Virus record (IMG/VR): IMGVR_UViG_3300047496_000087
Coordinates: 1-40,923 of that record
Strand: one strand, 5' to 3'
DNA length: 40,923 nucleotides
Source of the DNA: a virus
Shown here: in pieces, positions 1-40,923 of the stretch
Layout of the letters: every line of letters begins with the position of its first letter
Position numbering within the stretch: position 1 is the first letter of the stretch
Notes under the pieces: model-generated
What the model was told of the DNA's origin: nothing
Databases searched by the model: none
The model's input: only the letters and a program-made list of their open reading frames with translations
Translations under genes and position numbers: made by a program

Positions 1-127
1 GACCCACCACCAGCCCCAGAATTCCATAATATGACTGAAACAGTTCTGGTGTTGGCACCTTTTGTCCAAGTTCCACTCCCACTAAAGGTAGTAGTAGTTA
101 CACCACCAATAGTAGTAATTGAGCCAG
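1..127. repeat. Terminal overlap: identical to 40797-40923, indicating closure of a circular contig with unit length 40796 bp
   Basis: Read directly: gacccaccaccagccccagaattccataat...gtaattgagccag occurs at both window ends. The overlap lies inside a coding region. Confidence 0.95.
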
Positions 128-206
128 TGGAAGATATAACGCCAGAAGTTGTTTTTAAATAACCATCAGATAAAGATCCGGTATTGACGCTATTATTTAC
201 CGCCAT
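1..206 (-). CDS. Glycine-rich paralog D, N-terminal part; same gene as 40022..40923, continuing across the circular junction (326 aa in total)
   Basis: ATG at 206-204 follows TAAGGAGATAGC. The translation MAVNNSVNTGSLSDGYLKTTSGV...FSGSGTWTKGANTRTVSVILWNSGAGGGSGRQG matches the N-termini of the other three paralogs. 40022..40923 plus 128..206 gives 981 nt, which is in frame. Confidence 0.85.
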   Translation of the reverse strand, partial: MAVNNSVNTGSLSDGYLKTTSGVISSTGSITTIGGVTTTTFSGSGTWTKGANTRTVSVILWNSGAGGG

Positions 207-215
207 GCTATCTCC

Positions 216-1196
216 TTAGTAAAATTCTATAACAAGGCAATAACCATTACCGCCGGTTCCGCCTGCACCAGAGTTGGTACCATTAAGTGAGCCGCCCCCT
301 CCGCCTCCGCCACCACCTGGTACAGCACCGTTACCACCAGTTCCAGCTGCAGCACCAGACTTTTGGCCACCCCCGCCACCTCCACCAGTACCTCCGGTCA
401 TTAACCCACCTGAAGTGACAAGTCCAGGGTTGCCATTACCACCTCCAATAGTCCCAGATTCAACACCACCAGAACCACCAGAAGTTATAGTTGCGCCACC
501 ATTTGAATATGTTACAGCACCACCATTGCCACCAGCTCTTTCTGTTCCAGAGTCAGCACCACCACCACCGCCTCCTCCAGTTGGTAGGAATGATTCAAAA
601 AGTCCACGTACAAGAGTTCCTACTGAATAACCATTTGTTCCAGCGGTTACTGTACCATTACCAGAGAGAACAACCGTACTTGTGGCTATATTAGAACCAA
701 AAACAGAAGGAGCAGTTCCCGTAGTAGTTGTTCCATTAATACCAGCCTTACCTCCGCTTGCACCACGATCAGCTGCTCCTAAATTTCCTAAACTAGTAAT
801 AGAACCATTTGATCCTGCTATACCATTATTATTATCTGCTGTTCTAGCTGCGCCGCCGCCTCCTCCAGCCCCAATAGTCACCGTTTCTCCGCCGCTATTA
901 AAAAAATAAGAAGGACCAGTATAACTGGTAAAATTACCTGCTTGGCCACCACCTCCACCACCAGATGTAGTTGATGTAGCTCTACGTCCAGATCCACCAC
1001 CTCCACCAGAACTATAAAGAAGAACAGTAATTGTTTTAGAATTGGCATTCTTAGTAAAGGTTCCACTACCGGTAAATGCGGTAACAAGATAGCCATTGGC
1101 GCCTGTTCCAAAGGAAACAGTACTCAGAGCACCGGAAGTTGTTTGTAGATAACCATCTGATAAGGATGCTGTATTCAAACCGGTATTAACTGACAT
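216..1196 (-). CDS. Glycine-rich (polyglycine-run) virion protein, paralog A; putative fibre-tip/adhesin protein
   Basis: 326-aa ORF with an AAGGAGA RBS 4 nt upstream of the ATG. Motifs: FTGSGTFTKN, GGGGGSGRR, ETVTIGAGGGGG, and C-terminal GGGGGGGGSLNGTNSGAGGTGGNGYCLVIEFY shared with the paralogs. Confidence 0.8.
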   Translation of the reverse strand: MSVNTGLNTASLSDGYLQTTSGALSTVSFGTGANGYLVTAFTGSGTFTKNANSKTITVLLYSSGGGGGSGRRATSTTSGGGGGGQAGNFTSYTGPSYFFNSGGETVTIGAGGGGGAARTADNNNGIAGSNGSITSLGNLGAADRGASGGKAGINGTTTTGTAPSVFGSNIATSTVVLSGNGTVTAGTNGYSVGTLVRGLFESFLPTGGGGGGGADSGTERAGGNGGAVTYSNGGATITSGGSGGVESGTIGGGNGNPGLVTSGGLMTGGTGGGGGGGQKSGAAAGTGGNGAVPGGGGGGGGGSLNGTNSGAGGTGGNGYCLVIEFY

Positions 1197-1205
1197 ACAT
1201 TCTCC

Positions 1206-2150
1206 TTAAAAGTATTCTATTACAACACAATACCCATTACCACCTGTTCCGCCAGCACCGGAATTGGCTCCATCGACAGATCCGCCTCCGCCACCACCTC
1301 CTCCACCAGGAGTACCACCATTACCACCTTTGCCAGCTTTTACAGCTTTATAACCGCCTCCTCCACCACCGCCACCTCCGCCAGGTATAAAGCCATGTTG
1401 AAAAGTTCCTCCAGCGCCTCCATTACCTGCATCACTATCTAACGCTCCTGAAGTTCCGCCAGACACCATGACCGTTCCTGCGGGATTTGAGACCGGGCCG
1501 CCCGTTCCACCCGTTCGTCCAGTGGTAGTATTGCCACCACCACCAGCCGCTCCTCCTCCAGGAAATAAATAAGAAAAATAGTTATTATTAGTATTAGGAT
1601 TACTCCCTGAATTTCCATCTATTAAACTAGAAGCGTTACCAACAATAGTTAAGCTCGCCGATTGATTAAAACACGAACTATAATATTGAGCTGATGCAGA
1701 AGTAGATCCACTTGAAGTTGTTCCACCAGTACCATAACTAACAGATGTTGGCGCCGCACCAATATTACCCAAAGTAGTAATAACACTAGGGTTACCAGCT
1801 ATTCCATTGGTATCTACAGAAGTTTGAGCTCCGCCGCCACCTCCGCCAGCTCCAATAGTTACTGTTTCTGATGATGCAAAGAAATAAGATGGTGCAGTAT
1901 AATAAACAACATTTCCTGGAGATCCACCACCACCAGAAGCAGATGCAGCAGTTGTACCTTGTCGTCCAGAACCTCCGCCACCACCTGAATTCCATAATAT
2001 GACATCGACGACCGTCGTTGATGAGTTCTTAGTCCAGGTTCCACTACCGCTAAAGGTTGTCACAATTGCGGGCATACGAGAAAGGAGGGAACCGCCCCCT
2101 CCCCAAAATGCTCCGCCTTCAATGTATCCAGGATTTTGTATAATATCCAT
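1206..2150 (-). CDS. Glycine-rich (polyglycine-run) virion protein, paralog B
   Basis: 314-aa ORF with a TAGGAG RBS overlapping the stop of the upstream fibre gene. Same motif order as paralog A, ending GGGGGGGGSVDGANSGAGGTGGNGYCVVIEYF. Confidence 0.8.
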   Translation of the reverse strand: MDIIQNPGYIEGGAFWGGGGSLLSRMPAIVTTFSGSGTWTKNSSTTVVDVILWNSGGGGGSGRQGTTAASASGGGGSPGNVVYYTAPSYFFASSETVTIGAGGGGGGAQTSVDTNGIAGNPSVITTLGNIGAAPTSVSYGTGGTTSSGSTSASAQYYSSCFNQSASLTIVGNASSLIDGNSGSNPNTNNNYFSYLFPGGGAAGGGGNTTTGRTGGTGGPVSNPAGTVMVSGGTSGALDSDAGNGGAGGTFQHGFIPGGGGGGGGGGYKAVKAGKGGNGGTPGGGGGGGGGSVDGANSGAGGTGGNGYCVVIEYF

Positions 2151-2157
2151 GATGCTC

Positions 2158-3093
2158 CTATACGTATGTTGGTGAGCCTTGGCAGCTCAATACGTTCCAC
2201 TCATTGTTAGCTACAACACAGACCATTCTTACTGAGTCACGTACTGCAGATGACTGCAGATATCCTGTAGCCCCACTGGTTGTATTCACCGTACCAAAAT
2301 GGATCTGTTGTCCAGATGCCTGAGTTATCTTCCAACCAAGGGCAGTATTGATACCTGTTACTTCTAAAATTGATCCTGTTGCTGCAGTAGTAGGAAGTGC
2401 TAATAATAGAGCAGATGCCTTGTTGCATATATAACCATTATTAACTGCAGCTGTTTGGTCAGCAGTAATCACGGTCCAGGTGAACCCGCCTGCTGCAGCT
2501 TGGAAACTTGGGGCTGTACCTGATGCGTTTGCAGTAAGCACATAGCCAGCGGTCCCTGTGACAGTAGATATCACCCCTGTAGAACTGGTGACAAGAGCAC
2601 CTTCAGCGAATGCTGGTATCTTTATACCTGCTGATCCAGCCTGCAGGTTAGTCACGCTTGCACCCGTTGTACTGCCCAAAGTGACCGTCTTCACGGCTGA
2701 GCCTGTGGCAATATTTACCGTGGTAGCGCTGGAATCATTGGAGATTGCCAGTTGGCCTGTTCCTGAATTGACGGTCAAAGAACCATTGGTTGAGGTGACA
2801 TTGAGTGCTCCTGACCCAGACTGAAGGGTAGATGCGCTGGTAGAATTTGAACTACCAAAGGTGCTTGCATGGGCCGTAGAAGTAGAGCCGACGGTTATCC
2901 CGCCGGTTCCACAATCTATTGCTACAGAACTTGTACCTGTACCGTTACCAATACTGATGGTACGTCCAGCCGAAGCCGACGTACCAATTGATATACTATT
3001 ATCAGTCGCGTCTGTACCTGCTCCAAATGTCCCTCCAGTGAAGGACACATTGGCAGCAGAAACGCTATTGTTCCAACTATTGCGGGTTGCCAT
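2158..3093 (-). CDS. Tail fibre protein (311 aa)
   Basis: The N-terminus MATRNSWNNSVSAANVSFTGGTFGAGTD... is homologous to the N-terminus of 37083..38825. The C-terminus NNGYICNKASALLLALP...GWKITQASGQQIHFG...VRMVCV...WNVLSCQGSPTYV is homologous to the C-terminus of 3103..5802. The sequence is rich in Ser/Thr/Gly beta-repeats. Confidence 0.8.
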   Translation of the reverse strand: MATRNSWNNSVSAANVSFTGGTFGAGTDATDNSISIGTSASAGRTISIGNGTGTSSVAIDCGTGGITVGSTSTAHASTFGSSNSTSASTLQSGSGALNVTSTNGSLTVNSGTGQLAISNDSSATTVNIATGSAVKTVTLGSTTGASVTNLQAGSAGIKIPAFAEGALVTSSTGVISTVTGTAGYVLTANASGTAPSFQAAAGGFTWTVITADQTAAVNNGYICNKASALLLALPTTAATGSILEVTGINTALGWKITQASGQQIHFGTVNTTSGATGYLQSSAVRDSVRMVCVVANNEWNVLSCQGSPTYV

Positions 3094-3102
3094 AGTAACT
3101 CC

Positions 3103-5802
3103 TTACACCAATGTTATATTGCCTTGGCTATTGAGTACCATCCACCGCGTAGAAGCACCAGAAACTACGCAAACCATCTCTAATGAGTCGCCAATTGCTG
3201 TTGCCTCAAGATAACCACCAACACCAACCGTTGTTGTCGCATTACCAAACAATATTGCTTGGTTAGCATTCTGTGCTATACGCCATCCAACAGCGGTATT
3301 AAGGTTGCAAATGCGTATAAGATCACCAATCGCACCAGATGCTGGCAATGTCATAGTCAGAAGACCTGCCTTATTGGCGATATAACCATTACCTGCAACA
3401 AGCGATGCGTTGACTGTCGTTACTGCCCATGCAAGTTCACCAGGAACTGCTTGCCATGTTGGTATGCTCGAAGAACCGGTTGAGGTGAGCACAAATCCAG
3501 ACGTACCAATATTAGTATCTGCCGCTTGGAATGCACCCGTTGTGGTTGTACCACCAACTATAGGAGCGTAAGCCGTTGTAGAAGTTACCCCGGTTCCACC
3601 ACCAGCGACCACAGCAGTACCGAAGGTCGGGTTAGAAGATGACCCCTGGGAGATGTAGGGTATTCCAGAGGTTGCTGATGGAGCGACAGAAGCAACTGCA
3701 TTAGAAGCTCCAGCTACAACAGTGCCATATTGTGTAATAGTTGATGCAGTAACTGCACTGGTTCCGTTACCGGTAAGCACACCAGTAAGTGTTGCAGCGC
3801 CAGTACCACCATTTTTAACAGCTAAGGTACCGGTAAGCGTTTCTGTTGTACTTGCACCTGAGAAGGTCAATCCTGTCGTACCACCAGTAAAGGTGAATGC
3901 TGCACCCGTAAGAGCACCACCACTGTCACCAGTGATAGATATAGAACTTGCTGCAGGAGCTGCCCATACTGGCAATGCGCCAGCACCAGCTGATGTAAGT
4001 ACGTTACCAGAAGATCCTAGACCAGATACGTTTTGGAATGCACCAGTTGCTGTAGTACCAGCAGCTATAACTGAGTAGGCAGTAAATGTTGTATTACCTG
4101 TTCCACCACCAGCTACTACAGCGGTTCCAAATGCTGGATCAGCGGCTGCACCTTGTGATACCAAGGGCACACCAGATGTTGCACTTGTAGCAACTGCGGT
4201 TACCGCTGCTGTTGTTCCTGCACCAACAAGTACCGCGTGATTAGTTTGTGTACCAAGTTTAGCTTTTAGATCATCAGGTGTGACAATCTTATTGGTTACC
4301 GTACCAGCTATGGTCTCAGCATTGGTAGCTAAAGTAGCACCACCAAGTTGTGAGGTAGTAGCTTGCGTTACAGTAGCGCCAAGGGTACCAGCACCGGTAG
4401 CATAGGTGATAGATCCGTCGGATGATGCCAATGTAGCGAAAACTGGGTCAGCAGCAGAAGATCCCACGAGAACCTGACCGTTGGTACCTACTGTAAGTTG
4501 CGTCAATCCTGTGCCAGATTTACCCACTTGTACCGCATGGTTGTTTGTACCGCCAACGTTATAGGTTACGGTAGAGCCAGAACCAGAAGTTGATATGTTT
4601 GCACCGCCAGCCATGGTAATTGCACCAGAAGATGCAACTGCGGTACCAGAATCGGTAACAAAGCTTGATGCGCCACCTCCAAAGAATTCATTGAAGGCAA
4701 TTGGGTCAGTACCCATGGTAGCGACCGTATCAACTTGAATCCAGAAGGTATTGGCATTTACTGTACCATTGTTTACTGGAACCAAATCACCAGGATGTAT
4801 CTCAGAAGCTTGATCATAGTCAGTAGCGCGAGTGAGCACCCACGCAACAGCACCACTACCAATGGTAGTCAGGGTATAGATACCATTTTGAGCTTGCGTT
4901 GATTGATTCTTAACGAGGATACGTGAGTTAATGGGAGGCGTTGTACCATCAAGGGTGAACAATGCCAGAGCACCGGCATTAGTTAAAGTAGCCCCAACAC
5001 CAGCTGCACCATTGGCATACGTAGCATTGAGATTGGCTGTTGTTGCAGCATAAACTGCCGTTTTAAACGTAATACCTGCAACAAGGGAATCAGCGTAGGT
5101 TTTGTTAACCCCGTCAGTTCCTGCCACAGGAGCATTTACAATCGTGATAGATGTGACTGTTGGTGTTGCGGTAAATACCGGGTCTGTTCCTGTCATACCA
5201 GAAAGTACCGTACCAGAAGCACCCACTGCCAAGGAGTTTACCCCCGTCGTCCCGGTTCCTAAAAGAACAGAGTGATTGGTAGTCCCTGCCACATTAACAA
5301 TTGGTGCCGTTGCAGTTCCGGTAATGGATATGTTAGTACCCGCATTGACTGAGGTTACAGCACCAGCAGCAGAAAGTGACTGATAGGTTGGAGCTACACC
5401 AGCGCCGTTAGAGGTCAGGACTTGGTTTGCCGTGCCCGTTGCTGTTGTAACAAGGCGCGTACCATCATAGTAAATGGTACCATCAGTAGTTGCAAAAGAA
5501 GAAGCATTAGTACCACCATTAGCTACAGGAAGGACACCAGTTACATCAGTTGTTAAATTAAGAGACCCAAAAGCAGGGTTTGCTCCTGTTGCTCCACGTA
5601 ATACTTGTCCCGTTGTACCAACGGTTATAGATGTTAAACCAGTAGTTCCCGTACCTACCTGTACGGCATGGTCTGTCGTACCATTGACGTTTACTATAGG
5701 ATCGGTTGCTGTACCTGTTATAGATATGTTTGCACCGGCATTAACAGAGGTTACCGTTCCACCACCACCGCCAGATGTCTTGAGTATACCACTTTGGCTC
5801 AT
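3103..5802 (-). CDS. Long tail fibre protein (899 aa) with internal repeats
   Basis: Repeated modules VTSVNAG.NISITGTAT.PIVNV.GTT.H.V..GTGTTG...G..G.VL.G..G.DP.F. Also repeated G.VLTS.G....P.W motifs and LATNAETIAGTVTNKIVTPDDLKAKL. A central domain of the type ...RILVKNQSTQAQNGIYTL...W.LTRATDYD... is typical of phage fibres. Confidence 0.85.
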   Translation of the reverse strand: MSQSGILKTSGGGGGTVTSVNAGANISITGTATDPIVNVNGTTDHAVQVGTGTTGLTSITVGTTGQVLRGATGANPAFGSLNLTTDVTGVLPVANGGTNASSFATTDGTIYYDGTRLVTTATGTANQVLTSNGAGVAPTYQSLSAAGAVTSVNAGTNISITGTATAPIVNVAGTTNHSVLLGTGTTGVNSLAVGASGTVLSGMTGTDPVFTATPTVTSITIVNAPVAGTDGVNKTYADSLVAGITFKTAVYAATTANLNATYANGAAGVGATLTNAGALALFTLDGTTPPINSRILVKNQSTQAQNGIYTLTTIGSGAVAWVLTRATDYDQASEIHPGDLVPVNNGTVNANTFWIQVDTVATMGTDPIAFNEFFGGGASSFVTDSGTAVASSGAITMAGGANISTSGSGSTVTYNVGGTNNHAVQVGKSGTGLTQLTVGTNGQVLVGSSAADPVFATLASSDGSITYATGAGTLGATVTQATTSQLGGATLATNAETIAGTVTNKIVTPDDLKAKLGTQTNHAVLVGAGTTAAVTAVATSATSGVPLVSQGAAADPAFGTAVVAGGGTGNTTFTAYSVIAAGTTATGAFQNVSGLGSSGNVLTSAGAGALPVWAAPAASSISITGDSGGALTGAAFTFTGGTTGLTFSGASTTETLTGTLAVKNGGTGAATLTGVLTGNGTSAVTASTITQYGTVVAGASNAVASVAPSATSGIPYISQGSSSNPTFGTAVVAGGGTGVTSTTAYAPIVGGTTTTGAFQAADTNIGTSGFVLTSTGSSSIPTWQAVPGELAWAVTTVNASLVAGNGYIANKAGLLTMTLPASGAIGDLIRICNLNTAVGWRIAQNANQAILFGNATTTVGVGGYLEATAIGDSLEMVCVVSGASTRWMVLNSQGNITLV

Positions 5803-5811
5803 CGGTTCTCC

Positions 5812-6165
5812 CTACACTTGTGAAGCGTATACAACGGTTACATAAACTGACCCAGAAGTAGGGGCACCAGACGCCTGTTTAGCATATAGTCTGTTGCCAG
5901 CTGCTTGCTCAAAGAATCCACCTTGGTCGGCTTTATTTGAACCGTAGTCATAAAGATAGAAAGCGTTAGCAGGACAGACGTCCATATCATCAACACCATT
6001 GAATGATATAAGAAGATCTTTATCTGTCAGATTAGTTACTTTTAAAATGCGTACTGGATACACAAAAGAAGTGCCAACGCCAGCATAAGTCCCAGATATG
6101 CCCCCAAAAGCAAGAGACCTAAGATTTTCATAGCGAGCTCGTACGGAACTTGAAACATTTCCCAT
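5812..6165 (-). CDS. Small structural-module protein (117 aa), function unknown
   Basis: ORF with a TAAGGG RBS, tightly packed between fibre genes. Weak similarity to 6175..6504 (ISF[ND]G ... G.[VI]Y[VL] C-terminus). Confidence 0.7.
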   Translation of the reverse strand: MGNVSSSVRARYENLRSLAFGGISGTYAGVGTSFVYPVRILKVTNLTDKDLLISFNGVDDMDVCPANAFYLYDYGSNKADQGGFFEQAAGNRLYAKQASGAPTSGSVYVTVVYASQV

Positions 6166-6174
6166 CGTAGACCC

Positions 6175-6504
6175 TTAAACGTAATAAGCTGAAAGATAAA
6201 TATTACCCGTTCCTGCCGTTCCTTTTACCGAAACATATGTACCCTTTGACCAGAGCGCTAATCTTGCAGCAGGTTGTGAATTTGTTTGCGTTTGCAGTAT
6301 AAGATCCGCACCTGCCTTGAGATATTCTTGATCAGTATGACCATCAAACGAGATGGTAACGTCAGTAGAACCGCCATTATAGATTCTGATCATAAAGCAT
6401 GATTCAGTAAATCCTGGATCTAAGTTTATAGACTGATAACTCGTAGTAAGTTGTGATGAAGGTATTTTCCCAAGCTCTTGAGCTTTTACCGAACCTTGTG
6501 CCAT
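6175..6504 (-). CDS. Small structural-module protein (109 aa), function unknown
   Basis: I chose the start at the internal ATG (6504) because AAAGGAGATACTA lies directly upstream. The track start at 6549 sits inside a hairpin and has no RBS. Confidence 0.65.
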   Translation of the reverse strand: MAQGSVKAQELGKIPSSQLTTSYQSINLDPGFTESCFMIRIYNGGSTDVTISFDGHTDQEYLKAGADLILQTQTNSQPAARLALWSKGTYVSVKGTAGTGNIYLSAYYV

Positions 6505-6547
6505 TAGTATCTCCTTTAAAGGGATGAAAAACTGTCTATATGCTATC

Positions 6548-6575
6548 ATAGCCCAAGGTTTTACCCAAGGGCTAT
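6548..6575 (-). other. Hairpin (ATAGCCC / GGGCTAT stem, containing a direct CCCAAGG repeat) at the 3' boundary of the HNH gene
   Basis: A 7-bp inverted repeat read directly. No clean U-run follows on either strand. Confidence 0.3.
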
Positions 6576-6601
6576 GAAGATGAAGGAAATGAATTACAAA
6601 A

Positions 6602-7195
6602 CTAGTTTATATCGCGCCATGTCTTTCCAGTTTTAATAGAATGAAGTGTCGTCCTAGATATATTAAAATCTTTACATATACGTTTCATCATCACGTCCAT
6701 AGATAAAAGTTTTTTTATCTCTTTAACTTGATCAATACTTAACTTTTCAACTTTATGTCTGTTCTTAGATAACTTATCACGTTGATTATCAAGAGCATTT
6801 CCTAACCATAAATGTTCAGGATTTGTACATGATGGATTGTCACAAGTATGCAGCACCCACAATCCATTAGGTATTTCACCTTTATAAATCATGTAGCTCG
6901 CCCTATGTGCCATCACTTCTTTACCTCTAAAAGTTAAACATCCATACTTCATTTTTACTTTTTTACAGCCATTCCAATTCCAGCATCCATCTTGCTTTAT
7001 AACAAACTTATTAAAAGACTTTTCGAGCTCATATATCGTATCTTGAGACGCCCATTTTTCTCTTAATTTTGTAACACTAATTGTTCCCATAGTTTTCATT
7101 TGGCATGGTTTAGAGCAAAATCTTGAAGTATTTATCTTGTCACTTCTCACTAAATATTCCGTAGAACATTGATCGCAATTTTTAGAAAGTTTCAT
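6602..7195 (-). CDS. Free-standing HNH homing-type endonuclease (HNH_3-like) with a C-terminal HTH
   Basis: Motif HRASYMIYKGEIPNGLWVLHTCDNPSCTNPEHLWLGNALDNQRD, plus an N-terminal CxxC...C..C region and C-terminal ISRTTLHSIKTGKTWRDI. The gene is visibly AT-rich compared with the flanking fibre genes. Confidence 0.85.
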   Translation of the reverse strand: MKLSKNCDQCSTEYLVRSDKINTSRFCSKPCQMKTMGTISVTKLREKWASQDTIYELEKSFNKFVIKQDGCWNWNGCKKVKMKYGCLTFRGKEVMAHRASYMIYKGEIPNGLWVLHTCDNPSCTNPEHLWLGNALDNQRDKLSKNRHKVEKLSIDQVKEIKKLLSMDVMMKRICKDFNISRTTLHSIKTGKTWRDIN

Positions 7196-7253
7196 GATAG
7201 GATCCTTATATATTTTTGTTCTATAAAGATCCTATCACTTTATTTATTAATGT

Positions 7254-8759
7254 CTATGCGCTACAGGTTACGTTGACCCAAGTTGTGCCACTGTCGGTAT
7301 TCACGTACAACCTGGACGTAGCACCAGCTGGGTCTGATCTGAGATACATTGATCCGGCAGGTGCTGTAATAGCTGAAGGAGCACCGGCACCAGAAAGTAC
7401 CAATAATCCACCAGGTAGACTGAGTCCACGACCTGCAGTGGTAACACTCAGACCATTTGCAGCAACAACGTTAGTTCCGGTAGGAGTAACGAGTGCCAAT
7501 GTTGAAGAAGCTGTAGTTGTACCAATTGTGGTAACATTGGCAGCTGCACCAGTTGCTATATTGACTGTTTTAACACCAGCACCAGTACCAAGGTTGATTA
7601 TTTGAGCACCAGTACCAATACCAAGGTTAATATTACCAGTTTGGGCAGTTGAAACACCACCACCAATAGTAATAACACCTGTTGTCATAGCTGTACCGAT
7701 ACCAATCGTACCACCGGTTTGGTTGTTACCAAGACCAATTACGTTAGCCCCAGTACCACCAATATCAATAGTCTTAACAACAGCAGCACCAGTACCAATA
7801 TCAATGGTAGTCGCTGACGCATCAGTTGAGATAGATACTAAACCAGTACCACTGTTAATTGATATTGGGTTGTTTGTATTCGTTAAATTAATACCGCCAG
7901 AACCTGAATGGAGTGTAGTTGTAGAAGTTGTATTGGTCGATCCAAGTACGGTAGTTTTTGCCCCAGCGCCTGTTGCAATATTAACAGAGTTTGCCGTAGC
8001 ATCACCAGAAACGGTCACCGTTCCTGTACCGGTATTTGCCGTAAATATACCGTTAGTTGCCGTAAGTGAGTAACCACCAGTACCAACAGTAGATGTAAGT
8101 CCACCGGCAGCATTTGATGCTGTAAGTGTAATAGCTGCTGCAGTTGATTTACCACCACTGAGTGTCACGCCACCAGCAGTTGAAACGAGATCTATTGATG
8201 TAGCACCAGTTCCTTGAAGTGATTGCACAAGGATCGTTTCCGATGTACCGCCATTAGCTGTTAAGGTAATCGCACCTGCAGCGTTGTTGGTAGAAGCAAG
8301 AGAGATAGATGCAGTATCAGTAATATCAAAATCACCTGTAACAGCGAGATTGCCTGAAACAGTAACATCATGAAGTGTTGATGCACCTGTTACATTCAAT
8401 GTTCCCGTAGCTGCCACGTTAGTTGCTGTAATAGCACCCGTAGTTGCTGCTCCCGTTAAGGTAGTTGTTCCGGCAACTGTAAGATTACCTGTATCAATGT
8501 TAACTGATCCAGGAGATACTAAAAGTGAGGTTAGGGTAGTTGCTCCAGATGATGGAGCTTGAGTCCAAACAGATTCGCCAGCAGTCGTACCAACATTGAT
8601 AAAAGAAGTTTGAGTAGCTGTGTTGACCCAGGTTTGACCAATTTCGGCAAAATCAGTCGTAGATGGGTCTTGCACTGCTATAACAGGTGCTGGAAATTGA
8701 GCTGAGAATGGCCCTTGAAAGCCATATGAATTAAAAGAAGCGCGTTTCTGAGTTCCCAT
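7254..8759 (-). CDS. Tail fibre/spike protein (501 aa), beta-helix-like repeats
   Basis: TAGGAG RBS. The N-terminus (DFAEIGQTWVNT...) resembles that of 35852..37069. The middle segment TVNIATGAGAKTTVLGSTNTTSTTTLHSGSGGINLTNTNNPISINSGTG is shared with 2158..3093 and 37083..38825. The C-terminus reads GSMYLRSD...LYVNTDSGTTWVNV. Confidence 0.8.
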   Translation of the reverse strand: MGTQKRASFNSYGFQGPFSAQFPAPVIAVQDPSTTDFAEIGQTWVNTATQTSFINVGTTAGESVWTQAPSSGATTLTSLLVSPGSVNIDTGNLTVAGTTTLTGAATTGAITATNVAATGTLNVTGASTLHDVTVSGNLAVTGDFDITDTASISLASTNNAAGAITLTANGGTSETILVQSLQGTGATSIDLVSTAGGVTLSGGKSTAAAITLTASNAAGGLTSTVGTGGYSLTATNGIFTANTGTGTVTVSGDATANSVNIATGAGAKTTVLGSTNTTSTTTLHSGSGGINLTNTNNPISINSGTGLVSISTDASATTIDIGTGAAVVKTIDIGGTGANVIGLGNNQTGGTIGIGTAMTTGVITIGGGVSTAQTGNINLGIGTGAQIINLGTGAGVKTVNIATGAAANVTTIGTTTASSTLALVTPTGTNVVAANGLSVTTAGRGLSLPGGLLVLSGAGAPSAITAPAGSMYLRSDPAGATSRLYVNTDSGTTWVNVTCSA

Positions 8760-8830
8760 AGAATCTCCTAAAAAGTTTTTATAGTTTGTTCGATCTCTAG
8801 TATTGAATAAGCACAGTATAAAGCAAGTTC

Positions 8831-8859
8831 TTGCTTTTTTATTTCTAGCATGCTAGAAT
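8831..8859 (+). promoter_or_regulatory. Sigma70-like promoter for the plus-strand RHH cassette
   Basis: TTGCTT (8831-8836), a 17-nt spacer, then TAGAAT (8854-8859). It lies 20 nt upstream of the ATG, with an AAAGGAA RBS at 8866-8872. Confidence 0.55.
8843..8858. promoter_or_regulatory. Perfect 16-bp palindrome TTCTAGCATGCTAGAA, candidate operator
   Basis: Read directly. It overlaps the spacer and -10 of the predicted promoter, immediately upstream of an RHH-type gene. Confidence 0.5.
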
Positions 8860-8878
8860 ATAGTTAAAGGAATAAATT

Positions 8879-9061
8879 ATGGAAAACAAAAAAAAACGCT
8901 ACCAAATGAACTTTGATATGACCGAGAATGATTATTTTAAAATAAGAGAGTTGGCTGCACGAAGAAATATTAAACCGAGTACATGGGTTTTAAGGGCTAT
9001 AGGTAAGCAGATTATAGAAGATACAAGATTTGATAAACCAAGTAGTTTGCATAACATGTAA
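8879..9061 (+). CDS. Ribbon-helix-helix (CopG/Arc-like) DNA-binding protein, 60 aa
   Basis: RYQMNFDMTENDYFKIRELAARRNIKPSTWVLRAI fits a beta-strand, helix, helix pattern. It has its own promoter and RBS and lies on the strand opposite the surrounding late genes. Confidence 0.6.
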   Translation: MENKKKRYQMNFDMTENDYFKIRELAARRNIKPSTWVLRAIGKQIIEDTRFDKPSSLHNM

Positions 9062-9157
9062 TGAAAAATTTGACTACATAAGAAAAGGAAGAAAAAGAAG
9101 CTGGAAACACGTACCCATCGATTAAAAAGCCCCCGCAAGGAGGGCTAGGGATAAATT

Positions 9158-9334
9158 ATGGATATTGGATTGAGAATATTTGAAGTAGTAATAGTGGCAA
9201 TTATATTTTCCATACCAGCTTTATTGATCAAAGCTCTTTTAAAGGCTCAAAGAGATCCAAACAACTACTGGAATCAGCCTTGGAAAGTAGAAGTTGTTAA
9301 TTCATGCAAATGCATAAATGAAGAATGTAAATAA
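9158..9334 (+). CDS. Small single-pass membrane protein (58 aa; below the ORF-track cutoff)
   Basis: ATG preceded by AAGGAGGGCTAGGGATAAATT. Translation: MDIGLRIFEVVIVAIIFSIPALLIKALLKAQRDPNNYWNQPWKVEVVNSCKCINEECK. It has a hydrophobic N-terminal helix and is followed directly by a hairpin. Confidence 0.5.
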   Translation: MDIGLRIFEVVIVAIIFSIPALLIKALLKAQRDPNNYWNQPWKVEVVNSCKCINEECK

Positions 9335-9356
9335 AGGGATATATTTCAATCCCTTT
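9333..9356. terminator. Hairpin between convergent genes (AAAGGGAT / ATCCCTTT), probably a bidirectional terminator
   Basis: 8-bp stem and 8-nt loop with A/T-rich flanks on both sides. It lies between the stop of the plus-strand gene (9334) and the stop of the minus-strand gene (9361). Confidence 0.5.
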
Positions 9357-9360
9357 ATTA

Positions 9361-10521
9361 TTAAGAAATTTTGAATTCTGCTGCTAAAACATCTAAATCT
9401 TCAGACATCCTATCTTGAACCTGCTGCTCAAGATCTGCCGGGCGACGATTTCCGTTAGCCTTAACTATTTCTCGCGCTATGGTTGCTTGCTTTTTAGCGA
9501 ATGCATTTATTTCTTGTAAATTGGCTATAACTCTTTTCTTACCTGCATCTGACTGCATAAGAGTTGGTATAGTCTTCATGTAAGCATTTAAATCTGCATC
9601 AGTTATTCTAGTCCCAAAAACAGCCTTAGCCCCTTTAATGAAATCCGCAGAAAGCTTTTCAAACTCCTCTACGTCTTCATTCCATGCTCTATAAGAACTT
9701 TTCGCAAGTCCAGCCAATGGTGATATCAATCCACCTATTACACCGCCTATTGCTGCACCTGGAATATTACCCAATGCTCCTCCAACAGCAGCCCCAGCTC
9801 CTCCAGCTCCTACTACTCCTACATCTTCAATATCAGTTAAAAATTTCCATACAGCTGCATTTGGTAATTTACCTTTATCAATAAGCTTAAGCATCTTATC
9901 GAGACGTCTATCGTTATCAACAGCAGCTTTTTCTTCTTTAAGAGTAGTATTAAACCATTCCTTAGTTTCTTTATCGGCTTCTTTTTGAGCAGCTGCATCT
10001 ATTTGTTTTTGTTTGCCTTGAGCAATAGACTCAGCTAAATTTTTTGGTTCATTGGGAATACCTTCTTCAACTAATTTCTGTTGTTTTGGTAAAGATCTTT
10101 TTTGCTGTTCCTGCATATACGGCTCATAAGGAGTATATGATGCACCTTCTTCAGTCATCTCTTGAGGAACATTTGTCATTTGCTGCAGTGAACTAAGACC
10201 GCTTTGCTCTTGATTGTTGCCATAACCACCTTGTCCAAGCAGTCCCATTAGATCTTTTGCAATACCAGGCTTATTGGTTTCAAGTTGAGCAAGAAGAGCG
10301 GATGTTTTTTGATCAAAGCCACCTTGTTCAAAAAGTGATGCTAGCCCACTTACTTTTTGTTGTTGCTCATTGAGTTGTCTTTGTCTTTGTTGTTCAGCTT
10401 TATGCTCAGCAATACTTTGCATCTTTTGCTGCGTCAAATGCTCCAATCCTGTTCCCAAAGCTGATCCTAGTTGGGATCCTATGTGAGCATTCATGCTACC
10501 TATATTGTACGCCATCTTCAT
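9361..10521 (-). CDS. Internal virion/ejection-type protein (386 aa) with a coiled-coil and a glycine-zipper hydrophobic segment
   Basis: Q/E/K-rich low-complexity N-terminal half, then VGVVGAGGAGAAVGGALGNIPGAAIGGVIGGLISPLAGLA. It sits between the nozzle-like gene and the fibres, where T7-like phages carry internal core proteins. Confidence 0.45.
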   Translation of the reverse strand: MKMAYNIGSMNAHIGSQLGSALGTGLEHLTQQKMQSIAEHKAEQQRQRQLNEQQQKVSGLASLFEQGGFDQKTSALLAQLETNKPGIAKDLMGLLGQGGYGNNQEQSGLSSLQQMTNVPQEMTEEGASYTPYEPYMQEQQKRSLPKQQKLVEEGIPNEPKNLAESIAQGKQKQIDAAAQKEADKETKEWFNTTLKEEKAAVDNDRRLDKMLKLIDKGKLPNAAVWKFLTDIEDVGVVGAGGAGAAVGGALGNIPGAAIGGVIGGLISPLAGLAKSSYRAWNEDVEEFEKLSADFIKGAKAVFGTRITDADLNAYMKTIPTLMQSDAGKKRVIANLQEINAFAKKQATIAREIVKANGNRRPADLEQQVQDRMSEDLDVLAAEFKIS

Positions 10522-11249
10522 CCACCAAATTTAGTATTATTAACATAATTCCAAAGATCCTGGCCACCTTTTGCAGAATTAGCATAACTTGCATTTGATG
10601 TTTCGTTAGGGCCAAATCCACCCATTCCAGCAGTAGCATATTTAACAGCAGCATTAGCAGCTTTATCAAAGAATCCTGGTTGAGCGGCTTGTTGCATTGG
10701 TGTATAACGTCTTTGTAGACCAATATTTTGCAATGCTCCAAATCCTTGTTGACGATTCTGTAAAGCATGCTGGCCTTTAAGAGCAGATAGCCCCGATTCA
10801 AATTCATTACCAAGTTGCCCTAATTGTCCACCAAATGCTGGTGAACTCAATGCATTAGAACCCATTGATGTAAATCGTTCTGCAAGTCCTGGAAGAGTTT
10901 TTGTTTGCAAATCAGATCTTGCCTGATTCTCAAACGGTTCAAATCCTTGTCCCGGATTTTGTATTTGTCCCATAGCTTGCTGTAATGCTTGTTGTATTGC
11001 CTGCCATTGTTCTGGTTCAAAATTTTCATAATCATGGATACGTTCAGGAGTTCCGAACCAAGCTTCTTTAGCTCCTTCAGGGTCAGACCATGCTGTAAAT
11101 TGGGGAAACAGAACATGCAACCAAGAAGGTATATTTGTTTTTCCAGAATTCTGTTCAGCTAAGGCCTTGACTCCTTTACCACCAAAAGAACTGTGAGTTA
11201 AATTTCCTGATACAGGTTGTTGCTGCATCAGTTGCTGTGGATATGCCAT
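10518..11249 (-). CDS. Q/G/F-rich virion protein (243 aa), putative internal protein
   Basis: ORF with an RBS and a 4-nt overlap with the downstream gene. Low-complexity composition. Function unknown. Confidence 0.5.
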   Translation of the reverse strand: MAYPQQLMQQQPVSGNLTHSSFGGKGVKALAEQNSGKTNIPSWLHVLFPQFTAWSDPEGAKEAWFGTPERIHDYENFEPEQWQAIQQALQQAMGQIQNPGQGFEPFENQARSDLQTKTLPGLAERFTSMGSNALSSPAFGGQLGQLGNEFESGLSALKGQHALQNRQQGFGALQNIGLQRRYTPMQQAAQPGFFDKAANAAVKYATAGMGGFGPNETSNASYANSAKGGQDLWNYVNNTKFGG

Positions 11250-11257
11250 ACTATCTC

Positions 11258-11797
11258 CTAATATTTAATATACTCTACCACCAAATAAACGGTATCGAAG
11301 TCTACACCAGACTCATTAACAATAACAATATTTGAACTATCAACGGTCATTGAAATATAGGCTCCTGCAGCACCTGCGAATGGAATGGGGTAGTATGCCA
11401 ATGTCGTGGTGTTTGATGCCGCTCCATAAATCCTAGTAAATGACCATTGTTCGTTAATGGATAGGTAATGGGCTTTTTGGATGGTATCGGTATTATTGAA
11501 GGAAACCGTAACATTATAGACACGCCTAAAGACAGGCTTAAGATCAGTAGGACCAGCAGTGTTCGCATTAAAGAATAATTGCCCATTAACAAACTCCTCA
11601 AGAACATAGAATCCTGTGTCCTTAGTATTTACTGCTAGGGCGATGTTATTAATGTTCTGATACAACCTAACCAGCAGTTCTTTAAAATCATCACTATTAA
11701 CATTGATATCATCTAATTGATTCGTATCCCATATATTAGTAGTAGGTAGAAACGAACCCGTATTGATCTGTTGTTGCTGAAAGGTTGTATCTGCCAT
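11258..11797 (-). CDS. Structural-module protein (179 aa), function unknown
   Basis: ORF tightly coupled to its neighbours. I saw no recognisable motif. Confidence 0.6.
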   Translation of the reverse strand: MADTTFQQQQINTGSFLPTTNIWDTNQLDDINVNSDDFKELLVRLYQNINNIALAVNTKDTGFYVLEEFVNGQLFFNANTAGPTDLKPVFRRVYNVTVSFNNTDTIQKAHYLSINEQWSFTRIYGAASNTTTLAYYPIPFAGAAGAYISMTVDSSNIVIVNESGVDFDTVYLVVEYIKY

Positions 11798-11988
11798 TAT
11801 ATTCTCTCTATATGCTTCAAATCTTTGATATTACGCATGATCTCTTTGTCCATATAGTCATAAGCAACCTCGTATATAAGTTCCTTATCTTCATCATTAT
11901 TACGCTCCATTACATATTTAATGAGCGCTTCTTGACAGTTGATAAGTCCCGTTATTTGTTGGCATATATCGAATGTTTGTTTATTCAT
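11797..11988 (-). CDS. Small protein (63 aa), function unknown
   Basis: Its start and stop codons each share one base with the neighbouring genes. Acidic and helical. Confidence 0.5.
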   Translation of the reverse strand: MNKQTFDICQQITGLINCQEALIKYVMERNNDEDKELIYEVAYDYMDKEIMRNIKDLKHIERI

Positions 11989-14483
11989 TATTGCAGTCTT
12001 CCAGTAGTAGGTTGTGCGTACACCACAAGGGCGTGAAGTTGGAAATCACAGTTAGATATCTCTGGTGTTTGTACCTGTAAATCGCTCGAAACAATTTGGA
12101 ACTGTACCACTTCACCTTCAGCATCGAAGTAAATTGGATGCCATAATCTTGATGATGCAGCCTCATACGGTATAGTTGGATAGGCAAAAGTATCCAAAGT
12201 GCTTGTTCCAAGAAGATTTCCAGTATCTTCACTTTCTCCTGTTGGAGAGTCTACATTAGTTGAATAGTAATAATTAACCATCAATTGACCTGCTGAAGTC
12301 TTATCTACCATGAAGTCAATCTTGGATACATAGGCATTACGTCCCTTATCTACATAGAAATTGAATTCCTTAGTGTAGATGTCTATCTTACTAACACGTG
12401 CCATAAGACCAGACCCTGTGTAAGATCCAGTAAGCGGCGTTGTATAAAGTTCAAGGTTTAATGCAAAGTTAAAAGTATTTGCATCAGTATAAAGAGTTAC
12501 TTTGCCAATTCCGGTATTTAATTGAGTTATAGTCCCAGATCCTGTAATGCTGCTAAATTGTACAAAATCACCTACTCGTAGATTATGATCAATACTTGTT
12601 ACTGTTCCACCAAATCCAGTAGCATCTAAAACAAGATTGGTTATTTGTAGTACAGGAGCATTAGTTGGTTCATTCGTATTAACAATGAATGTATAGCCTT
12701 GTTGGTTACCTGCTATTACTTCTCGCTGAGCAGCTTGAGTATAACCAGTAGACCATGGTGTTTCATCTGACCAATTTGTTGTCGTTGAAGACCAAGTTGT
12801 ACCAGTAGATGGTTGAAAATAACCAAATACGGTTATAGAATCATCATTAAATGCCCATGTACCTGTTTTATAGTTATAAACAAGAACGCGGCTAGGATAT
12901 GGTTGATCAGCATCGTTACCATCAGTTATACCAGGGAATGTCCAATAAACAGCTTCTATGTCATAATCACGTATACCATAAACTCGTATAGGAGCATCAT
13001 TGTCTTGATGGATATTGAATACCTGCTCTGGAATAAGATCATCAATACGTTCTACGTTAGCACCGTTGCAGGCATGTATACCTACATCATCTATGCATAG
13101 TGCTACTTTATCAAATGGTACAGTAGAATAGGTTGATTCTGCACCAAGTTCGGTATTAATCTTCTGCCAAGTAAATGGTTGCACTTGGTTATTCGTATAA
13201 GCAAGTTCCCATGTAGAATGCTCAAAGTAAACAATGAGGCGATCTTTAATGAACTCTACTGATACTATTGCTTCAGTCGTTGCCGCATCAAGAGCATTAC
13301 CACGACCTGAATATCCTGGCGGTTGCAGCCATGCTGTTGGATCAAGAGGAGATCCTATTTGGGACCATCGAACACGATTAATATAAGGAACACCATTCTC
13401 TTTTGTATTGAGAAGGAGGAGTCTATTTTTAAATACAACGCACATTAATGCCTGATTAACTTTATTAGATGCTCCATACAGTATTACTGTATTAACCTGA
13501 GCTCCAGATATAACAAGAGCACCACTAGAAACATTAAATGTTCCTGTTCCCACAGTAGCAGAAGTATTTAAACTAGAAACATCCATAGCACCTGTAGCAG
13601 TCACTACGGTAAATACTGTATTTCCTATGACGAATATCTGACCTAAAGATCTAAAGGCCGGGGCTACTGTGGTTGATCTATTACCAGAACCATCAGTGCT
13701 TACTCCTAATGATATTGTAGCATAATAGAAATTACCAAAACTCCACTCATTAGTTGAATTATTAAGAACACGAATACCATCAGTATCGGTGTTGTTGGTA
13801 ACAAAAAAAACACGGTCTGAGTTGTTTGTCCCAACCCAGCTCGTGCCCCAAAAGAAGTTCAAGTTGTTGCCAGACCAAATATTCGCTCCGGTATTATCTG
13901 TTTTAACACCAGAAATATAGTTCCAGCCATTATTATAAAGATATGAATATTTGGTATCAAAACCAATGATAGTCTGTATGTTACTAGAACTATTAACAAA
14001 TGTTAAAAGTCCCATAACGGGCAAATTAGGATAATAATACAATGCGGTATTATGATCAGCTCCATCAATAATAACATTACCTGCAAGCCCACCAGAAGTT
14101 GAAAAAGTTGCTAATGTAGCAGCGCCGCTTTTAAGCATAGCTGCAGGAGTTCCTAAAGCATTAACAGTGAACGTTTGTGTTCCAATGGAAAATTGCTGAC
14201 CAATAGCAGGTGTAATGATAACATTGCCTGCACCATCAAGCGGTGTATAGTCATTTATATCGCCACTACCATTAGTATTATCAATGAGTATTCTAAATCT
14301 AGATTCTAAACTGGTATCTGCATCATTAACCCAGTTTGATCCAAAACGTTTTCTTACGCGGCCACGGAATATATAGGCGTTATTAAGCTGAGAAAATGCA
14401 TTATCAGCAATAGCGTATGGTTTGTAATTCGTTTGGAGACCACTGGTTCCATCAACATAACCAATATAAAATCTATCTGCCAT
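11988..14483 (-). CDS. Large tail structural protein (831 aa), putative nozzle / tail tubular B-like by position
   Basis: Start chosen at MADRFYIGY... (ATG 14483), one nt after the upstream stop. The N-terminal motif GTSGLQTNYKPYAI...RGRVRKRFG is reminiscent of the N-terminal region of T7 gp12-type proteins. It is the largest non-fibre structural gene. Confidence 0.45.
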   Translation of the reverse strand: MADRFYIGYVDGTSGLQTNYKPYAIADNAFSQLNNAYIFRGRVRKRFGSNWVNDADTSLESRFRILIDNTNGSGDINDYTPLDGAGNVIITPAIGQQFSIGTQTFTVNALGTPAAMLKSGAATLATFSTSGGLAGNVIIDGADHNTALYYYPNLPVMGLLTFVNSSSNIQTIIGFDTKYSYLYNNGWNYISGVKTDNTGANIWSGNNLNFFWGTSWVGTNNSDRVFFVTNNTDTDGIRVLNNSTNEWSFGNFYYATISLGVSTDGSGNRSTTVAPAFRSLGQIFVIGNTVFTVVTATGAMDVSSLNTSATVGTGTFNVSSGALVISGAQVNTVILYGASNKVNQALMCVVFKNRLLLLNTKENGVPYINRVRWSQIGSPLDPTAWLQPPGYSGRGNALDAATTEAIVSVEFIKDRLIVYFEHSTWELAYTNNQVQPFTWQKINTELGAESTYSTVPFDKVALCIDDVGIHACNGANVERIDDLIPEQVFNIHQDNDAPIRVYGIRDYDIEAVYWTFPGITDGNDADQPYPSRVLVYNYKTGTWAFNDDSITVFGYFQPSTGTTWSSTTTNWSDETPWSTGYTQAAQREVIAGNQQGYTFIVNTNEPTNAPVLQITNLVLDATGFGGTVTSIDHNLRVGDFVQFSSITGSGTITQLNTGIGKVTLYTDANTFNFALNLELYTTPLTGSYTGSGLMARVSKIDIYTKEFNFYVDKGRNAYVSKIDFMVDKTSAGQLMVNYYYSTNVDSPTGESEDTGNLLGTSTLDTFAYPTIPYEAASSRLWHPIYFDAEGEVVQFQIVSSDLQVQTPEISNCDFQLHALVVYAQPTTGRLQ

Positions 14484-14484
14484 G

Positions 14485-15138
14485 TTAGACCCCAACAGCA
14501 GTAAAGTTAAGAGATGCTGTCGCACCCCATTGTATTGCTATGCTGACATTGAAATTTACCAAAGGAGTAGCAGTTGGAACAAGTATTAGAGGATTATCAT
14601 TGCCTAATGGATTAACATTAGTATTTTTTAAAGTTAATTGAACATTAAATACTGATGTTTGAAACCCAGGAAATGATTGACCCCCACCGGTAGGATAATT
14701 AAAATAAAGTCCAGTATTAGGAATATTAGGCCCAACAGATGTCTGGTTGCCCCATAGCATCAATAACCCTGATGGAAACCTGGTCCATACGTAACTGTAA
14801 GTTATTGATCCTGGACCATTATTAAATGTATAAACACCTGTTCCATAAGTAGTTAATTCTGTAATAGTACCACTACTTTGTTGACGAATAAATAAAGCAG
14901 GAACCCCTGAAACTGCTGACGTCTTGGTATATACAACCATCTCTCCACCAATAGAGGTTGGATCATCCCCTTGAATTGGCATATCGAGTTTGCTATGAAA
15001 TCCCTGAGTCCCTAATGTATAAGGAACATGGTTGATCTTAAATGCAGCATCAATGGTTTGAAAATTTTGCTGTATGGGAACTTGAGTATCTGCAAGTGTC
15101 TGAGCTGCTTGAGGAACATCATTCAAAGTCATCGACAT
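14485..15138 (-). CDS. Virion structural protein (217 aa), function unknown
   Basis: ORF in the tail module with an RBS present. Confidence 0.6.
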   Translation of the reverse strand: MSMTLNDVPQAAQTLADTQVPIQQNFQTIDAAFKINHVPYTLGTQGFHSKLDMPIQGDDPTSIGGEMVVYTKTSAVSGVPALFIRQQSSGTITELTTYGTGVYTFNNGPGSITYSYVWTRFPSGLLMLWGNQTSVGPNIPNTGLYFNYPTGGGQSFPGFQTSVFNVQLTLKNTNVNPLGNDNPLILVPTATPLVNFNVSIAIQWGATASLNFTAVGV

Positions 15139-15149
15139 TATCTATCTCC

Positions 15150-16160
15150 TTAATAAGGCCAGTTCATTCCCCACCATCCACCCATGCCATATGTCTTACC
15201 AGTCGTGTAGATGGTAGTCGTACGTTCATTAGCTTGTTGTGTGAGGGTTGTTCTTAGTACCATTCTTTCTTGTTGTTTGAATTCAGGCATAACCATTTGC
15301 ACAGAATCAAAGTCAAATCTGTCTTGGAATATTTTCACCGAGGCACCATAAGCTATGTATTGCCACCATTGCTCCAAAAAGGGAACATCATCAGTTAGCA
15401 GCAATTCTGTAGGCCTTACATCAACTTCCATCTGTACAGAATATGACTTATCAGGAACAGGTCTAATCGTAAATGTATCATCGTAATAGAGCATAGCTAT
15501 AGGCTTGCCCGGCATATATGACAGATTTTCTACATAGACGGGCGCATCGGATTGAGTATTACTCGGAAAACTGAAATCAAACGCACCGCTTATGTAGTTT
15601 ATTGTTCCATAAACAGTAGAGGTATTGGTTTGATAATTGATAGTTACCAAGTTACCTTGTTCGTTTGAGGTAGGTTCATCAGTCAATATCATAGCATTAC
15701 CAAGTTCATCAAGGCAGTTGAATATAACGTCACCTTGAATCATAGGATGGGCTACTACAGTACCAATAAAAGGACCAGTTGTCCCATTGCCGCGAAGTAG
15801 AGTATCTGCAATAGTACTCGTTTGTGGGTACATGCCATAGAAAATGTCTCGTTTCTGGGTAAAGAATGAATTAAGTCCGGCAATGAATATAGGTGGGTGG
15901 GTAGCGATATACTTATTCTTAAAGTTATAGAGTGGATCGTTGGCATTGGTTGTTGTTGTAGAATAACTATCTACACCTGGTTGAGTATAAAAAGTAAAAG
16001 TAGATCTTAAAGAAAAGAGTCTTAAGTGCTCAGGAAGATCATACAATATAAAGGTATTAATATACTCATTCAATTGGGCATCAGTTAACTGAGAAGTACT
16101 GGGACTTCTAGTTAATCTACGCACTTTTGTCTGTATTGCCTGAAGTGTTGCACTTGCCAT
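15150..16160 (-). CDS. Virion structural protein (336 aa), putative adaptor / tail tubular A-like by position
   Basis: N-terminus MASATLQAIQTKVRRLTRSPSTSQLTDAQLNEYIN. The assignment rests on position only. Confidence 0.35.
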   Translation of the reverse strand: MASATLQAIQTKVRRLTRSPSTSQLTDAQLNEYINTFILYDLPEHLRLFSLRSTFTFYTQPGVDSYSTTTTNANDPLYNFKNKYIATHPPIFIAGLNSFFTQKRDIFYGMYPQTSTIADTLLRGNGTTGPFIGTVVAHPMIQGDVIFNCLDELGNAMILTDEPTSNEQGNLVTINYQTNTSTVYGTINYISGAFDFSFPSNTQSDAPVYVENLSYMPGKPIAMLYYDDTFTIRPVPDKSYSVQMEVDVRPTELLLTDDVPFLEQWWQYIAYGASVKIFQDRFDFDSVQMVMPEFKQQERMVLRTTLTQQANERTTTIYTTGKTYGMGGWWGMNWPY

Positions 16161-16217
16161 TGTCTACTCCAACCTAATGTCTAATAATCTTTGTACCAAC
16201 TCTAGCACAGGTTGCAA

Positions 16218-16616
16218 TCAAGGCAAAACGTTTCCTGCATTGAGTACGTTTTGGGTAGCTTCAGTCAATATACTAGCAACTTCTCCAATCGGGGTAACTA
16301 CAGCCGGAGTACCGAAGTGCCCCGGCTCGTAAGAAGGAACTACAAAGGGGTCCATTGTAGTTGTGTCAAGGGGCATAGTAAATTGAGTATCGTTAACAAC
16401 GGTAATAGGACCATAAAACTGATTAGCTCTATCCATGCCGAATCCACTAGGTATGTTCAAGCGAGCTATGAGTCCGGTAGAGTAATTATGGGGACCAGGA
16501 TTAACACCATCAAATGTTGTCGTTACTAATACCTGCGGAGAGTTAGTAAGTGATAAGATGTTTCTCATAGCTCGTTGGAACATCGGAGATTGTACAGCAT
16601 AGTAATTAGCCATCAT
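16218..16616 (-). CDS. Structural-module protein (132 aa), function unknown
   Basis: ORF whose start codon shares one base with the stop codon of the upstream gene 16616..17143. Confidence 0.6.
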   Translation of the reverse strand: MMANYYAVQSPMFQRAMRNILSLTNSPQVLVTTTFDGVNPGPHNYSTGLIARLNIPSGFGMDRANQFYGPITVVNDTQFTMPLDTTTMDPFVVPSYEPGHFGTPAVVTPIGEVASILTEATQNVLNAGNVLP

Positions 16617-17143
16617 TAGCCCTTGGTAATTGGATTCGCTACCACTTCAACGATATTCGATGGCATATCATATGAATCATCTTCATCAAAGTCTAGTGAA
16701 TGGAAAGAAAATCTATGAATCTTCTTAACAGCAGTATAAGACTGTGCAAGCAATACGCCATTTTGTGGTAAGTTTGGCGCATAAGGAGCCAAGCGAACAC
16801 CATCTGATCCTGTCTGTCCTGGTAACAATTGATGCTCGGTATAGAAACAACCGTTGTTGATGTGGTTCTTCACGCCACGCGGTATTCTATAACGTTCACC
16901 ATCACGCAATTCATAAACAACATTCGGTTCACCATGATACTTTTTATAGCTGAATCTCAAAATACCCAGTGATGCGCCCGCTGCTGGATTCTCATGGTTC
17001 TTAAACACACCAGTAACCATTTCAGCATCTTTTTCACGCATCTTACGGATCTGTTTTGCAAGATCCTCTTTAGATATTTTGTTTCTATTTGGGTTATACA
17101 AGTTCTGGCTTAAGACCGCTTCTTGTATTTCAGGTTTTTTCAT
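16616..17143 (-). CDS. Structural-module protein (175 aa), function unknown
   Basis: First ORF after the terminator-like hairpin at 17192-17216. Confidence 0.6.
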   Translation of the reverse strand: MKKPEIQEAVLSQNLYNPNRNKISKEDLAKQIRKMREKDAEMVTGVFKNHENPAAGASLGILRFSYKKYHGEPNVVYELRDGERYRIPRGVKNHINNGCFYTEHQLLPGQTGSDGVRLAPYAPNLPQNGVLLAQSYTAVKKIHRFSFHSLDFDEDDSYDMPSNIVEVVANPITKG

Positions 17144-17191
17144 ATTTCATTCCTTCTTGATATTTTGAAATAGTTAAAATTTTATTTCAAT

Positions 17192-17216
17192 GGGGAGGGG
17201 CTGTTCCACCCTCCCC
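17192..17216 (-). terminator. GC-rich hairpin (GGGGAGGG / CCCTCCCC) downstream of the capsid-region genes
   Basis: 8-bp G/C stem read directly. On the minus strand it is followed by an A/U-rich tract (AUUGAAAUAAAAUUUU), which is not a clean U-run. Confidence 0.5.
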
Positions 17217-17223
17217 TGAATGT

Positions 17224-18273
17224 CTAGTTATTGTTAACGCTGAATGACTTACCAGCAACCCAATAAATAACATCGTTCAATACGCCAGCAGGTGAGCTAG
17301 TACCTGGTTGGAGCAAGATTCCGATATATCCTGTGTTGTTGGTAGCATCACCGAGAATATTGACATTGGCAGACAATGCTTCAGCAGTATTCTCACCAAT
17401 TGGCACAACTTGCGCTGGTGTGAAACCAGGAGCTGTAGTCAATGGGAATGCGAATGCGGTAAAGCCAGTAGTATCAACATCGATGGTAATAGTATTTGTA
17501 GAACTATTAACACCAGCTGCACCAACTGCAACAATCGTTGCTTGTACACCATTAAGATCAGTCATGCCATAAGCAGTTGCTGTAACCGTTGGAACGATCA
17601 AGCGAACTTTTTGCCCTACTGTATAACCATGCGTAACAGAAAGGGTAACAACAGCTTGTGTTGCTTGGCTGATACCTGTAATGATACGACGAGCTGGATA
17701 ATAAGAAGGATCAAATGGAATGACGCGGTATGTTCCTGTACCAGCGTTAGTAGTAACAGTAGCCATGTTGATTAAATCAAAGCTTGTATTACTTACTACG
17801 TTAGCAACAGAGAAATCAAGGCCGCTTAGTTGCAAGTTTCCTGCAACATTGAAGATACGTACAACACCAGCTTGTTTGTCAGCGCCTACCACAGCGGTAA
17901 CAGGCAAGTTATTGGTGTTAGCAGTAGCTACAAGAGGAGTACTATGCGCACCGCCATTACCAGTAATACCGGAAATAGCAGTTGATGCGCCAGGAATATT
18001 GACTGATGAATCAACCAAAAAGAATCCAGCGTTAGCTGCAATCTGTGCAACTGCAAGAGCATTGGTAGCGGTTGTTTTGGTATAAACAGTACCACGTCCT
18101 TGCGTCATGCCACGTTGCCAGTAGAATTCTGCGCCAGTGCTGCCACCAGCTGCATATTGAACCGTTTGGTTGTAGACCCACATCCAATCTAAATCAGAAC
18201 GAATCTGAATAGTCGTTGGTGTACCAGTAGAAGTAAATCTACCTTGGTTTGTACCGGTAAATATAACACTCAT
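17224..18273 (-). CDS. Virion protein (349 aa) immediately downstream of the major capsid gene; possible capsid decoration or accessory protein
   Basis: 10 nt separate it from the MCP stop, and a hairpin follows it. It is Thr/Ala/Gly/Val-rich and looks beta-rich. No motif recognised. Confidence 0.4.
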   Translation of the reverse strand: MSVIFTGTNQGRFTSTGTPTTIQIRSDLDWMWVYNQTVQYAAGGSTGAEFYWQRGMTQGRGTVYTKTTATNALAVAQIAANAGFFLVDSSVNIPGASTAISGITGNGGAHSTPLVATANTNNLPVTAVVGADKQAGVVRIFNVAGNLQLSGLDFSVANVVSNTSFDLINMATVTTNAGTGTYRVIPFDPSYYPARRIITGISQATQAVVTLSVTHGYTVGQKVRLIVPTVTATAYGMTDLNGVQATIVAVGAAGVNSSTNTITIDVDTTGFTAFAFPLTTAPGFTPAQVVPIGENTAEALSANVNILGDATNNTGYIGILLQPGTSSPAGVLNDVIYWVAGKSFSVNNN

Positions 18274-18283
18274 GGTCTACTCC

Positions 18284-18691
18284 TTAACGTAGTGTACAAC
18301 GCATGTTGGTGATCCAAAGGTCATTTAAGATCCTTGGAACCTCAGCAAACGTGTACCCAACTGTAATGTTTTGAGCCAATGCATCAGAGTAGATCGCAGG
18401 ACGGTAAATGAACTGCGCTGAATAGTTATCTTGTTCAACACAAGCCAATGATTCCATACCTTGTACAAAAACGTTATACACGTTATTACCAAGAGCAGAA
18501 GCATTAGGAGTGATAGAAGCAACAGAAGACACCATAAAGCGAACGTTGTTAACCGCGCCCCACTCACTTTCCGTAGCTTTTGCGCCACCTTGTGGATAGT
18601 TCCACTGTGGAATAAAGTTAGGCAAGTTATTGAGGTCTTTAACCAAGTCAGTGTGCGCTAATGCGAGGTACGCATTACGAACAGGAGCTGT
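18284..18691 (-). CDS. Major capsid protein, exon 3 (135 codons plus stop)
   Basis: Begins TAPVRNAYLALAHTDLVKDLNNLPNF... directly after the intron's terminal G, in frame with track ORF 18284..18646. The C-terminal part looks like an HK97-fold MCP (...EWGAVNNVRFMVSS...). Confidence 0.85.
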   Translation of the reverse strand, partial: TAPVRNAYLALAHTDLVKDLNNLPNFIPQWNYPQGGAKATESEWGAVNNVRFMVSSVASITPNASALGNNVYNVFVQGMESLACVEQDNYSAQFIYRPAIYSDALAQNITVGYTFAEVPRILNDLWITNMRCTLR

Positions 18692-18899
18692 CAGTCTGTT
18701 ACTTTTATGACCTATTTCTAGGCGGGGAAGCTCTTCGGCATTCCCTCACGGAGTTTCCTTCCGTGGTCAGACTATCGCATACCCTTTCGGGCCTTTCTCA
18801 CTTAGTCGTTCAGGCTGCTTGCGCTTGCCCCTTGTTACCATAGCTTGCGCTTTAGGCTTCCAAGTCAATTAGAGAAAGTTTTACTTCGGCACATAGTTT
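18692..18899 (-). ncRNA. Group I self-splicing intron 2 (208 nt, no ORF) in the major capsid gene
   Basis: P1: exon UUCGGU pairs with intron GCCGAA, with U.G at the splice site. P3: UUUCUC/GAGAAA. P7: GACUA/UAGUC. P8: GCCC-GAAA-GGGU. P9: CACGGA...UCCGUG. A further hairpin is CCUA-GAAA-UAGG. The intron ends ...AACAGACUG. Confidence 0.85.
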
Positions 18900-19130
18900 A
18901 CCGAAACGATCCATACCAACTTGTGAGCCAAGGATCATCCATGCGTTGTTTGTCAGCAACGTAGAAGTCACTTCGTCCACATCTGAAAGTGCTAGATCTG
19001 TAGGCAAGTCCCCATTTGTACCGCCTGTGCAGTTGTAGATCGATGCTGTCGATGCAAGCATGTCTCTGGTCAACTGATCCTCGGTCATACGGAGACTTAA
19101 TCCAAGCAGCTCTGCAGTTTCATTTAATAC
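18900..19130 (-). CDS. Major capsid protein, exon 2 (77 codons)
   Basis: VLNETAELLGLSLRMTEDQL...GSQVGMDRFG. Both junctions are phase 0 and the length is 231 nt. Confidence 0.85.
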
Positions 19131-19341
19131 CATTCTGTTACTTTCATGACTGCCGGATCAATCCAGTCAGCGGGAAAATCTCTTCGGATTCTCCTCTTCA
19201 TGTTGCCATGAAGATCAGACTATCGCATCCCATTTCTGGGTTTTCTCACTTAGTCGTTCACGCTGCAATTACGCTTGCGCCTTGTCGTCCGCGAGGGAGT
19301 TCCAAGTCAATCAGAGAAAATTTATAGACCCCATACATTTT
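19131..19341 (-). ncRNA. Group I self-splicing intron 1 (211 nt, no ORF) in the major capsid gene
   Basis: P1: exon GACCCU pairs with intron GGGGUC, with U.G at the splice site. P3: UUUCUC/GAGAAA. P7: GACUA/UAGUC. P8: CCCA-GAAA-UGGG. P9: UCUUCAUG-GCAA-CAUGAAGA. The intron ends ...AACAGAAUG. Confidence 0.85.
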
Positions 19342-19653
19342 AGGGTCTTGGTTTTGCAATGTTACTTGCTGGTTAATTGCAATGTACTGGCCATAGAATG
19401 ACATGGTAGCATCGATATCAACACGAGTCAAAGGCGTTGCTGGTGGGATAGCGCCGCTGGGCCCGAGAGGAACCGGTGCGGTTGGCAATCTGTCATAGCG
19501 CGCCATACGTAGGGTACGGCCACCTTTGCTTGGCAAACGTTTAGTAACAGCACCAAGCTTCATGATGAGGTTTGGTGTGCTTACTGACAATAGAACATCG
19601 TCCATTGTCTGTTGCACTGGCGCAGGCAGCAGGGAAGTAGTAGTGATCATCAC
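19342..19653 (-). CDS. Major capsid protein, exon 1 (104 codons)
   Basis: AGGAG RBS 6 nt upstream of the ATG. Translation: MMITTTSLLPAP...RMARYDRLPTAPVPL...SFYGQYIAINQQVTLQNQDP. It resembles the N-terminal part of the HK97-fold MCP family (N4-gp56-like). Confidence 0.85.
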
Positions 19654-19875
19654 TAACTCCTAACTACGGGCATAATAATTTTTTGGACACCGGGTTTTAG
19701 CTGGATGAGGGCTAGATATGCATCCTATGGCTCGGCGAACGCCATAAAGCGCCGAAGTTTGGCTCGATGAACACCAGATAGCATCGATGCAGGGAGTCTA
19801 CTATAAGTAGATGGAGTAAGTCAAGGTCCTGCTCGCCCTAGGAGGGAGTAGCGAGCAGGCAGTAATAAAAAGGCT
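19654..19875 (-). other. 222-nt untranslated, GC-enriched, hairpin-dense spacer/leader between the scaffold and capsid genes
   Basis: No ORF. 9-bp stem CCTGCTCGC/GCGAGCAGG (19828-19859). Palindrome GCATCGATGC (19781-19790). Stem TCGGCG/CGCCGA (19732-19755). Confidence 0.4.
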
Positions 19876-20613
19876 CTATCTTCTAGCAGCAGCTTCACGT
19901 GCTTGTCGTACAATAGCACGTCTTTGATCGTCTGTCAGCACTCGTCTATCACGGTCGGTAAATTCAACCAACGGCGAATTGGATGCCTGAGGAGCTACAT
20001 TAGCAATTGATCTTGGCTTGGCTTTGTTCTGGTCAATCTTTTGGTCTGCAGCTGAGTAGGAATTATATGCTGCATTAGATGCCATTACGCCAGAGCTCTT
20101 AATAAGCTCATAAGCAAGGGAACCGCGATCATAAAGGTCTTGGTTAGCCAAAATAGCACGATAAAGAGCAGGTTTTTGGAACTCGAGCGACTTGATATTC
20201 TCAGTAGTAACAACCGCATCAAAGTCTGAGTATTGCGACTTAAGAAGCATTTCAGCCTGCTTAGACGAACTCTGTTGTTGGTATTCCTGAAATTGTTTCT
20301 TGGTATTTTTAAGTTCTTGCGTAACACTTTTGAGAATCTTTTTAAACTGCTTGCCTTCAATGTATGCATCATCAGAAACATCAATAGAATCATCTTCTTC
20401 AACAACAATCTTGTTGCCTTGGTGCTGATTCATATTCATCTGCATCATACGCTCAAGTTCAGCAGAACGTCGCTCAGCAGCTTCAGTACGGTCTCTAAGC
20501 TCCTTAAAGTGTCGAGTTCTAGCCTCTTCTTGATGCTGAACCTGCACTTGTTCTTGTTCAACAGCAGGAGTTTCTTGTACTACTTCTTGGGTATTTTCTA
20601 GCTCATTAAGCAT
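19876..20613 (-). CDS. Scaffolding protein (245 aa)
   Basis: Acidic/basic coiled-coil composition (EQEQVQVQHQEEARTRHFKELRDRTEAAERRSAELERMM...). It lies between portal and MCP, upstream of the MCP. Confidence 0.65.
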   Translation of the reverse strand: MLNELENTQEVVQETPAVEQEQVQVQHQEEARTRHFKELRDRTEAAERRSAELERMMQMNMNQHQGNKIVVEEDDSIDVSDDAYIEGKQFKKILKSVTQELKNTKKQFQEYQQQSSSKQAEMLLKSQYSDFDAVVTTENIKSLEFQKPALYRAILANQDLYDRGSLAYELIKSSGVMASNAAYNSYSAADQKIDQNKAKPRSIANVAPQASNSPLVEFTDRDRRVLTDDQRRAIVRQAREAAARR

Positions 20614-21112
20614 GTAACTCTTCCTTGTTTATCTTTATTACTGCATCTATCTTCTCGCCATTCTCTTTCTTAACCCAGCGGAGAAGCTCACCAGACTCCA
20701 TCAACATAACAAACTTAGTTATATCATTACATTCTTCATCTTGCACAAGCTTTGGTGCATTTCTAATAATGTGCCAATACAGCACTTCATCAGGAATTGA
20801 CCAGAGGAATTCAAGTTGATCAGAGTTGTTATGATATTTCCATACAGATTGTTTGTAGACGGGAGTGGGGCATGACTTGCGGGCTAAGGTTACTATCTTG
20901 GCATGTCGAAGTACAGGATCTGTGGTTGTAATAAGCACTACGTAGAAATCTTTGCCTTTATAGGAATCATTTTGCTTAGCCTGCTGGGCAGTACTGTGGA
21001 TCTTCGCCAGTATCTCTGGCTCCATGGCACGACGATATTCTATAACATCATCTTCGGTATCAAGTCGTTGAGCATCGTGCTCAAGAATAATCTGTCCTGC
21101 TGTCTTTTTCAT
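20606..21112 (-). CDS. Head-module protein (168 aa), function unknown
   Basis: ORF overlapping the scaffold start by 8 nt. It is the first gene after a terminator. Confidence 0.6.
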   Translation of the reverse strand: MKKTAGQIILEHDAQRLDTEDDVIEYRRAMEPEILAKIHSTAQQAKQNDSYKGKDFYVVLITTTDPVLRHAKIVTLARKSCPTPVYKQSVWKYHNNSDQLEFLWSIPDEVLYWHIIRNAPKLVQDEECNDITKFVMLMESGELLRWVKKENGEKIDAVIKINKEELHA

Positions 21113-21141
21113 GCATCTCCTTCATGTTGCTGCTTAATGTA

Positions 21142-21171
21142 CAAACAAAATCCCCCTTTTTCAAGGGGGAT
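21142..21171 (-). terminator. Rho-independent terminator (minus strand)
   Basis: Stem ATCCCCC/GGGGGAT with an 8-nt loop, followed on the minus strand by UUUUGUUUG. Confidence 0.7.
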
Positions 21172-21206
21172 CCACCAAGGAGAGGAAAGATCAGTGTGTT
21201 TACTGA

Positions 21207-21365
21207 TTATTTTCGTTTCTTTTTTGATTTGCCGGCTTCATTAAGAGCTATCGCGACCGCTTGGTCTTTAGACGTAACCTTAGGGCCCTTCTTAGAACCA
21301 GAATGTAGCTTACCAGCTTTATATTCTTCCATAACAACTTGTACTTTATCTTTCTTTTTTGCCAT
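21207..21365 (-). CDS. Small lysine-rich protein (52 aa from the MAKKKDKVQ start)
   Basis: Core VMEEYKAGKLHSGSKKGPKVTSKDQAVAIALNEAGKSKKKRK resembles, from memory, a widespread small bacterial/phage family of unknown function (E[FY]K.G.L.S...G.KV.S.KQA.AIALSEA). The terminator follows immediately. Confidence 0.55.
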   Translation of the reverse strand: MAKKKDKVQVVMEEYKAGKLHSGSKKGPKVTSKDQAVAIALNEAGKSKKKRK

Positions 21366-21528
21366 TTTTCTTTCTTTCTGAGCGTTCATGTTTAGCGCTC
21401 TCTTTCGCTTCGTGCTTTTTATGCTTCTTTTTTTCTATTTCTTTAATGAGTTTCTTATCCTCATTAGCTTCTTTCTTAAAATTAGCGATATCACCCTTAA
21501 GGTGCGTAACGATCTTGTTCTTAGCCAT
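21346..21528 (-). CDS. Small highly basic Lys/Glu-rich protein (60 aa)
   Basis: ORF with an AAGG RBS. It overlaps the downstream gene in another reading frame. Confidence 0.5.
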   Translation of the reverse strand: MAKNKIVTHLKGDIANFKKEANEDKKLIKEIEKKKHKKHEAKESAKHERSERKKNGKKER

Positions 21529-21589
21529 TTTAAACCTTTTTGCATCGGCATGAACCTTTGCACTTCATACATTTTGCCATTACTTCTCC

Positions 21590-21619
21590 AAAAAAAAGGG
21601 GAAGGCTACATCCCTCCCC
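21590..21619 (-). terminator. Rho-independent terminator (minus strand)
   Basis: Stem GGGGAAGG/CCCTCCCC with one mismatch, followed on the minus strand by U8 (plus-strand A8 at 21590-21597). Confidence 0.7.
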
Positions 21620-21624
21620 TCGAA

Positions 21625-21774
21625 TCATTGATTTGTTGACGAATCACGGATCCATGAATCTACCATCTTTTCAGGTGGATTAGGTTCATTTTTCTGTTGT
21701 CTATACTTAGGCGTCTTCAAGATCTCATAAGCTATCTTCATAGCCTTCTTATTAGGTCTTGGTGCTTGTGGCAT
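21625..21774 (-). CDS. Small basic protein (49 aa; below the ORF-track cutoff)
   Basis: TAGGAGTTGTT RBS before the ATG at 21774. Translation: MPQAPRPNKKAMKIAYEILKTPKYRQQKNEPNPPEKMVDSWIRDSSTNQ. Its stop abuts the terminator hairpin. Confidence 0.45.
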   Translation of the reverse strand: MPQAPRPNKKAMKIAYEILKTPKYRQQKNEPNPPEKMVDSWIRDSSTNQ

Positions 21775-21782
21775 AACAACTC

Positions 21783-22022
21783 CTAATATTTTTTAGGATC
21801 CATCAAGCGCATAAAGTCTGATGAATCAGTCTTCAATTGCTGTTCTACACGCTCATAAAGATCAGGCATTGTCGGCATATAGTTTGCATCTCTTGTAGAC
21901 CAATTCTTATGAATCACTTCAGTAGGAAGATTTGAGTAGCCGCTACGGTTATCATGTAGCATGCCACCATCTTCTTTCATGTGAGCTGATTCTTTACCGA
22001 CGCCGTACTTACGTTTAGCCAT
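21783..22022 (-). CDS. Small protein (79 aa), function unknown
   Basis: ORF with a TAAGGAGCCAACC RBS, downstream of the portal gene. Confidence 0.6.
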   Translation of the reverse strand: MAKRKYGVGKESAHMKEDGGMLHDNRSGYSNLPTEVIHKNWSTRDANYMPTMPDLYERVEQQLKTDSSDFMRLMDPKKY

Positions 22023-22128
22023 GGTTGGCTCCTTAGAAACTGCAGCTTTACCTGCAAGGTTACCCTCTATCTTTGGCCAGCTGAACCATTCGGCTGGTTG
22101 AGGCAGTTATATACTATCTAAGCTTTAA

Positions 22129-24162
22129 TCATTGTCTAGGGCTAGTTTTGAGTGGCTTTGGAGCTTGCACCTGAGCCTGCTCTGCAACCTTCAATGAGTT
22201 AGCCATATTCAAGAGTCTTTCGAGATGTCCAAGGTCCATATCTTCAATTTCTTTAAGTATCTTGATCTTCTCAAGAAGCGCTTGCTCATCATTCTTATTA
22301 GCCTCAGCCAACTTCTGTACGGCAAGTGCACGATTCTCTTCAACACGTGAAGTGCGTTCATAGTAAAGCCCTTGGTCTGCCATTGAGCGTGAATGAGCCA
22401 ATTCAGTACGCGCCTGGAGTTCTTGCATCTCAATCTGAGCACGCTGTTGTTCCATTTGCTGAGCTGCTTGTTGCTGTTGCTCCATAGCCTCAATGATCTT
22501 GTTTTTGTTTTGAATAGTACACGCGTCAATAAGCGATGAGTCTGGTATTGGCACACCCAGTTCTTTAAGCTGCATAAGCTGTGCAAACTGCATCTGTTTT
22601 TGTGATTCGGTATTGAATCCCATCTCAACCATACAATGGTACTTACCAAATGCCTTGTTATAGAACAATGGCGCTGGCTCTTCACCTTCAAGCAGGTTCT
22701 TTATCTTGCCCGGTGTGTAGTTGTTCATTACAACCTTCATCAGCACCTCACCAAGGAGATTCTGTGAATAATCCAGGCGGTCAAAGAGAGGTTGGAGGGT
22801 AGTTAGGCCAGCACCTTGTCTTAAGGCAGATAATATGCCCGCTTTATCATCAAGCGCTGAGCCCATGAGCTCTTCGTTAATACCCGATACAAGGTTAAGT
22901 TCCTTTGAGAACGTATCTTGTAGCTGAAAGAATGAAGGCGGCACTTGAGGAGGTTGAATTGGCAAGATATCAGTCATTTGTGCTTCTTCTTTGATCGGAA
23001 TCACACGTCCTTGACCTGTCTGGAACAGATGCTTTACATCAACAACAGCATTTTCCTTGAATATCCAGCCAGAATTGACTTGGGACTCAAGCATATCAGC
23101 TGAAAGTATTATGCGTCTGTTAAGTAGTACTTGTGGATCTCTCAGTGATCGACAAATACCCTGAATGCGGCTATAAAAGTACGGCATCATTGGGTTATAA
23201 TAGCCAATTACTGGAACGAATGGATAGGTATCTACACCAAGTGGATTAGGACCATCATAAAATACAACATTTTGAATCATAATAGCCATGCGAACAGTTG
23301 GTATATCTTGATCAACAAGAGTAACTTCAGGATACAACTCTAAAAAGAGCTTAACTTCTTCAGGATCCTTATCAGTTGCCTCAAATGTTTCACCTGTTAC
23401 CGTATCGACAAGCAACTTTTGCTTACGATAGGCACGGTAATAGTATTCATCATAAGCTACTTTGTTCTGTTGCGTCTGACCATAAGACTCTGGCATGTAC
23501 TGAAATCTACCATCTCTGCCCATACCTGATGGATTACCAGGAAGGGACATGATTTCTTCATATTTATCTGGCATAAGAGCTGCAGCTGCTGAGTGACTTA
23601 GGTAGGACCTACGCCATACAAAGTTGCAATCACTAAGATCAGGTTTTCTAAAATAGGGATCGATAAAAAAACTATTATAAGAACAGTTATCCACCTTAAT
23701 ATCGCCGTTAACGGGATCATTCTTGTAGTCCATATATACGTGGAGTAAATTCATACCAGTAACACAGGCGCCTTGATGGAATGCATCTGATATCGTTTCA
23801 TAAACGCCTTCGCGCTTGTAGATACCAAGGAGTATCTTTGTCCACTGGTCAGCCGTTGCCTGGTCACCATTCTCGAGAGGAACTACAATGGATGACTTAC
23901 GGTTACGTCGTTGATAACCAGAGACCATGTTACATAAAGGTCGAACGCGGTTAAAGTACCAAGAGTTGCCGTTGGTGGTAGACATTGATTGGTTCATCTC
24001 TGCCATCAAGGATGTATCACCAGCCTCTAACCGCGTATCAAGCGTTGCCTCAGTCCAATAGATCTGCCATATGGATTGGTTGGCAGTATAATCGGCATCT
24101 ATCTTTCTTTTAATATCGCTATACTGCCCCGTGGGCAATGAATCTAACGGCCTCATTAACAT
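22129..24162 (-). CDS. Portal protein (677 aa)
   Basis: Size, position (after terL, before scaffold and MCP) and a C-terminal coiled-coil Q/E-rich tail are typical of podovirus portal proteins. Confidence 0.75.
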   Translation of the reverse strand: MLMRPLDSLPTGQYSDIKRKIDADYTANQSIWQIYWTEATLDTRLEAGDTSLMAEMNQSMSTTNGNSWYFNRVRPLCNMVSGYQRRNRKSSIVVPLENGDQATADQWTKILLGIYKREGVYETISDAFHQGACVTGMNLLHVYMDYKNDPVNGDIKVDNCSYNSFFIDPYFRKPDLSDCNFVWRRSYLSHSAAAALMPDKYEEIMSLPGNPSGMGRDGRFQYMPESYGQTQQNKVAYDEYYYRAYRKQKLLVDTVTGETFEATDKDPEEVKLFLELYPEVTLVDQDIPTVRMAIMIQNVVFYDGPNPLGVDTYPFVPVIGYYNPMMPYFYSRIQGICRSLRDPQVLLNRRIILSADMLESQVNSGWIFKENAVVDVKHLFQTGQGRVIPIKEEAQMTDILPIQPPQVPPSFFQLQDTFSKELNLVSGINEELMGSALDDKAGILSALRQGAGLTTLQPLFDRLDYSQNLLGEVLMKVVMNNYTPGKIKNLLEGEEPAPLFYNKAFGKYHCMVEMGFNTESQKQMQFAQLMQLKELGVPIPDSSLIDACTIQNKNKIIEAMEQQQQAAQQMEQQRAQIEMQELQARTELAHSRSMADQGLYYERTSRVEENRALAVQKLAEANKNDEQALLEKIKILKEIEDMDLGHLERLLNMANSLKVAEQAQVQAPKPLKTSPRQ

Positions 24163-24189
24163 AGCTTGATCCTTTTATAAAGAGTCGAA

Positions 24190-24591
24190 TTAGTTTGCTG
24201 AGGTTGATGTTAGCACAGCTCCCGCATCATATAAAGAAATTAGCTTTCTAAAGGTATCAAAGAACATTTCATAGTCATAACTACCATCCTGACAAAAGAA
24301 CTCAATAATACATGACCTTGTGAGCTTACAAGAGAATATAGAAGCGTATCCCTTTTCAGCTGTAGCCTTATAGCCAAACACAATATCATGGAACTGATGC
24401 TCGTTTATCCTTGTATATTCAAAGTCAGCGTTTAAAGTTGCAAGGTAGAGCGATCCCCACATCACACTTGGCTGCTCAATAAAGTTACTGCACTCATCTA
24501 CAACAATGGCATAGTTATATGGCCCTTGTAGATTATCTGCGTGGAGGAGACTAAAGAAACATAAGGCGCTAAACAGAAGTTGTTTGATCAT
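24190..24591 (-). CDS. Secreted protein (133 aa) with an N-terminal signal peptide, function unknown
   Basis: MIKQLLFSALCFFSLLHA|DN... has a hydrophobic h-region followed by an AxA-like cleavage site. It sits between terL and portal. Confidence 0.55.
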   Translation of the reverse strand: MIKQLLFSALCFFSLLHADNLQGPYNYAIVVDECSNFIEQPSVMWGSLYLATLNADFEYTRINEHQFHDIVFGYKATAEKGYASIFSCKLTRSCIIEFFCQDGSYDYEMFFDTFRKLISLYDAGAVLTSTSAN

Positions 24592-24872
24592 TTCAAGCCT
24601 TTCAACTGCTCAGTTACTGTCTTTTTGAAATCTTCGAACTGTTCATCAAGGCTAATGATGTTATCACTATTTATTTTAAGTGCTTCTCTTGTAAGATCAT
24701 TTATCTTATCATAACATAACGTTTTATCGGCCATTTGATCTACGGATAAAGCTGCTAAAGTAAATTTATCAACTAATTGTCTAGTAGTAGAAGAAGTTAT
24801 GGTTACTAACTCTTTCATAACTTCCATTTGCTTCTCAAGTAATTCAATACGTTCTTGCAATGTCTTTTCCAT
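24588..24872 (-). CDS. Coiled-coil protein (94 aa), function unknown
   Basis: ORF overlapping both neighbouring genes (by one base at its start, four at its stop). Confidence 0.55.
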   Translation of the reverse strand: MEKTLQERIELLEKQMEVMKELVTITSSTTRQLVDKFTLAALSVDQMADKTLCYDKINDLTREALKINSDNIISLDEQFEDFKKTVTEQLKGLK

Positions 24873-26242
24873 TATCTCATCCTATTGTATTTATCATCCT
24901 GCCTAAACATATAAGGCAGTTGTTGTTTGTTACCATATAACGCTTCCGCTTTCTTTCTCTCAAAGTCTTCAGGACTCATACCTCGCTTCGCTTTATGAAG
25001 ACTTAAGCACATGTAACGAAATGCATCTGCATAGTTACTTGCCCAGTTATGCAATGGCTTATTCTGATAAACAGACTTAACCTCGTCCCATACTTTGCGA
25101 TAGTTCTCAAGAGCATTAATCAGTGATCTACACTTCTCTGCATCTATCCACATCTTTGGCATGTGTGTCCATGCATTCTCAATGCCTTCTATAATGCCTA
25201 CTTGCTCAATAAGCTTAAAGTCTATACCTAGTTGTCGCGCTTTCTCATAACGTGTGACTGCACCACCGCCCCATTCTCGTACTTTAATGTCATGAGGAGC
25301 AAAGTGTGCTCCGTATTTATAGGGTCTGTCCTGTATTACCTTAGCATAATGATCCAAGCCAACGTTGTTATTGCTGTAACAGTCTATAACACGCAGCACC
25401 GTACCATCACCAACCTGCTGATAGAATATGATCGTTGTAGCATCATTCACTCCAATATCCCATGCGGTATACACAAGAAGCCCCGGCTCCCAATTAACTG
25501 AACATATCTGGCCCTTGAGCTTCAACTGATCCAACATTGGGCCATAATATGACCCTTGAATTCCGCGCTCAAACGACGTTTCATACTCTTGAAGATAAAG
25601 CCCCTCATCCATCTCTGCACGCTCACGTGCCAAGACTTCATCAGGTATATGATGGATATCTGATGCACATTGCTTGATCACTTTCCAGTCTGGTAGTTCT
25701 AGAGCAACTTTATAGAGTTGCCATAGATGGTTCTTGCCACGCGGAGTTGATACTATCAAACACCATCCACCATTAGCGGCGAGTATAGGACGTATGTATG
25801 AAAAGATCTCCGGTGGCATCAAAGCATACTCAGAAAGAATGACAGCGTAAGGGTTAGTACCCACCAAGCTAGAGTCATAGGAATCACCTCCAATACATTG
25901 CAGTATAGAACCATTCTTGAATCTAATCTTCATCTCAGATTGATTGATGGCTTCTATAAGCATTGGGGGAAGAAAATCAAGGAACTTAGTGCCATCAATA
26001 GCAATAGCATCGAATATAGCCTTCTTAGCCTGTGCATAGGTGGGCAGTACATAGAACACCAAGCAAGTCTTCTTAATGCATTGGCGTATAGCAAGGTTCC
26101 ATCCAAGTACGTCTTTGCCAGCACGTCGTGGAGCTATGTAGAGTACACGCTTGCAGTTATCTTCTTCAATAGCTTTAAAAACCGGCTCCTGATACCAGCG
26201 CAACTTAAAGCGATCGAGTGCTACTTGGACTTCAACGTTCAT
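24872..26242 (-). CDS. terL: Terminase large subunit (456 aa)
   Basis: N-terminal ATPase region RWYQEPVF...LYIAPRRAGKD (Walker A-like). ...AVILSEYA is Walker B-like. The C-terminal nuclease region TAWDIGVNDATTIIFYQ...APHD looks RNase H-like. Confidence 0.85.
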   Translation of the reverse strand: MNVEVQVALDRFKLRWYQEPVFKAIEEDNCKRVLYIAPRRAGKDVLGWNLAIRQCIKKTCLVFYVLPTYAQAKKAIFDAIAIDGTKFLDFLPPMLIEAINQSEMKIRFKNGSILQCIGGDSYDSSLVGTNPYAVILSEYALMPPEIFSYIRPILAANGGWCLIVSTPRGKNHLWQLYKVALELPDWKVIKQCASDIHHIPDEVLARERAEMDEGLYLQEYETSFERGIQGSYYGPMLDQLKLKGQICSVNWEPGLLVYTAWDIGVNDATTIIFYQQVGDGTVLRVIDCYSNNNVGLDHYAKVIQDRPYKYGAHFAPHDIKVREWGGGAVTRYEKARQLGIDFKLIEQVGIIEGIENAWTHMPKMWIDAEKCRSLINALENYRKVWDEVKSVYQNKPLHNWASNYADAFRYMCLSLHKAKRGMSPEDFERKKAEALYGNKQQLPYMFRQDDKYNRMR

Positions 26243-26460
26243 TATTCCATATCCCCATCAATTACCATGCAAGGCCAACACCAAGTACCAGCAGGATCTT
26301 CTTTCAAAGCACACGCTTCACCCCCTGCATTAGGATATTCTTTTAATATATTACACGATTCTTTAATGAACTTTATGCGATATTCCTTTAGAGACTTGAT
26401 CTGATCTCTTTCGATTTTCTCATAGTCTACTTCAACGTTCACCCAATCTCCCCATCCCAT
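26242..26460 (-). CDS. Small protein (72 aa), function unknown
   Basis: ORF coupled to the terL start (TAATG overlap). Confidence 0.5.
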   Translation of the reverse strand: MGWGDWVNVEVDYEKIERDQIKSLKEYRIKFIKESCNILKEYPNAGGEACALKEDPAGTWCWPCMVIDGDME

Positions 26461-26681
26461 CTAATATCTGGCTTCTCAACTTCTTCGTGCTTACACTCAT
26501 ATCCTATAACAGCACGCAAGCATCTCATGCCAACAGTCTCTTTGCAAGTCTCACAGTTCTCATTAAGATCGCATAAAGTAACTAAACTCATATGAAAGAA
26601 TCCCTCATACTTCTTATTCAGTTCTTGTAGTGTTGGGCGTAGCTCATTGGCTAACTGTTCCAACAAATGGTCATCGTTCAT
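26439..26681 (-). CDS. Small Cys-rich protein (80 aa from the MNDDHLLEQ start)
   Basis: I prefer the internal ATG, which follows GGAGAG and gives a shorter overlap with the upstream gene. Contains C..N.NC.TC...C...C. Confidence 0.45.
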   Translation of the reverse strand: MNDDHLLEQLANELRPTLQELNKKYEGFFHMSLVTLCDLNENCETCKETVGMRCLRAVIGYECKHEEVEKPDIRWDGEIG

Positions 26682-26898
26682 TGTCTCTCCACGATTTTTT
26701 AATTCTATCCAAATCATTCATAAGATTTTTATTAAATGGAATAGAGCAACTTTTACAAGATTCAACTTTATTCATTAAACCAATTAATGCTGCTCTTAAA
26801 GCATAACTCTCTTGATGCTGCTTGTGCCTACTATCTTTGTATTTATGACGAAGATCATTCAATTCTTTATTAAGAGAATCTATTGTATCTTTATTCAT
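26671..26898 (-). CDS. Small protein (75 aa), function unknown
   Basis: Its ATG overlaps the stop of the 16-codon remnant ORF (TTATGA). Confidence 0.5.
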   Translation of the reverse strand: MNKDTIDSLNKELNDLRHKYKDSRHKQHQESYALRAALIGLMNKVESCKSCSIPFNKNLMNDLDRIKKSWRDNER

Positions 26899-26945
26899 AA
26901 CACCCCCAAGATATCAGACTCTCTCACAAGTTGATGATCGTTCAT
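26895..26945 (-). pseudogene. Duplicated 3' end of the GroES-like gene: a 16-codon remnant ORF MNDHQLVRESDILGVL*
   Basis: About 48 nt are roughly 75-80% identical to 27139-27188, which encodes ...DNHQLVRESDILGVL* at the end of the GroES-like gene. ATGA overlaps occur at both ends. Confidence 0.7.
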
Positions 26946-27142
26946 GGATAACTCCTATTAAATGCCTCTTTAAAAGCGGGACAATCTTTTGAACAATCTA
27001 TGCATTCAGGACAACCGCCTTCTTTAAATATAAATCCACAGTCACCTGATGCAAGATCCTTAAGCCATTCAACCTCTAGTGAATGCCAAACACCTTCCGC
27101 AGTTTTAATCTTAATTATTTCTTTTTCTTTGTGATTAATCAT
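26942..27142 (-). CDS. Small Cys-rich protein (66 aa), bracketed by the duplicated GroES-like 3' ends
   Basis: MINHKEKE...SGDCGFIFKEGGCPECIDCSKDCPAF contains six Cys. Its start overlaps the GroES-like stop (CTATGA). Confidence 0.6.
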   Translation of the reverse strand: MINHKEKEIIKIKTAEGVWHSLEVEWLKDLASGDCGFIFKEGGCPECIDCSKDCPAFKEAFNRSYP

Positions 27143-27390
27143 AGCACACCCAATATATCAGACTCTCTAACCAACTGATGATTATCACTAAGGTCATGCA
27201 TCATGTAATTCTTCGTAATGTACACCATATCGCCAATCTTAAGCGTTGTCTTGGTTGGTACATTGATTACCTTAGCTAGCTGTGATTCTTCTTTCTCTGA
27301 CAAGAATATACCACTTGGTGTGACATCTGATACTACAAGGCGTTCTATAACAACCCAGTTATTGAGCGGGATTAGTTTTGTTAGATCCAT
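27139..27390 (-). CDS. GroES/Cpn10-like co-chaperonin (83 aa)
   Basis: LIPLNNWVVIERLVVSDVTPSGIFLSEKEE...LKIGDMVYIT.......LSDNHQLVRESDILGVL follows the Cpn10 pattern (lkPl.drVlv...t.sGI.l......GD.V......l.re.DILav). TAAGGA RBS. Confidence 0.65.
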   Translation of the reverse strand: MDLTKLIPLNNWVVIERLVVSDVTPSGIFLSEKEESQLAKVINVPTKTTLKIGDMVYITKNYMMHDLSDNHQLVRESDILGVL

Positions 27391-27625
27391 ATTGTTCCTT
27401 AAATTTTATATGATCTTCATAAAGAAGAGCCAAACAAGTTGCAATAGAATAAGAATAGCCCTTAATGAACTCTTCTCGTTCGGCCATAGTTGCACATGAC
27501 TTTATAATACCAATTATTTCTTCGGCACACTTCTCTGAATCTGGCCTTGGATAGTTTTCATTAAGAAATGCTTCTACTTCAGGACTGCACCTGCCCAAAT
27601 CAACCCATTCACGCCTTAGGTCCAT
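27359..27625 (-). CDS. Small protein (88 aa), function unknown
   Basis: Start chosen at the ATG preceded by AAAGGACAAC. The track start is a TTG. Confidence 0.5.
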   Translation of the reverse strand: MDLRREWVDLGRCSPEVEAFLNENYPRPDSEKCAEEIIGIIKSCATMAEREEFIKGYSYSIATCLALLYEDHIKFKEQYGSNKTNPAQ

Positions 27626-27878
27626 GTTGTCCTTTCTTTGGTAATTGAGCAGCCTGTACAAGTGGCTTATTCTCTAATGTCTTTATGATATCCTTAAGGG
27701 TCTGAATCTCTCTCTCTTTCTCATGCATATGGTACTCAAGGATGGCCTTAGACTCCTGTATCTCTGAAGTCAGAGTCAACACCAAGCAATCAAGCTCACG
27801 TGTTCTCTTTTGTAATTCTGTCACCTGTAGTTGCAGAATTGTATTGTCTTGCTTACAGTTACCAAAATGAAATAACAT
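27609..27878 (-). CDS. Coiled-coil protein (89 aa), function unknown
   Basis: I prefer the internal ATG preceded by TAAGGAAG. Confidence 0.45.
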   Translation of the reverse strand: MLFHFGNCKQDNTILQLQVTELQKRTRELDCLVLTLTSEIQESKAILEYHMHEKEREIQTLKDIIKTLENKPLVQAAQLPKKGQHGPKA

Positions 27879-27894
27879 AATCTTCCTTAAGCTA

Positions 27895-28188
27895 CTAAAC
27901 TGCATAAGTTTGCTCTTTATTTAATTTAGCATCGCAAGTGCATTTATCATGAAACTGATTAAGCAATGCCGTTAATTCATTAACCCTATTACTATGATCA
28001 ATAACCAATTGCTTAAGGACATCAATCTGAATCCAAAGACTTTCATTAGATTCATGTAAATGTTTATTGTAAAGATTCGTAGAAACATTAGCTCTCTTAA
28101 ACTCTTCAAAATCTTTCTGAGTATATATTTTATGTATATTTCTAAGTTGTTGTTCAGCCAATACTTTTTCTTCATCACTCAATTGCAT
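27895..28188 (-). CDS. Coiled-coil protein (97 aa), function unknown
   Basis: ATG start preceded by GGGAGAG. Confidence 0.5.
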   Translation of the reverse strand: MQLSDEEKVLAEQQLRNIHKIYTQKDFEEFKRANVSTNLYNKHLHESNESLWIQIDVLKQLVIDHSNRVNELTALLNQFHDKCTCDAKLNKEQTYAV

Positions 28189-28705
28189 CAATCTCTCCCT
28201 TCAACTGCTCAGGCGTAATTACTTCCGGCTTGCTTATAACGATGTTAAACGTTGTAGGAACATTCTTATCATCAGTGCTCATATCTTTATGATACTTGTT
28301 AATAAAATGCCATTCAGGATCATATAAATGAAGATCCCTAAGTATCATAGTCTCACTAAACTTTTTATGAACAGCACCCATTCTACGCTTTGTAGCTAAG
28401 TGTAATTTAACATTTGTGTAAGCAGACTTTAATTCTGGGTATTCATCAATCCAGTTATTTAGAGTCTGATAGGGCAACTTATAATGCATGCAGAATTGGT
28501 TAATTTCTAACGACTCTTCACGGTCTACCCATCTATACAGAGTGTGGATCAATCTCTGTCTCCATTCAGGGTCTTTAGGCTTCCTTAAACAGTGTAAATC
28601 ATGCTCAGAAGCAATATATGTATCAGGAATTGCTATCTCTAAGGGATCAATATAAGATTGGGGGGTTTTGGGAGAAGCTTTTACAACAGCTTGTTTAGCC
28701 ATCAT
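28175..28705 (-). CDS. HTH protein resembling a terminase small subunit (176 aa)
   Basis: ...SLEINQFCMHYKLPYQTLNNWIDEYPELKSAYTNVKLHLATKRRMG... resembles the HTH region of small terminases (fc...gi...t...W....peF..a). It lies about 2 kb from terL. Confidence 0.45.
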   Translation of the reverse strand: MMAKQAVVKASPKTPQSYIDPLEIAIPDTYIASEHDLHCLRKPKDPEWRQRLIHTLYRWVDREESLEINQFCMHYKLPYQTLNNWIDEYPELKSAYTNVKLHLATKRRMGAVHKKFSETMILRDLHLYDPEWHFINKYHKDMSTDDKNVPTTFNIVISKPEVITPEQLKGEIDAIE

Positions 28706-29109
28706 TCAACCTCTATTATGGTTAAAAGTACATGTGGTAGTTCATCATTTGCGTACATCTTCTTAGCTGTCAAACTGCAAATAATTCTGTCATCCTGTAA
28801 TACTCCACACTTGACAAGAGCATCAAGGTAGAACTTAGCAAGATTATCAATATCAGGCACGTTGCTGTGATAAATAATCTTGTGTGACTTGCCATGAGAC
28901 TTAGGTCTCTGGAAATAGAACTCTGCTTCAACTGCTATTGGCCTTTCAAATGGCGCTTCATTATTATGCTGTGAATTCAAGCTTATACCAACGCAAAGCT
29001 TTTCCTTAGCCTGGGTATCAAAGCTACTTCTTCCTCGCTTGCCTGGTCTATTCCATGCTATAGGAGGGATATCTATTCTATATTCTTTTCTTCTGAGTCC
29101 TGGTTGCAT
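28702..29109 (-). CDS. rusA: RusA-family Holliday junction resolvase (135 aa)
   Basis: ...VEAEFYFQRPKSH...NVPDIDNLAKFYLDALVKCGVLQDDRIICSLTAKKMYA carries the RusA catalytic Asp motifs (D.DN..K...D.L.....DD). Confidence 0.75.
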   Translation of the reverse strand: MQPGLRRKEYRIDIPPIAWNRPGKRGRSSFDTQAKEKLCVGISLNSQHNNEAPFERPIAVEAEFYFQRPKSHGKSHKIIYHSNVPDIDNLAKFYLDALVKCGVLQDDRIICSLTAKKMYANDELPHVLLTIIEVE

Positions 29110-29134
29110 GATGTTCCTTTTTTAGTATTAATGT

Positions 29135-29512
29135 TTAGTGTTTAATAAACCCTTTTTCTAGAAAAGACAATCCTTTTTCAGTTAATTCATAATTCCCTAT
29201 CTCATCAACATCTTTACTTTCTTCGGTCATATCCTTAACAAAAGTAATAAATGCCTCAATGGTGTTTCCACTCTCATTTTCTATTTCTTTTTTAAGCTGT
29301 TTATTCGTAGCCAATTCTTGTAAATGGAGATCTTTAAAATCAGAACAAAGCATTCTAATTTCAAACATCAATCCATTTACCCATTTTTCGTTAGATCTTT
29401 TCCACTTCATGCTTTCTGCAATGCTATATAAACCAATGATAAGAAGTGATCTATGAATAAGAGGTTCATTAATATAAAGAGAGTTATGCTGTGTAATATC
29501 CGTCGTATTCAT
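29135..29512 (-). CDS. Hypothetical protein (125 aa from the first ATG)
   Basis: ORF. The track start is a TTG, so I used the first ATG. Confidence 0.5.
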   Translation of the reverse strand: MNTTDITQHNSLYINEPLIHRSLLIIGLYSIAESMKWKRSNEKWVNGLMFEIRMLCSDFKDLHLQELATNKQLKKEIENESGNTIEAFITFVKDMTEESKDVDEIGNYELTEKGLSFLEKGFIKH

Positions 29513-29693
29513 TGCTGTGATCCCATCGTTGTTCAAGTTTATCTATTATACCATTACACTGTGCAAGTTGAGCTTCTAAAGCTGGTCTTGCTAAAATGCG
29601 GAACTCATTTCTTTCTTCGCCACTGTCTATCTTTTTTATCATCTCTTGAAGCTTATATTGCTCTGATCGTAGCCGTGGAAGTAAATTGCTCAT
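29484..29693 (-). CDS. Small helical protein (69 aa)
   Basis: ORF with an RBS-like GAGGAATC immediately upstream of the ATG. Confidence 0.5.
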   Translation of the reverse strand: MSNLLPRLRSEQYKLQEMIKKIDSGEERNEFRILARPALEAQLAQCNGIIDKLEQRWDHSNEYDGYYTA

Positions 29694-29719
29694 GATTCCT
29701 CAAAGGGTAAGAATTAAAC

Positions 29720-30400
29720 TTATCCTTCTGATTGTACCACATTTTCTTCTAGTTGTCTTATTTCTTCCATCCATTCCTCAATCTCACGAGTGAACTTCTT
29801 CTTAGTCATAGCATCAAGTTCCTCCAAAAACCCCTTGCGCTCACTCTTCTTAGCTTCAATTTCTACAATAAGCATGAAATTTCTCTTAATCCACTCTCCT
29901 AATCTTTCTATTTTGTGATGAACTGGTTGCTTATCTAATTCAATAGGATGGTGATCTGGAACAATATAACTTTGCTGGTGAAGCAACTTTTTAGTGATTG
30001 TTTTATTGTCAAATTCTAAAGCATCGTAAACAACGGGGGTATTGGGATCTTCTTCAGAAAATCTATCTATGTTTAGAGTGGCACATATCGTTGAATAAAA
30101 TGCCCAATCTGGCTTTATCCCTCGATCTTTACACCAATTATTGAGGATGCCAATCATCCATTTAAAAGTATCTTTAACATTTGGGCGCGCTTGATATTGT
30201 TCATACCCATAAACAAGTGCTTCTTCTGGAAATGCAAGGAGCCTATAAGACTGATTTTCAGTAAAATACAATTCACCTCTAAAATTGAGCATGATTGGAG
30301 GAAAAATATTATCCCTACCCTTTTCACTTAAAATTAGATTTCTTGCAACATCAGTGCCTTCGTGTTTGTAAAACCATTGCTTCTGTTCTTGTGTTAGCAT
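29720..30400 (-). CDS. Hypothetical protein (226 aa); first gene downstream of the repeat-rich intergenic hub
   Basis: ORF with no recognisable motif. A role in replication initiation is suggested by position only. Confidence 0.55.
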   Translation of the reverse strand: MLTQEQKQWFYKHEGTDVARNLILSEKGRDNIFPPIMLNFRGELYFTENQSYRLLAFPEEALVYGYEQYQARPNVKDTFKWMIGILNNWCKDRGIKPDWAFYSTICATLNIDRFSEEDPNTPVVYDALEFDNKTITKKLLHQQSYIVPDHHPIELDKQPVHHKIERLGEWIKRNFMLIVEIEAKKSERKGFLEELDAMTKKKFTREIEEWMEEIRQLEENVVQSEG

Positions 30401-30454
30401 CTCATTTACCTTTTTGTGGGAATTCTTCTCTTTTTAAACTTGTTTAAATATCTA

Positions 30455-30635
30455 GGACCTTTCTTGATCATCTGGACCTCGCGTGCGCGCATATACGTAC
30501 GTGTGTGTCATGTACAAGAAGAAGGTCCGGAGAAGGTCCGGAGTTTTTAAAAAAACTAGGCAGATTAAAATACTCTCTACGTAGAAGAAGATATTAATAT
30601 CTTTAGTCTTATTCCGGAATCCGGAACACGCGCGC
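30455..30635. promoter_or_regulatory. Cluster of symmetric and repeated elements; candidate origin or control region
   Basis: GGACCT x2 (30455, 30474) is inverted relative to the tandem AAGGTCCGGAG x2 (30522-30543). A 29-nt perfectly alternating pyrimidine-purine tract spans 30480-30508. A 16-bp palindrome AAGATATTAATATCTT lies at 30588-30603. TCCGGAA x2 lies at 30613-30626, followed by CACGCGCGC. Confidence 0.45.
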
Positions 30636-30854
30636 AAAGCGTAATCACTTGGAATTGTCAATAGTTCTTTAGATTCGAGTTTGGTTGAGGTAAAAAGAGT
30701 AAAAGTGCCGTAGCATACAGCTTTTATTTGACTTTTGATTTGTGCATGGCATACTAAAGACATAATACAACTGCTCTCTAAAGTGTTGTGTTGGTTAAAG
30801 AACTTACCGCACTGCTTATTATCATGCCGTAAGTATCAAAATATATATTTGGAA

Positions 30855-30879
30855 GCTCAGGTCACACACCTGGGCTTTT
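30855..30879 (+). terminator. Terminator-like hairpin on the plus strand, upstream of the plus-strand gene
   Basis: Stem GCTCAGGT / ACCTGGGC (8 bp including one G.T), loop CACAC, followed by TTTT. It lies 44 nt upstream of the ATG at 30923. Confidence 0.4.
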
Positions 30880-30922
30880 GAATTTTCTAATCATTCAACC
30901 CCAGTATCGTAAAGGAAAATCC

Positions 30923-31195
30923 ATGAAAAATCTACTTATATTGTCATTATTTCCAGCAACACTCTGTGCCATGGAAGAAGAATTGAATAGAACTCCTAAT
31001 ACAAGTCATCTCTCATCCATCAAAAACAACCATCAACGTTCTCAAACACCCATCCAAACTGACCATGCAACATTAAAGCGCAGCGCTGCTATATGGAATG
31101 TCCATCAAGCATACATTGCTGAGCAATTCTCAGATCTTGCAGCACTGGCTAAATTTGATCATGATTCGTCAGAATTGACAGAACCTAAAAAGTAA
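30923..31195 (+). CDS. Secreted small protein (90 aa) with a signal peptide; lone plus-strand gene
   Basis: Start at MKNLLILSLFPATLCA|MEE..., preceded by an AAAGGAAAATCC RBS. A plus-strand terminator follows. Confidence 0.6.
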   Translation: MKNLLILSLFPATLCAMEEELNRTPNTSHLSSIKNNHQRSQTPIQTDHATLKRSAAIWNVHQAYIAEQFSDLAALAKFDHDSSELTEPKK

Positions 31196-31247
31196 TTACA
31201 ATCTTCGTTGATTGATAAGTGGCTTCATCCCACTATCTCTCCTTTTT

Positions 31248-31292
31248 TCCCCATGAAGACTTAAAACGCCGTCATGGGGATTATTTATTTTC
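31248..31292 (+). terminator. Rho-independent terminator (plus strand); also copy 1 of the early junction motif
   Basis: Stem CCCCATGA / TCATGGGG (8-9 bp), followed by ATTATTTATTTT. Confidence 0.6.
31261..31283 (-). repeat. Early-region junction motif, copy 1 (orphan, no gene downstream)
   Basis: Plus strand: ttaaaacgccgtcatggggatta. Minus-sense consensus: TAATCCCCA..ACGGCGTTT(T)AAGGA. Confidence 0.7.
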
Positions 31293-31715
31293 TATAAATA
31301 CTTTTATAAGTAAATCATCAAATTTCTTATCAATATTTTTAGGGAACTTAAGATTGAAATAATTCATAAACAAATCAATACGATTAAGATCATCCAATGG
31401 ATAGTTTGCTAAGGGATATTCCAATCTCATAAATAAATGAAATAACGACTCATTGTCTTCTTTTAATTGCATTAAAATATCATAAGCATGCGGGTAATGA
31501 TGCTGCATTAACTTATGAGTATTAGTTGCGATCAAGGATTTTTCATCCAATGACGCTGGTGAATCAATTCGCTTAGAACTTTTTAAAGCTTTCATAAACT
31601 TATAACCTAAAGATCTATATTGATCTCCAAGCATTTCATTATCTTCTTTCAGCTTCTTTATTCTCTGTTCATAAGAATTAATAATTTTATCAACATCAGA
31701 TTTCCAAACAATCAT
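31281..31715 (-). CDS. Early protein (144 aa), function unknown
   Basis: ORF preceded by junction motif copy 2, which supplies the RBS (TAAGGATAAAG before the ATG). Confidence 0.6.
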   Translation of the reverse strand: MIVWKSDVDKIINSYEQRIKKLKEDNEMLGDQYRSLGYKFMKALKSSKRIDSPASLDEKSLIATNTHKLMQHHYPHAYDILMQLKEDNESLFHLFMRLEYPLANYPLDDLNRIDLFMNYFNLKFPKNIDKKFDDLLIKVFIENK

Positions 31716-31723
31716 CTTTATCC

Positions 31724-31745
31724 TTAAACGCCGTTATGGGGATTT
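31724..31745 (-). repeat. Early-region junction motif, copy 2
   Basis: Plus strand: ttaaacgccgttatggggattt, located 8 nt 5' of the ATG in gene sense. Confidence 0.7.
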
Positions 31746-31762
31746 CTTTTATTCAGGAATAT

Positions 31763-32053
31763 TCATCTCGATCTTTTAACCGACTCAATTAGATCACCAA
31801 GATCTTTCCAACGTTCATTCAAATCATTCTTTTCTTTTTCTATTTTGAGTTGGGTTTCAAGTTCTTTAATGCGTTTTTCTTTAATAGAAATAAGTTCATG
31901 TGATTCCTTAAGATAAAGATTCTTTCTTAACCAATTAAAATAATCATATTCTTTATCTTCAAGCTCTTTAATTCTTTCATCTTGTTTTTCTATGACTTCC
32001 TGCAACATCATTATTGCTTTAGTCGCAGAAGTCTCCCATCCGTATATCTTCAT
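31763..32053 (-). CDS. Early coiled-coil protein (96 aa), function unknown
   Basis: ORF preceded by junction motif copy 3. Confidence 0.6.
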   Translation of the reverse strand: MKIYGWETSATKAIMMLQEVIEKQDERIKELEDKEYDYFNWLRKNLYLKESHELISIKEKRIKELETQLKIEKEKNDLNERWKDLGDLIESVKRSR

Positions 32054-32062
32054 TTTTATTCC

Positions 32063-32085
32063 TTAAACGCCAACACTGAGGATTA
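32063..32085 (-). repeat. Early-region junction motif, copy 3
   Basis: Plus strand: ttaaacgccaacactgaggatta. It contains the TAA stop of the upstream gene and the RBS of the downstream gene. Confidence 0.7.
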
Positions 32086-32376
32086 TTTTTGACTCCATAG
32101 GAGCAATCTAATTAATCCAAAGTATGACATATATTCGTCGCTATTAAGATGGCAACAATAACTAGCAAACTCTTCCCAATGAGGTTCTATATCTTTGGCA
32201 GCATCGACCATAACCTTATAAAGATCTTTAGGATCAACACTTTCCCATTGAATATGTTCCTTAATGAAATCTACTCTTGAGGTAAAGAATTGGTAGGGAT
32301 AGCCATATTTTTGTTTAGTATAAGGATAACATTCTCTTATATACTGCAACTTGTCTTTTATAATTTCAATCTTCAT
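32083..32376 (-). CDS. Early protein (97 aa), function unknown
   Basis: ORF preceded by junction motif copy 4. Confidence 0.6.
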   Translation of the reverse strand: MKIEIIKDKLQYIRECYPYTKQKYGYPYQFFTSRVDFIKEHIQWESVDPKDLYKVMVDAAKDIEPHWEEFASYCCHLNSDEYMSYFGLIRLLLWSQK

Positions 32377-32384
32377 CTTTATCC

Positions 32385-32410
32385 TTAAAACGCCGACACT
32401 GGGGTTATTA
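32385..32410 (-). repeat. Early-region junction motif, copy 4
   Basis: Plus strand: ttaaaacgccgacactggggttatta. Confidence 0.7.
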
Positions 32411-32411
32411 T

Positions 32412-32537
32412 TTAAATTACTATCGATTTAATCAGTAATATTAAACGACAAACACTAGCAAAAATGAAACAACCCATAGCTATTTTAAAACAAAGATAAG
32501 CTTTATCTAATTCATTTGAGCATTTGCACATCTTCAT
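32412..32537 (-). CDS. Possible small membrane protein (41 aa; below the ORF-track cutoff)
   Basis: MKMCKCSNELDKAYLCFKIAMGCFIFASVCRLILLIKSIVI fills an otherwise empty 164-nt gap. An AGGTG sits adjacent to the start. The C-terminus is hydrophobic. Confidence 0.3.
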   Translation of the reverse strand: MKMCKCSNELDKAYLCFKIAMGCFIFASVCRLILLIKSIVI

Positions 32538-32540
32538 CAC

Positions 32541-32741
32541 CTAGATGTTATGAATACATTCTTCTCGTGATGGACAATTTTTATGTCTATTCTTTATGAA
32601 GTTTCCCCCACCGAATTCTTCTACATTCTCACAGTGAACATCCAAACACATTATGTGTATATTATCCAATGATAAGTTTTTATATTTTTGCATAACATCC
32701 GAATATTTCTTTTTCATATTCTGGCAACTATCACAAATCAT
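32541..32741 (-). CDS. Small Cys-rich, zinc-finger-like protein (66 aa)
   Basis: Start at the ATG preceded by GGAAGGAATAGGG, 2 nt after the ERF stop. Translation: MICDSCQN...CLDVHCEN...HKNCPSREEC. Confidence 0.55.
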   Translation of the reverse strand: MICDSCQNMKKKYSDVMQKYKNLSLDNIHIMCLDVHCENVEEFGGGNFIKNRHKNCPSREECIHNI

Positions 32742-32743
32742 CC

Positions 32744-33391
32744 CTATTCCTTCCAAAACTTAATAGCGTTCAAACATTGCTTGACCGTAAGATCTGAAAG
32801 TTCTTTGACCTTGTTATATTCAAGAACTTTATCTTGAGAAAACTTAGGATTTTTGCTTTTGTTGATAAGATCGACTAATTTATCTAATTGTTCTTGATTG
32901 CAAAGAGCGTCTTGGCTTGATGGTTCTGCATACTTAGTCTTTTTCTCTTCAATATGATTTTGCTCCCCTTGGCCATCATCATCCTCATCCTCATCACGAG
33001 CGAATCCACAAAGAGATAATACACCCTCTTTCTTCATGTAAGTATTGGCTGATCCAATTCCTTGGTTGCCAGGCATCTCAGTAACAATATACGCTTCATC
33101 CTCTACCCATTGACCAGTAGGAGCATGGATAAGCCTTGTTACCATTATCTCCCTACCATCTTCTAATATTCTTTTACCATGCCATATCTTTACTCTGTGA
33201 GCCCTTAATCCGGGCCGGAGAGCAGCATAAATATCTTTTAATTTGGCATATTTATATTTCTTGTGACTATTCTCAGAAGTTTTCTCTACACCATCCCATA
33301 CTTCTTCAGCATTAAGTAGGGCTGCCATCAAGGCCCGTACATCATCAGACATATGCGGTGAGTTGCTTGGGCTAAATTCAGAAGGATTCAT
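32744..33391 (-). CDS. erf: ERF-family single-strand annealing recombinase (215 aa)
   Basis: KYKYAKLKDIYAALRPGL and GIGSANTYMKKEGVLSLCGFARDEDEDDDG parallel P22 Erf KYKYRSCEDILEGVKPLL and TGATSSYARKYCLNGLFGIDD. I prefer the ATG at 33391 (GAGGAAAAAT RBS). The alternative start is 33403. Confidence 0.7.
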   Translation of the reverse strand: MNPSEFSPSNSPHMSDDVRALMAALLNAEEVWDGVEKTSENSHKKYKYAKLKDIYAALRPGLRAHRVKIWHGKRILEDGREIMVTRLIHAPTGQWVEDEAYIVTEMPGNQGIGSANTYMKKEGVLSLCGFARDEDEDDDGQGEQNHIEEKKTKYAEPSSQDALCNQEQLDKLVDLINKSKNPKFSQDKVLEYNKVKELSDLTVKQCLNAIKFWKE

Positions 33392-33770
33392 ATTTTTCCT
33401 CATTGTTTATAATATGATCCATAACTTCCTTCATCTTATCGCTAGGAATACCCGTTTCTTGCATGGCTTGATATATCTTAGTGAAATCTCTTTTTAGATC
33501 TCTAAAAGTACATAGCCTTCTATCTAAAAATTCAAAGGCTGATCCAAAAGATAATATAAGAGCTGTATGCTGTTTAACCTTCTTATTCAATGATTCTTCA
33601 TGAGAAGGAGATCTATTTTCTTTGAGCTTGTTTATTTCTTGTGTAAGTTCATTTATTTTTTGTGCTTTCGCTACAACAATCTTATCAAGATGATTAACAG
33701 CATCTTGAATTCTACTATGATCCTGTTCAAAAACAGATTGACCGGCCAATAACTTATTTACAAACTTCAT
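33378..33770 (-). CDS. Early helical protein (130 aa), function unknown
   Basis: ORF with a GAGGAAATTAAAG RBS. Confidence 0.55.
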   Translation of the reverse strand: MKFVNKLLAGQSVFEQDHSRIQDAVNHLDKIVVAKAQKINELTQEINKLKENRSPSHEESLNKKVKQHTALILSFGSAFEFLDRRLCTFRDLKRDFTKIYQAMQETGIPSDKMKEVMDHIINNEEKYESF

Positions 33771-33960
33771 CTTTAATTTCCTCTAAATAATCCCTAATCT
33801 TCCTCACCGTCTTAAAACTCATCCCCTTCTTACTCTCAGGATCAAGCACATGCCCCATAGTAGTATGGGATAGCCCAACAAGCTTGGATAGCTCATGCAC
33901 TGATAGCCATCCATCAAAGTAAATCTTGATGATCGCATCTTTATAGTGCTTTTTGTTCAT
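33754..33960 (-). CDS. HTH DNA-binding protein (68 aa); first gene of the minus-strand block (Cro/regulator-like)
   Basis: WLSVHELSKLVGLSHTTMGHVL fits a helix-turn-helix pattern. It is adjacent to the divergent promoter region. Confidence 0.6.
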   Translation of the reverse strand: MNKKHYKDAIIKIYFDGWLSVHELSKLVGLSHTTMGHVLDPESKKGMSFKTVRKIRDYLEEIKDEVCK

Positions 33961-33974
33961 AGTAACCCTTTATA

Positions 33975-34002
33975 ATTATACACTTAGTATAACATAAATT
34001 AA
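33975..34002 (-). promoter_or_regulatory. Candidate leftward promoter
   Basis: Minus-sense TATAAT (plus strand 33975-33980) with a weak -35 TTAATT at 16-nt spacing. The -10 lies 14 nt upstream of the ATG at 33960. Confidence 0.3.
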
Positions 34003-34016
34003 CTTCATTGCAATAG

Positions 34017-34045
34017 TTGACATAGTTTAAATAGTATGCCATAAT
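34017..34045 (+). promoter_or_regulatory. Sigma70-like rightward promoter
   Basis: TTGACA (34017-34022), a 17-nt spacer, then CATAAT (34040-34045). It lies 45 nt upstream of the first plus-strand ATG. Confidence 0.6.
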
Positions 34046-34090
34046 AGTGTTAGTAGTTAATTAACCAATAACGTTTCTTAGGGGAACATT

Positions 34091-34246
34091 ATGAAAAAAC
34101 AATCATGTGGATGCTTTACGGAAGAAGAATTGATCGCTATGCATGAGCGGTCAGTGAGAGAGATGGAAAAAAGAAGAATTAAGACTCAGGAAGTGATTAA
34201 TGACCATAAAACAACTAGCAGCAAAACTACAAAAAGAGATTGATCT
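34091..34246 (+). CDS. Possible small protein (51 aa; below the ORF-track cutoff)
   Basis: AGGGGAACATT RBS before the ATG. Translation: MKKQSCGCFTEEELIAMHERSVREMEKRRIKTQEVINDHKTTSSKTTKRD. It overlaps the next gene by 47 nt. Confidence 0.35.
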
Positions 34247-34466
34247 ATCCATTGCTGAATTCAATAAAGGTCAGCAGAAGATCAAGGCTCTTTACGAACA
34301 AATTGAAGAAGTAGAAAAGGAAATGGCTGAGTTGGTATTTGACTTAGAGCCAGTAGAATCTATAGTTATTGCTCAAAATCCTACATTAGAGAAGCTATTT
34401 ACCACTTTAAAGAATGTCTACAAGGAGCATGATGACAAGACTAGAGCAACTGACAAGAGAGTTTGA
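34200..34466 (+). CDS. Coiled-coil protein (88 aa), function unknown
   Basis: AGGAAGTGATTA RBS followed by the ORF. Confidence 0.6.
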   Translation: MTIKQLAAKLQKEIDLSIAEFNKGQQKIKALYEQIEEVEKEMAELVFDLEPVESIVIAQNPTLEKLFTTLKNVYKEHDDKTRATDKRV

Positions 34467-34785
34467 TGAAGAACTAGCTAAGGTTAACACAGAATACATA
34501 GCCCTCTTTGATCAACTTGAGCCGTATAGAGGCAGAAAGTTGTCAGATGAAGAAGTAGCTACCAGCAATGACCTCATCAAGAGCATTCAGGTTAAATTCG
34601 GTGAGATGTATGCAGCATTCTATTTAATTGCTGTACGTCACAGCCATGCTGTTGCTATCACCAATGAGTTCACCACATTCTGTGAATCATTAGAAAAAGC
34701 AGGTTTCAAAAAACAGCCTGTTGAAAACGAAGTTAAAGATGGCGTGTGGCGTCCTAATGAATCACCCATTATTCTAACGGACTAG
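34414..34785 (+). CDS. Hypothetical protein (about 117-123 aa); start uncertain (34414, 34429 or 34432)
   Basis: ORF with several in-frame ATGs near AAGGAG. Confidence 0.55.
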   Translation: MSTRSMMTRLEQLTREFDEELAKVNTEYIALFDQLEPYRGRKLSDEEVATSNDLIKSIQVKFGEMYAAFYLIAVRHSHAVAITNEFTTFCESLEKAGFKKQPVENEVKDGVWRPNESPIILTD

Positions 34786-34851
34786 CCAAAACTGACCTTC
34801 TAGATATACTACAGACCAAAAAAGCTGTAGATACTCTAAAAAAGGTCACTA

Positions 34852-35535
34852 ATGGAACTCGCTCCACAAGAATACCGTTCACTTGAAATCAATCAGATAA
34901 TGATGGCTCTCGCTAAAGCTCAGGGTGCATACAAACCATTGGTAGCCAATGAAAAGGGCCCCAGAGGTATGTATGCCAACCTTGCGGCTATGATTGCATC
35001 AACTAGAGAAGCTTTATCAGGAAATGGTTTAGCATTCTACCAGTATGATGAGATCACCGACGATGGCGCTGGCGCCATTCTCATGAAGTCTATTATAGGC
35101 CATGAGTCAGGACAGTGGCTCAGTTCCATTGCCAGAATCGTTAAAATGGAAACAGAACGTGACACAGGCAGAATTGTTGAAGTCATTAGACGTAGACAGG
35201 CCATGATGTTGCTAGGAATTGCCCCATCAGAGAACGATCCTACCTTCTTTGATGACGATGGTGAGGAGCAAGCAGAATCGTTCGTTATAAGCCAAGTTCG
35301 TAAGCCTCGTACTACCAAGCCAGAAGTTAATAGAAATGATGTAGTCAATCCAGATCAGTATCAAGAATTGTTGATTGAATTGGAAGGATATGAAGATATC
35401 GCCAAAGATATTATGCAATGCTATAATATAGAAACCTTAGCCGATCTTCCACGAGAAGAATATCACAAGTCACTTATGAAAATACGTCGCATTAAGCGAA
35501 CACAAGAAGAGTACGAAAAACAGAAAAGTAGATAA
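34852..35535 (+). CDS. Second, divergent ERF-like recombinase (227 aa)
   Basis: INQIMMALAKAQGAY...GMYANLAAMIASTREALSGNGLAFYQ...IIGHESGQWL...RRRQAMMLLGIAPSENDPTFFDDDGEE follows the ERF motif order. It lacks the G.a.tY signature, so the call is weaker. Confidence 0.5.
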   Translation: MELAPQEYRSLEINQIMMALAKAQGAYKPLVANEKGPRGMYANLAAMIASTREALSGNGLAFYQYDEITDDGAGAILMKSIIGHESGQWLSSIARIVKMETERDTGRIVEVIRRRQAMMLLGIAPSENDPTFFDDDGEEQAESFVISQVRKPRTTKPEVNRNDVVNPDQYQELLIELEGYEDIAKDIMQCYNIETLADLPREEYHKSLMKIRRIKRTQEEYEKQKSR

Positions 35536-35572
35536 TATCGTTGTTGTAATCGAGTGTGACTACTTTTCTATC

Positions 35573-35611
35573 CCCCCCCGGTATCCCTAAGATACTTGGG
35601 GGGTTCGTTTT
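35573..35611 (+). terminator. Rho-independent terminator of the plus-strand operon
   Basis: Two-part stem, CCCCCC/GGGGGG plus GTATC/GATAC, followed by TTCGTTTT. It lies at the convergence with the minus-strand block. Confidence 0.75.
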
Positions 35612-35831
35612 AGCGCTTGCTCACATCCTCTAGTAGAGGTGTTTTTGCAGTAGGAACATACGGAGGCAACATTGGTGCAATATCTATTCCTGTCTCTGCT
35701 TCAACAACCACTTCCACTGCCTTTTCAAGGGCAGATTCAATAGGTGCAGGGCAATTACAACAGAACCGTGTAACGCCAATAGTCACAAGCGAGCCTGCGA
35801 TTATCAGTGATGCAACTAGAACAGCCATCAT
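35610..35831 (-). CDS. Small membrane protein (73 aa); last gene of the late block, a holin-like candidate
   Basis: N-terminal TM helix MMAVLVASLIIAGSLVTIGV followed by an acidic tail. No endolysin lies nearby, so the functional guess is weak. Confidence 0.35.
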   Translation of the reverse strand: MMAVLVASLIIAGSLVTIGVTRFCCNCPAPIESALEKAVEVVVEAETGIDIAPMLPPYVPTAKTPLLEDVSKR

Positions 35832-35851
35832 AGTAGCTCCTTCTGTAACGG

Positions 35852-37069
35852 TTACGCTAAAAATACCATTCCGTTAAAAGTTACTACGGTATTAGCTGCA
35901 AAACTTGTATTATCAACAGCTGATACGCTGCTACCCGCTGCATCTTGCGCAAGTAATTGCATCAAGCAGTTAGATCCATCTTCAACAACACGAGCACGTA
36001 TCCATGTTGCTGTTGCAAGAACCGTTGTTGCATCAATGCGTTCCCAACCAAAATCAGCAGTCGTATTCTCTACCGCAAGATCACGGTTGAACGGTATGCC
36101 CGAAATGGTAGCAGCTCCTGTAGAAGATCCCTTGCTACTTATAGAAAATTTACCTGAGAAAAAGCCAAGTTTACCAACTCTATAAGCGATCCCTTGTTGC
36201 ACGCCATAAACAATACCCGTTGATCCACCACCGAATTTAAGTACTGGCGTCCATGGTACTTCTGATCCAAAACTAACACCAATCCCAACAGTATTCCCTG
36301 CACCAGCAGTAAGTACCGTAACGCCATCAATAGTATCACCAACAATATTAAGAACACCGCCTGATGGAACAGCAGTACCAGTATCAGTGTGATAACTTGT
36401 CGCAATAGTTCCATCAGTTCCAATACGAAGTGTTGAACCACCAAGTACTGGCGAAGTAGTATGGATACCATTCACGCCAAATACATTCAAGTTACCTGCA
36501 GATGCTTCTGCAAAGTTACTATCATCAGTGGTGTAGGTAGTTGCTACTGAACCAGTCGTTGAAACAGTAAGTGTATGAGTTCCTGGGTTACCAACAACAT
36601 TGATGGTGGTTGTATTACCAACAACATCAATAATACCGTTGGTCGCAGGAAGTACATGTCCACCAGAGTTACCCTCAAGACCCTGGAATAACGCGCCACC
36701 ACCTGTATTATGGATTGTTAGTGTATTATTTAAAGGAGTTCCATCAACTGTAAGTCCAGTAATACCAGATTTCACATTGATATTGGCATTGTTGTCAGGA
36801 CTTACTGGGCCACCAGTATCACCAGTAAGTGTTTCAAGTCCACCACCCCATCTAATCCATTCAGCTAATTCACCCTTAGATTCCGTAGTACCTGCAAGTG
36901 ATACTAGAACCCAGGGTATTCTTGTTTCTTTATTAAGCCAAAGATCACCAATCTCATAATTGAGTGTATCGTATTGGTTTGGGTCTCTATCTTCAAATCG
37001 CCAATTTGGCGGTTGTATAGCTTTAGTTCCACGATAAGCAAGTGATTGTCCACCTAATCTATTTGACAT
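35852..37069 (-). CDS. Tail fibre protein (405 aa)
   Basis: N-terminus ...YRGTKAIQPPNWRFEDRDPNQYDTLNYEIGDLWLNKETRIPWVL. The C-terminal domain WTPVLKFGGGSTGIVYGVQQGIAYRVGKL...SSKGSSTGAATISGIPF is shared with 37083..38825. Confidence 0.8.
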   Translation of the reverse strand: MSNRLGGQSLAYRGTKAIQPPNWRFEDRDPNQYDTLNYEIGDLWLNKETRIPWVLVSLAGTTESKGELAEWIRWGGGLETLTGDTGGPVSPDNNANINVKSGITGLTVDGTPLNNTLTIHNTGGGALFQGLEGNSGGHVLPATNGIIDVVGNTTTINVVGNPGTHTLTVSTTGSVATTYTTDDSNFAEASAGNLNVFGVNGIHTTSPVLGGSTLRIGTDGTIATSYHTDTGTAVPSGGVLNIVGDTIDGVTVLTAGAGNTVGIGVSFGSEVPWTPVLKFGGGSTGIVYGVQQGIAYRVGKLGFFSGKFSISSKGSSTGAATISGIPFNRDLAVENTTADFGWERIDATTVLATATWIRARVVEDGSNCLMQLLAQDAAGSSVSAVDNTSFAANTVVTFNGMVFLA

Positions 37070-37082
37070 ATTATCTCCTTAG

Positions 37083-38825
37083 TTAAAGAACTATAGTTCC
37101 TGATAATGTTAGATCTGAAGTATTGGCAAAGGCCGTATCTTTAACGATGGTAATAGTTCCTGAAGATAAAGACTCAAAATTGAAACTTGTTCCATCATAT
37201 TCACATTCGATTGTGCCAGTTGTTGTTATTGATTTAGCTCTTAATGCTACTGCCGAAAGTCCCGTACTTGGACTAAAAGATAGCCCAGTAATAGTCGCAT
37301 TTCCAGTACTAGAACCTTTACTTGATAAAACTATTCTCATGCTAAAAGCAACTATATCACCTACACGACAATATGATCCAAGTTGTGTTGTATAAGTTAT
37401 ACCCGTTGTTCCACCACCGAACTTAAGAACCGGCGTCCATGAAGTACTTGCTACATAGGTAGATAAAATATTTGATCCACCATCAAAACTAACACCAGCA
37501 GCATATACATTTGCAGCAGTTCCCACATGTCCTGTACCATTTGGAGTCAGCATAATATTCGCATTGCCACCATTCGTAGTTAGTGTAAGAGCATTACTGC
37601 CAGACTGAATTGTCGTCTGGCTTGTTGAGGTTGTAGAGCCCACGGTCGTTGTCTTCGAGCCCGCTCCGGTGCCAACGTTCACGGTTGACCCAGTTGCATC
37701 TGTCGCCAGACTTACGGTCCCGCCATTTGCCGTTATTCCAGAGAATGTCAGAGTTTGAGTAGTCCCAGATCCCCCAAATGCCAGCCCGGTAGACCCACCA
37801 GTAAAAGTAAATCCTGAACCAGATAGTGCTCCACCTGTATCACCAGTAACGGTTATATTGCCCGCTGCTGATGCTTGGAAGGTTGGGTTGGCTGAGGTAC
37901 CGTTTGAAGTCAGAACATATCCTGTCGTTGCTGGAGATATAGAAGTCACTGCATTACTTGCACCTCCAACAAGTACATCATACTGAGTTACTGGGCTAGC
38001 GGTGAATGATCCTGTGCCATTACCAGTTAGTACGCCAGTAAGGGTAGTTGTCCCGGTTCCACCATGTGATGCAGCCAAGGTCCCTACCAATGTTTCTGTA
38101 GTGCCAGAACCAGAGAATGATAATCCTGTTGCCCCAGCTGTTAATGTGAATGCATTACCCGTAAGCGCGCCACCAGTATCACCAGTCAATGATATAGAGC
38201 TTGAAGGTGAAGCCTGGAAGCTGGGCAGCGATGCTACACCATTGCTGGTAAGCACATACCCCGAGTTGTTGATGCCAGAAGAGGCATATTGAATGGGGTT
38301 GGTTGTGCTTGTTCCGCCGCAGATAGGAGCATATGCAGTTGCACCTGATAGCACAATACCGCCCGATCCTGCCTGTAAGGTTGTCGTGCTGGTTCCATTG
38401 GTTGATCCGAGCACCGTGGTCTTGTTGCCAGCGCCTGTGGCAATATTAACTGTTGTTGGATTGCCATCAGTTGAGATAAATAGGTTCCCACTACCACTAT
38501 TGATATTGAGTCCACCATTGGTACTGGTAATGTTTAAATTGCCTGAACCACTTTGTATGGTGGTGCTGGAAGTTGAGTTGGTTGAGCCTACTGTTGTAGC
38601 ATGGGCATTGGCAGAGTTACCAACCGTTATCCCACCCGTACCACAATTGAGCGCTAGCGAACTTGCTGATGTAGATGACCCAATAGTCACCGTACGACCA
38701 GAAGTTGCTGTGGTGCCGATATTTACTGCGTAATCTATGTTATCTGTGCCTACGTTAAAGGTACCGCCGTTAAATGATACATCCGCAAGGACTATAGCAT
38801 TGTTCCAACTATTACGTGTGCTCAT
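37083..38825 (-). CDS. Tail fibre protein (580 aa)
   Basis: Its N-terminus is shared with 2158..3093. The internal module SISLTGDTGGALTGNAFTLTAGATGLSFSGSGTTETLVGTLAASHGGTGTTTLTGVLTGNG is shared with 3103..5802. Its C-terminus is shared with 35852..37069. Confidence 0.85.
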   Translation of the reverse strand: MSTRNSWNNAIVLADVSFNGGTFNVGTDNIDYAVNIGTTATSGRTVTIGSSTSASSLALNCGTGGITVGNSANAHATTVGSTNSTSSTTIQSGSGNLNITSTNGGLNINSGSGNLFISTDGNPTTVNIATGAGNKTTVLGSTNGTSTTTLQAGSGGIVLSGATAYAPICGGTSTTNPIQYASSGINNSGYVLTSNGVASLPSFQASPSSSISLTGDTGGALTGNAFTLTAGATGLSFSGSGTTETLVGTLAASHGGTGTTTLTGVLTGNGTGSFTASPVTQYDVLVGGASNAVTSISPATTGYVLTSNGTSANPTFQASAAGNITVTGDTGGALSGSGFTFTGGSTGLAFGGSGTTQTLTFSGITANGGTVSLATDATGSTVNVGTGAGSKTTTVGSTTSTSQTTIQSGSNALTLTTNGGNANIMLTPNGTGHVGTAANVYAAGVSFDGGSNILSTYVASTSWTPVLKFGGGTTGITYTTQLGSYCRVGDIVAFSMRIVLSSKGSSTGNATITGLSFSPSTGLSAVALRAKSITTTGTIECEYDGTSFNFESLSSGTITIVKDTAFANTSDLTLSGTIVL

Positions 38826-38843
38826 ACTATCTCCTTAAATGGA

Positions 38844-39029
38844 TTATTCTTTAGCAGTTCTATCAGCGTAGATAAATACTTTGTTCACATCATCCCATTT
38901 GTCGCCAATATCACAGCGGCCATCTTTGCAATGAACAACCATGTGTCCTCTTGGCGGAAGGAATTCCGCGCCTTCCCAAACAACCACATTTACTACTTCG
39001 CCATCTTTAATAATTGCATGTCGTGACAT
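38844..39029 (-). CDS. Small protein (61 aa) between the Gly-rich array and the fibre genes
   Basis: MSRHAIIKDGEVVNVVVWEG... ORF with an RBS. Function unknown. Confidence 0.55.
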   Translation of the reverse strand: MSRHAIIKDGEVVNVVVWEGAEFLPPRGHMVVHCKDGRCDIGDKWDDVNKVFIYADRTAKE

Positions 39030-39038
39030 AATAACTCC

Positions 39039-40010
39039 TTAGAAATATTCAATTACAATACAATATCCTGCTCCACCAGTTCCGCCTGCACCTGAGTTGG
39101 TACCGTTGAGGCTGCCGCCGCCTCCACCACCACCGCCGCCTGGTAGGCCACCTGTGCCACCTGCTCCAGCAGCAGCTCCTGCAAACTGTCCACCGCCACC
39201 GCCTCCTCCAGTTCCACCAGTAATAAGGCCACCCGTTGTAGTTATACCAGGATTGCCATCACCACCTCTAATAGTACCAGATTCAGTTCCGCCAGATCCA
39301 CCGGCGGTTATAGTAGATCCGTTCAAAGCATAGCAGTTAGCACCACCATTGCCACCAGCTCTTTCTGCTCCAGAATCGGCGCCACCTCCACCACCTCCTC
39401 CAGTTCCAAAAAGAGATCCTACAAATAAACTTGTAGTTACTGATGAATTAGCGGCAGTTGTTCCTGCTGTATTATTTCCCGCAGCGCCAGTAGCAGAATC
39501 TGTACCAACAGTTCCCGTATATTGCACTTGATAATAATCCCCTGATCCACCACCTATAGTAGTAGTCGTACCACCACCACCACGCGATGAAGAACCATTT
39601 CCTTTGGTAGAAATGTACCCTAAGGAAGTTAGCCCTGCAACGCTTCCTGCTGTACCATTAGTTGAGTTAGTGGTTTGAGCTCCACCTCCACCACCACCAT
39701 TACCAATAGTTACTGTTTCAGAAGGACCATAAAAAAATGCTGGAACAGTATAATAGGTAACTCCTCCTGCTGCACCACCTCCACCGCCTCCTGCTGCAGT
39801 AGTAAGACCTCTTCTTCCCGAACCACCACCAGAACCACCACTCCATAAAATGGTAGTTACGACACGCGTAGATGGGTTCTTAGTCCAAGTGCCACTGGCA
39901 GAAAAATTGGTAACTAGATAACTACCAGATATCGAACTTACAAGCCCACTGACATCCACAAGGTAGCCATCAGGAAGACCACCGGTACTAACTGTATTAT
40001 TGACTGACAT
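39039..40010 (-). CDS. Glycine-rich (polyglycine-run) virion protein, paralog C
   Basis: 323 aa with the same motif order as paralog A, ending GGGGGGGGSLNGTNSGAGGTGGAGYCIVIEYF. The 3' third is roughly 75-80% identical to paralog A at the nucleotide level by eye. Confidence 0.8.
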   Translation of the reverse strand: MSVNNTVSTGGLPDGYLVDVSGLVSSISGSYLVTNFSASGTWTKNPSTRVVTTILWSGGSGGGSGRRGLTTAAGGGGGGAAGGVTYYTVPAFFYGPSETVTIGNGGGGGGAQTTNSTNGTAGSVAGLTSLGYISTKGNGSSSRGGGGTTTTIGGGSGDYYQVQYTGTVGTDSATGAAGNNTAGTTAANSSVTTSLFVGSLFGTGGGGGGGADSGAERAGGNGGANCYALNGSTITAGGSGGTESGTIRGGDGNPGITTTGGLITGGTGGGGGGGQFAGAAAGAGGTGGLPGGGGGGGGGSLNGTNSGAGGTGGAGYCIVIEYF

Positions 40011-40021
40011 ATTACTTCCTT

Positions 40022-40923
40022 TTAAGAGTATTCAATGACTATACAGTAGCCGGCCCCACCAGTTCCACCAGCACCAGATGTTGTTCCATTTATAGAACCA
40101 CCACCGCCGCCTCCTCCTCCACCCGGTAGGCCACCTGTACCACCTGCCCCAGCAGATCCACCTGTTTTTTGACCACCCCCGCCACCTCCACCAGTACCTC
40201 CGGTAGGACATCCACCTGTTGTTAGATTGCCAGAATTACCATTACCACCGGCAATAGTTCCTGTTTCTATACCACCAGTACCACCGGCTATTATAGATGT
40301 ACCATTATTGTTATAAACAATATCACCACCTGGTCCACCAGCTCTTGCAGTAGAACTATTACCACCACCACCAGCACCCCCACCACTAGGGAACATTAAA
40401 TAAATTTGAGGTTTTGTTGCAGCAATTTGGCCACCAGTACCACCAGTGCTAAGTCCACCAGCACCCCCCTGTGCAGTAACAGATACAGTAGCCACACTAG
40501 AACCAGAAAAGAATTGAGCAGTGGCTCCGCCTGTATTTGTTCCGTTTACACCACCAGCACCATAACTCGTAGGCTGTGGACCAGATGCCAAATTTCCTAG
40601 ACTAGACACAGCGCTTGGATTTCCATTAATACCATCAGTTGTAGAGGATGATTGCCCAGAAGCACCACCACCACCGGCAGCTATAGTTACTGTTTCAGTT
40701 GAGTTAAATGATGATGCTGGTCCTGACCAATAGAGTACATTACCGGCGCCACCTCCAGAGCCACCTCCTGCAGCAGCAGTCAATCCTTGTCTACCAGACC
40801 CACCACCAGCCCCAGAATTCCATAATATGACTGAAACAGTTCTGGTGTTGGCACCTTTTGTCCAAGTTCCACTCCCACTAAAGGTAGTAGTAGTTACACC
40901 ACCAATAGTAGTAATTGAGCCAG
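40022..40923 (-). CDS. Glycine-rich paralog D, C-terminal part; truncated by the window end and continuing at 128..206 via the circular junction
   Basis: The open frame runs to the window end. The track start at 40783 is an internal Met. C-terminus: GGGGGGGGSINGTTSGAGGTGGAGYCIVIEYS. Confidence 0.8.
   Translation of the reverse strand, partial: GSITTIGGVTTTTFSGSGTWTKGANTRTVSVILWNSGAGGGSGRQGLTAAAGGGSGGGAGNVLYWSGPASSFNSTETVTIAAGGGGASGQSSSTTDGINGNPSAVSSLGNLASGPQPTSYGAGGVNGTNTGGATAQFFSGSSVATVSVTAQGGAGGLSTGGTGGQIAATKPQIYLMFPSGGGAGGGGNSSTARAGGPGGDIVYNNNGTSIIAGGTGGIETGTIAGGNGNSGNLTTGGCPTGGTGGGGGGGQKTGGSAGAGGTGGLPGGGGGGGGGSINGTTSGAGGTGGAGYCIVIEYS
40797..40923. repeat. Terminal overlap, identical to 1-127
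   Basis: See the first feature. Confidence 0.95.

Follow-up and report, generated by a model that had tools for sequence, protein, structure and literature searches.

Positions 18899-18692, on the minus strand of the virus DNA analysed here (the window: the whole stretch of 40,923 nucleotides, positions 1 to 40,923 of IMG/VR record IMGVR_UViG_3300047496_000087), very probably hold a true group I intron that begins and ends at exactly these bases. The intron, 208 nt long and devoid of an open reading frame (ORF), is the second of two that split the major capsid protein gene, and its insertion point lies between codons G180 and T181 (the FG|T site). From the sequence we infer that this intron, intron 2, is excised from the RNA. 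The sequence statements of a preliminary description of this DNA were all checked on the minus strand.

A major capsid protein gene in three exons

The gene begins with exon 1 (19650-19342, minus strand; 309 nt), which has its ATG at 19650 and a GGAG ribosome-binding site upstream. A tblastn search with the spliced protein placed amino acids 1-103 on 19650-19342 at 100%. Downstream lie intron 1 (19341-19131, minus; 211 nt), which belongs to the same group I family as intron 2, exon 2 (19130-18900, minus; amino acids 104-180), intron 2 (18899-18692, minus) and exon 3 (18691-18284, minus), which encodes amino acids 181-315 and the stop codon. The preliminary description had placed a 208-nt intron at 18692-18899, behind an exon 2 of exactly 231 nt and ahead of an exon 3 that begins 45 nt upstream of a 120-aa ORF (18646) and in its frame. 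All of this was confirmed, the intron boundaries to the base. The 316-aa product that it gave is, however, one residue too long: uninterrupted homologues begin with MIT..., which sets the start at the ATG at 19650 and the length at 315 aa, and 316 is reached only if a GTG at 19653 is counted. The first A is common to intron 2 and exon 3, so that a 1-nt shift of both boundaries gives an identical mRNA; the choice of 18899/18692 was set by the rule that places a U at position -1 and a G at the intron terminus.

In the ORF list the capsid region appears as three fragments only, of 131, 93 and 120 aa, and exon 3 is seen by gene callers only as an ORF made of its last 120 codons. The same contig has been assembled in another dataset, and the capsid gene is annotated there as split pieces too. 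The three exons share one frame and are open over 100% of their length, and neither exon 2 nor exon 3 has a ribosome-binding site, or a start codon at its true beginning. Translation that runs from exon 2 into the unspliced intron 2 meets a stop after 15 codons; an unspliced transcript would yield a capsid fragment ending ...GMDRFGKLCAEVKLSLIDLEA. The absence of an intron-borne ORF, also claimed in the preliminary description, was borne out: the longest stop-free stretch has 53 codons, the ORFs listed inside or overlapping intron 2 have 33 and 60 aa, and no endonuclease-like ORF is found. No second capsid gene is present in the window, and the rest of the 41-kb phage gene set is otherwise intact, with portal, scaffold-like and tail genes.

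Other features of the window were also observed. The ORFs at 216-3093 and at 37083-40010 (both minus) have N-termini that are alike (MSVNTGLNTASLSDGYL vs MSVNNTVSTGGLPDGYL, and MATRNSWNNSVSAANVSFTGGTFGAGTD vs MSTRNSWNNAIVLADVSFNGGTFNVGTD), which suggests that paralogous Gly-rich, tail-fibre-like gene modules lie at both window ends. Although the genome is elsewhere densely coded on the minus strand, the segments 33771-35851 and 21113-22128 have no ORF on that strand that reaches 90 aa; the former has two plus-strand ORFs, 34414-34785 and 34852-35535. Neither segment gave a match with the intron models R1 and R2 used below.

The spliced 315-aa protein matches PHROG 1357 (major head protein) with residues 2-309 in one stretch (6.9e-25), and Pfam PF25209 (Phage_capsid_4) with 27.7 bits vs a cut-off of 27. 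In a collection of 5.8 billion proteins it has 2004 relatives, the best of which are uninterrupted chains of 314-315 aa with 61-82% identity and 99-100% coverage; some of them carry the database name 'N4-gp56 family major capsid protein'. Alignment with 19 uninterrupted homologues revealed no gap or duplication at either junction, and residues V104, L105, G180 and T181 are invariant in it. An AlphaFold2 model was obtained from a 115-sequence alignment (pLDDT 78.4, pTM 0.74) and used instead of one made with only 20 sequences, which was unusable (pLDDT 38). In the predicted fold, a long helix begins at residue 103, which is the intron-1 junction. The top PDB matches found by Foldseek are capsids of phage N4 (9lbz/9e99; TM 0.70-0.74, E ~5e-17), and further matches are other HK97-fold capsids, including HK97 itself (2ft1/1ohg; E ~3-4e-9). 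No PDB sequence was matched when the capsid alignment served as a profile. The spliced product is an N4-gp56-like HK97-fold major capsid protein.

The preliminary description had proposed a check by AlphaFold for the HK97 fold, and had named the loss or doubling of a segment at GMDRFG|TAPV as the finding that would speak against an intron. The Foldseek matches to N4 and HK97 capsids answer the first point, and the ungapped homologue alignment and the capsid fold match together answer the second in the negative. No isolate is close to the source phage, which is uncultured: the best isolate match of the capsid protein shows less than 28% identity, and none of 50,697 phage records was matched by megablast with 20 kb of window sequence.

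Ribozyme core and covariation

The last six bases of exon 2, UUCGGU (18905-18900; here and below, minus strand), make up the 5' strand of P1 and pair with GCCGAA (18890-18885), the terminal U forming a U.G pair at the 5' splice site. Immediately ahead of GCCGAA stands UGU (18893-18891), which pairs with the ACA of exon 3 in a P10 of 3 bp; the two elements constitute the internal guide (18893-18885). P3 joins CUUUCUC (18878-18872) and GAGAAAG (18799-18793). Between its strands are found P4 (CUUG/CAAG) around P5/P5a (GCC..AGC-GCAA-GCU..GGU) at 18864-18831, P6/P6a (GGGC-AA-GC-GCAA-GC-A-GCCU, 18830-18812), whose loop is the place of ORF insertion in relatives, and the P7 5' strand GACUA (18807-18803), which is connected by the linker AGU to the P3 3' strand (the three elements span 18807-18793). 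The P8 hairpin GCCC-GAAA-GGGU (18792-18781) is followed by J8/7, AUGCGA, and by the P7 3' strand UAGUC (18774-18770; with J8/7, 18780-18770), which is complementary to 18807-18803 and suitably placed for a pseudoknot with it. Peripheral hairpins occupy 18765-18711 and comprise P9 (CACGGA...UCCGUG, 18765-18747), P9a (GGGAA..CGAAGA loop..UUCCC) and P9b (CCUA-GAAA-UAGG, 18722-18711). A conserved 3' tail, UCAUAAAAGUAACAGACUG (18710-18692), ends with the terminal (omega) G at 18692. Intron 2 has neither P2 nor large peripheral domains, and the conserved P9a loop CGAAGA and the tail GUAACAG are without an assigned partner. All 38 modelled pairs are canonical, and the minimum free energy fold reproduces every non-pseudoknot helix and was equalled by none of 200 shuffles (z-score -3.09).

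The same P1, with its U.G at the splice site, had been read in the preliminary description, together with P7, P8, P9, an extra CCUA-GAAA-UAGG hairpin and the intron 3' end (...AACAGACUG, terminal G at 18692), and each was found at the positions given above. P3 had been described as UUUCUC/GAGAAA; the helix is present, but it extends over 7 bp rather than 6. P4, P5/P5a and P6/P6a (both with a GCAA loop), P9a and the 3-bp P10 are additions of the present analysis. The architecture had been said to match that of intron 1 with another guide, and it does: the guide is GCCGAA in intron 2 and GGGGUC in intron 1, where it faces the exon sequence GACCCU, and both introns are matched by model R2. The intron 1 junction, QDP|VLNE, is ungapped in the homologue alignment.

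The Rfam model RF00028 (Intron_gpI) scored intron 2 at 24.7 bits, where the gathering threshold is 50; in a search of 1 kb the E-value was 6e-4. The alignment covers the full model length (positions 1-253), lies on 18747-18935 and places P3, P4-P6, P8, J8/7 and P9 as in the manual structure. At the gathering threshold, Rfam found nothing in the whole window; in 14 related loci it found no intron at cut-off, only a tRNA. On intron 1, RF00028 gave no match even at E <= 10, and a queA match in the E-value scan of that intron was discarded as chance. A single RF00028 model covers the very diverse group I class poorly. Because the score of intron 2 is below the cut-off, its group I structure was tested directly.

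IMG/VR was scanned with a pattern of three conserved core segments in which both P7 strands were fixed, and at least 120 stretches matched. In 880 kb of loci retrieved by the pattern, a covariance model from six well-bounded introns found 153 intron copies. Among 136 distinct relatives, 97.6% of the cells pair, vs 69.9% after shuffling and no more than 44.6% after the partners are slid; compensatory changes on both sides occur in 39 of 43 pairs, and the covariation score is 0.622 vs 0.16 (shuffled) and at most 0.085 (slid). Both-side changes affect every pair of P3 (7/7), P6/P6a (6/6) and P8 (4/4), with 95-99% of the cells paired. The six pairs of P1 all covary with the exon context across the family, and the last one is U.G in 88 of the 126 informative members. 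A U at the 5' splice site is seen in 109 of 136 members and a terminal G in 116 of 136. In P7, 99.7% of the cells pair, two of the five pairs are constant and three differ in no more than 1-2 sequences; this low variation is largely explained by the collection of the loci with a pattern that fixes both P7 strands, and it leaves the predicted P7 pseudoknot with weak covariation support. Family-wide, P10 is marginal (1.56 pairs of 3 vs 1.36 shuffled). The two introns of the window differ in this element, which reads UGU/ACA in intron 2 and UAU/GUA in intron 1, 3 bp each.

Since the alignment of 136 sequences had been fitted to the proposed structure, the test was repeated free of that structure, using RNAalifold on a plain MAFFT alignment of 24 relatives from outside the window. 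P1, P3, P4, P5, P6, P8, P9 and P9a were recovered de novo; 34 of 44 pairs were compensatory, and the last P1 pair was U.G in 21 of the 24 sequences. Covariance model R2 was made only from these 24 related metagenomic introns, without the window sequence. When run on the whole window it gave two matches only, which are the two introns, end to end: 18689-18906 for intron 2 (199 bits, E 8e-46) and 19128-19348 for intron 1 (208.5 bits, E 5e-48). With R1 and R2, intron 1 reaches 208-222 bits; intron 2 (235 bits with R1, 199 with R2) is among the highest scorers of the family. The end-to-end R2 match and the covariation in 136 distinct relatives uphold the group I identity that the preliminary description had assigned.

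Proposed splicing route, alternative readings and spread of the family

The chemistry of group I splicing, as reviewed in PMC3984707, would apply to intron 2 in the following manner. In the late transcript, the intron would fold into its P1-P10, P3-P9 core without P2, and the guide GCCGAA would bind the exon sequence UUCGGU, setting the U.G wobble at the 5' splice site. A free guanosine held in P7 would attack that site. The guide bases UGU would pair with the ACA of exon 3 (P10), and the terminal G 18692 would enter the G site; the 3'-OH of exon 2 would then attack after G 18692, giving ...GAU CGU UUC GGU|ACA GCU CCU... (predicted ligated junction: ...CGTTTCGGT|ACAGCTCCT...). Removal of both introns would restore the 315-aa capsid protein. 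Metagenome contigs were searched for the precise ligated junction of exons 2 and 3; none contained it, and no intron-less twin or cDNA-like contig came to light.

Three other readings were weighed. One is that the group I intron is real but needs a protein cofactor, from phage or host, in order to splice, or splices only conditionally; it would in that case delay or throttle capsid synthesis and not be phenotypically silent. We consider this unlikely. Nothing in the sequence calls for a cofactor, and no maturase-like ORF lies within or adjoining intron 2. The intron is admittedly small, without P2 and large peripheral domains, its P9a loop and GUAACAG tail are partnerless, and two introns have to be removed to make a capsid protein that is required in bulk. 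However, GNRA loops are present (GCAA in P5a and P6a; GAAA in P8 and P9b), and such loops are typical of self-folding group I RNAs.

A second reading, that intron 2 is a decayed relic that does not splice and the capsid gene a pseudogene in a defective phage, could appeal to an RF00028 score under the threshold, but is very improbable: the modelled helices are all canonical, the R1 and R2 scores rank among the best of the family, the three exons remain in frame and fully open, and this is the sole capsid gene of an otherwise intact 41-kb phage gene set. Separate ORFs such as those reported by gene callers would also be expected if the insert were no intron at all, but an assembly artefact, or else an intergenic spacer or another structured RNA standing between capsid fragments that are translated one by one; this can hardly be entertained. 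Exons 2 and 3 lack translation starts, each homologue is one chain of 314-315 aa, and the insert shows both covariation and the topology of a group I intron. Independent assemblies have it at the same codon, and the contig itself was assembled in another dataset too. The homologue alignment, the covariation and the R2 match effectively refute this third reading. An intein is ruled out by the in-frame stops and the RNA covariation of the insert, and a group II intron by size and structure.

The FG|T site is filled by the same group I intron in five diverged relatives (loci L069, L038, L087, L092 and L031). These copies share the guide arrangement TTCGGT|AAA...GTGCCGAA and lie in genes whose capsid products have 57-81% identity. 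Identity with intron 2 is 82.7% for the copy in L069 and only 67.9% for intron 1; intron 2 thus represents a site-specific lineage, and the possibility that it is a recent duplicate of its neighbour was rejected. The site of intron 1 (QDP|V) is occupied also in L008 and L020. Among the 80 capsid genes closest by protein similarity, 74 are without an intron of the intron-2 family and the remaining six have one or two introns elsewhere, after aa 300 or after ~aa 11. Intron-less alleles read TTYGGNACN at the FG|T site.

The family, mostly without ORF, is present in at least 120 IMG/VR stretches. Among the pattern-retrieved loci, 38 of 150 intron copies interrupt genes for homologues of the window capsid protein, and at least 15 different codons of that capsid family are occupied. 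Three to four family introns are found in the capsid homologues of L031, L034, L085, L074, L021, L020 and L092. In L031 (IMGVR_UViG_3300002930_001379), one capsid gene, at 4638-7091, contains four introns, two of which are separated by a micro-exon of 27 nt (NIEGEDKFG). The intron-rich capsid gene of L020 is preceded, at a distance of ~0.4 kb, by a tRNA gene (413-484, plus strand; 58 bits with Rfam tRNA). Some relatives have P6-loop ORFs of 55-124 codons, several of them Cys-x-x-Cys-rich, that run into the ribozyme core (~10760-11130 in L092; ~5795-6030 and 6210-6380 in L031). When compared with Pfam, the intron-borne ORFs of relatives yielded no homing endonuclease; there was one DUF551 match, to an ORF in another intron of L031, and the rest was noise.

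Related inserts were also detected by blastn in a P22-coat-like gene (MW202674) and in the ribonucleotide reductase (RNR) gene of Roseobacter phage CRP-118. The first is a family intron at 2984-3215 of MW202674.1 (L001), in a gene annotated as two 'P22 coat protein' CDS and a 'hypothetical protein'; its 5' splice site is not placeable by eye. The second is a family intron at ~2996-3400 of OR420741.1 (L002), in a gene annotated as two 'ribonucleotide reductase' CDS. Nitratidesulfovibrio phage SRB7757 (L003) has a gene interrupted by an intron of the same family at 2475-2711. In 185,579 species genomes, the core pattern occurred in 13 MAG contigs only and in no isolate genome, which indicates that the intron family is essentially phage-borne. 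The 13 contigs (L205-L217) come from very different phyla, one being from a Methanobacterium MAG, and are probably mis-binned viral contigs, so that they permit no host assignment.

No homing endonuclease is encoded in intron 2. Its arrival was probably due to DNA-level recombination or homing between co-infecting relatives, possibly aided by an endonuclease acting in trans. A free-standing HNH endonuclease gene (6602-7195, minus; 197 aa; Pfam HNH_3, 3.2e-9, and zf-His_Me_endon) is found among the tail genes, 11.5 kb from intron 2, and is a candidate for a trans-acting homing enzyme. A wider speculation, which we hold to be rather doubtful, concerns the family as a whole: ORF-less introns with site-retargeted guides, at 15 or more capsid codons (up to four introns and a 27-nt micro-exon per 0.95-kb gene) and in other phage genes, with no recognisable intron-encoded endonuclease, might spread independently of endonucleases, for instance by reverse splicing into transcripts followed by recombination, or else by means of free-standing trans-acting endonucleases such as the HNH protein of 6602-7195.

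Significance and comparison with known phage introns

An essential capsid gene is broken here into three fragments by gene callers, and the same happens in the deposited relatives MW202674 and CRP-118. As a consequence of split gene calls and of the Rfam miss, capsid-based classification and marker-gene surveys will miss or truncate such genes. Annotation based on Rfam will overlook the intron-2 family, and covariance models R1 and R2 recover its introns cleanly. A 41-kb phage can thus retain two small group I introns at once in its most strongly expressed late gene. With many natural variants, a 208-nt ribozyme is also tractable for studies of splicing efficiency and of intron spread without endonucleases.

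Phages have long been known to harbour group I introns (PMC3984707, PMC12350094). The capsid-gene intron of mycobacteriophage LittleE has ~820 bp and a LAGLIDADG-like endonuclease ORF, and its splicing was established by RT-PCR and N-terminal sequencing; the minor-tail intron of BAKA has 265 nt and is ORF-less (PMC3706429). A capsid-gene intron of lactococcal phage Tuc2009 is cited in the same paper. Like intron 2, these introns split a highly expressed virion gene, have a U at the exon end and a G at the intron end, and are missing from close phage relatives; the BAKA intron resembles intron 2 also in its lack of an ORF. LittleE and BAKA, however, have single introns proven by RT-PCR, whereas the window has two ORF-less introns of one family, known from sequence. 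When intron 2 was compared with the phage collection by blastn, the matches did not include the LittleE, BAKA or Tuc2009 introns.

The classical phage group I introns are those of T4 td/nrdB/nrdD, the SPO1 DNA polymerase gene and Staphylococcus phage Twort (PMC3984707), and they favour genes of nucleotide metabolism and DNA replication (PMC12350094). Two introns in the Twort RNR gene are the subject of a reference listed in PMC3984707. Classical introns and intron 2 have in common the ribozyme class, the splicing chemistry (predicted for intron 2), the insertion at conserved codons of conserved genes and an early in-frame stop past the 5' splice site. The former, however, often carry homing endonuclease genes, and intron 2 carries none. 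Most classical phage group I introns belong to subgroup IA2 and possess P7.1/P7.2 and P2, in contrast with intron 2, where P7.1/P7.2 and P2 are lacking. Multiple introns are also found in Twort orf142, which has three. Capsid-gene, ORF-less and multiple-per-gene phage introns are each already known. Less ordinary is the intron family itself, which is abundant in uncultured phages, falls below the Rfam threshold, is mostly ORF-less and reaches four introns per capsid gene (L031).

Follow-up and report, generated by a model that had tools for sequence, protein, structure and literature searches.

Two compact ORF-less group I-type introns in the capsid gene of an uncultured phage, predicted members of a large mobile intron family

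Small group I introns that lack an open reading frame (ORF) are already known as a kind, and several described systems approach the one considered here in size, location, or mode of mobility. The tRNA-Ile intron of Azoarcus (subgroup IC3) holds a complete group I core within about 205 nucleotides (nt). The psbA intron of the Synechococcus phage S-PM2, which is 212 nt long and ORF-less, interrupts a highly expressed gene that has the endonuclease gene F-CphI directly downstream, a pairing that serves as the precedent for homing driven in trans (PMC3984707, PMC6083498). In phage T4, the nrdB intron has a defunct endonuclease and is mobilized in trans by MobE (PMC2790892). Among Cluster J mycobacteriophages, the capsid gene of LittleE has an intron with a LAGLIDADG ORF on its bottom strand, and a related, 265-nt ORF-less intron is present in tail genes of the phages BAKA and Optimus (PMC3706429). 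Finally, the major capsid protein (MCP) genes of Delta and Zeta crAss-like phages are riddled with group I introns (PMC7886860).

The window, i.e., the whole stretch of DNA analyzed (40,923 nt; IMG/VR record IMGVR_UViG_3300047496_000087), is the complete, circular 40.8-kb genome of an uncultured phage and has ends that overlap by 127 nt. Its MCP gene, on the minus strand, is split in three by introns A and B (Table 1), which we consider, with a probability of roughly 85%, to be two compact ORF-less group I introns in a late capsid gene and endonuclease-less members of a homing family. An earlier note on this DNA had delimited the region as 18692 to 19341, and these two positions are exactly where intron B has its 3′ end and intron A its 5′ end, respectively.

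Table 1. Features of the interrupted capsid gene, its introns, and the resident endonuclease gene (positions within the window)
Feature	Position	Strand	Remarks
MCP exon 1	19342..19650	-	ATG at 19650; codons 1-103; 3′ end ...CAA GAC CCU
Intron A	19131..19341	-	211 nt, group I-type, no ORF; separates codons P103 and V104
Intron A internal guide sequence	19327..19335	-	Direct reading; P1 and P10 strands
Intron A catalytic core	19217..19258	-	P7, P3 3′ strand, P8, J8/7
Intron A P7 5′ strand	19257..19251	-	A(C)GACUA
Intron A P3 3′ strand	19247..19241	-	GAGAAAA
Intron A P8 hairpin	19240..19229	-	
Intron A J8/7	19228..19223	-	AUGCGA
Intron A P7 3′ strand	19222..19217	-	UAGUCU
MCP exon 2	18900..19130	-	Codons 104-180, VLNETAELL...MDRFG
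Intron B	18692..18899	-	208 nt, group I-type, no ORF; separates codons G180 and T181
Intron B internal guide sequence	18885..18893	-	Direct reading; P1 and P10 strands
MCP exon 3	18284..18691	-	Codons 181-315 and stop
Free-standing HNH_3 endonuclease gene	6602..7195	-	PF13392, 36.7 bits; seven HNH/endonuclease PHROGs

Excising both introns restores an N4-gp56-type MCP of 315 amino acids that aligns with intron-less homologues of 314 to 315 amino acids without gaps, over 100% of its length and at up to 82 to 83% identity. The junctions QDP/VLNE (intron A) and RFG/TAPV (intron B) both lie within invariant columns, the corresponding intron-less junction sequences read ..CAAGACCCU/GUAUUAAAU.. and ..CGUUUCGGU/ACAGCUCCU.., and each insert is placed exactly between two codons of the otherwise colinear MCP. 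The gene's start is preceded by AGGAG, 6 nt 5′ of the ATG, and the translation of exon 1 is colinear with intron-less homologues beginning MITT. As the earlier note had stated, neither intron carries an endonuclease: both are too short for such a gene and contain stops in all three frames, with the reading frame of the exon meeting a stop after 27 codons in A and 15 codons in B. An intein or other translated insertion was rejected, there being no in-frame ORF through either insert. The 222-nt untranslated gap 5′ of the MCP gene shows no significant structure (z-score of -1.4) and is unconserved in the fetched loci. Among cultured phages, a tblastn search with the MCP returned no match above 28% identity.

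Both introns can be folded into the helices P3, P4-P6, and P8, with P9 as a domain of three hairpins and a pseudoknot of P3 and P7; a single 12-nt hairpin (P8) lies between P3′ and J8/7, and there is no P2. In intron A, GGGGUC (19332..19327) pairs as P1 with exon GACCCU (19347..19342), including a U·G pair, and UAU (19335..19333) pairs as P10 with GUA, the 3 nt with which exon 2 begins; in intron B, the P1 partners are GCCGAA (18890..18885) and exon UUCGGU (18905..18900), with U·G at the splice site, and UGU (18893..18891) pairs with ACA of exon 3. Each guide sequence thus matches its own exon, as claimed previously. P10 is just 3 bp long in both introns. Within P7 [A(C)GACUA/UAGUCU], the bulged base has a G-C pair as its neighbor, in the manner of the guanosine-binding site, a geometry that we take to be comparable to C262(A263)G264 of Tetrahymena. 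Both introns end in ..AACAGA(A/C)UG, i.e., with a terminal G (omega-G). Their fold z-scores are -3.4 (A) and -3.3 (B), and the minimum-free-energy fold of intron B recovers P1, P3, P4, P5, P6, P8, P9, P9.1, and P9.2. Judged by P1, omega-G, the core helices, and the P7 geometry, A and B are group I-type introns on sequence grounds, in agreement with the identity given to them in the earlier note.

Common to the minus strands of both introns are the blocks UUUCUCU(G/A)AUUGACUUGGAA, GAACGACUAAGUGAGAAA, AUGCGAUAGUCUGA, the CGAAGA loop, and AAAGUAACAGA, whereas certain stems differ between A and B (GGAGAAUC/GAUUUUCC versus GGGAAUGC/GCUUCCC(C), and CCCA/UGGG versus GCCC/GGGU); all of the blocks and stems quoted in the earlier note were located there. 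Comparing A with B on the consensus structure of the family described below gives 34 identical pairs, 19 double compensatory differences, 1 one-sided difference, and 2 broken pairs, a compensatory pattern well above chance, and RNAalifold, applied to 12 relatives, recovers P1, P3, P4, P5, P6, and P8. Across 139 distinct sequences, 94.8 to 95.1% of helix cells pair, compared with 64 to 68% after shuffling and 35 to 49% with slid partners, values somewhat inflated by an alignment that was fitted to the model structure, although the P7 pairs lay outside that model. Pairing in individual helices ranges from 94 to 100%, and none of 500 shuffles matched the observed values. Of 51 pairs, 48 display double compensatory changes, a count that becomes 52 of 58 with the inclusion of P7 and one candidate P9.0 pair; all seven P1 pairs display such changes across the 139 sequences. 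The pair at the splice site is U·G in 80 of 135 family sequences. The extension pair across the P7 bulge, also outside the model, is AU in 98 sequences, GC in 22, and CG and UA in 1 each, and is never unpaired; the invariance of the P7 G-C pair itself owes partly to the way in which the sequences were collected. In 89 of 144 sequences, G occupies the terminal-G column, beyond which the composition becomes exon-like. With some 140 distinct homologues aligned, the argument from compensatory changes to a functional RNA has therefore gained strong support.

A covariance model of the family (R1), built from relatives of A and B, scores intron A at 209.3 bits and intron B at 212.5 bits, and the next best match in the 40.9 kb, with filters off, reaches 11 bits. 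No further copies were found within the window by exact motifs or by R1 under these settings, and the exact core 11-mers occur there only at A and B. R1 also detects accepted group I introns at their correct positions, including those in S-PM2 psbA (25.9 bits; E value of 4e-8), T4 td (17 bits), and T4 nrdB (P7′-P9, 16.7 bits). The Rfam model RF00028 (Intron_gpI), in contrast, matched neither A nor B at the gathering score or at E of ≤10 (searches of 1.7 kb and of 231 nt). As this model does find its positive controls (T4 td, 40.3 bits; T4 nrdB, 35.7 bits; S-PM2 psbA, 87.8 bits), its silence reflects the reach of the model and is not evidence against the introns; and since a database model is a detector and not a defining property of the class, the miss lowers confidence only slightly.

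The known systems resemble this locus in different respects. The S-PM2 psbA intron, similar to A and B in its length, its lack of an ORF, and its residence in a highly expressed gene, is aligned by R1 over P1, P3, J3/4, P4, P5, P8, J8/7-P7′, and P9, but S-PM2 has a single intron, whereas this phage has two, members of a family that occupies many sites of the gene they interrupt. The T4 td and nrdB introns share with A and B the P7 3′ strand and P9, in the form of AUAGUCUG(G/A)AC followed by a hairpin capped by UGG(N)AACA, as well as the J6/7-P7 segment AACGACUA. Two additional helices, P7.1 and P7.2, located between P3′ and P8, define subgroup IA2, to which the T4 introns belong; both are absent from A and B, and assignment to this subgroup was rejected. 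A and B also differ from the T4 introns, which contain ORFs, in lacking P2, in having P8 as the single hairpin between P3′ and P7′, and in a P9 domain of three hairpins with a conserved CGAAGA hexaloop. The Azoarcus intron, set beside A and B by description, has a complete group I core of similarly minimal size, but it occupies a bacterial tRNA anticodon loop, possesses P2, and belongs to another subgroup; the earlier note's comparison of sizes was a fair one, yet the S-PM2 intron shows that phage introns of this length without ORFs were already known.

The Cluster J phages parallel this family in having an MCP intron, an antisense LAGLIDADG gene (compare L010, L014, and L261, relatives with introns at the position of intron A), an ORF-less relative at another site, and free-standing HNH genes in the same genomes. 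There, splicing has been shown experimentally and each gene has one intron, whereas here we infer the splicing of two introns from their sequences; a blastn search of GenBank phages revealed no sequence relationship between Cluster J introns and A or B, the four records with similarity to the core including no mycobacteriophage. In crAss-like phages, as here, the MCP gene of uncultured phages lies in several pieces, but the phage lineage and the MCP family differ. Because the crAss-like introns were recognized through their endonuclease domains, a mostly ORF-less family such as the present one would escape that approach.

Introns A and B are, by sequence, members of a very large mobile intron family, more than 150 copies of which were found by the covariance model. 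The family is present in at least 120 viral contigs and in 43 genome stretches, a sample of relatives that is biased by the exact-pattern scan used to collect it. Its hosts include uncultured phages, two GenBank phage records, and Bacillaceae genome assemblies, and members also occur in metagenome-assembled contigs assigned to many phyla. Besides capsid genes, the family splits tape-measure and ribonucleotide reductase genes, the latter including gp44/gp45 of Roseobacter phage CRP-118, a cultured carrier, and within a single MCP lineage, it occupies at least 19 sites of a 945-nt gene. Seventy-five of the 80 closest MCP relatives have no intron. Insertions in codon phases 0, 1, and 2 number 33, 24, and 18, respectively, with many ambiguous cases, such that a codon-phase bias is not convincing. 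In a nonexhaustive search of the literature, we found precedents for capsid-gene introns and for collaborative homing but no description of this intron family.

Both intron-containing and intron-less alleles, which the earlier note had suggested looking for at the two codon positions, exist in relatives. Site A is empty in some, occupied by an ORF-less intron in others, and occupied by an intron with an endonuclease gene in still others. Seven of 13 resolved alleles with the same 5′ junction as intron A are 739 to 773 nt long and contain an antisense LAGLIDADG ORF (PF00961 at 30.8 to 42.5 bits); other alleles sharing this junction measure 358 to 470 nt (four cases) or 219 to 239 nt and ORF-less (three cases). 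The long site-A introns have a guide sequence identical to that of intron A and place the LAGLIDADG gene in the P6a loop. Antisense LAGLIDADG ORFs in P6a are present in L010, L261, L263, L264, L273, and L277; in L285, an ORF on the sense strand contains a LAGLIDADG motif but scores below the Pfam threshold, and L003 and L116 have an HNH_3 gene inside the intron, in P9.2. Site B shows the same three states as site A, with alleles of 197 to 786 nt, the longest containing an ORF with a LAGLIDADG motif, although the assignment of an endonuclease is weaker at this site. Model matches of 120 to 190 nt in relatives that might have been smaller "mini-introns" were rejected as such: in the two cases checked (L014 and L010), they form the 3′ half of an intron of approximately 740 to 800 nt with a LAGLIDADG gene in its P6a loop. 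As sites A and B are found empty, ORF-less, or endonuclease-bearing in relatives, A and B would be the endonuclease-less members of a homing family. The core of intron A is not especially similar to those of the endonuclease-bearing introns at its own site (65 to 72%), and introns from the same site are often less alike than introns from different sites; the family looks modularly mosaic.

That A and B are not introns at all, but dead insertions inactivating the capsid gene, assembly artifacts, or segments that are bypassed or translated, is hardly credible: the silence of Rfam would fit, but contrary observations are the nucleotide-exact boundaries with the frame restored at invariant residues, the stops in every frame, the roughly 50 pairs maintained by covariation across about 140 sequences, the identical exon/intron arrangement in independent assemblies of run ERR9963794, and an otherwise complete genome with just one capsid gene. 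The two could also be twins that arose within this phage lineage, the intron of one capsid site having been copied to the other and the stems then having drifted with compensation, as the earlier note proposed in calling them paralogous and in suggesting that one intron seeded the second site. Their common family and architecture and the 19 compensatory pair differences fit such an origin, and the site-B intron of L109, the closest intron-bearing MCP relative, is among the introns most similar to both A (82%) and B (81%). Nevertheless, we consider it unlikely: A and B are only 72 to 73% identical over approximately 170 core columns and stand at places 21 and 33 of 149 in each other's lists of neighbors, each has closer relatives (81 to 83%) in other phages, some of them at other capsid sites, and their guide sequences are unlike at 5 of 6 positions. 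P4-P6 of intron A, moreover, is nearer to an intron at about MCP residue 228 in L025 (23 of 26 and 21 of 21 positions) than to intron B. The "near-identical cores" invoked in favor of twins are real in that the blocks are present in both introns, but they are invariant throughout the family and so lose their value as evidence of twinning. A and B were, judging from these comparisons, probably acquired separately and not duplicated within this genome.

How introns without an endonuclease spread is the other point on which explanations diverge. One candidate is collaborative homing in trans, in which the resident HNH protein cuts intron-less capsid alleles and thereby drives the ORF-less introns. 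This protein is, as previously claimed, the only recognizable homing-type nuclease among the 52 ORFs of the complete genome, and its gene, free-standing as the earlier note had stated, behaves as a mobile one (present in L209 but absent from L210 and L211 between the same neighboring genes); in addition, other introns of the family contain HNH_3 genes, and S-PM2 provides a precedent. Yet the HNH gene is separated from the introns by 11.5 kb and about 12 genes, whereas known collaborative pairs, such as psbA and F-CphI, are adjacent, and its designation as a collaborative homing pair with the introns was rejected on that basis. Its product has no meaningful similarity to the HNH proteins within other family introns (E values of 0.2 and 0.002, over short stretches), its homologues also occur near intron-less MCP genes (L130 and L178), and the endonuclease genes at sites A and B of relatives are of the LAGLIDADG and not the HNH type. 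We therefore regard homing by the resident HNH as very unlikely, and sequence comparisons make the LAGLIDADG versions at the same sites the more likely source of mobility. Spread at the RNA level, through reverse splicing into capsid mRNA at short sites complementary to the guide followed by copying back into DNA, would account for related introns at so many positions of one short and very highly transcribed gene, a circumstantial argument that has also been made for rDNA introns (PMC3984707), and for the frequent dissimilarity of introns at the same site. This route, too, seems improbable: none of the genome's ORFs was recognized as a reverse transcriptase, guide sequences vary by site, such that a simple copy would fail to splice, and modular mosaicism together with same-site LAGLIDADG genes fits DNA-level homing plus recombination; direct evidence for the pathway has not been reported in the reviewed literature (PMC3984707). 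A broader and somewhat less doubtful proposal, although still one that we hold only tentatively, is that A and B represent an uncatalogued compact group I lineage (no P2, single P8, three-hairpin P9, invisible to Rfam) that jumps among the at least 19 capsid sites independently of endonucleases, either by reverse splicing into the abundant capsid mRNA or by recombination in which co-infecting introns exchange their guide-sequence modules. If such jumping occurs, no better natural system for observing the ectopic transposition of group I introns would so far be available than this capsid gene.

Under the preferred reading, that of endonuclease-less members of a homing family, the capsid pre-mRNA would fold and then follow the mechanism established for group I introns: external guanosine would attack after the U of the exon, and the 3′-OH thereby freed on the exon would in turn attack after the terminal G of the intron. 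Two such events would produce the 315-codon capsid mRNA, and failure of either would leave the phage without capsid protein; that they might serve as a regulatory checkpoint, as the earlier note proposed, is conjecture. A and B may represent a stage of a homing cycle at which the endonuclease is lacking, or may be hitchhikers on such a cycle; the introns would spread when an endonuclease cuts empty alleles in mixed infections and the break is repaired by use of an allele that has the intron, while family members exchange modules as they recombine.

A single position in the capsid gene holds all three stages of the homing cycle (empty, endonuclease-bearing, and endonuclease-less), and one gene with related introns at so many positions offers unusually rich material for studying changes of site and the loss and gain of endonucleases. 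For work on RNA, the family supplies a covariation-supported group I core of approximately 200 nt in more than 100 natural variants. There are also consequences for annotation: gene callers make three ORFs of this capsid gene while Rfam remains silent, and in at least 120 viral contigs, as well as in cultured genomes, the pieces of split genes are annotated as separate genes. Short-read assemblies break inside these introns; exact-protein look-ups for near-identical genomes returned two contigs of one run, both of which end inside intron B.

Every gene around the capsid locus lies on the minus strand, and the locus itself comprises three ORF fragments and two noncoding inserts, placed between a scaffold-like gene and the gene for a 349-aa structural protein. 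When joined, the fragments encode a major capsid protein (MCP) that matches Pfam capsid family PF25209 and about 2,000 database proteins at an E value of ≤0.001, several of which bear the JGI name "N4-gp56 family major capsid protein"; the best matches are 314 to 315 aa long, with 82% identity and 100% coverage. An alignment of 14 MCP sequences is gap free at both exon junctions (QDP/VLNE and RFG/TAP), which sit amid the invariant residues D102, V104, L105, G180, and T181, and each insert has stops in every frame. The limits that the earlier note assigned to the inserts prove to be the exact intron limits.

Features of the window and intron insertion positions mapped on its MCP
Feature	Position	Strand	Description
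Tandem ORF array	216-1196, 1206-2150, 39039-40010, 40022-40783	-	four ORFs, 253-326 aa
HNH_3 gene	6602..7195	-	free-standing endonuclease gene
349-aa structural gene	17224..18273	-	one flank of split capsid gene
MCP exons 1, 2, 3	19650..19342, 19130..18900, 18691..18284	-	joined, 315-aa protein
Intron A	19341..19131	-	211 nt
Intron B	18899..18692	-	208 nt
Untranslated gap	19654-19875	-	222 nt, between scaffold-like and capsid genes
Scaffold-like gene	19876..20613	-	other flank of split capsid gene
Insertion positions, approx. residues	12, 27, 79, 96, 104, 112, 123, 146, 171, 181		mapped on window MCP
Further insertion positions, approx. residues	215, 223, 228, 262, 274, 277, 281, 301, 306		mapped on window MCP

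Read directly, each insert starts 9 bases ahead of a hexamer complementary to the final six exon bases (GACCCU/GGGGUC in intron A and UUCGGU/GCCGAA in intron B, with U.G at the exon's last base in both); the triplet preceding this guide pairs with the triplet that opens the next exon (UAU/GUA in intron A and UGU/ACA in intron B), and both introns end in G. Three blocks previously noted as invariant correspond to the 5' strand of P3 plus J3/4-P4 (UUUCUCUGAUUGACUUGGAA), to J6/7, the 5' strand of P7, and P3' (GAACGACUAAGUGAGAAA), and to J8/7 plus the 3' strand of P7 (AUGCGAUAGUCUGA). RNAalifold recovered P1, P3, P4, P5, P6/P6a, and P8 from 12 relatives, and this structure, with P9 hairpins added, forms the covariance model R1 (214 positions, 51 pairs), which yielded 150 copies from 100 sources. 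The family architecture lacks P2; a single hairpin separates P3' from P7', and three hairpins follow P7, among which a CGAAGA hexaloop is conserved.

Among 139 distinct sequences, with pair counts taken from the model-fitted alignment, standard pairs fill 94.8% of helix cells, compared with 64% after shuffling and 37 to 49% when the 3' partner is slid; 48 of the 51 pairs show double compensatory changes, and the observed values were reached by 0 of 500 shuffles. In the P7 pseudoknot, which is absent from R1 and was added afterwards, the closing pair across a bulged base is AU in 98 cases, GC in 22, CG in 1, UA in 1, and unpaired in 0, which is the arrangement of the guanosine-binding site. Introns A and B alone differ by 19 double compensatory changes and 2 broken pairs, and both fold more stably than shuffled sequences (z of -3.4 and -3.3, respectively). 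The initial proposal that covariation signals a functional RNA thus holds with more homologues, and a functional RNA is clearly favored over either a loss of covariation upon wider alignment or translation of these segments as protein.

The curated Rfam group I model (RF00028) does not reach this lineage: it matches neither intron, even at an E value of ≤10 on 231 nt, and detects the positive controls T4 td (40 bits), T4 nrdB (36 bits), and the 212-nt S-PM2 psbA intron (88 bits). R1, trained on the window's intron family alone, has its best match in the S-PM2 psbA locus at the intron (25.9 bits; E value of 4e-8) and its best matches in the T4 loci at td, with 17 bits, and at the nrdB segment P7'-P9, with 16.7 bits. 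The P7'-P9 stretch of T4 differs little from that of the family, consisting of AUAGUCUGNAC and a hairpin capped UGG-NAA-CA. Detection of the controls by RF00028 and recovery of known group I introns by R1 show the family of introns A and B to be a divergent, compact group I lineage, for which splicing is predicted.

At 19326-19348 (minus strand), intron A's P1 hairpin and the AUAAAUUUUC after it were flagged as intrinsic-terminator-like, as a consensus match only; if this site pauses or terminates RNA polymerase, transcription would be coupled to P1 folding. That the two splicing events serve as a regulatory checkpoint is speculation. The untranslated gap preceding the capsid gene includes a strong hairpin of 10 bp (about 19859..19828), its overall structure is not significant (z of -1.4), and it has no similarity among the fetched loci and no Rfam match.

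Exact core motifs and R1 find only copies A and B in the window, with no third. The earlier note regarded them as paralogous twins on account of near-identical cores, but the same blocks are invariant across the whole family and are, therefore, uninformative about the relationship between A and B. Over about 170 core columns (P1 and exon bases excluded), the two are only 72 to 73% identical and rank 21st and 33rd of 149 as mutual neighbors. Intron A shares 82 to 83% identity with introns of two relatives, one at MCP residue ~228 of L025 and the other at site B of L109, and intron B is 81 to 82% identical to introns of L024, L040, and L109; this higher identity to introns of other phages rules out A and B as each other's nearest relatives. 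By segment, intron B resembles the L109 site-B intron in P1 (22/27), P3 (18/19), and P8 (12/12) but not in P4-P5 or P9, and intron A resembles the L025 intron in P4-P6 (23/26 and 21/21 positions) but not in P1 or P8, such that the family looks mosaic.

Of the first 123 intron-bearing loci, about 27 have an MCP homologous to that of the window (30 to 81% identity), on which their introns map to at least 19 insertion positions, numbered on a 316-aa GTG-start query (+1 relative to the ATG start; sites A and B at 104 and 181). A single MCP gene has up to six R1 matches, and four loci (L052, L030, L056, and L051) have 4 to 6 in or around one capsid gene (up to 7 in L030). In the relative L014, a mini-exon of about 22 nt (~1340-1361, minus strand; ..ACUUUACAAAAUCAAGACCCU, encoding TLQNQDP) lies between two family introns. 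Among the 80 best MCP relatives in IMG/VR (61 to 83% identity), 75 are intronless and the other 5 have a single intron, placed at residue ~12 or ~301; sites A and B are empty in all 80. About half of the empty alleles retain an exon hexamer able to pair with the window guides.

Two Logan contigs (L259 and L260; run ERR9963794), with protein products identical to those of the scaffold and postcapsid genes of the window, both stop inside intron B. Short-read assemblies appear to break at the repeated intron sequence, and intron-split capsid genes are, thus, probably underrepresented as intact genes in metagenomes.

The family is not confined to capsid genes. An exact-pattern scan, by which relatives were gathered, found at least 120 contigs in IMG/VR. 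Among GenBank phages, blastn found the core in a podovirus from spring water, where it splits a "P22 coat protein"; in Roseobacter phage CRP-118, where it splits the ribonucleotide reductase; and in Desulfovibrio phage SRB7757, in a stretch that has no annotation. In CRP-118 (L002 2485-2720; OR420741.1 around 35.0-35.3 kb; R1 match of 101.7 bits), gp44 and gp45, both annotated "ribonucleotide reductase," look like two parts of a single gene interrupted by an unannotated family intron; in this cultured phage, splicing would be directly testable. Carriers also include Neobacillus, Bacillus, and Heyndrickxia assemblies (L222, L227, L232, L236, L240, and L256; further carriers are L226, L235, L245, and L258). 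In several Bacillaceae, the core interrupts ribonucleotide reductase at the end of its conserved ..ATNPCG motif; in Bacillota, it also interrupts ORFs that by eye look like tape-measure proteins. Metagenome-assembled contigs assigned to many phyla, archaea included, also contain the core and may be misbinned viral contigs.

Turning to mobility, a comparison of the 52 window ORFs with Pfam and PHROGs bears out the initial reading that the genome has a single homing-type nuclease, the HNH_3 protein; apart from it, only RusA matched a nuclease. The HNH_3 gene is variably present in relatives between the same neighbors: in L209, it lies (4281-4874) with a homologue of the 501-aa gene on one side and of the 124-aa gene on the other, with a second copy elsewhere (718-1272), and the corresponding gap in L210 and L211 has none, a pattern typical of free-standing homing endonuclease genes. 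The gene is 11.5 kb from the introns, its product has no meaningful similarity to the intron-encoded HNH_3 proteins of L003 and L116, and nothing links it to the introns.

The search for intron-plus and intron-minus alleles at sites A and B that the earlier note proposed revealed both kinds. The exact 5' junction of site A occurs in 19 IMG/VR contigs, and among the 13 in which the 3' exon was located, 7 (L010, ~8516-9254; L014, ~533-1352; L261, L263, L264, L273, and L277) have introns of 739 to 773 nt with an antisense LAGLIDADG ORF (PF00961; 30.8 to 42.5 bits), 4 have introns of 358 to 470 nt, and 3 have introns of 219 to 239 nt. The long introns share the 5' end and guide of intron A (the first 15 nt are the same in L010); in L010, where its location was examined, the ORF is in the P6a loop, and the L014 protein is 39% identical to that of L010. 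The site-B junction occurs in 10 contigs with introns of 197 to 786 nt, the longest having an ORF on the sense strand that shows a LAGLIDADG motif and a subthreshold Pfam score (19 bits).

Empty, endonuclease-bearing, and endonuclease-less alleles thus coexist at one codon boundary, the picture expected of the classical homing cycle (reviewed in PMC3984707). On the simplest interpretation, the window introns are endonuclease-less family members, which could have arisen by loss of the endonuclease gene or, alternatively, could have been carried along by the enzymes of relatives in mixed infections; the direction of change is inferred.

Such introns have precedents. The capsid gene of mycobacteriophage LittleE contains a group I intron whose LAGLIDADG ORF lies on the bottom strand, and an ORF-less relative of this intron occupies a tail gene (PMC3706429); the same paper cites Tuc2009 as another capsid-gene case. 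MCP genes of crAss-like phages contain multiple introns (PMC7886860), S-PM2 has an ORF-less intron of ~212 nt with a nearby free-standing endonuclease (PMC3984707, PMC6083498), and the T4 mobE system mobilizes in trans an intron with a dead endonuclease (PMC2790892). Given the capsid-gene, multi-intron, and ORF-less precedents, the window introns belong to an already known kind of element; less ordinary are the abundance of the family, its invisibility to Rfam, the many sites in one short gene, and the modular mosaicism.

The first and last 127 nt of the window (1-127 and 40797-40923) are identical, and the window is, thus, a complete circular assembly of about 40,796 bp (41% G+C). On this circle, the four tandem ORFs, of which ORFs 2 to 4 are 47 to 57% identical to the first, form one array across the assembly junction; with no Pfam or PHROG match, they may be diversified tail-fiber or receptor-binding genes.

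Follow-up and report, generated by a model that had tools for sequence, protein, structure and literature searches.

Evidence for compact group I introns without ORFs in the major capsid gene of a podovirus-like phage

The capsid gene and its two inserts

The window, by which we mean the whole stretch of 40,923 nt that was analysed, belongs to a tailed, podovirus-like phage of ~41 kb, which has a P22-type portal, TerL and a capsid protein of the N4-gp56 family. The capsid gene lies on the minus strand and was found to be made up of three exons, with two inserts (211 and 208 nt) between them. Exon 1 (19342..19650, minus strand; 103 aa), placed by homologue alignment, starts with an ATG at 19650 that is preceded by GGAG. 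Its protein begins MITTTSLLPAPVQQ and closes QVTLQNQDP, and its 3′ end in the DNA reads ...CAAGACCCT. Past 19342 the frame of exon 1 enters a tail of 28 codons, KMYGVYKFSLIDLELPRGRQGASVIAA followed by a stop, which no homologue resembles. The reading frame picks up again at 19130 with GTATTAAATGAA (VLNE) in phase 0, that is, at a codon boundary. A sequence-only reading of this DNA had described an exon frame that ends in a junk tail and resumes 211 nt further on in phase 0, and our analysis found the same, on the minus strand.

The second interruption is of the same kind. Exon 2 (18900..19130, minus strand; 77 aa, VLNETAELLG...MDRFG) ends with ...GSQVGMDRFG at 18900 and is followed by a second tail, KLCAEVKLSLIDLEA and a stop, which is similar to the first one. 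The frame restarts at 18691 as TAPVRNAYLALAH... and reaches its stop at 18284, so that exon 3 (18284..18691, minus strand) encodes 135 aa, TAPVRNAY...RCTLR, plus the stop. Joined in silico, the three exons give a protein of 315 aa from the ATG at 19650. The length of 316 aa that had been given for the spliced protein in the sequence-only reading is obtained only when an upstream GTG is taken as the start. The predicted spliced junctions are ...CAAGACCCT joined to GTATTAAATG... for the first insert and ...CGTTTCGGT joined to ACAGCTCCTG... for the second one.

Searches with the spliced protein revealed a match to TIGR04387 (N4-gp56 family major capsid protein) with 132 bits against an NCBIfam cutoff of 60. 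The match spans residues 3-311 of the protein and positions 1-321 of the 324 profile positions, and it agrees with the N4-gp56-like family that the sequence-only reading had named for this gene. The protein also scored 27.7 bits with PF25209 (cutoff 27) and matched the major head protein phrog_1357, and a PDB sequence search gave no match.

In a large protein collection, 2004 homologues were found. The best of them are uninterrupted, have a length of 314-316 aa and are at most 82% identical to the spliced protein, at 100% coverage. Alignment with 20 uninterrupted homologues (61-82% identity) is gapless across both QNQDP/VLNE and DRFG/TAPVR, where the slash marks the insertion point. Both junctions lie inside the most conserved blocks, with N100, V104, L105, G180 and T181 invariant in this alignment. 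The alignment of homologues across DP/VL, which had been proposed as a check, thus came out in favour of the junction. Nothing in the homologues aligns with the translation of the insert. Of the 80 capsid loci in IMG/VR that are most closely related, 78 lack the insert, and the empty-site DNA of relatives, e.g. AACCAAGACCCTGTATTAAAC, is identical to the spliced junction of the window; the empty-site sequence for the second insertion point is GATCGTTTCGGTACAGCTCCT. Shifting both boundaries of the first insert by 1 nt would still leave the protein as DPVL, and the U.G pair at the 5′ site together with a G at the 3′ end is obtained only with the proposed boundaries.

Some other genes of the window were noted in passing. 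There are two genes for Erf-like single-strand annealing proteins on opposite strands, at 32744..33403 (minus) and 34852..35535 (plus) (phrog_155 / phrog_2324); sizeable ORFs such as the latter are few on the plus strand. Three consecutive ORFs of 326, 314 and 311 aa at 216..3093 (minus strand) are possibly paralogous tail-fibre-like genes.

Structure and covariation of the inserts

A search with the Rfam models, among them RF00028 (Intron_gpI, for group I introns in general), at gathering threshold gave no match in the whole window, and Rfam in E-value mode gave only a spurious mir-194 match. When Rfam was run on 19100-19370 (271 nt), the stretch on which the sequence-only reading had advised RF00028, no intron was returned at E≤10, and the only match was a spurious one to queA (E=7). 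Both introns stay below the RF00028 gathering score of 50 bits. Intron 2 is aligned by the model with 24.7 bits (E=6e-4), a sub-threshold score, end to end over P1, P3-P9, J8/7 and P7. The miss is a limit of the general model and not a structural criterion. The sequence-only reading was to be given up if no covariance-model hit was found and homologues aligned to the translated intron as well; RF00028 was indeed blank, but the homologues do not align in that way.

Since RF00028 is nearly blind to both introns, relatives were sought by blastn and with a core pattern made from conserved blocks (ATTGACTTGGAA ... GACTAA ... GCGATAGTC). The pattern has 2 matches in the window against 0 expected, and it was found in at least 120 stretches of IMG/VR. 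We then used a family covariance model with a 155-position core, built from 12 related introns of other contigs with the window sequences excluded. With filters off, this model gave exactly two matches in the whole window: intron 1 with 166.1 bits (E=3.5e-36; core 19325..19173) and intron 2 with 145.7 bits. The next best match in the window had 13.6 bits, and no further intron was found there by this model. The ORF-poor gap at 24000-28300 contains small ORFs and no split genes. Among 137 family hits, the score of intron 1 ranks fourth.

Intron 1 occupies 19131..19341 on the minus strand (211 nt, no ORF), and all positions given below are on that strand. The coordinates, P1, P3, P7, P8, P9 and the terminal G proposed in the sequence-only reading were all recovered, and P4, P5, P6, P9.1, P9.2 and P10 were identified in addition. 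P1, originally drawn as GACCCU with intron nt 10-15 (GGGGUC), was lengthened to 7 bp, AGACCCU (19348..19342) with GGGGUCU (19332..19326). Its U.G wobble, U 19342 with G 19332, is located at the 5′ splice site, exactly at the junction that is set independently by protein homology. The P10 guide GUAU (19336..19333) pairs with GUAU of exon 2 (19130..19127) as G.U, U-A, A-U and U.G, which makes 4 bp with two wobbles. J1/3 is AUAAA (19325..19321) and leads into P3, formed by UUUUCUC (19320..19314) and GAGAAAA (19247..19241). P4, CUUG (19306..19303) with CAAG (19284..19281), encloses the P5 hairpin UCC-CUCGC-GGA (19298..19288), whose stem has just 3 bp. The P6/P6a hairpin GCGC-AA-GC-GUAAUU-GC-A-GCGU follows at 19280..19260.

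P7 is formed by A[C]GACUA (19257..19251), with a bulged C at 19256, and UAGUCU (19222..19217). Its core pairing is GACUA (19255..19251) with UAGUC (19222..19218), it makes a pseudoknot with P3, and, judging from solved group I introns, it would be the helix that binds guanosine. J7/3 is AGU only (19250..19248), after which the 3′ strand of P3 follows. P8 is CCCA-GAAA-UGGG (19240..19229) and J8/7 is AUGCGA (19228..19223). The stretch made up of J8/7 and the 3′ strand of P7 (19217..19228) corresponds to the place where the RF00028 consensus AAGAUAUAGUC aligns in the paralogous intron 2.

P9, UCUUCAUG-GCAA-CAUGAAGA (19214..19195), has a GNRA loop, and P9.1, GGAGAAUC-CGAAGA-GAUUUUCC (19194..19173), has a CGAAGA loop that is conserved. 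P9.2, UGACUG...CAGUCA (19169..19147), is bigger than in most family members (CCUA-GAAA-UAGG). The intron finishes with the 3′ tail UGAAAGUAACAGAAU plus the terminal G at 19131 (19146..19131), reading ...AAAGUAACAGAAUG with G last, and AAAGUAACAG within this tail is invariant in the 14 full-length members that were aligned. P2, P5abc, P7.1/P7.2 and an ORF are absent from intron 1; no endonuclease ORF of its own was found in the 211 nt, which hold only the read-through of exon 1.

The 14 full-length members were aligned with MAFFT and folded by RNAalifold, with P7 added as a pseudoknot. The folding yielded P1, P3, P4, P5, P6, P8, P9, P9.1 and P9.2. In this alignment, 96% of the pair cells hold standard pairs (39-47% in slid controls), both sides change in 40 of the 56 pairs (12-19 in slid controls), and 0 of 500 shuffles reached the observed values. 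A model-based alignment of the 137 hits (124 distinct) gave 96.8% paired against 41-52% when slid, with 37 of 39 pairs covarying; this 124-member alignment is fitted to the model, and the MAFFT-based count is free of that problem. By helix, covariation was seen in all seven pairs of P3, all six of P6, all four of P8 and six out of seven of P9. The core pairs of P4 and P7 were fixed by the pattern with which the members were collected and hold no covariation information, and the closing pair of P7 covaries from A-U to G-C.

P1 changes in step with the host exon where other contigs have an intron at this capsid site, with GAUCCU and GGGAUC in contig L030 and GACGCU and GGCGUC in the L009 group (junction NQDA/IVK), a comparison in which P1 boundaries of other contigs were set by a pairing heuristic and which is circular unless protein homology fixes the junction independently. 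P10 has 7 bp in L030. In the family as a whole, P10 of at least 3 bp is present in 33% of the members, compared with a mean of 9% and a maximum of 20% in permuted controls.

Our analysis showed that intron 1 has the anatomy of a group I intron and belongs to a covarying family, and that its removal restores the reading frame. The spliced protein, the covarying RNA family and the occurrence of this family in other split phage genes support the reading of the insert as a group I intron. We therefore take 19341..19131, with a probability of about 0.93, for a compact group I intron that has no ORF and lies within the major capsid gene; its splicing would follow the chemistry established for group I introns. 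The claim of the sequence-only reading that a group I intron of 211 nt without an ORF interrupts this gene is thus backed by structure, protein junction and family covariation alike.

In the late pre-mRNA, the intron would fold into a group I core in which P3-P8 and P4-P6 are the two domains, joined by the P3/P7 pseudoknot, with P9, P9.1 and P9.2 at the periphery; in P1, the seven bases at the end of the exon would pair with the internal guide. An exogenous guanosine held in P7 would attack the phosphate that follows the U (19342) in the U.G pair. The terminal G (19131) would then take the same site, P10 would align exon 2, and the 3′-OH of exon 1 would attack the 3′ splice site, with ...GACCCU/GUAUUA... 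as the expected ligation product. Removal of intron 2 (18899..18692) in the same manner would give an mRNA for the intact 315-aa capsid protein.

The insert might instead be a dead intron relic, or some other repeated insertion, and the capsid gene an unspliced pseudogene of a defective phage. That intron 1 is missed by RF00028, that its P5 is as short as 3 bp and that its P9.2 deviates from the family norm would be in line with this. But all core helices are intact, few of the 137 hits score higher with the family model, and the U.G wobble, the terminal G and P10 have all been kept. Moreover, the three exons contain neither a frameshift nor a stop and are 82% identical to intact homologues, the phage, with its portal, TerL and tail genes, looks intact in the rest of its genome, and the same sequence is found in independent assemblies. 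We consider a relic improbable.

It would be more improbable still that the insert stays in the RNA, with ribosomes bypassing the 211 nt or with the capsid made from three separately translated fragments. The last three bases of the intron are AUG in frame with exon 2, and an ORF MVLNETAE... does exist mechanically. This AUG has no Shine-Dalgarno sequence upstream, however, and exon 3 has no plausible start. Because members of the family keep the terminal ...ACAGAAUG in whichever gene they are inserted, the AUG is a feature of the intron and not a start codon. Known ribosomal bypassing spans ~50 nt, against 211 nt here, and a covarying group I structure would be explained by neither bypassing nor separate fragments.

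Two copies, the wider family and its spread

The group I intron reading extends to the second insert. Intron 2 (18692..18899, minus strand; 208 nt, no ORF) splits the same gene at DRFG/TAPVR, and its P1 is GUUUCGGU with GCCGAAGU. Introns 1 and 2 are 62% identical, and their shared core is 76% identical over 117 nt. Intragenic duplication was rejected as their origin, each being closer to introns in other contigs. The nearest relative of intron 1 is an intron at another site of the capsid homologue in L025 (85% over 155 nt), and that of intron 2 is a same-site intron in L109 (80% over 209 nt). This indicates separate acquisitions and no recent duplication.

With two introns that share a core in one gene, an assembler could have misplaced intron-like repeats into the capsid gene. 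Such repeats do trouble assemblers, as is shown by a Logan contig from this phage, which breaks off close to intron 2. A misassembly would not, however, put both insertions at exact codon boundaries with each P1 guide complementary to its own upstream exon. In addition, an independent Logan assembly has the same arrangement with intron 1 in the same place, and orthologous introns are found at the same capsid sites in other contigs (L030, L109). We give an assembly artefact next to no weight.

The Logan contig of the same phage that stops in the capsid gene is ERR9963794_85070 (L205); it ends at about intron 2, with the end of the locus near 11357. This suggests that short-read assemblies break at the repeated core of the introns.

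In a blastn search of phage records, matches were confined to the two inserts, with none to the coding sequence, and in every annotated record the match separates two halves of one split gene. In MW202674 (L001, 16569..18084), two CDS annotated as P22 coat protein flank the intron and no intron feature is annotated. In Roseobacter phage CRP-118 (L002), an RNR gene that is split by the same intron family is annotated as two CDS, gp44 and gp45, again without an intron feature. In Erwinia phage phiEa1H (L124), the match lies between part A and part B of the DNA polymerase. In Desulfovibrio phage 7757 (L003, OR395405, 2502..3359), whose record is without annotation, an intron of the same family is located in an 807-aa ORF, which by eye was taken for a putative nrdD-like gene; this intron carries an HNH-like ORF of 217 aa after P9.1. 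As side observations, a hypothetical protein has been called within the intron of MW202674, and the 807-aa ORF of Desulfovibrio phage 7757 seems by eye to hold an intein-like insert.

In IMG/VR, introns of this family divide many N4-gp56-family capsid genes at a variety of residues, with as many as ~5 exons per gene. Five contigs (L030, L056, L115, L014 and L052) have capsid homologues in three to five pieces with several introns each, the split residues being about 78, 88, 103/104, 145, 180, 196-227 and 261-275. N4-gp56-family capsid genes appear to be hot spots for the intron family. The closest insert-bearing capsid relatives of the window, L159/L160 (81% identity), have a single intron of the family (3411..3571), which scores 142.8 bits. 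It sits at a third site, towards the 3′ end of the gene, and the two sites of the window are empty there. Such a sporadic distribution is typical of mobile introns and suggests horizontal spread of intron 1.

As to how an ORF-less intron would spread, we can only speculate that it may do so by recombination during co-infection, or with the help of a free-standing endonuclease acting in trans (collaborative homing). PHROGs and Pfam searches revealed no homing endonuclease among the neighbours of the capsid gene. The window has a free-standing HNH_3 gene of 197 aa at 6602..7195 (minus strand) among tail-region genes (PF13392 at 36.7 bits, cutoff 24.8), which might act in trans on the intron sites. 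Its protein is not similar to the intron-borne endonuclease of L003, and no link was found between the gene, 12 kb away, and the capsid insertion sites. By eye, the HNH_3 gene looks A+T-rich compared with its flanks.

Between them, gene callers and RF00028 leave the capsid gene of this phage as three meaningless ORFs. As capsid genes are widely used as phage markers, introns that go unrecognised in them distort gene calls, protein clustering and phylogenies. Our finding extends the list of genes with two ribozyme introns to a late structural gene that is essential in a small podovirus-like phage, and an intron family this abundant and compact could serve as a minimal model ribozyme. The current understanding of group I introns is unchanged by it, and its main practical value is for annotation.

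Comparison with known introns

Both group I introns that are small and lack an ORF and introns that lie in the capsid genes of phages have been published before. In literature of which our coverage was incomplete, we found no published description of the present intron family, nor one of N4-gp56-type capsid genes with introns, and no account of this family was found in the literature on CRP-118 or roseophage introns. In the gut Jug jumbo phages, essential genes are broken up by small (~206 nt) group I introns without an ORF, and of 76 predicted introns, 37 had their splicing confirmed by metatranscriptome reads (PMC12880540). The introns of the window (211 and 208 nt) resemble them in size, in the lack of an ORF, in the presence of several copies per genome or gene and in hitting essential genes. 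The hosts differ, the Jug phages being phages of 360-402 kb from Bacteroides/Phocaeicola with split terL and nrdD, compared with a ~41 kb phage here; this comparison was made by description only.

Group I introns have been reported in the major capsid genes of crAss-like phages of the Delta and Zeta groups (PMC7886860). Both there and here, the major capsid gene of a phage is split into several exons by group I introns. The crAss-like introns were recognised through the endonuclease domains that they encode, whereas those of the window are ORF-less, and the capsid protein of the window (N4-gp56 / TIGR04387, 315 aa) differs from that of crAss-like phages.

In collaborative homing, ORF-less phage introns are combined with free-standing endonucleases (reviewed in PMC3984707). 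Common points are an intron without an ORF, a patchy distribution (78 of 80 relatives without the insert) and a free-standing HNH_3 gene in the genome. In the described cases the endonuclease gene adjoins the target gene, whereas the HNH_3 gene of the window lies 12 kb from the capsid gene.

In T7-like phages (PhiI/W31, cyanophage Pf-WMP3; PMC3428280), the DNA polymerase genes have introns of subgroup IA2, to which phage group I introns usually belong. This subgroup is defined by P7.1 and P7.2, joined by G-U-A, between P7 and P3′ (PMC3428280). Like these introns, intron 1 is inserted after a U in a conserved phage gene and ends in G. It resembles the polymerase intron of phiEa1H in the lack of P2 and in the order of elements, and GGCGUC-UAUAAAU-P3, J3/4 AAUU, P7 GACUA with UAGUC and the P8 GNRA hairpin are near-identical in the two. 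The P9 of phiEa1H, ...CAUGGCAACAUG..., is also nearly the same as that of intron 1. The family model matches the phiEa1H intron locally only, with 30.3 bits over P8-J8/7-P7′-P9. Unlike intron 1, the polymerase IA2 introns have an ORF for an HNH endonuclease within P6, and their host gene is a polymerase gene and not a late structural gene. Between P7 and P3′, the phiEa1H intron has GCCGAAAGGC-GUA-GGGCC..., compared with AGU only in intron 1. Intron 1 was not assigned to IA2, as P7.1/P7.2 are absent and AGU alone separates GACUA of P7 from GAGAAAA of P3′. Heterogeneity among phage introns called IA2 has been noted before (PMC11878797).

It is conceivable, though we hold it somewhat doubtful, that the two capsid introns represent a distinct and so far unclassified lineage of compact phage group I introns. 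Such a lineage would comprise introns of ~200 nt that are IA2-like without P2, P7.1/P7.2 or an ORF, have a conserved CGAAGA L9.1 loop and a AAAGUAACAG 3′ tail, and have exact matches to their core pattern in at least 120 IMG/VR stretches. It would lie repeatedly in conserved sites of structural (N4-gp56-type and P22-type coat) and nucleotide-metabolism genes, spread without an endonuclease of its own and be routinely missed by RF00028. The IA2 introns of T7-like phage polymerase genes are the closest characterised relatives of intron 1, which would work in the manner of an IA2-type phage intron and looks like a stripped-down relative of it.

What the first reader, a model, noticed from the sequence alone, without database searches (positions are those of the whole stretch)
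39039..40923. Tandem array of four paralogous polyglycine-run proteins (continuing at 1-2150 across the junction), embedded between tail-fibre genes
In the circular genome four genes of 314-326 aa lie head to tail: 1206..2150, 216..1196, 40022..206 (wrapping) and 39039..40010. Each has its own AAGGAG-type RBS and spacers are 9-11 nt. All share the same skeleton: F.GSGT[WF]TK, GGGGGSGR, ETVTIG.GGGGG, GG.GG.ESGTI.GG.GN.G, a run of 8-9 Gly, and the C-terminus G.NSGAGGTGG.GYC[ILV]VIE[FY]. A central segment at roughly residues 120-200 is essentially unrelated between copies. Conserved glycine-rich motifs flanking hypervariable segments are the hallmark of T-even gp38-type adhesins such as phage S16 gp38, where the glycine runs form polyglycine-II helices. 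The ALK/LTK glycine-rich domain is similar. By that analogy, four interchangeable receptor-binding tips could be encoded next to five fibre shafts, which would be an unusual multivalent host-range cassette. I do not recognise this exact family.
Basis: partly seen in the sequence, partly recalled or inferred. Interest (0 to 1): 0.8.

Follow-up and report, generated by a model that had tools for sequence, protein, structure and literature searches.

The report
Four tandem polyglycine phage adhesin genes
An uncultured 40.8-kb phage carries four old, diverged tandem copies of a known glycine-rich tail "brush" domain protein, sitting among mosaic tail-fibre genes; this is an unusually large expansion of a known kind of host-binding module, not a new kind of system.

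Summary
Four co-directional genes (314, 326, 326 and 323 aa; about 30% Gly; 46-57% identical) lie head to tail with 9-11 nt spacers, between mosaic fibre genes of a complete circular phage genome. The wrapped copy only reads through once a 127-nt assembly duplicate is removed.

The family is recognisable. These are divergent members of Pfam PF21722 (Gly_rich_2), the polyglycine-rich or "brush" domain of phage adhesion devices. They are homologous to mycobacteriophage Bxb1 gp33, the tail wing brush (PDB 9D93). The confident AF2 model also resembles the cyanophage Pam3 fibre gp24. They are not members of the T-even gp38 family or of the ALK glycine-rich domain family.

The four copies form one clade, are saturated at synonymous sites, and differ mainly in three short blocks (13-36% identity, against 54-65% elsewhere).

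Relatives carry one or two copies. In all of them the gene is followed by a conserved ~60-aa beta protein (phrog_14370), whose best structural match is the domain of the Pam3 chaperone gp25 that grips the fibre, although that match is not significant. The N-terminal peptide (MATNNAIN type) is shared with fibres and other head proteins.

Best reading: these are self-standing receptor-binding heads, not caps on fibre tips. Verdict: new member of a known kind, moderate interest.

The parts
1206..2150 (-). Gly-rich paralog A (314 aa). It is the most divergent copy, with a different N-terminal peptide (MDIIQNPGYIEGG...) and without the ESGTI block.
   Evidence: ORF; alignment; PF21722 E 1.3e-4, 22.5 bits against a cut-off of 24.3; phrog_356 'minor tail protein' C-terminus E 3e-9.
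216..1196 (-). Gly-rich paralog B (326 aa). Layout: anchor peptide 1-32 (disordered in the model), then a beta-sandwich plus glycine lattice, with variable blocks at 141-150, 161-180 and 191-200.
   Evidence: AF2 model pLDDT 86.5, pTM 0.83. Foldseek to 9d93_Qb 2.7e-8 and 7ypx_A 1.9e-4. Conservation profile.
40022..40796 (-). Gly-rich paralog C, 3' part of the gene (C-terminal 257 codons plus stop). It continues at 1..206 across the circular junction.
   Evidence: The frame is restored only after the 127-nt duplicate is removed; PF21722 E 5.8e-3.
1..206 (-). Gly-rich paralog C, 5' part of the gene (start codon at 206; N-terminal 68 codons and the first two bases of codon 69).
   Evidence: the joined 981 nt give 326 aa beginning MAVNNSVNTGSL...
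39039..40010 (-). Gly-rich paralog D (323 aa), the last copy of the array.
   Evidence: phrog_8859 E 3.3e-7 and phrog_356 E 4.6e-4; identical in the independent assembly L044.
38844..39029 (-). Conserved 61-aa partner ORF (phrog_14370, motif VVNVVVWEGAEWLPP...IGD.WD). It is a five-stranded beta protein and a candidate minimal chaperone or adaptor for the Gly-rich heads.
   Evidence: It sits directly downstream of the Gly-rich gene(s) in nearly every related locus with enough sequence. The family has at least 157 members. AF2 pLDDT 90.7. The best TM-score hit is the Pam3 chaperone gp25, 7ypx_a, TMq 0.57, but E 3.5. No sequence-level support.
3103..5802 (-). Fibre F1 (899 aa). It has repeated G..GQVLTSNG...P.FQ-type units, and its C-terminal knob is shared with F2.
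   Evidence: F1 766-899 ~ F2 180-311 at 44%; F1 574-727 ~ F3 163-316 at 60%.
2158..3093 (-). Fibre F2 (311 aa). Its N-terminus is shared with F3 and its C-terminal knob with F1.
   Evidence: F2 1-200 ~ F3 1-206 at 56%. It starts MATRNSWNN, resembling the anchor peptide of the Gly-rich family.
37083..38825 (-). Fibre F3 (580 aa). Its N-terminus is shared with F2 and its C-terminal knob with F4.
35852..37069 (-). Fibre F4 (405 aa), the last gene of the minus-strand late block. Its C-terminal knob is shared with F3 (35%).
   Evidence: Convergent terminator-like sites lie at 35584-35639.
40797..40923 (.). 127-nt exact duplicate of window positions 1..127 (assembler overlap of a circular contig). 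It is not biological sequence content.

Best explanation
The four genes encode paralogous, self-standing receptor-binding or adhesion 'heads' of the phage tail. Each consists of three parts: a short N-terminal anchoring peptide (about 35 residues), a small beta-sandwich, and a lattice of extended polyglycine strands (the polyglycine-rich or 'brush' domain, Pfam PF21722). Three short variable blocks in the middle of the domain differ between the copies. The genes lie in the late structural gene block, together with four mosaic fibres. They arose by old duplications within this lineage, and each copy has been kept by purifying selection. This would give one 40.8-kb phage several different binding surfaces for host envelope components. 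The conserved 61-aa beta protein encoded just after the array probably acts on all four as a folding or assembly helper, in the way the N-domain of Pam3 gp25 grips gp24.

Shown here: homology, fold class, the paralogy pattern, the conserved gene pairing, and the C-terminal position of the domain across the family.

Inferred: incorporation into the virion, anchoring through the N-terminal peptide, binding through the variable blocks, and the chaperone role of the small ORF.
For: Homology to a solved virion protein. The family profile hits Bxb1 gp33 'tail wing brush' (E 8.6e-6). The shared motifs are GGGGGSGRR and the C-terminal G.GG.GY[VC]LIE[WF].

Fold. The AF2 model has pLDDT 86.5 and pTM 0.83, and is mostly ordered without helix or strand, plus about 8 strands. 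Foldseek gives 9d93_Qb 2.7e-8, 9d93_Qa 8e-8 and Pam3 fibre 7ypx_A 1.9e-4. There are 212 BFVD hits, including mycobacteriophage minor tail proteins and 'glycine-rich domain-containing' phage proteins, with TMq up to 0.75.

Pfam PF21722 matches 47 of 67 family members.

Position of the domain. In 145 of the 147 best-scoring homologues tabulated, out of 6,725 cluster representatives, the domain ends within 10 residues of the C-terminus. In 61 of them it follows more than 130 residues of fibre-like sequence. L018, L028 and L001 are fused examples. This is the position of a distal head.

N-terminal peptide. The MATNNAIN-type peptide is conserved across homologues and is also found on long fibres, short fibres and non-glycine heads of related cassettes.

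Age of the copies. The four copies are monophyletic (64% bootstrap). Synonymous sites are saturated and the longest shared exact DNA stretch is 32 nt, so all four have been maintained for a long time.

Variability. It is confined to B 141-200, alternating with conserved Gly blocks as in gp38 and Pam3 gp24 (PMC9608196).

Partner ORF. It is conserved in nearly every related locus with enough sequence, and its highest-TM structural match is the Pam3 chaperone gp25.

Literature. Pam3 gp24 is a virion fibre that mass spectrometry detected in virions, with host recognition assigned to its glycine-rich tip (PMC9608196). PGDs are treated as anti-receptor domains (PMC13243795, PMC13252515, 10.64898/2026.07.24.740622).
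Against: There is no direct evidence that any of the four proteins is in the virion, and no cultured relative: the portal is only 22-24% identical to known phages, and tblastn against GenBank phages finds nothing.

The window proteins individually fall below the Pfam cut-off.

I could not read the model coordinates, so polyglycine-II geometry and the surface position of the variable blocks are inferred, not measured.

The small ORF's resemblance to gp25 is not statistically significant (Foldseek E 3.5, probability 0.28; hhalign probability 0.08).

Outside S16 gp38, the binding role of PGDs is itself only proposed in the literature. In Bxb1 the region holding gp33 is thought to be dispensable, because the close relative Hami1 lacks it (PMC12646305).

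If one anchoring site is shared by seven or more proteins, there is an unresolved stoichiometry problem.
Confidence: 0.55

Rival explanations
1. Each Gly-rich protein docks non-covalently on the distal end of one of the neighbouring fibres (as S16/T2 gp38 does on gp37) and supplies that fibre's receptor specificity. That gives four interchangeable tips for the fibre shafts.
For: The genes are standalone and lie directly downstream of fibre genes, both in the window and in relatives. There are four heads and four mosaic fibres. Conserved Gly motifs alternate with variable blocks. The published structural resemblance of gp33 and gp24 to S16 gp38 also fits (PMC13243192, PMC9608196).
Against: No sequence or fold match to gp38/6F45. 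The N-terminus has no gp38-like helical attachment domain; it is a ~35-residue disordered peptide. That peptide is also carried by complete fibres and by other heads in related phages, which argues for a common anchoring point rather than fibre tips. The fibres end in their own conserved globular knobs, shared pairwise. Relatives with several fibres have only one Gly-rich gene.
Confidence: 0.2
2. This is the Bxb1 gp33-like accessory 'brush' model. The proteins are virion decorations that give low-specificity, reversible adhesion to envelope lipids or glycans. They raise the adsorption rate but do not determine host range, and they are individually dispensable.
For: The closest solved homologue is gp33. 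The Bxb1 region holding genes 30-35 is missing in the close relative Hami1 and is judged non-essential (PMC12646305). PGDs are proposed to contact lipid-rich envelope layers through exposed hydrophobic residues (PMC13243795, 10.64898/2026.07.24.740622).
Against: Four copies have been kept distinct under purifying selection, with divergence concentrated in three blocks. That fits diversified specificity better than a generic sticky surface. The variable blocks are dominated by Ser, Thr, Gly and Asn, with few hydrophobic residues. Nearly every related phage found through the partner ORF keeps at least one copy.
Confidence: 0.2
3. Non-virion assembly factors. As with T4 gp38 or C-terminal intramolecular chaperone domains, the Gly-rich proteins would help the neighbouring fibres to fold or trimerise and would then be released, so they would be absent from mature particles.
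For: Their position next to fibre genes is typical of Tfa/gp38-type chaperones. There is a weak hit of copy D to phrog_863 'tail fiber assembly' (E 0.021). The domain always sits at the extreme C-terminus in fused forms, which is also where cleavable intramolecular chaperones sit.
Against: Both solved structural relatives are components of mature virions or fibres (9D93 is the tail tip; Pam3 gp24 was detected in virions by mass spectrometry while its chaperone gp25 was not, PMC9608196). No Peptidase_S74 or Tfa domain was detected. The family has its own conserved small partner ORF, which is the better chaperone candidate.
Confidence: 0.05

Closest known systems
Mycobacteriophage Bxb1 gp33, 'tail wing brush' (PDB 9D93; Freeman et al. 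2025), and the polyglycine-rich domain (PGD) minor tail proteins of mycobacteriophages; Pfam PF21722 Gly_rich_2
   Same: Detectable sequence homology (profile E 8.6e-6). Shared GGGGGSGRR motif and C-terminal G.GG.GY.LIE[WFY] strand. About 30% glycine and a standalone size of 270-330 aa. Same fold by Foldseek (E 2.7e-8). Encoded among minor tail or fibre genes.
   Different: The host phage is an uncultured lineage of about 41 kb with no tape-measure, tube or sheath genes identified. It is not a siphovirus of Actinobacteria. The N-terminal anchoring region differs (MATNNAIN-type peptide, against the ~60-residue N-region of gp33). There are no gp30/gp31-like wing base or arm genes nearby. There are four tandem copies instead of one, and a conserved 61-aa partner ORF that Bxb1 does not show in the same position.
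Cyanophage Pam3 tail fibre gp24 with its chaperone gp25 (PDB 7YPX/7YFW; PMC9608196)
   Same: Fold-level match of the head (Foldseek E 1.9e-4, probability 1.0). The C-terminal strand motif is similar (GIIIVQYF ~ GYCLVIEFY, hhalign E 0.005). The gene order is head gene followed by a small gene. The small ORF's best TM-score hit is gp25 (TMq 0.57), matching the size and five-strand make-up of gp25's fibre-gripping N-domain.
   Different: No significant sequence homology. The window proteins lack the long N-terminal trimerising helix of gp24. The window partner ORF lacks the C-terminal helical trimerisation domain of gp25. Pam3 has a single copy.
Salmonella phage S16 / T2-type gp38 long-tail-fibre adhesin (PDB 6F45; Dunne et al. 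2018)
   Same: The design principle is the same: conserved glycine-rich motifs build an extended-strand lattice that carries variable segments. Both are standalone genes next to fibre genes. The literature judges gp33 and gp24 to resemble the gp38 PGII domain (PMC13243192, PMC9608196).
   Different: No sequence or Foldseek match. There is no helical gp37-attachment domain and no beta-helix middle domain. Docking on a fibre tip is not supported here.
ALK/LTK extracellular glycine-rich domain (TNF-like + PGII; PDB 7LS0; Pfam PF12810)
   Same: General architecture of a beta-sandwich plus a polyglycine lattice. Pam3 gp24 has been compared to it (PMC9608196).
   Different: Foldseek is only marginal (E 0.4, probability 0.06, TM 0.15) and there is no Pfam PF12810 hit. 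ALK/LTK are eukaryotic receptor kinases, an unrelated biological role.
Multi-RBP phages (for example CBA120 with four tailspikes, SP6/K1-5 with two, PhiK64-1 with many depolymerases); this comparison rests on general knowledge
   Same: Several different receptor-binding proteins encoded side by side. N-terminal anchoring modules are conserved while the distal domains vary.
   Different: There the RBPs are enzymatic tailspikes with beta-helix folds. Here they are small glycine-lattice heads plus non-enzymatic-looking fibres. Co-display has not been shown here.

Membership tests
Pfam PF21722 Gly_rich_2 / phage polyglycine-rich ('brush') domain proteins | Match to the PF21722 HMM above the gathering score (24.3 bits) | tested here: inconclusive
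   A scores 22.5 bits (E 1.3e-4) over HMM positions 2-223 of 226. C scores 17.1 bits. B and D have no hit. However, 47 of 67 members of the same tight family (40-56% identical to B) match at E<=0.01, best 7.5e-9, and many database homologues carry a precomputed PF21722 annotation.
Pfam PF21722 Gly_rich_2 / phage polyglycine-rich ('brush') domain proteins | Sequence homology to a structurally solved member (Bxb1 gp33, 9D93) | tested here: met
   The profile of A1 against all PDB sequences gives 9d93_Qa at E 8.6e-6 over about 100 residues. The C-terminal strand motif is also shared.
Pfam PF21722 Gly_rich_2 / phage polyglycine-rich ('brush') domain proteins | Fold: beta-sandwich plus a bundle of extended glycine strands | tested here: met
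   AF2 pLDDT 86.5. Foldseek gives 9d93_Qb 2.7e-8 and 9d93_Qa 8.2e-8, probability 1.0. There are 212 viral hits at E<=1e-3.
Pfam PF21722 Gly_rich_2 / phage polyglycine-rich ('brush') domain proteins | Component of the virion tail or adhesion device | not testable with these tools
   Only context is available: the genes lie inside the late structural block between fibre genes, and in fused homologues the domain is C-terminal to fibre-like sequence.
T-even gp38 adhesins (S16/T2 gp38) | Sequence homology to gp38 (Pfam gp38 family / PDB 6F45) | tested here: not met
   No gp38 Pfam family at E<=1. The profile search of all PDB sequences at E<=10 returns only 9D93 and an snRNP protein.
T-even gp38 adhesins (S16/T2 gp38) | Three-domain architecture: helical gp37-attachment domain, beta-helix, PGII sandwich | tested here: not met
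   The AF2 model has no helices of 4 or more residues and a disordered N-terminus 1-32. 6F45 is not among the Foldseek matches at E<=10.
T-even gp38 adhesins (S16/T2 gp38) | Conserved glycine-rich motifs alternating with hypervariable segments | tested here: met
   Entropy profile across 67 sequences: variable blocks at B 141-150, 161-180 and 191-200 alternate with conserved Gly blocks at 151-160, 181-190 and 201-220. Identity between paralogs is 13-36% in this region against 54-65% elsewhere.
Pam3 gp24-type simplified fibre with TFA-like chaperone | TNF-like plus glycine-rich distal domains | tested here: met
   Foldseek gives 7ypx_A at E 1.9e-4 and 7yfw_a at 1.8e-3, probability 1.0, TM 0.37-0.46. 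At the sequence level only the last strand aligns (hhalign E 0.005, probability 7%).
Pam3 gp24-type simplified fibre with TFA-like chaperone | Long N-terminal alpha-helical trimerisation and baseplate-docking domain | tested here: not met
   No helix is predicted. Residues 1-32 have pLDDT below 50.
Pam3 gp24-type simplified fibre with TFA-like chaperone | Dedicated chaperone encoded immediately downstream | tested here: inconclusive
   A conserved small ORF is always downstream. Its AF2 model (pLDDT 90.7, five strands) has gp25 (7ypx_a) as the hit with the highest TM-score (TMq 0.57, 23% identity), but E is 3.5 and probability 0.28. No profile similarity was found.
ALK/LTK glycine-rich domain (PF12810) | Sequence or fold match to the ALK GRD | tested here: not met
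   No PF12810 hit. Foldseek gives 7ls0_D at E 0.4, probability 0.06, TM 0.15.

The most novel reading that the evidence does not exclude
All four glycine-lattice heads and the four or five mosaic fibres are displayed together on one small tail. That would be 8-9 different receptor-binding proteins, taking about 30% of a 40.8-kb genome. They would be attached through a common short N-terminal 'plug' peptide (MATNNAIN type) that works as a universal connector for swapping heads and fibres across this large uncultured phage group. The 61-aa phrog_14370 protein would be a minimal, general chaperone for polyglycine-rich domains.
Probability: 0.2. Interest if true: 0.6.

Novelty: new member of a known kind. 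Interest (0 to 1): 0.36.

Why it matters
Polyglycine-rich 'brush' domains are only now being recognised as a widespread anti-receptor module of phages. This survey finds 6,725 cluster representatives (50% identity clusters) at E<=0.001. Apart from S16 gp38, their ligands and their mode of attachment to the virion are unknown.

This locus offers a natural series of four diverged heads in one genome, and a conserved two-gene unit (head plus a 60-aa beta protein) present in hundreds of uncultured phages. It also offers a candidate universal N-terminal anchoring peptide. These features make it a convenient system for asking three questions:
- How are such domains folded?
- How are they attached to the virion?
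- How are they diversified?

It is also a possible scaffold for host-range engineering. It does not reveal a new kind of system.

Tried and rejected
1. tblastn of copy B and of fibre F3 against GenBank phages found nothing. The low-complexity filter and the lack of cultured relatives probably both contribute.

2. The search for related loci with the Gly-rich alignment in IMG/VR matched 600 patterns but confirmed none, because the patterns were poly-Gly. I therefore used the 501-aa neighbour, whose loci lacked Gly-rich genes. The small-ORF DNA motif did work.

4. NCBIfam gave no hits.

5. The small-ORF profile hit cerebellin (5kca, E 2e-4). I rejected it because it is a 28-residue match (E 72 each) counted three times in a triple-fusion chain.

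6. I looked for sequence-level links to Pam3 gp25 and gp24 and did not find them.

7. I considered an invertible or shufflon-type switch, or recent gene conversion, and rejected both. The joined cassette has no inverted repeats, only 68-74% identical direct repeats, and synonymous sites are saturated.

8. Promoter and terminator scans inside the array are at chance level, and there are no tRNAs.

9. Exact look-up of the four proteins in the protein collection found nothing.

10. Freeman et al. 2025 (PMC12124961) is not held, so the function of gp33 is quoted from papers that cite it.

11. The plus-strand poly-Pro ORFs (for example 274..630 and 39097..39333) are mirror images of the Gly codons, not genes.
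Full report
**1. Observation**

The window is a complete circular phage genome. Its last 127 nt repeat its first 127 nt exactly, which is an assembler overlap, so the true length is 40,796 bp. Nearly all genes are on the minus strand. Terminase (24872..26242), portal (22129..24162) and virion proteins lead down to a fibre cassette that crosses the junction.

Spacers are 9, 9 and 11 nt, and the stop codon of each gene overlaps the next Shine-Dalgarno sequence (TAAGGAG).

An independent assembly from a different run is 100% identical over the 4.4 kb covering D, the small ORF, F3 and F4.

That region (B 141-200) is 13-36% identical between copies, against 54-65% elsewhere. It aligns almost without gaps and contains conserved glycine blocks.

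**2. What the proteins are**

Pfam gives full-length but sub-threshold matches to PF21722 Gly_rich_2: A scores 22.5 bits against a cut-off of 24.3. PHROGs matches the C-terminal 260 positions of phrog_356, 'minor tail protein'.

The large protein database returned 296 homologues, the best only 48% identical. Many sit on 33-41 kb contigs and many carry PF21722. Of a 67-sequence family alignment (A1), 47 members hit PF21722, best E 7.5e-9.

The A1 profile searched against all PDB sequences finds one real hit: mycobacteriophage Bxb1 gp33, 'tail wing brush' (9D93, E 8.6e-6). Reading gp33 from the Bxb1 genome shows that the similarity covers both ends of the domain: GGGGGSGRR near the start and G.GGDGYVLIEWE at the end.

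AF2 on B with this alignment gives a confident model (pLDDT 86.5, pTM 0.83). Residues 1-32 are disordered. About eight short strands are predicted, and most of the remaining chain is ordered without helix or strand, as expected for extended polyglycine segments.

Foldseek against the PDB gives the following:
- 9D93 gp33: E 2.7e-8 and 8.2e-8.
- Cyanophage Pam3 fibre gp24: 7YPX at 1.9e-4 and 7YFW at 1.8e-3.
- A second Bxb1 chain: E 0.02.
- ALK GRD: only marginal (E 0.4, probability 0.06).
- S16 gp38 (6F45): not listed.

Against BFVD there are 212 hits. They include 'glycine-rich domain-containing proteins' of uncultured phages (TMq up to 0.75), mycobacteriophage minor tail proteins, an Achromobacter phage tail fibre, and cyanophage and giant-virus proteins.

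The literature describes gp33 and the Pam3 fibre as PPII-helical bundles resembling S16 gp38 (PMC13243192). [quoted passage not shown] 'Polyglycine-rich domains (PGDs) / brush domains' are treated as a recognised anti-receptor module (PMC13243795, PMC13252515, 10.64898/2026.07.24.740622).

**3. Family-wide anatomy**

A HMMER scan of 1.84 billion representatives finds 6,725 proteins at E<=1e-3 and 365 at E<=1e-30. Among the 147 best that I tabulated, the domain ends within 10 residues of the C-terminus in 145. Of these 147, 45 are standalone (N-extension of 45 aa or less), 41 have 46-130 extra residues, and 61 are fused behind more than 130 residues, with total lengths up to 1,403 aa. Fused examples were also seen in fetched loci: L018 693 aa, L001 470 aa, and L028 about 688 aa. 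A domain that is always terminal and often follows fibre-like sequence is best read as a distal head.

Standalone members share a short N-terminal peptide, consensus MA[TV]NN[AS]IN. Window copies B, C and D have it (MSVNTGLNT, MAVNNSVNT, MSVNNTVST), while A has a different N-terminus.

In related phages the same peptide begins whole fibres (L005, 677 aa), short fibres (L001 and L014, about 200 aa) and non-glycine 166-168-aa heads (L018). The window fibres F2 and F3 begin MATRNSWNN and MSTRNSWNN. F1's start (MSQSGILKTSGGGGG) resembles another subset of the Gly-rich proteins (P0025: MSQAGNYIISGGGAGG).

I infer that this peptide is a modular anchor used by many cassette proteins. That favours self-standing heads over caps on fibre tips.

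**4. The neighbourhood**

The four fibres are mosaics:
- F2 and F3 share an N-terminal 200 aa (56% identity).
- F1 and F2 share a C-terminal knob (44%).
- F3 and F4 share another knob (35%).
- F1 and F3 share a shaft segment (60%).
- The 501-aa protein shares short segments with F2 and F3.

The fibres therefore have their own distal domains.

Directly after copy D lies a 61-aa ORF (38844..39029, phrog_14370, unknown function). Homologues of it follow the Gly-rich gene in every related locus examined (window against L018: 70% identity, E 1e-22).

Using its DNA motif as a probe, I found 6 viral and 17 metagenomic stretches. Nearly all of those with enough upstream sequence have a Gly-rich ORF immediately upstream. 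The family has at least 157 members, mostly on 32-41 kb contigs.

Its AF2 model is confident (pLDDT 90.7) and consists of five beta-strands. No PDB match is significant. The match with by far the highest TM-score (TMq 0.57, 23% identity, E 3.5, probability 0.28) is chain a of 7YPX. [quoted passage not shown]

Two adjacent genes thus find the two chains of one solved complex. That is suggestive, but the profile comparisons are negative, so the chaperone role remains a hypothesis.

**5. Evolution of the array**

In a neighbour-joining tree of the 67 sequences, the four window copies form one clade (bootstrap 64/100).

At the DNA level the conserved parts are only 60-77% identical. Where the amino acids are identical, the codons match in only about 30-60% of cases, even in the C-terminus, which is about 80% identical at the protein level. 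The longest shared exact DNA stretch is 32 nt. The joined cassette has no inverted repeats.

The duplications are therefore old, each copy is under purifying selection, and there is no sign of recent gene conversion, of an inversion switch or of a shufflon.

Related phages carry one copy (most loci) or two (L016, L024, L031/L032, L037). Four is the maximum among roughly 20 distinct loci.

Across the family, variability concentrates in B 141-150, 161-180 and 191-200. These blocks alternate with conserved glycine blocks and coincide with the lowest pLDDT. They are rich in Ser, Thr, Gly and Asn, with few hydrophobic or charged residues.

**6. Mechanism**

Best-supported reading (confidence about 0.55): these are four paralogous virion-borne adhesion or receptor-binding heads. 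Each is made of an anchor peptide, a beta-sandwich and a polyglycine lattice with variable blocks. They are co-expressed with four mosaic fibres from the late gene block, and a shared small beta protein helps them fold or assemble.

Rivals:
- gp38-like caps on fibre tips (0.2).
- A generic gp33-like accessory brush that improves adsorption without setting host range (0.2).
- Non-virion assembly factors (0.05).

Virion incorporation, the anchoring site, the oligomeric state and the ligands are all inferred. Multimer modelling and coordinate-level analysis were not possible with the tools available here.

**7. Novelty and verdict**

The domain class, its Pfam family, a solved homologue in a virion and its presumed role are all already described. 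What is particular here:
- A four-fold tandem expansion of standalone heads in a small uncultured phage. The whole host-recognition cassette takes about 30% of the genome, and the four genes alone take 9.5%.
- The tight, previously unannotated pairing with phrog_14370.
- The shared N-terminal peptide.

I class this as a new member of a known kind, of moderate interest (0.36). The most novel reading still open has a probability of about 0.2: co-display of 8-9 receptor-binding proteins through a universal plug peptide, with a minimal dedicated PGD chaperone.

Noticed in passing
window 40797..40923 = window 1..127: An exact 127-nt terminal direct repeat, which is the k-mer overlap of a circular assembly. 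The true genome is 40,796 bp. Any feature that crosses the junction must be read after the duplicate is removed, otherwise copy C appears frameshifted.
   Followed up: yes
window 38844..39029 (-); L018 10946..11137, L016 11011..11247, L014 10894..11190, L002 10990..11436: A conserved ~60-aa beta protein (phrog_14370, unknown function) is always encoded directly downstream of the Gly-rich gene(s). At least 157 homologues exist. Some have C-terminal extensions of 30-90 residues, and L020, L028 and L036 have two tandem copies.
   Followed up: yes
window 2158..5802, 35852..38825, 7254..8759 (-): The four fibre genes are mosaics that swap N-terminal, shaft and C-terminal knob modules pairwise. The 501-aa upstream protein shares short segments with F2 and F3. 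None has a Pfam hit. F1 has an odd hit to phrog_2647 'head decoration' (E 4e-16).
   Followed up: partly
L005 13880, L001 12123 and 12719, L014 9397, L018 11137 and 11679; window F2 and F3 starts: An N-terminal peptide of the MATNNAIN type heads many different proteins (long fibres, short fibres, Gly-rich heads and non-glycine 166-168-aa heads) in the fibre cassettes of this phage group. It may be a universal anchoring 'plug'.
   Followed up: partly
window 6602..7195 (-): An HNH endonuclease gene (phrog_1872, E 4e-30) sits inside the structural block, between the 501-aa protein and the fibre cassette.
   Followed up: no
window 5812..6165 (-) and L016 12225..12572: A 117-aa protein upstream of fibre F1 has a homologue (115 aa, same N-terminal motif LRSLAFG.IS) that lies directly after the second Gly-rich gene in L016. 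It therefore travels with the cassette, and its function is unknown.
   Followed up: no
L030, L031, L032 (contig JGI24890J29729_1000041, 113,464 bp): The same locus (two Gly-rich genes plus the small ORF) occurs three times on one 113-kb contig. This is probably a concatemeric assembly of a phage of about 38 kb.
   Followed up: no
window 274..630 (+), 39097..39333 (+), 39349..39531 (+): Long poly-proline ORFs on the plus strand are the antisense image of the glycine codons (GGN/NCC), not genes. The Gly-rich genes have 47-49% GC against 41.2% for the genome, for the same reason.
   Followed up: yes
window 22129..24162 (-) and the whole genome: The portal is only 22-24% identical to any cultured phage; the best matches are podophages of Rhizobium, Paracoccus, Pseudomonas and Ralstonia. 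No tape-measure, tube or sheath genes were recognised and there are no tRNAs. This is an uncultured lineage, probably podovirus-like, with many 32-41 kb relatives in metagenomes. The host is unknown.
   Followed up: partly
window 34852..35535 (+): An Erf-like single-strand annealing protein is one of the few plus-strand genes. It converges on the end of the fibre cassette, with terminator-like hairpins at 35584-35639.
   Followed up: no
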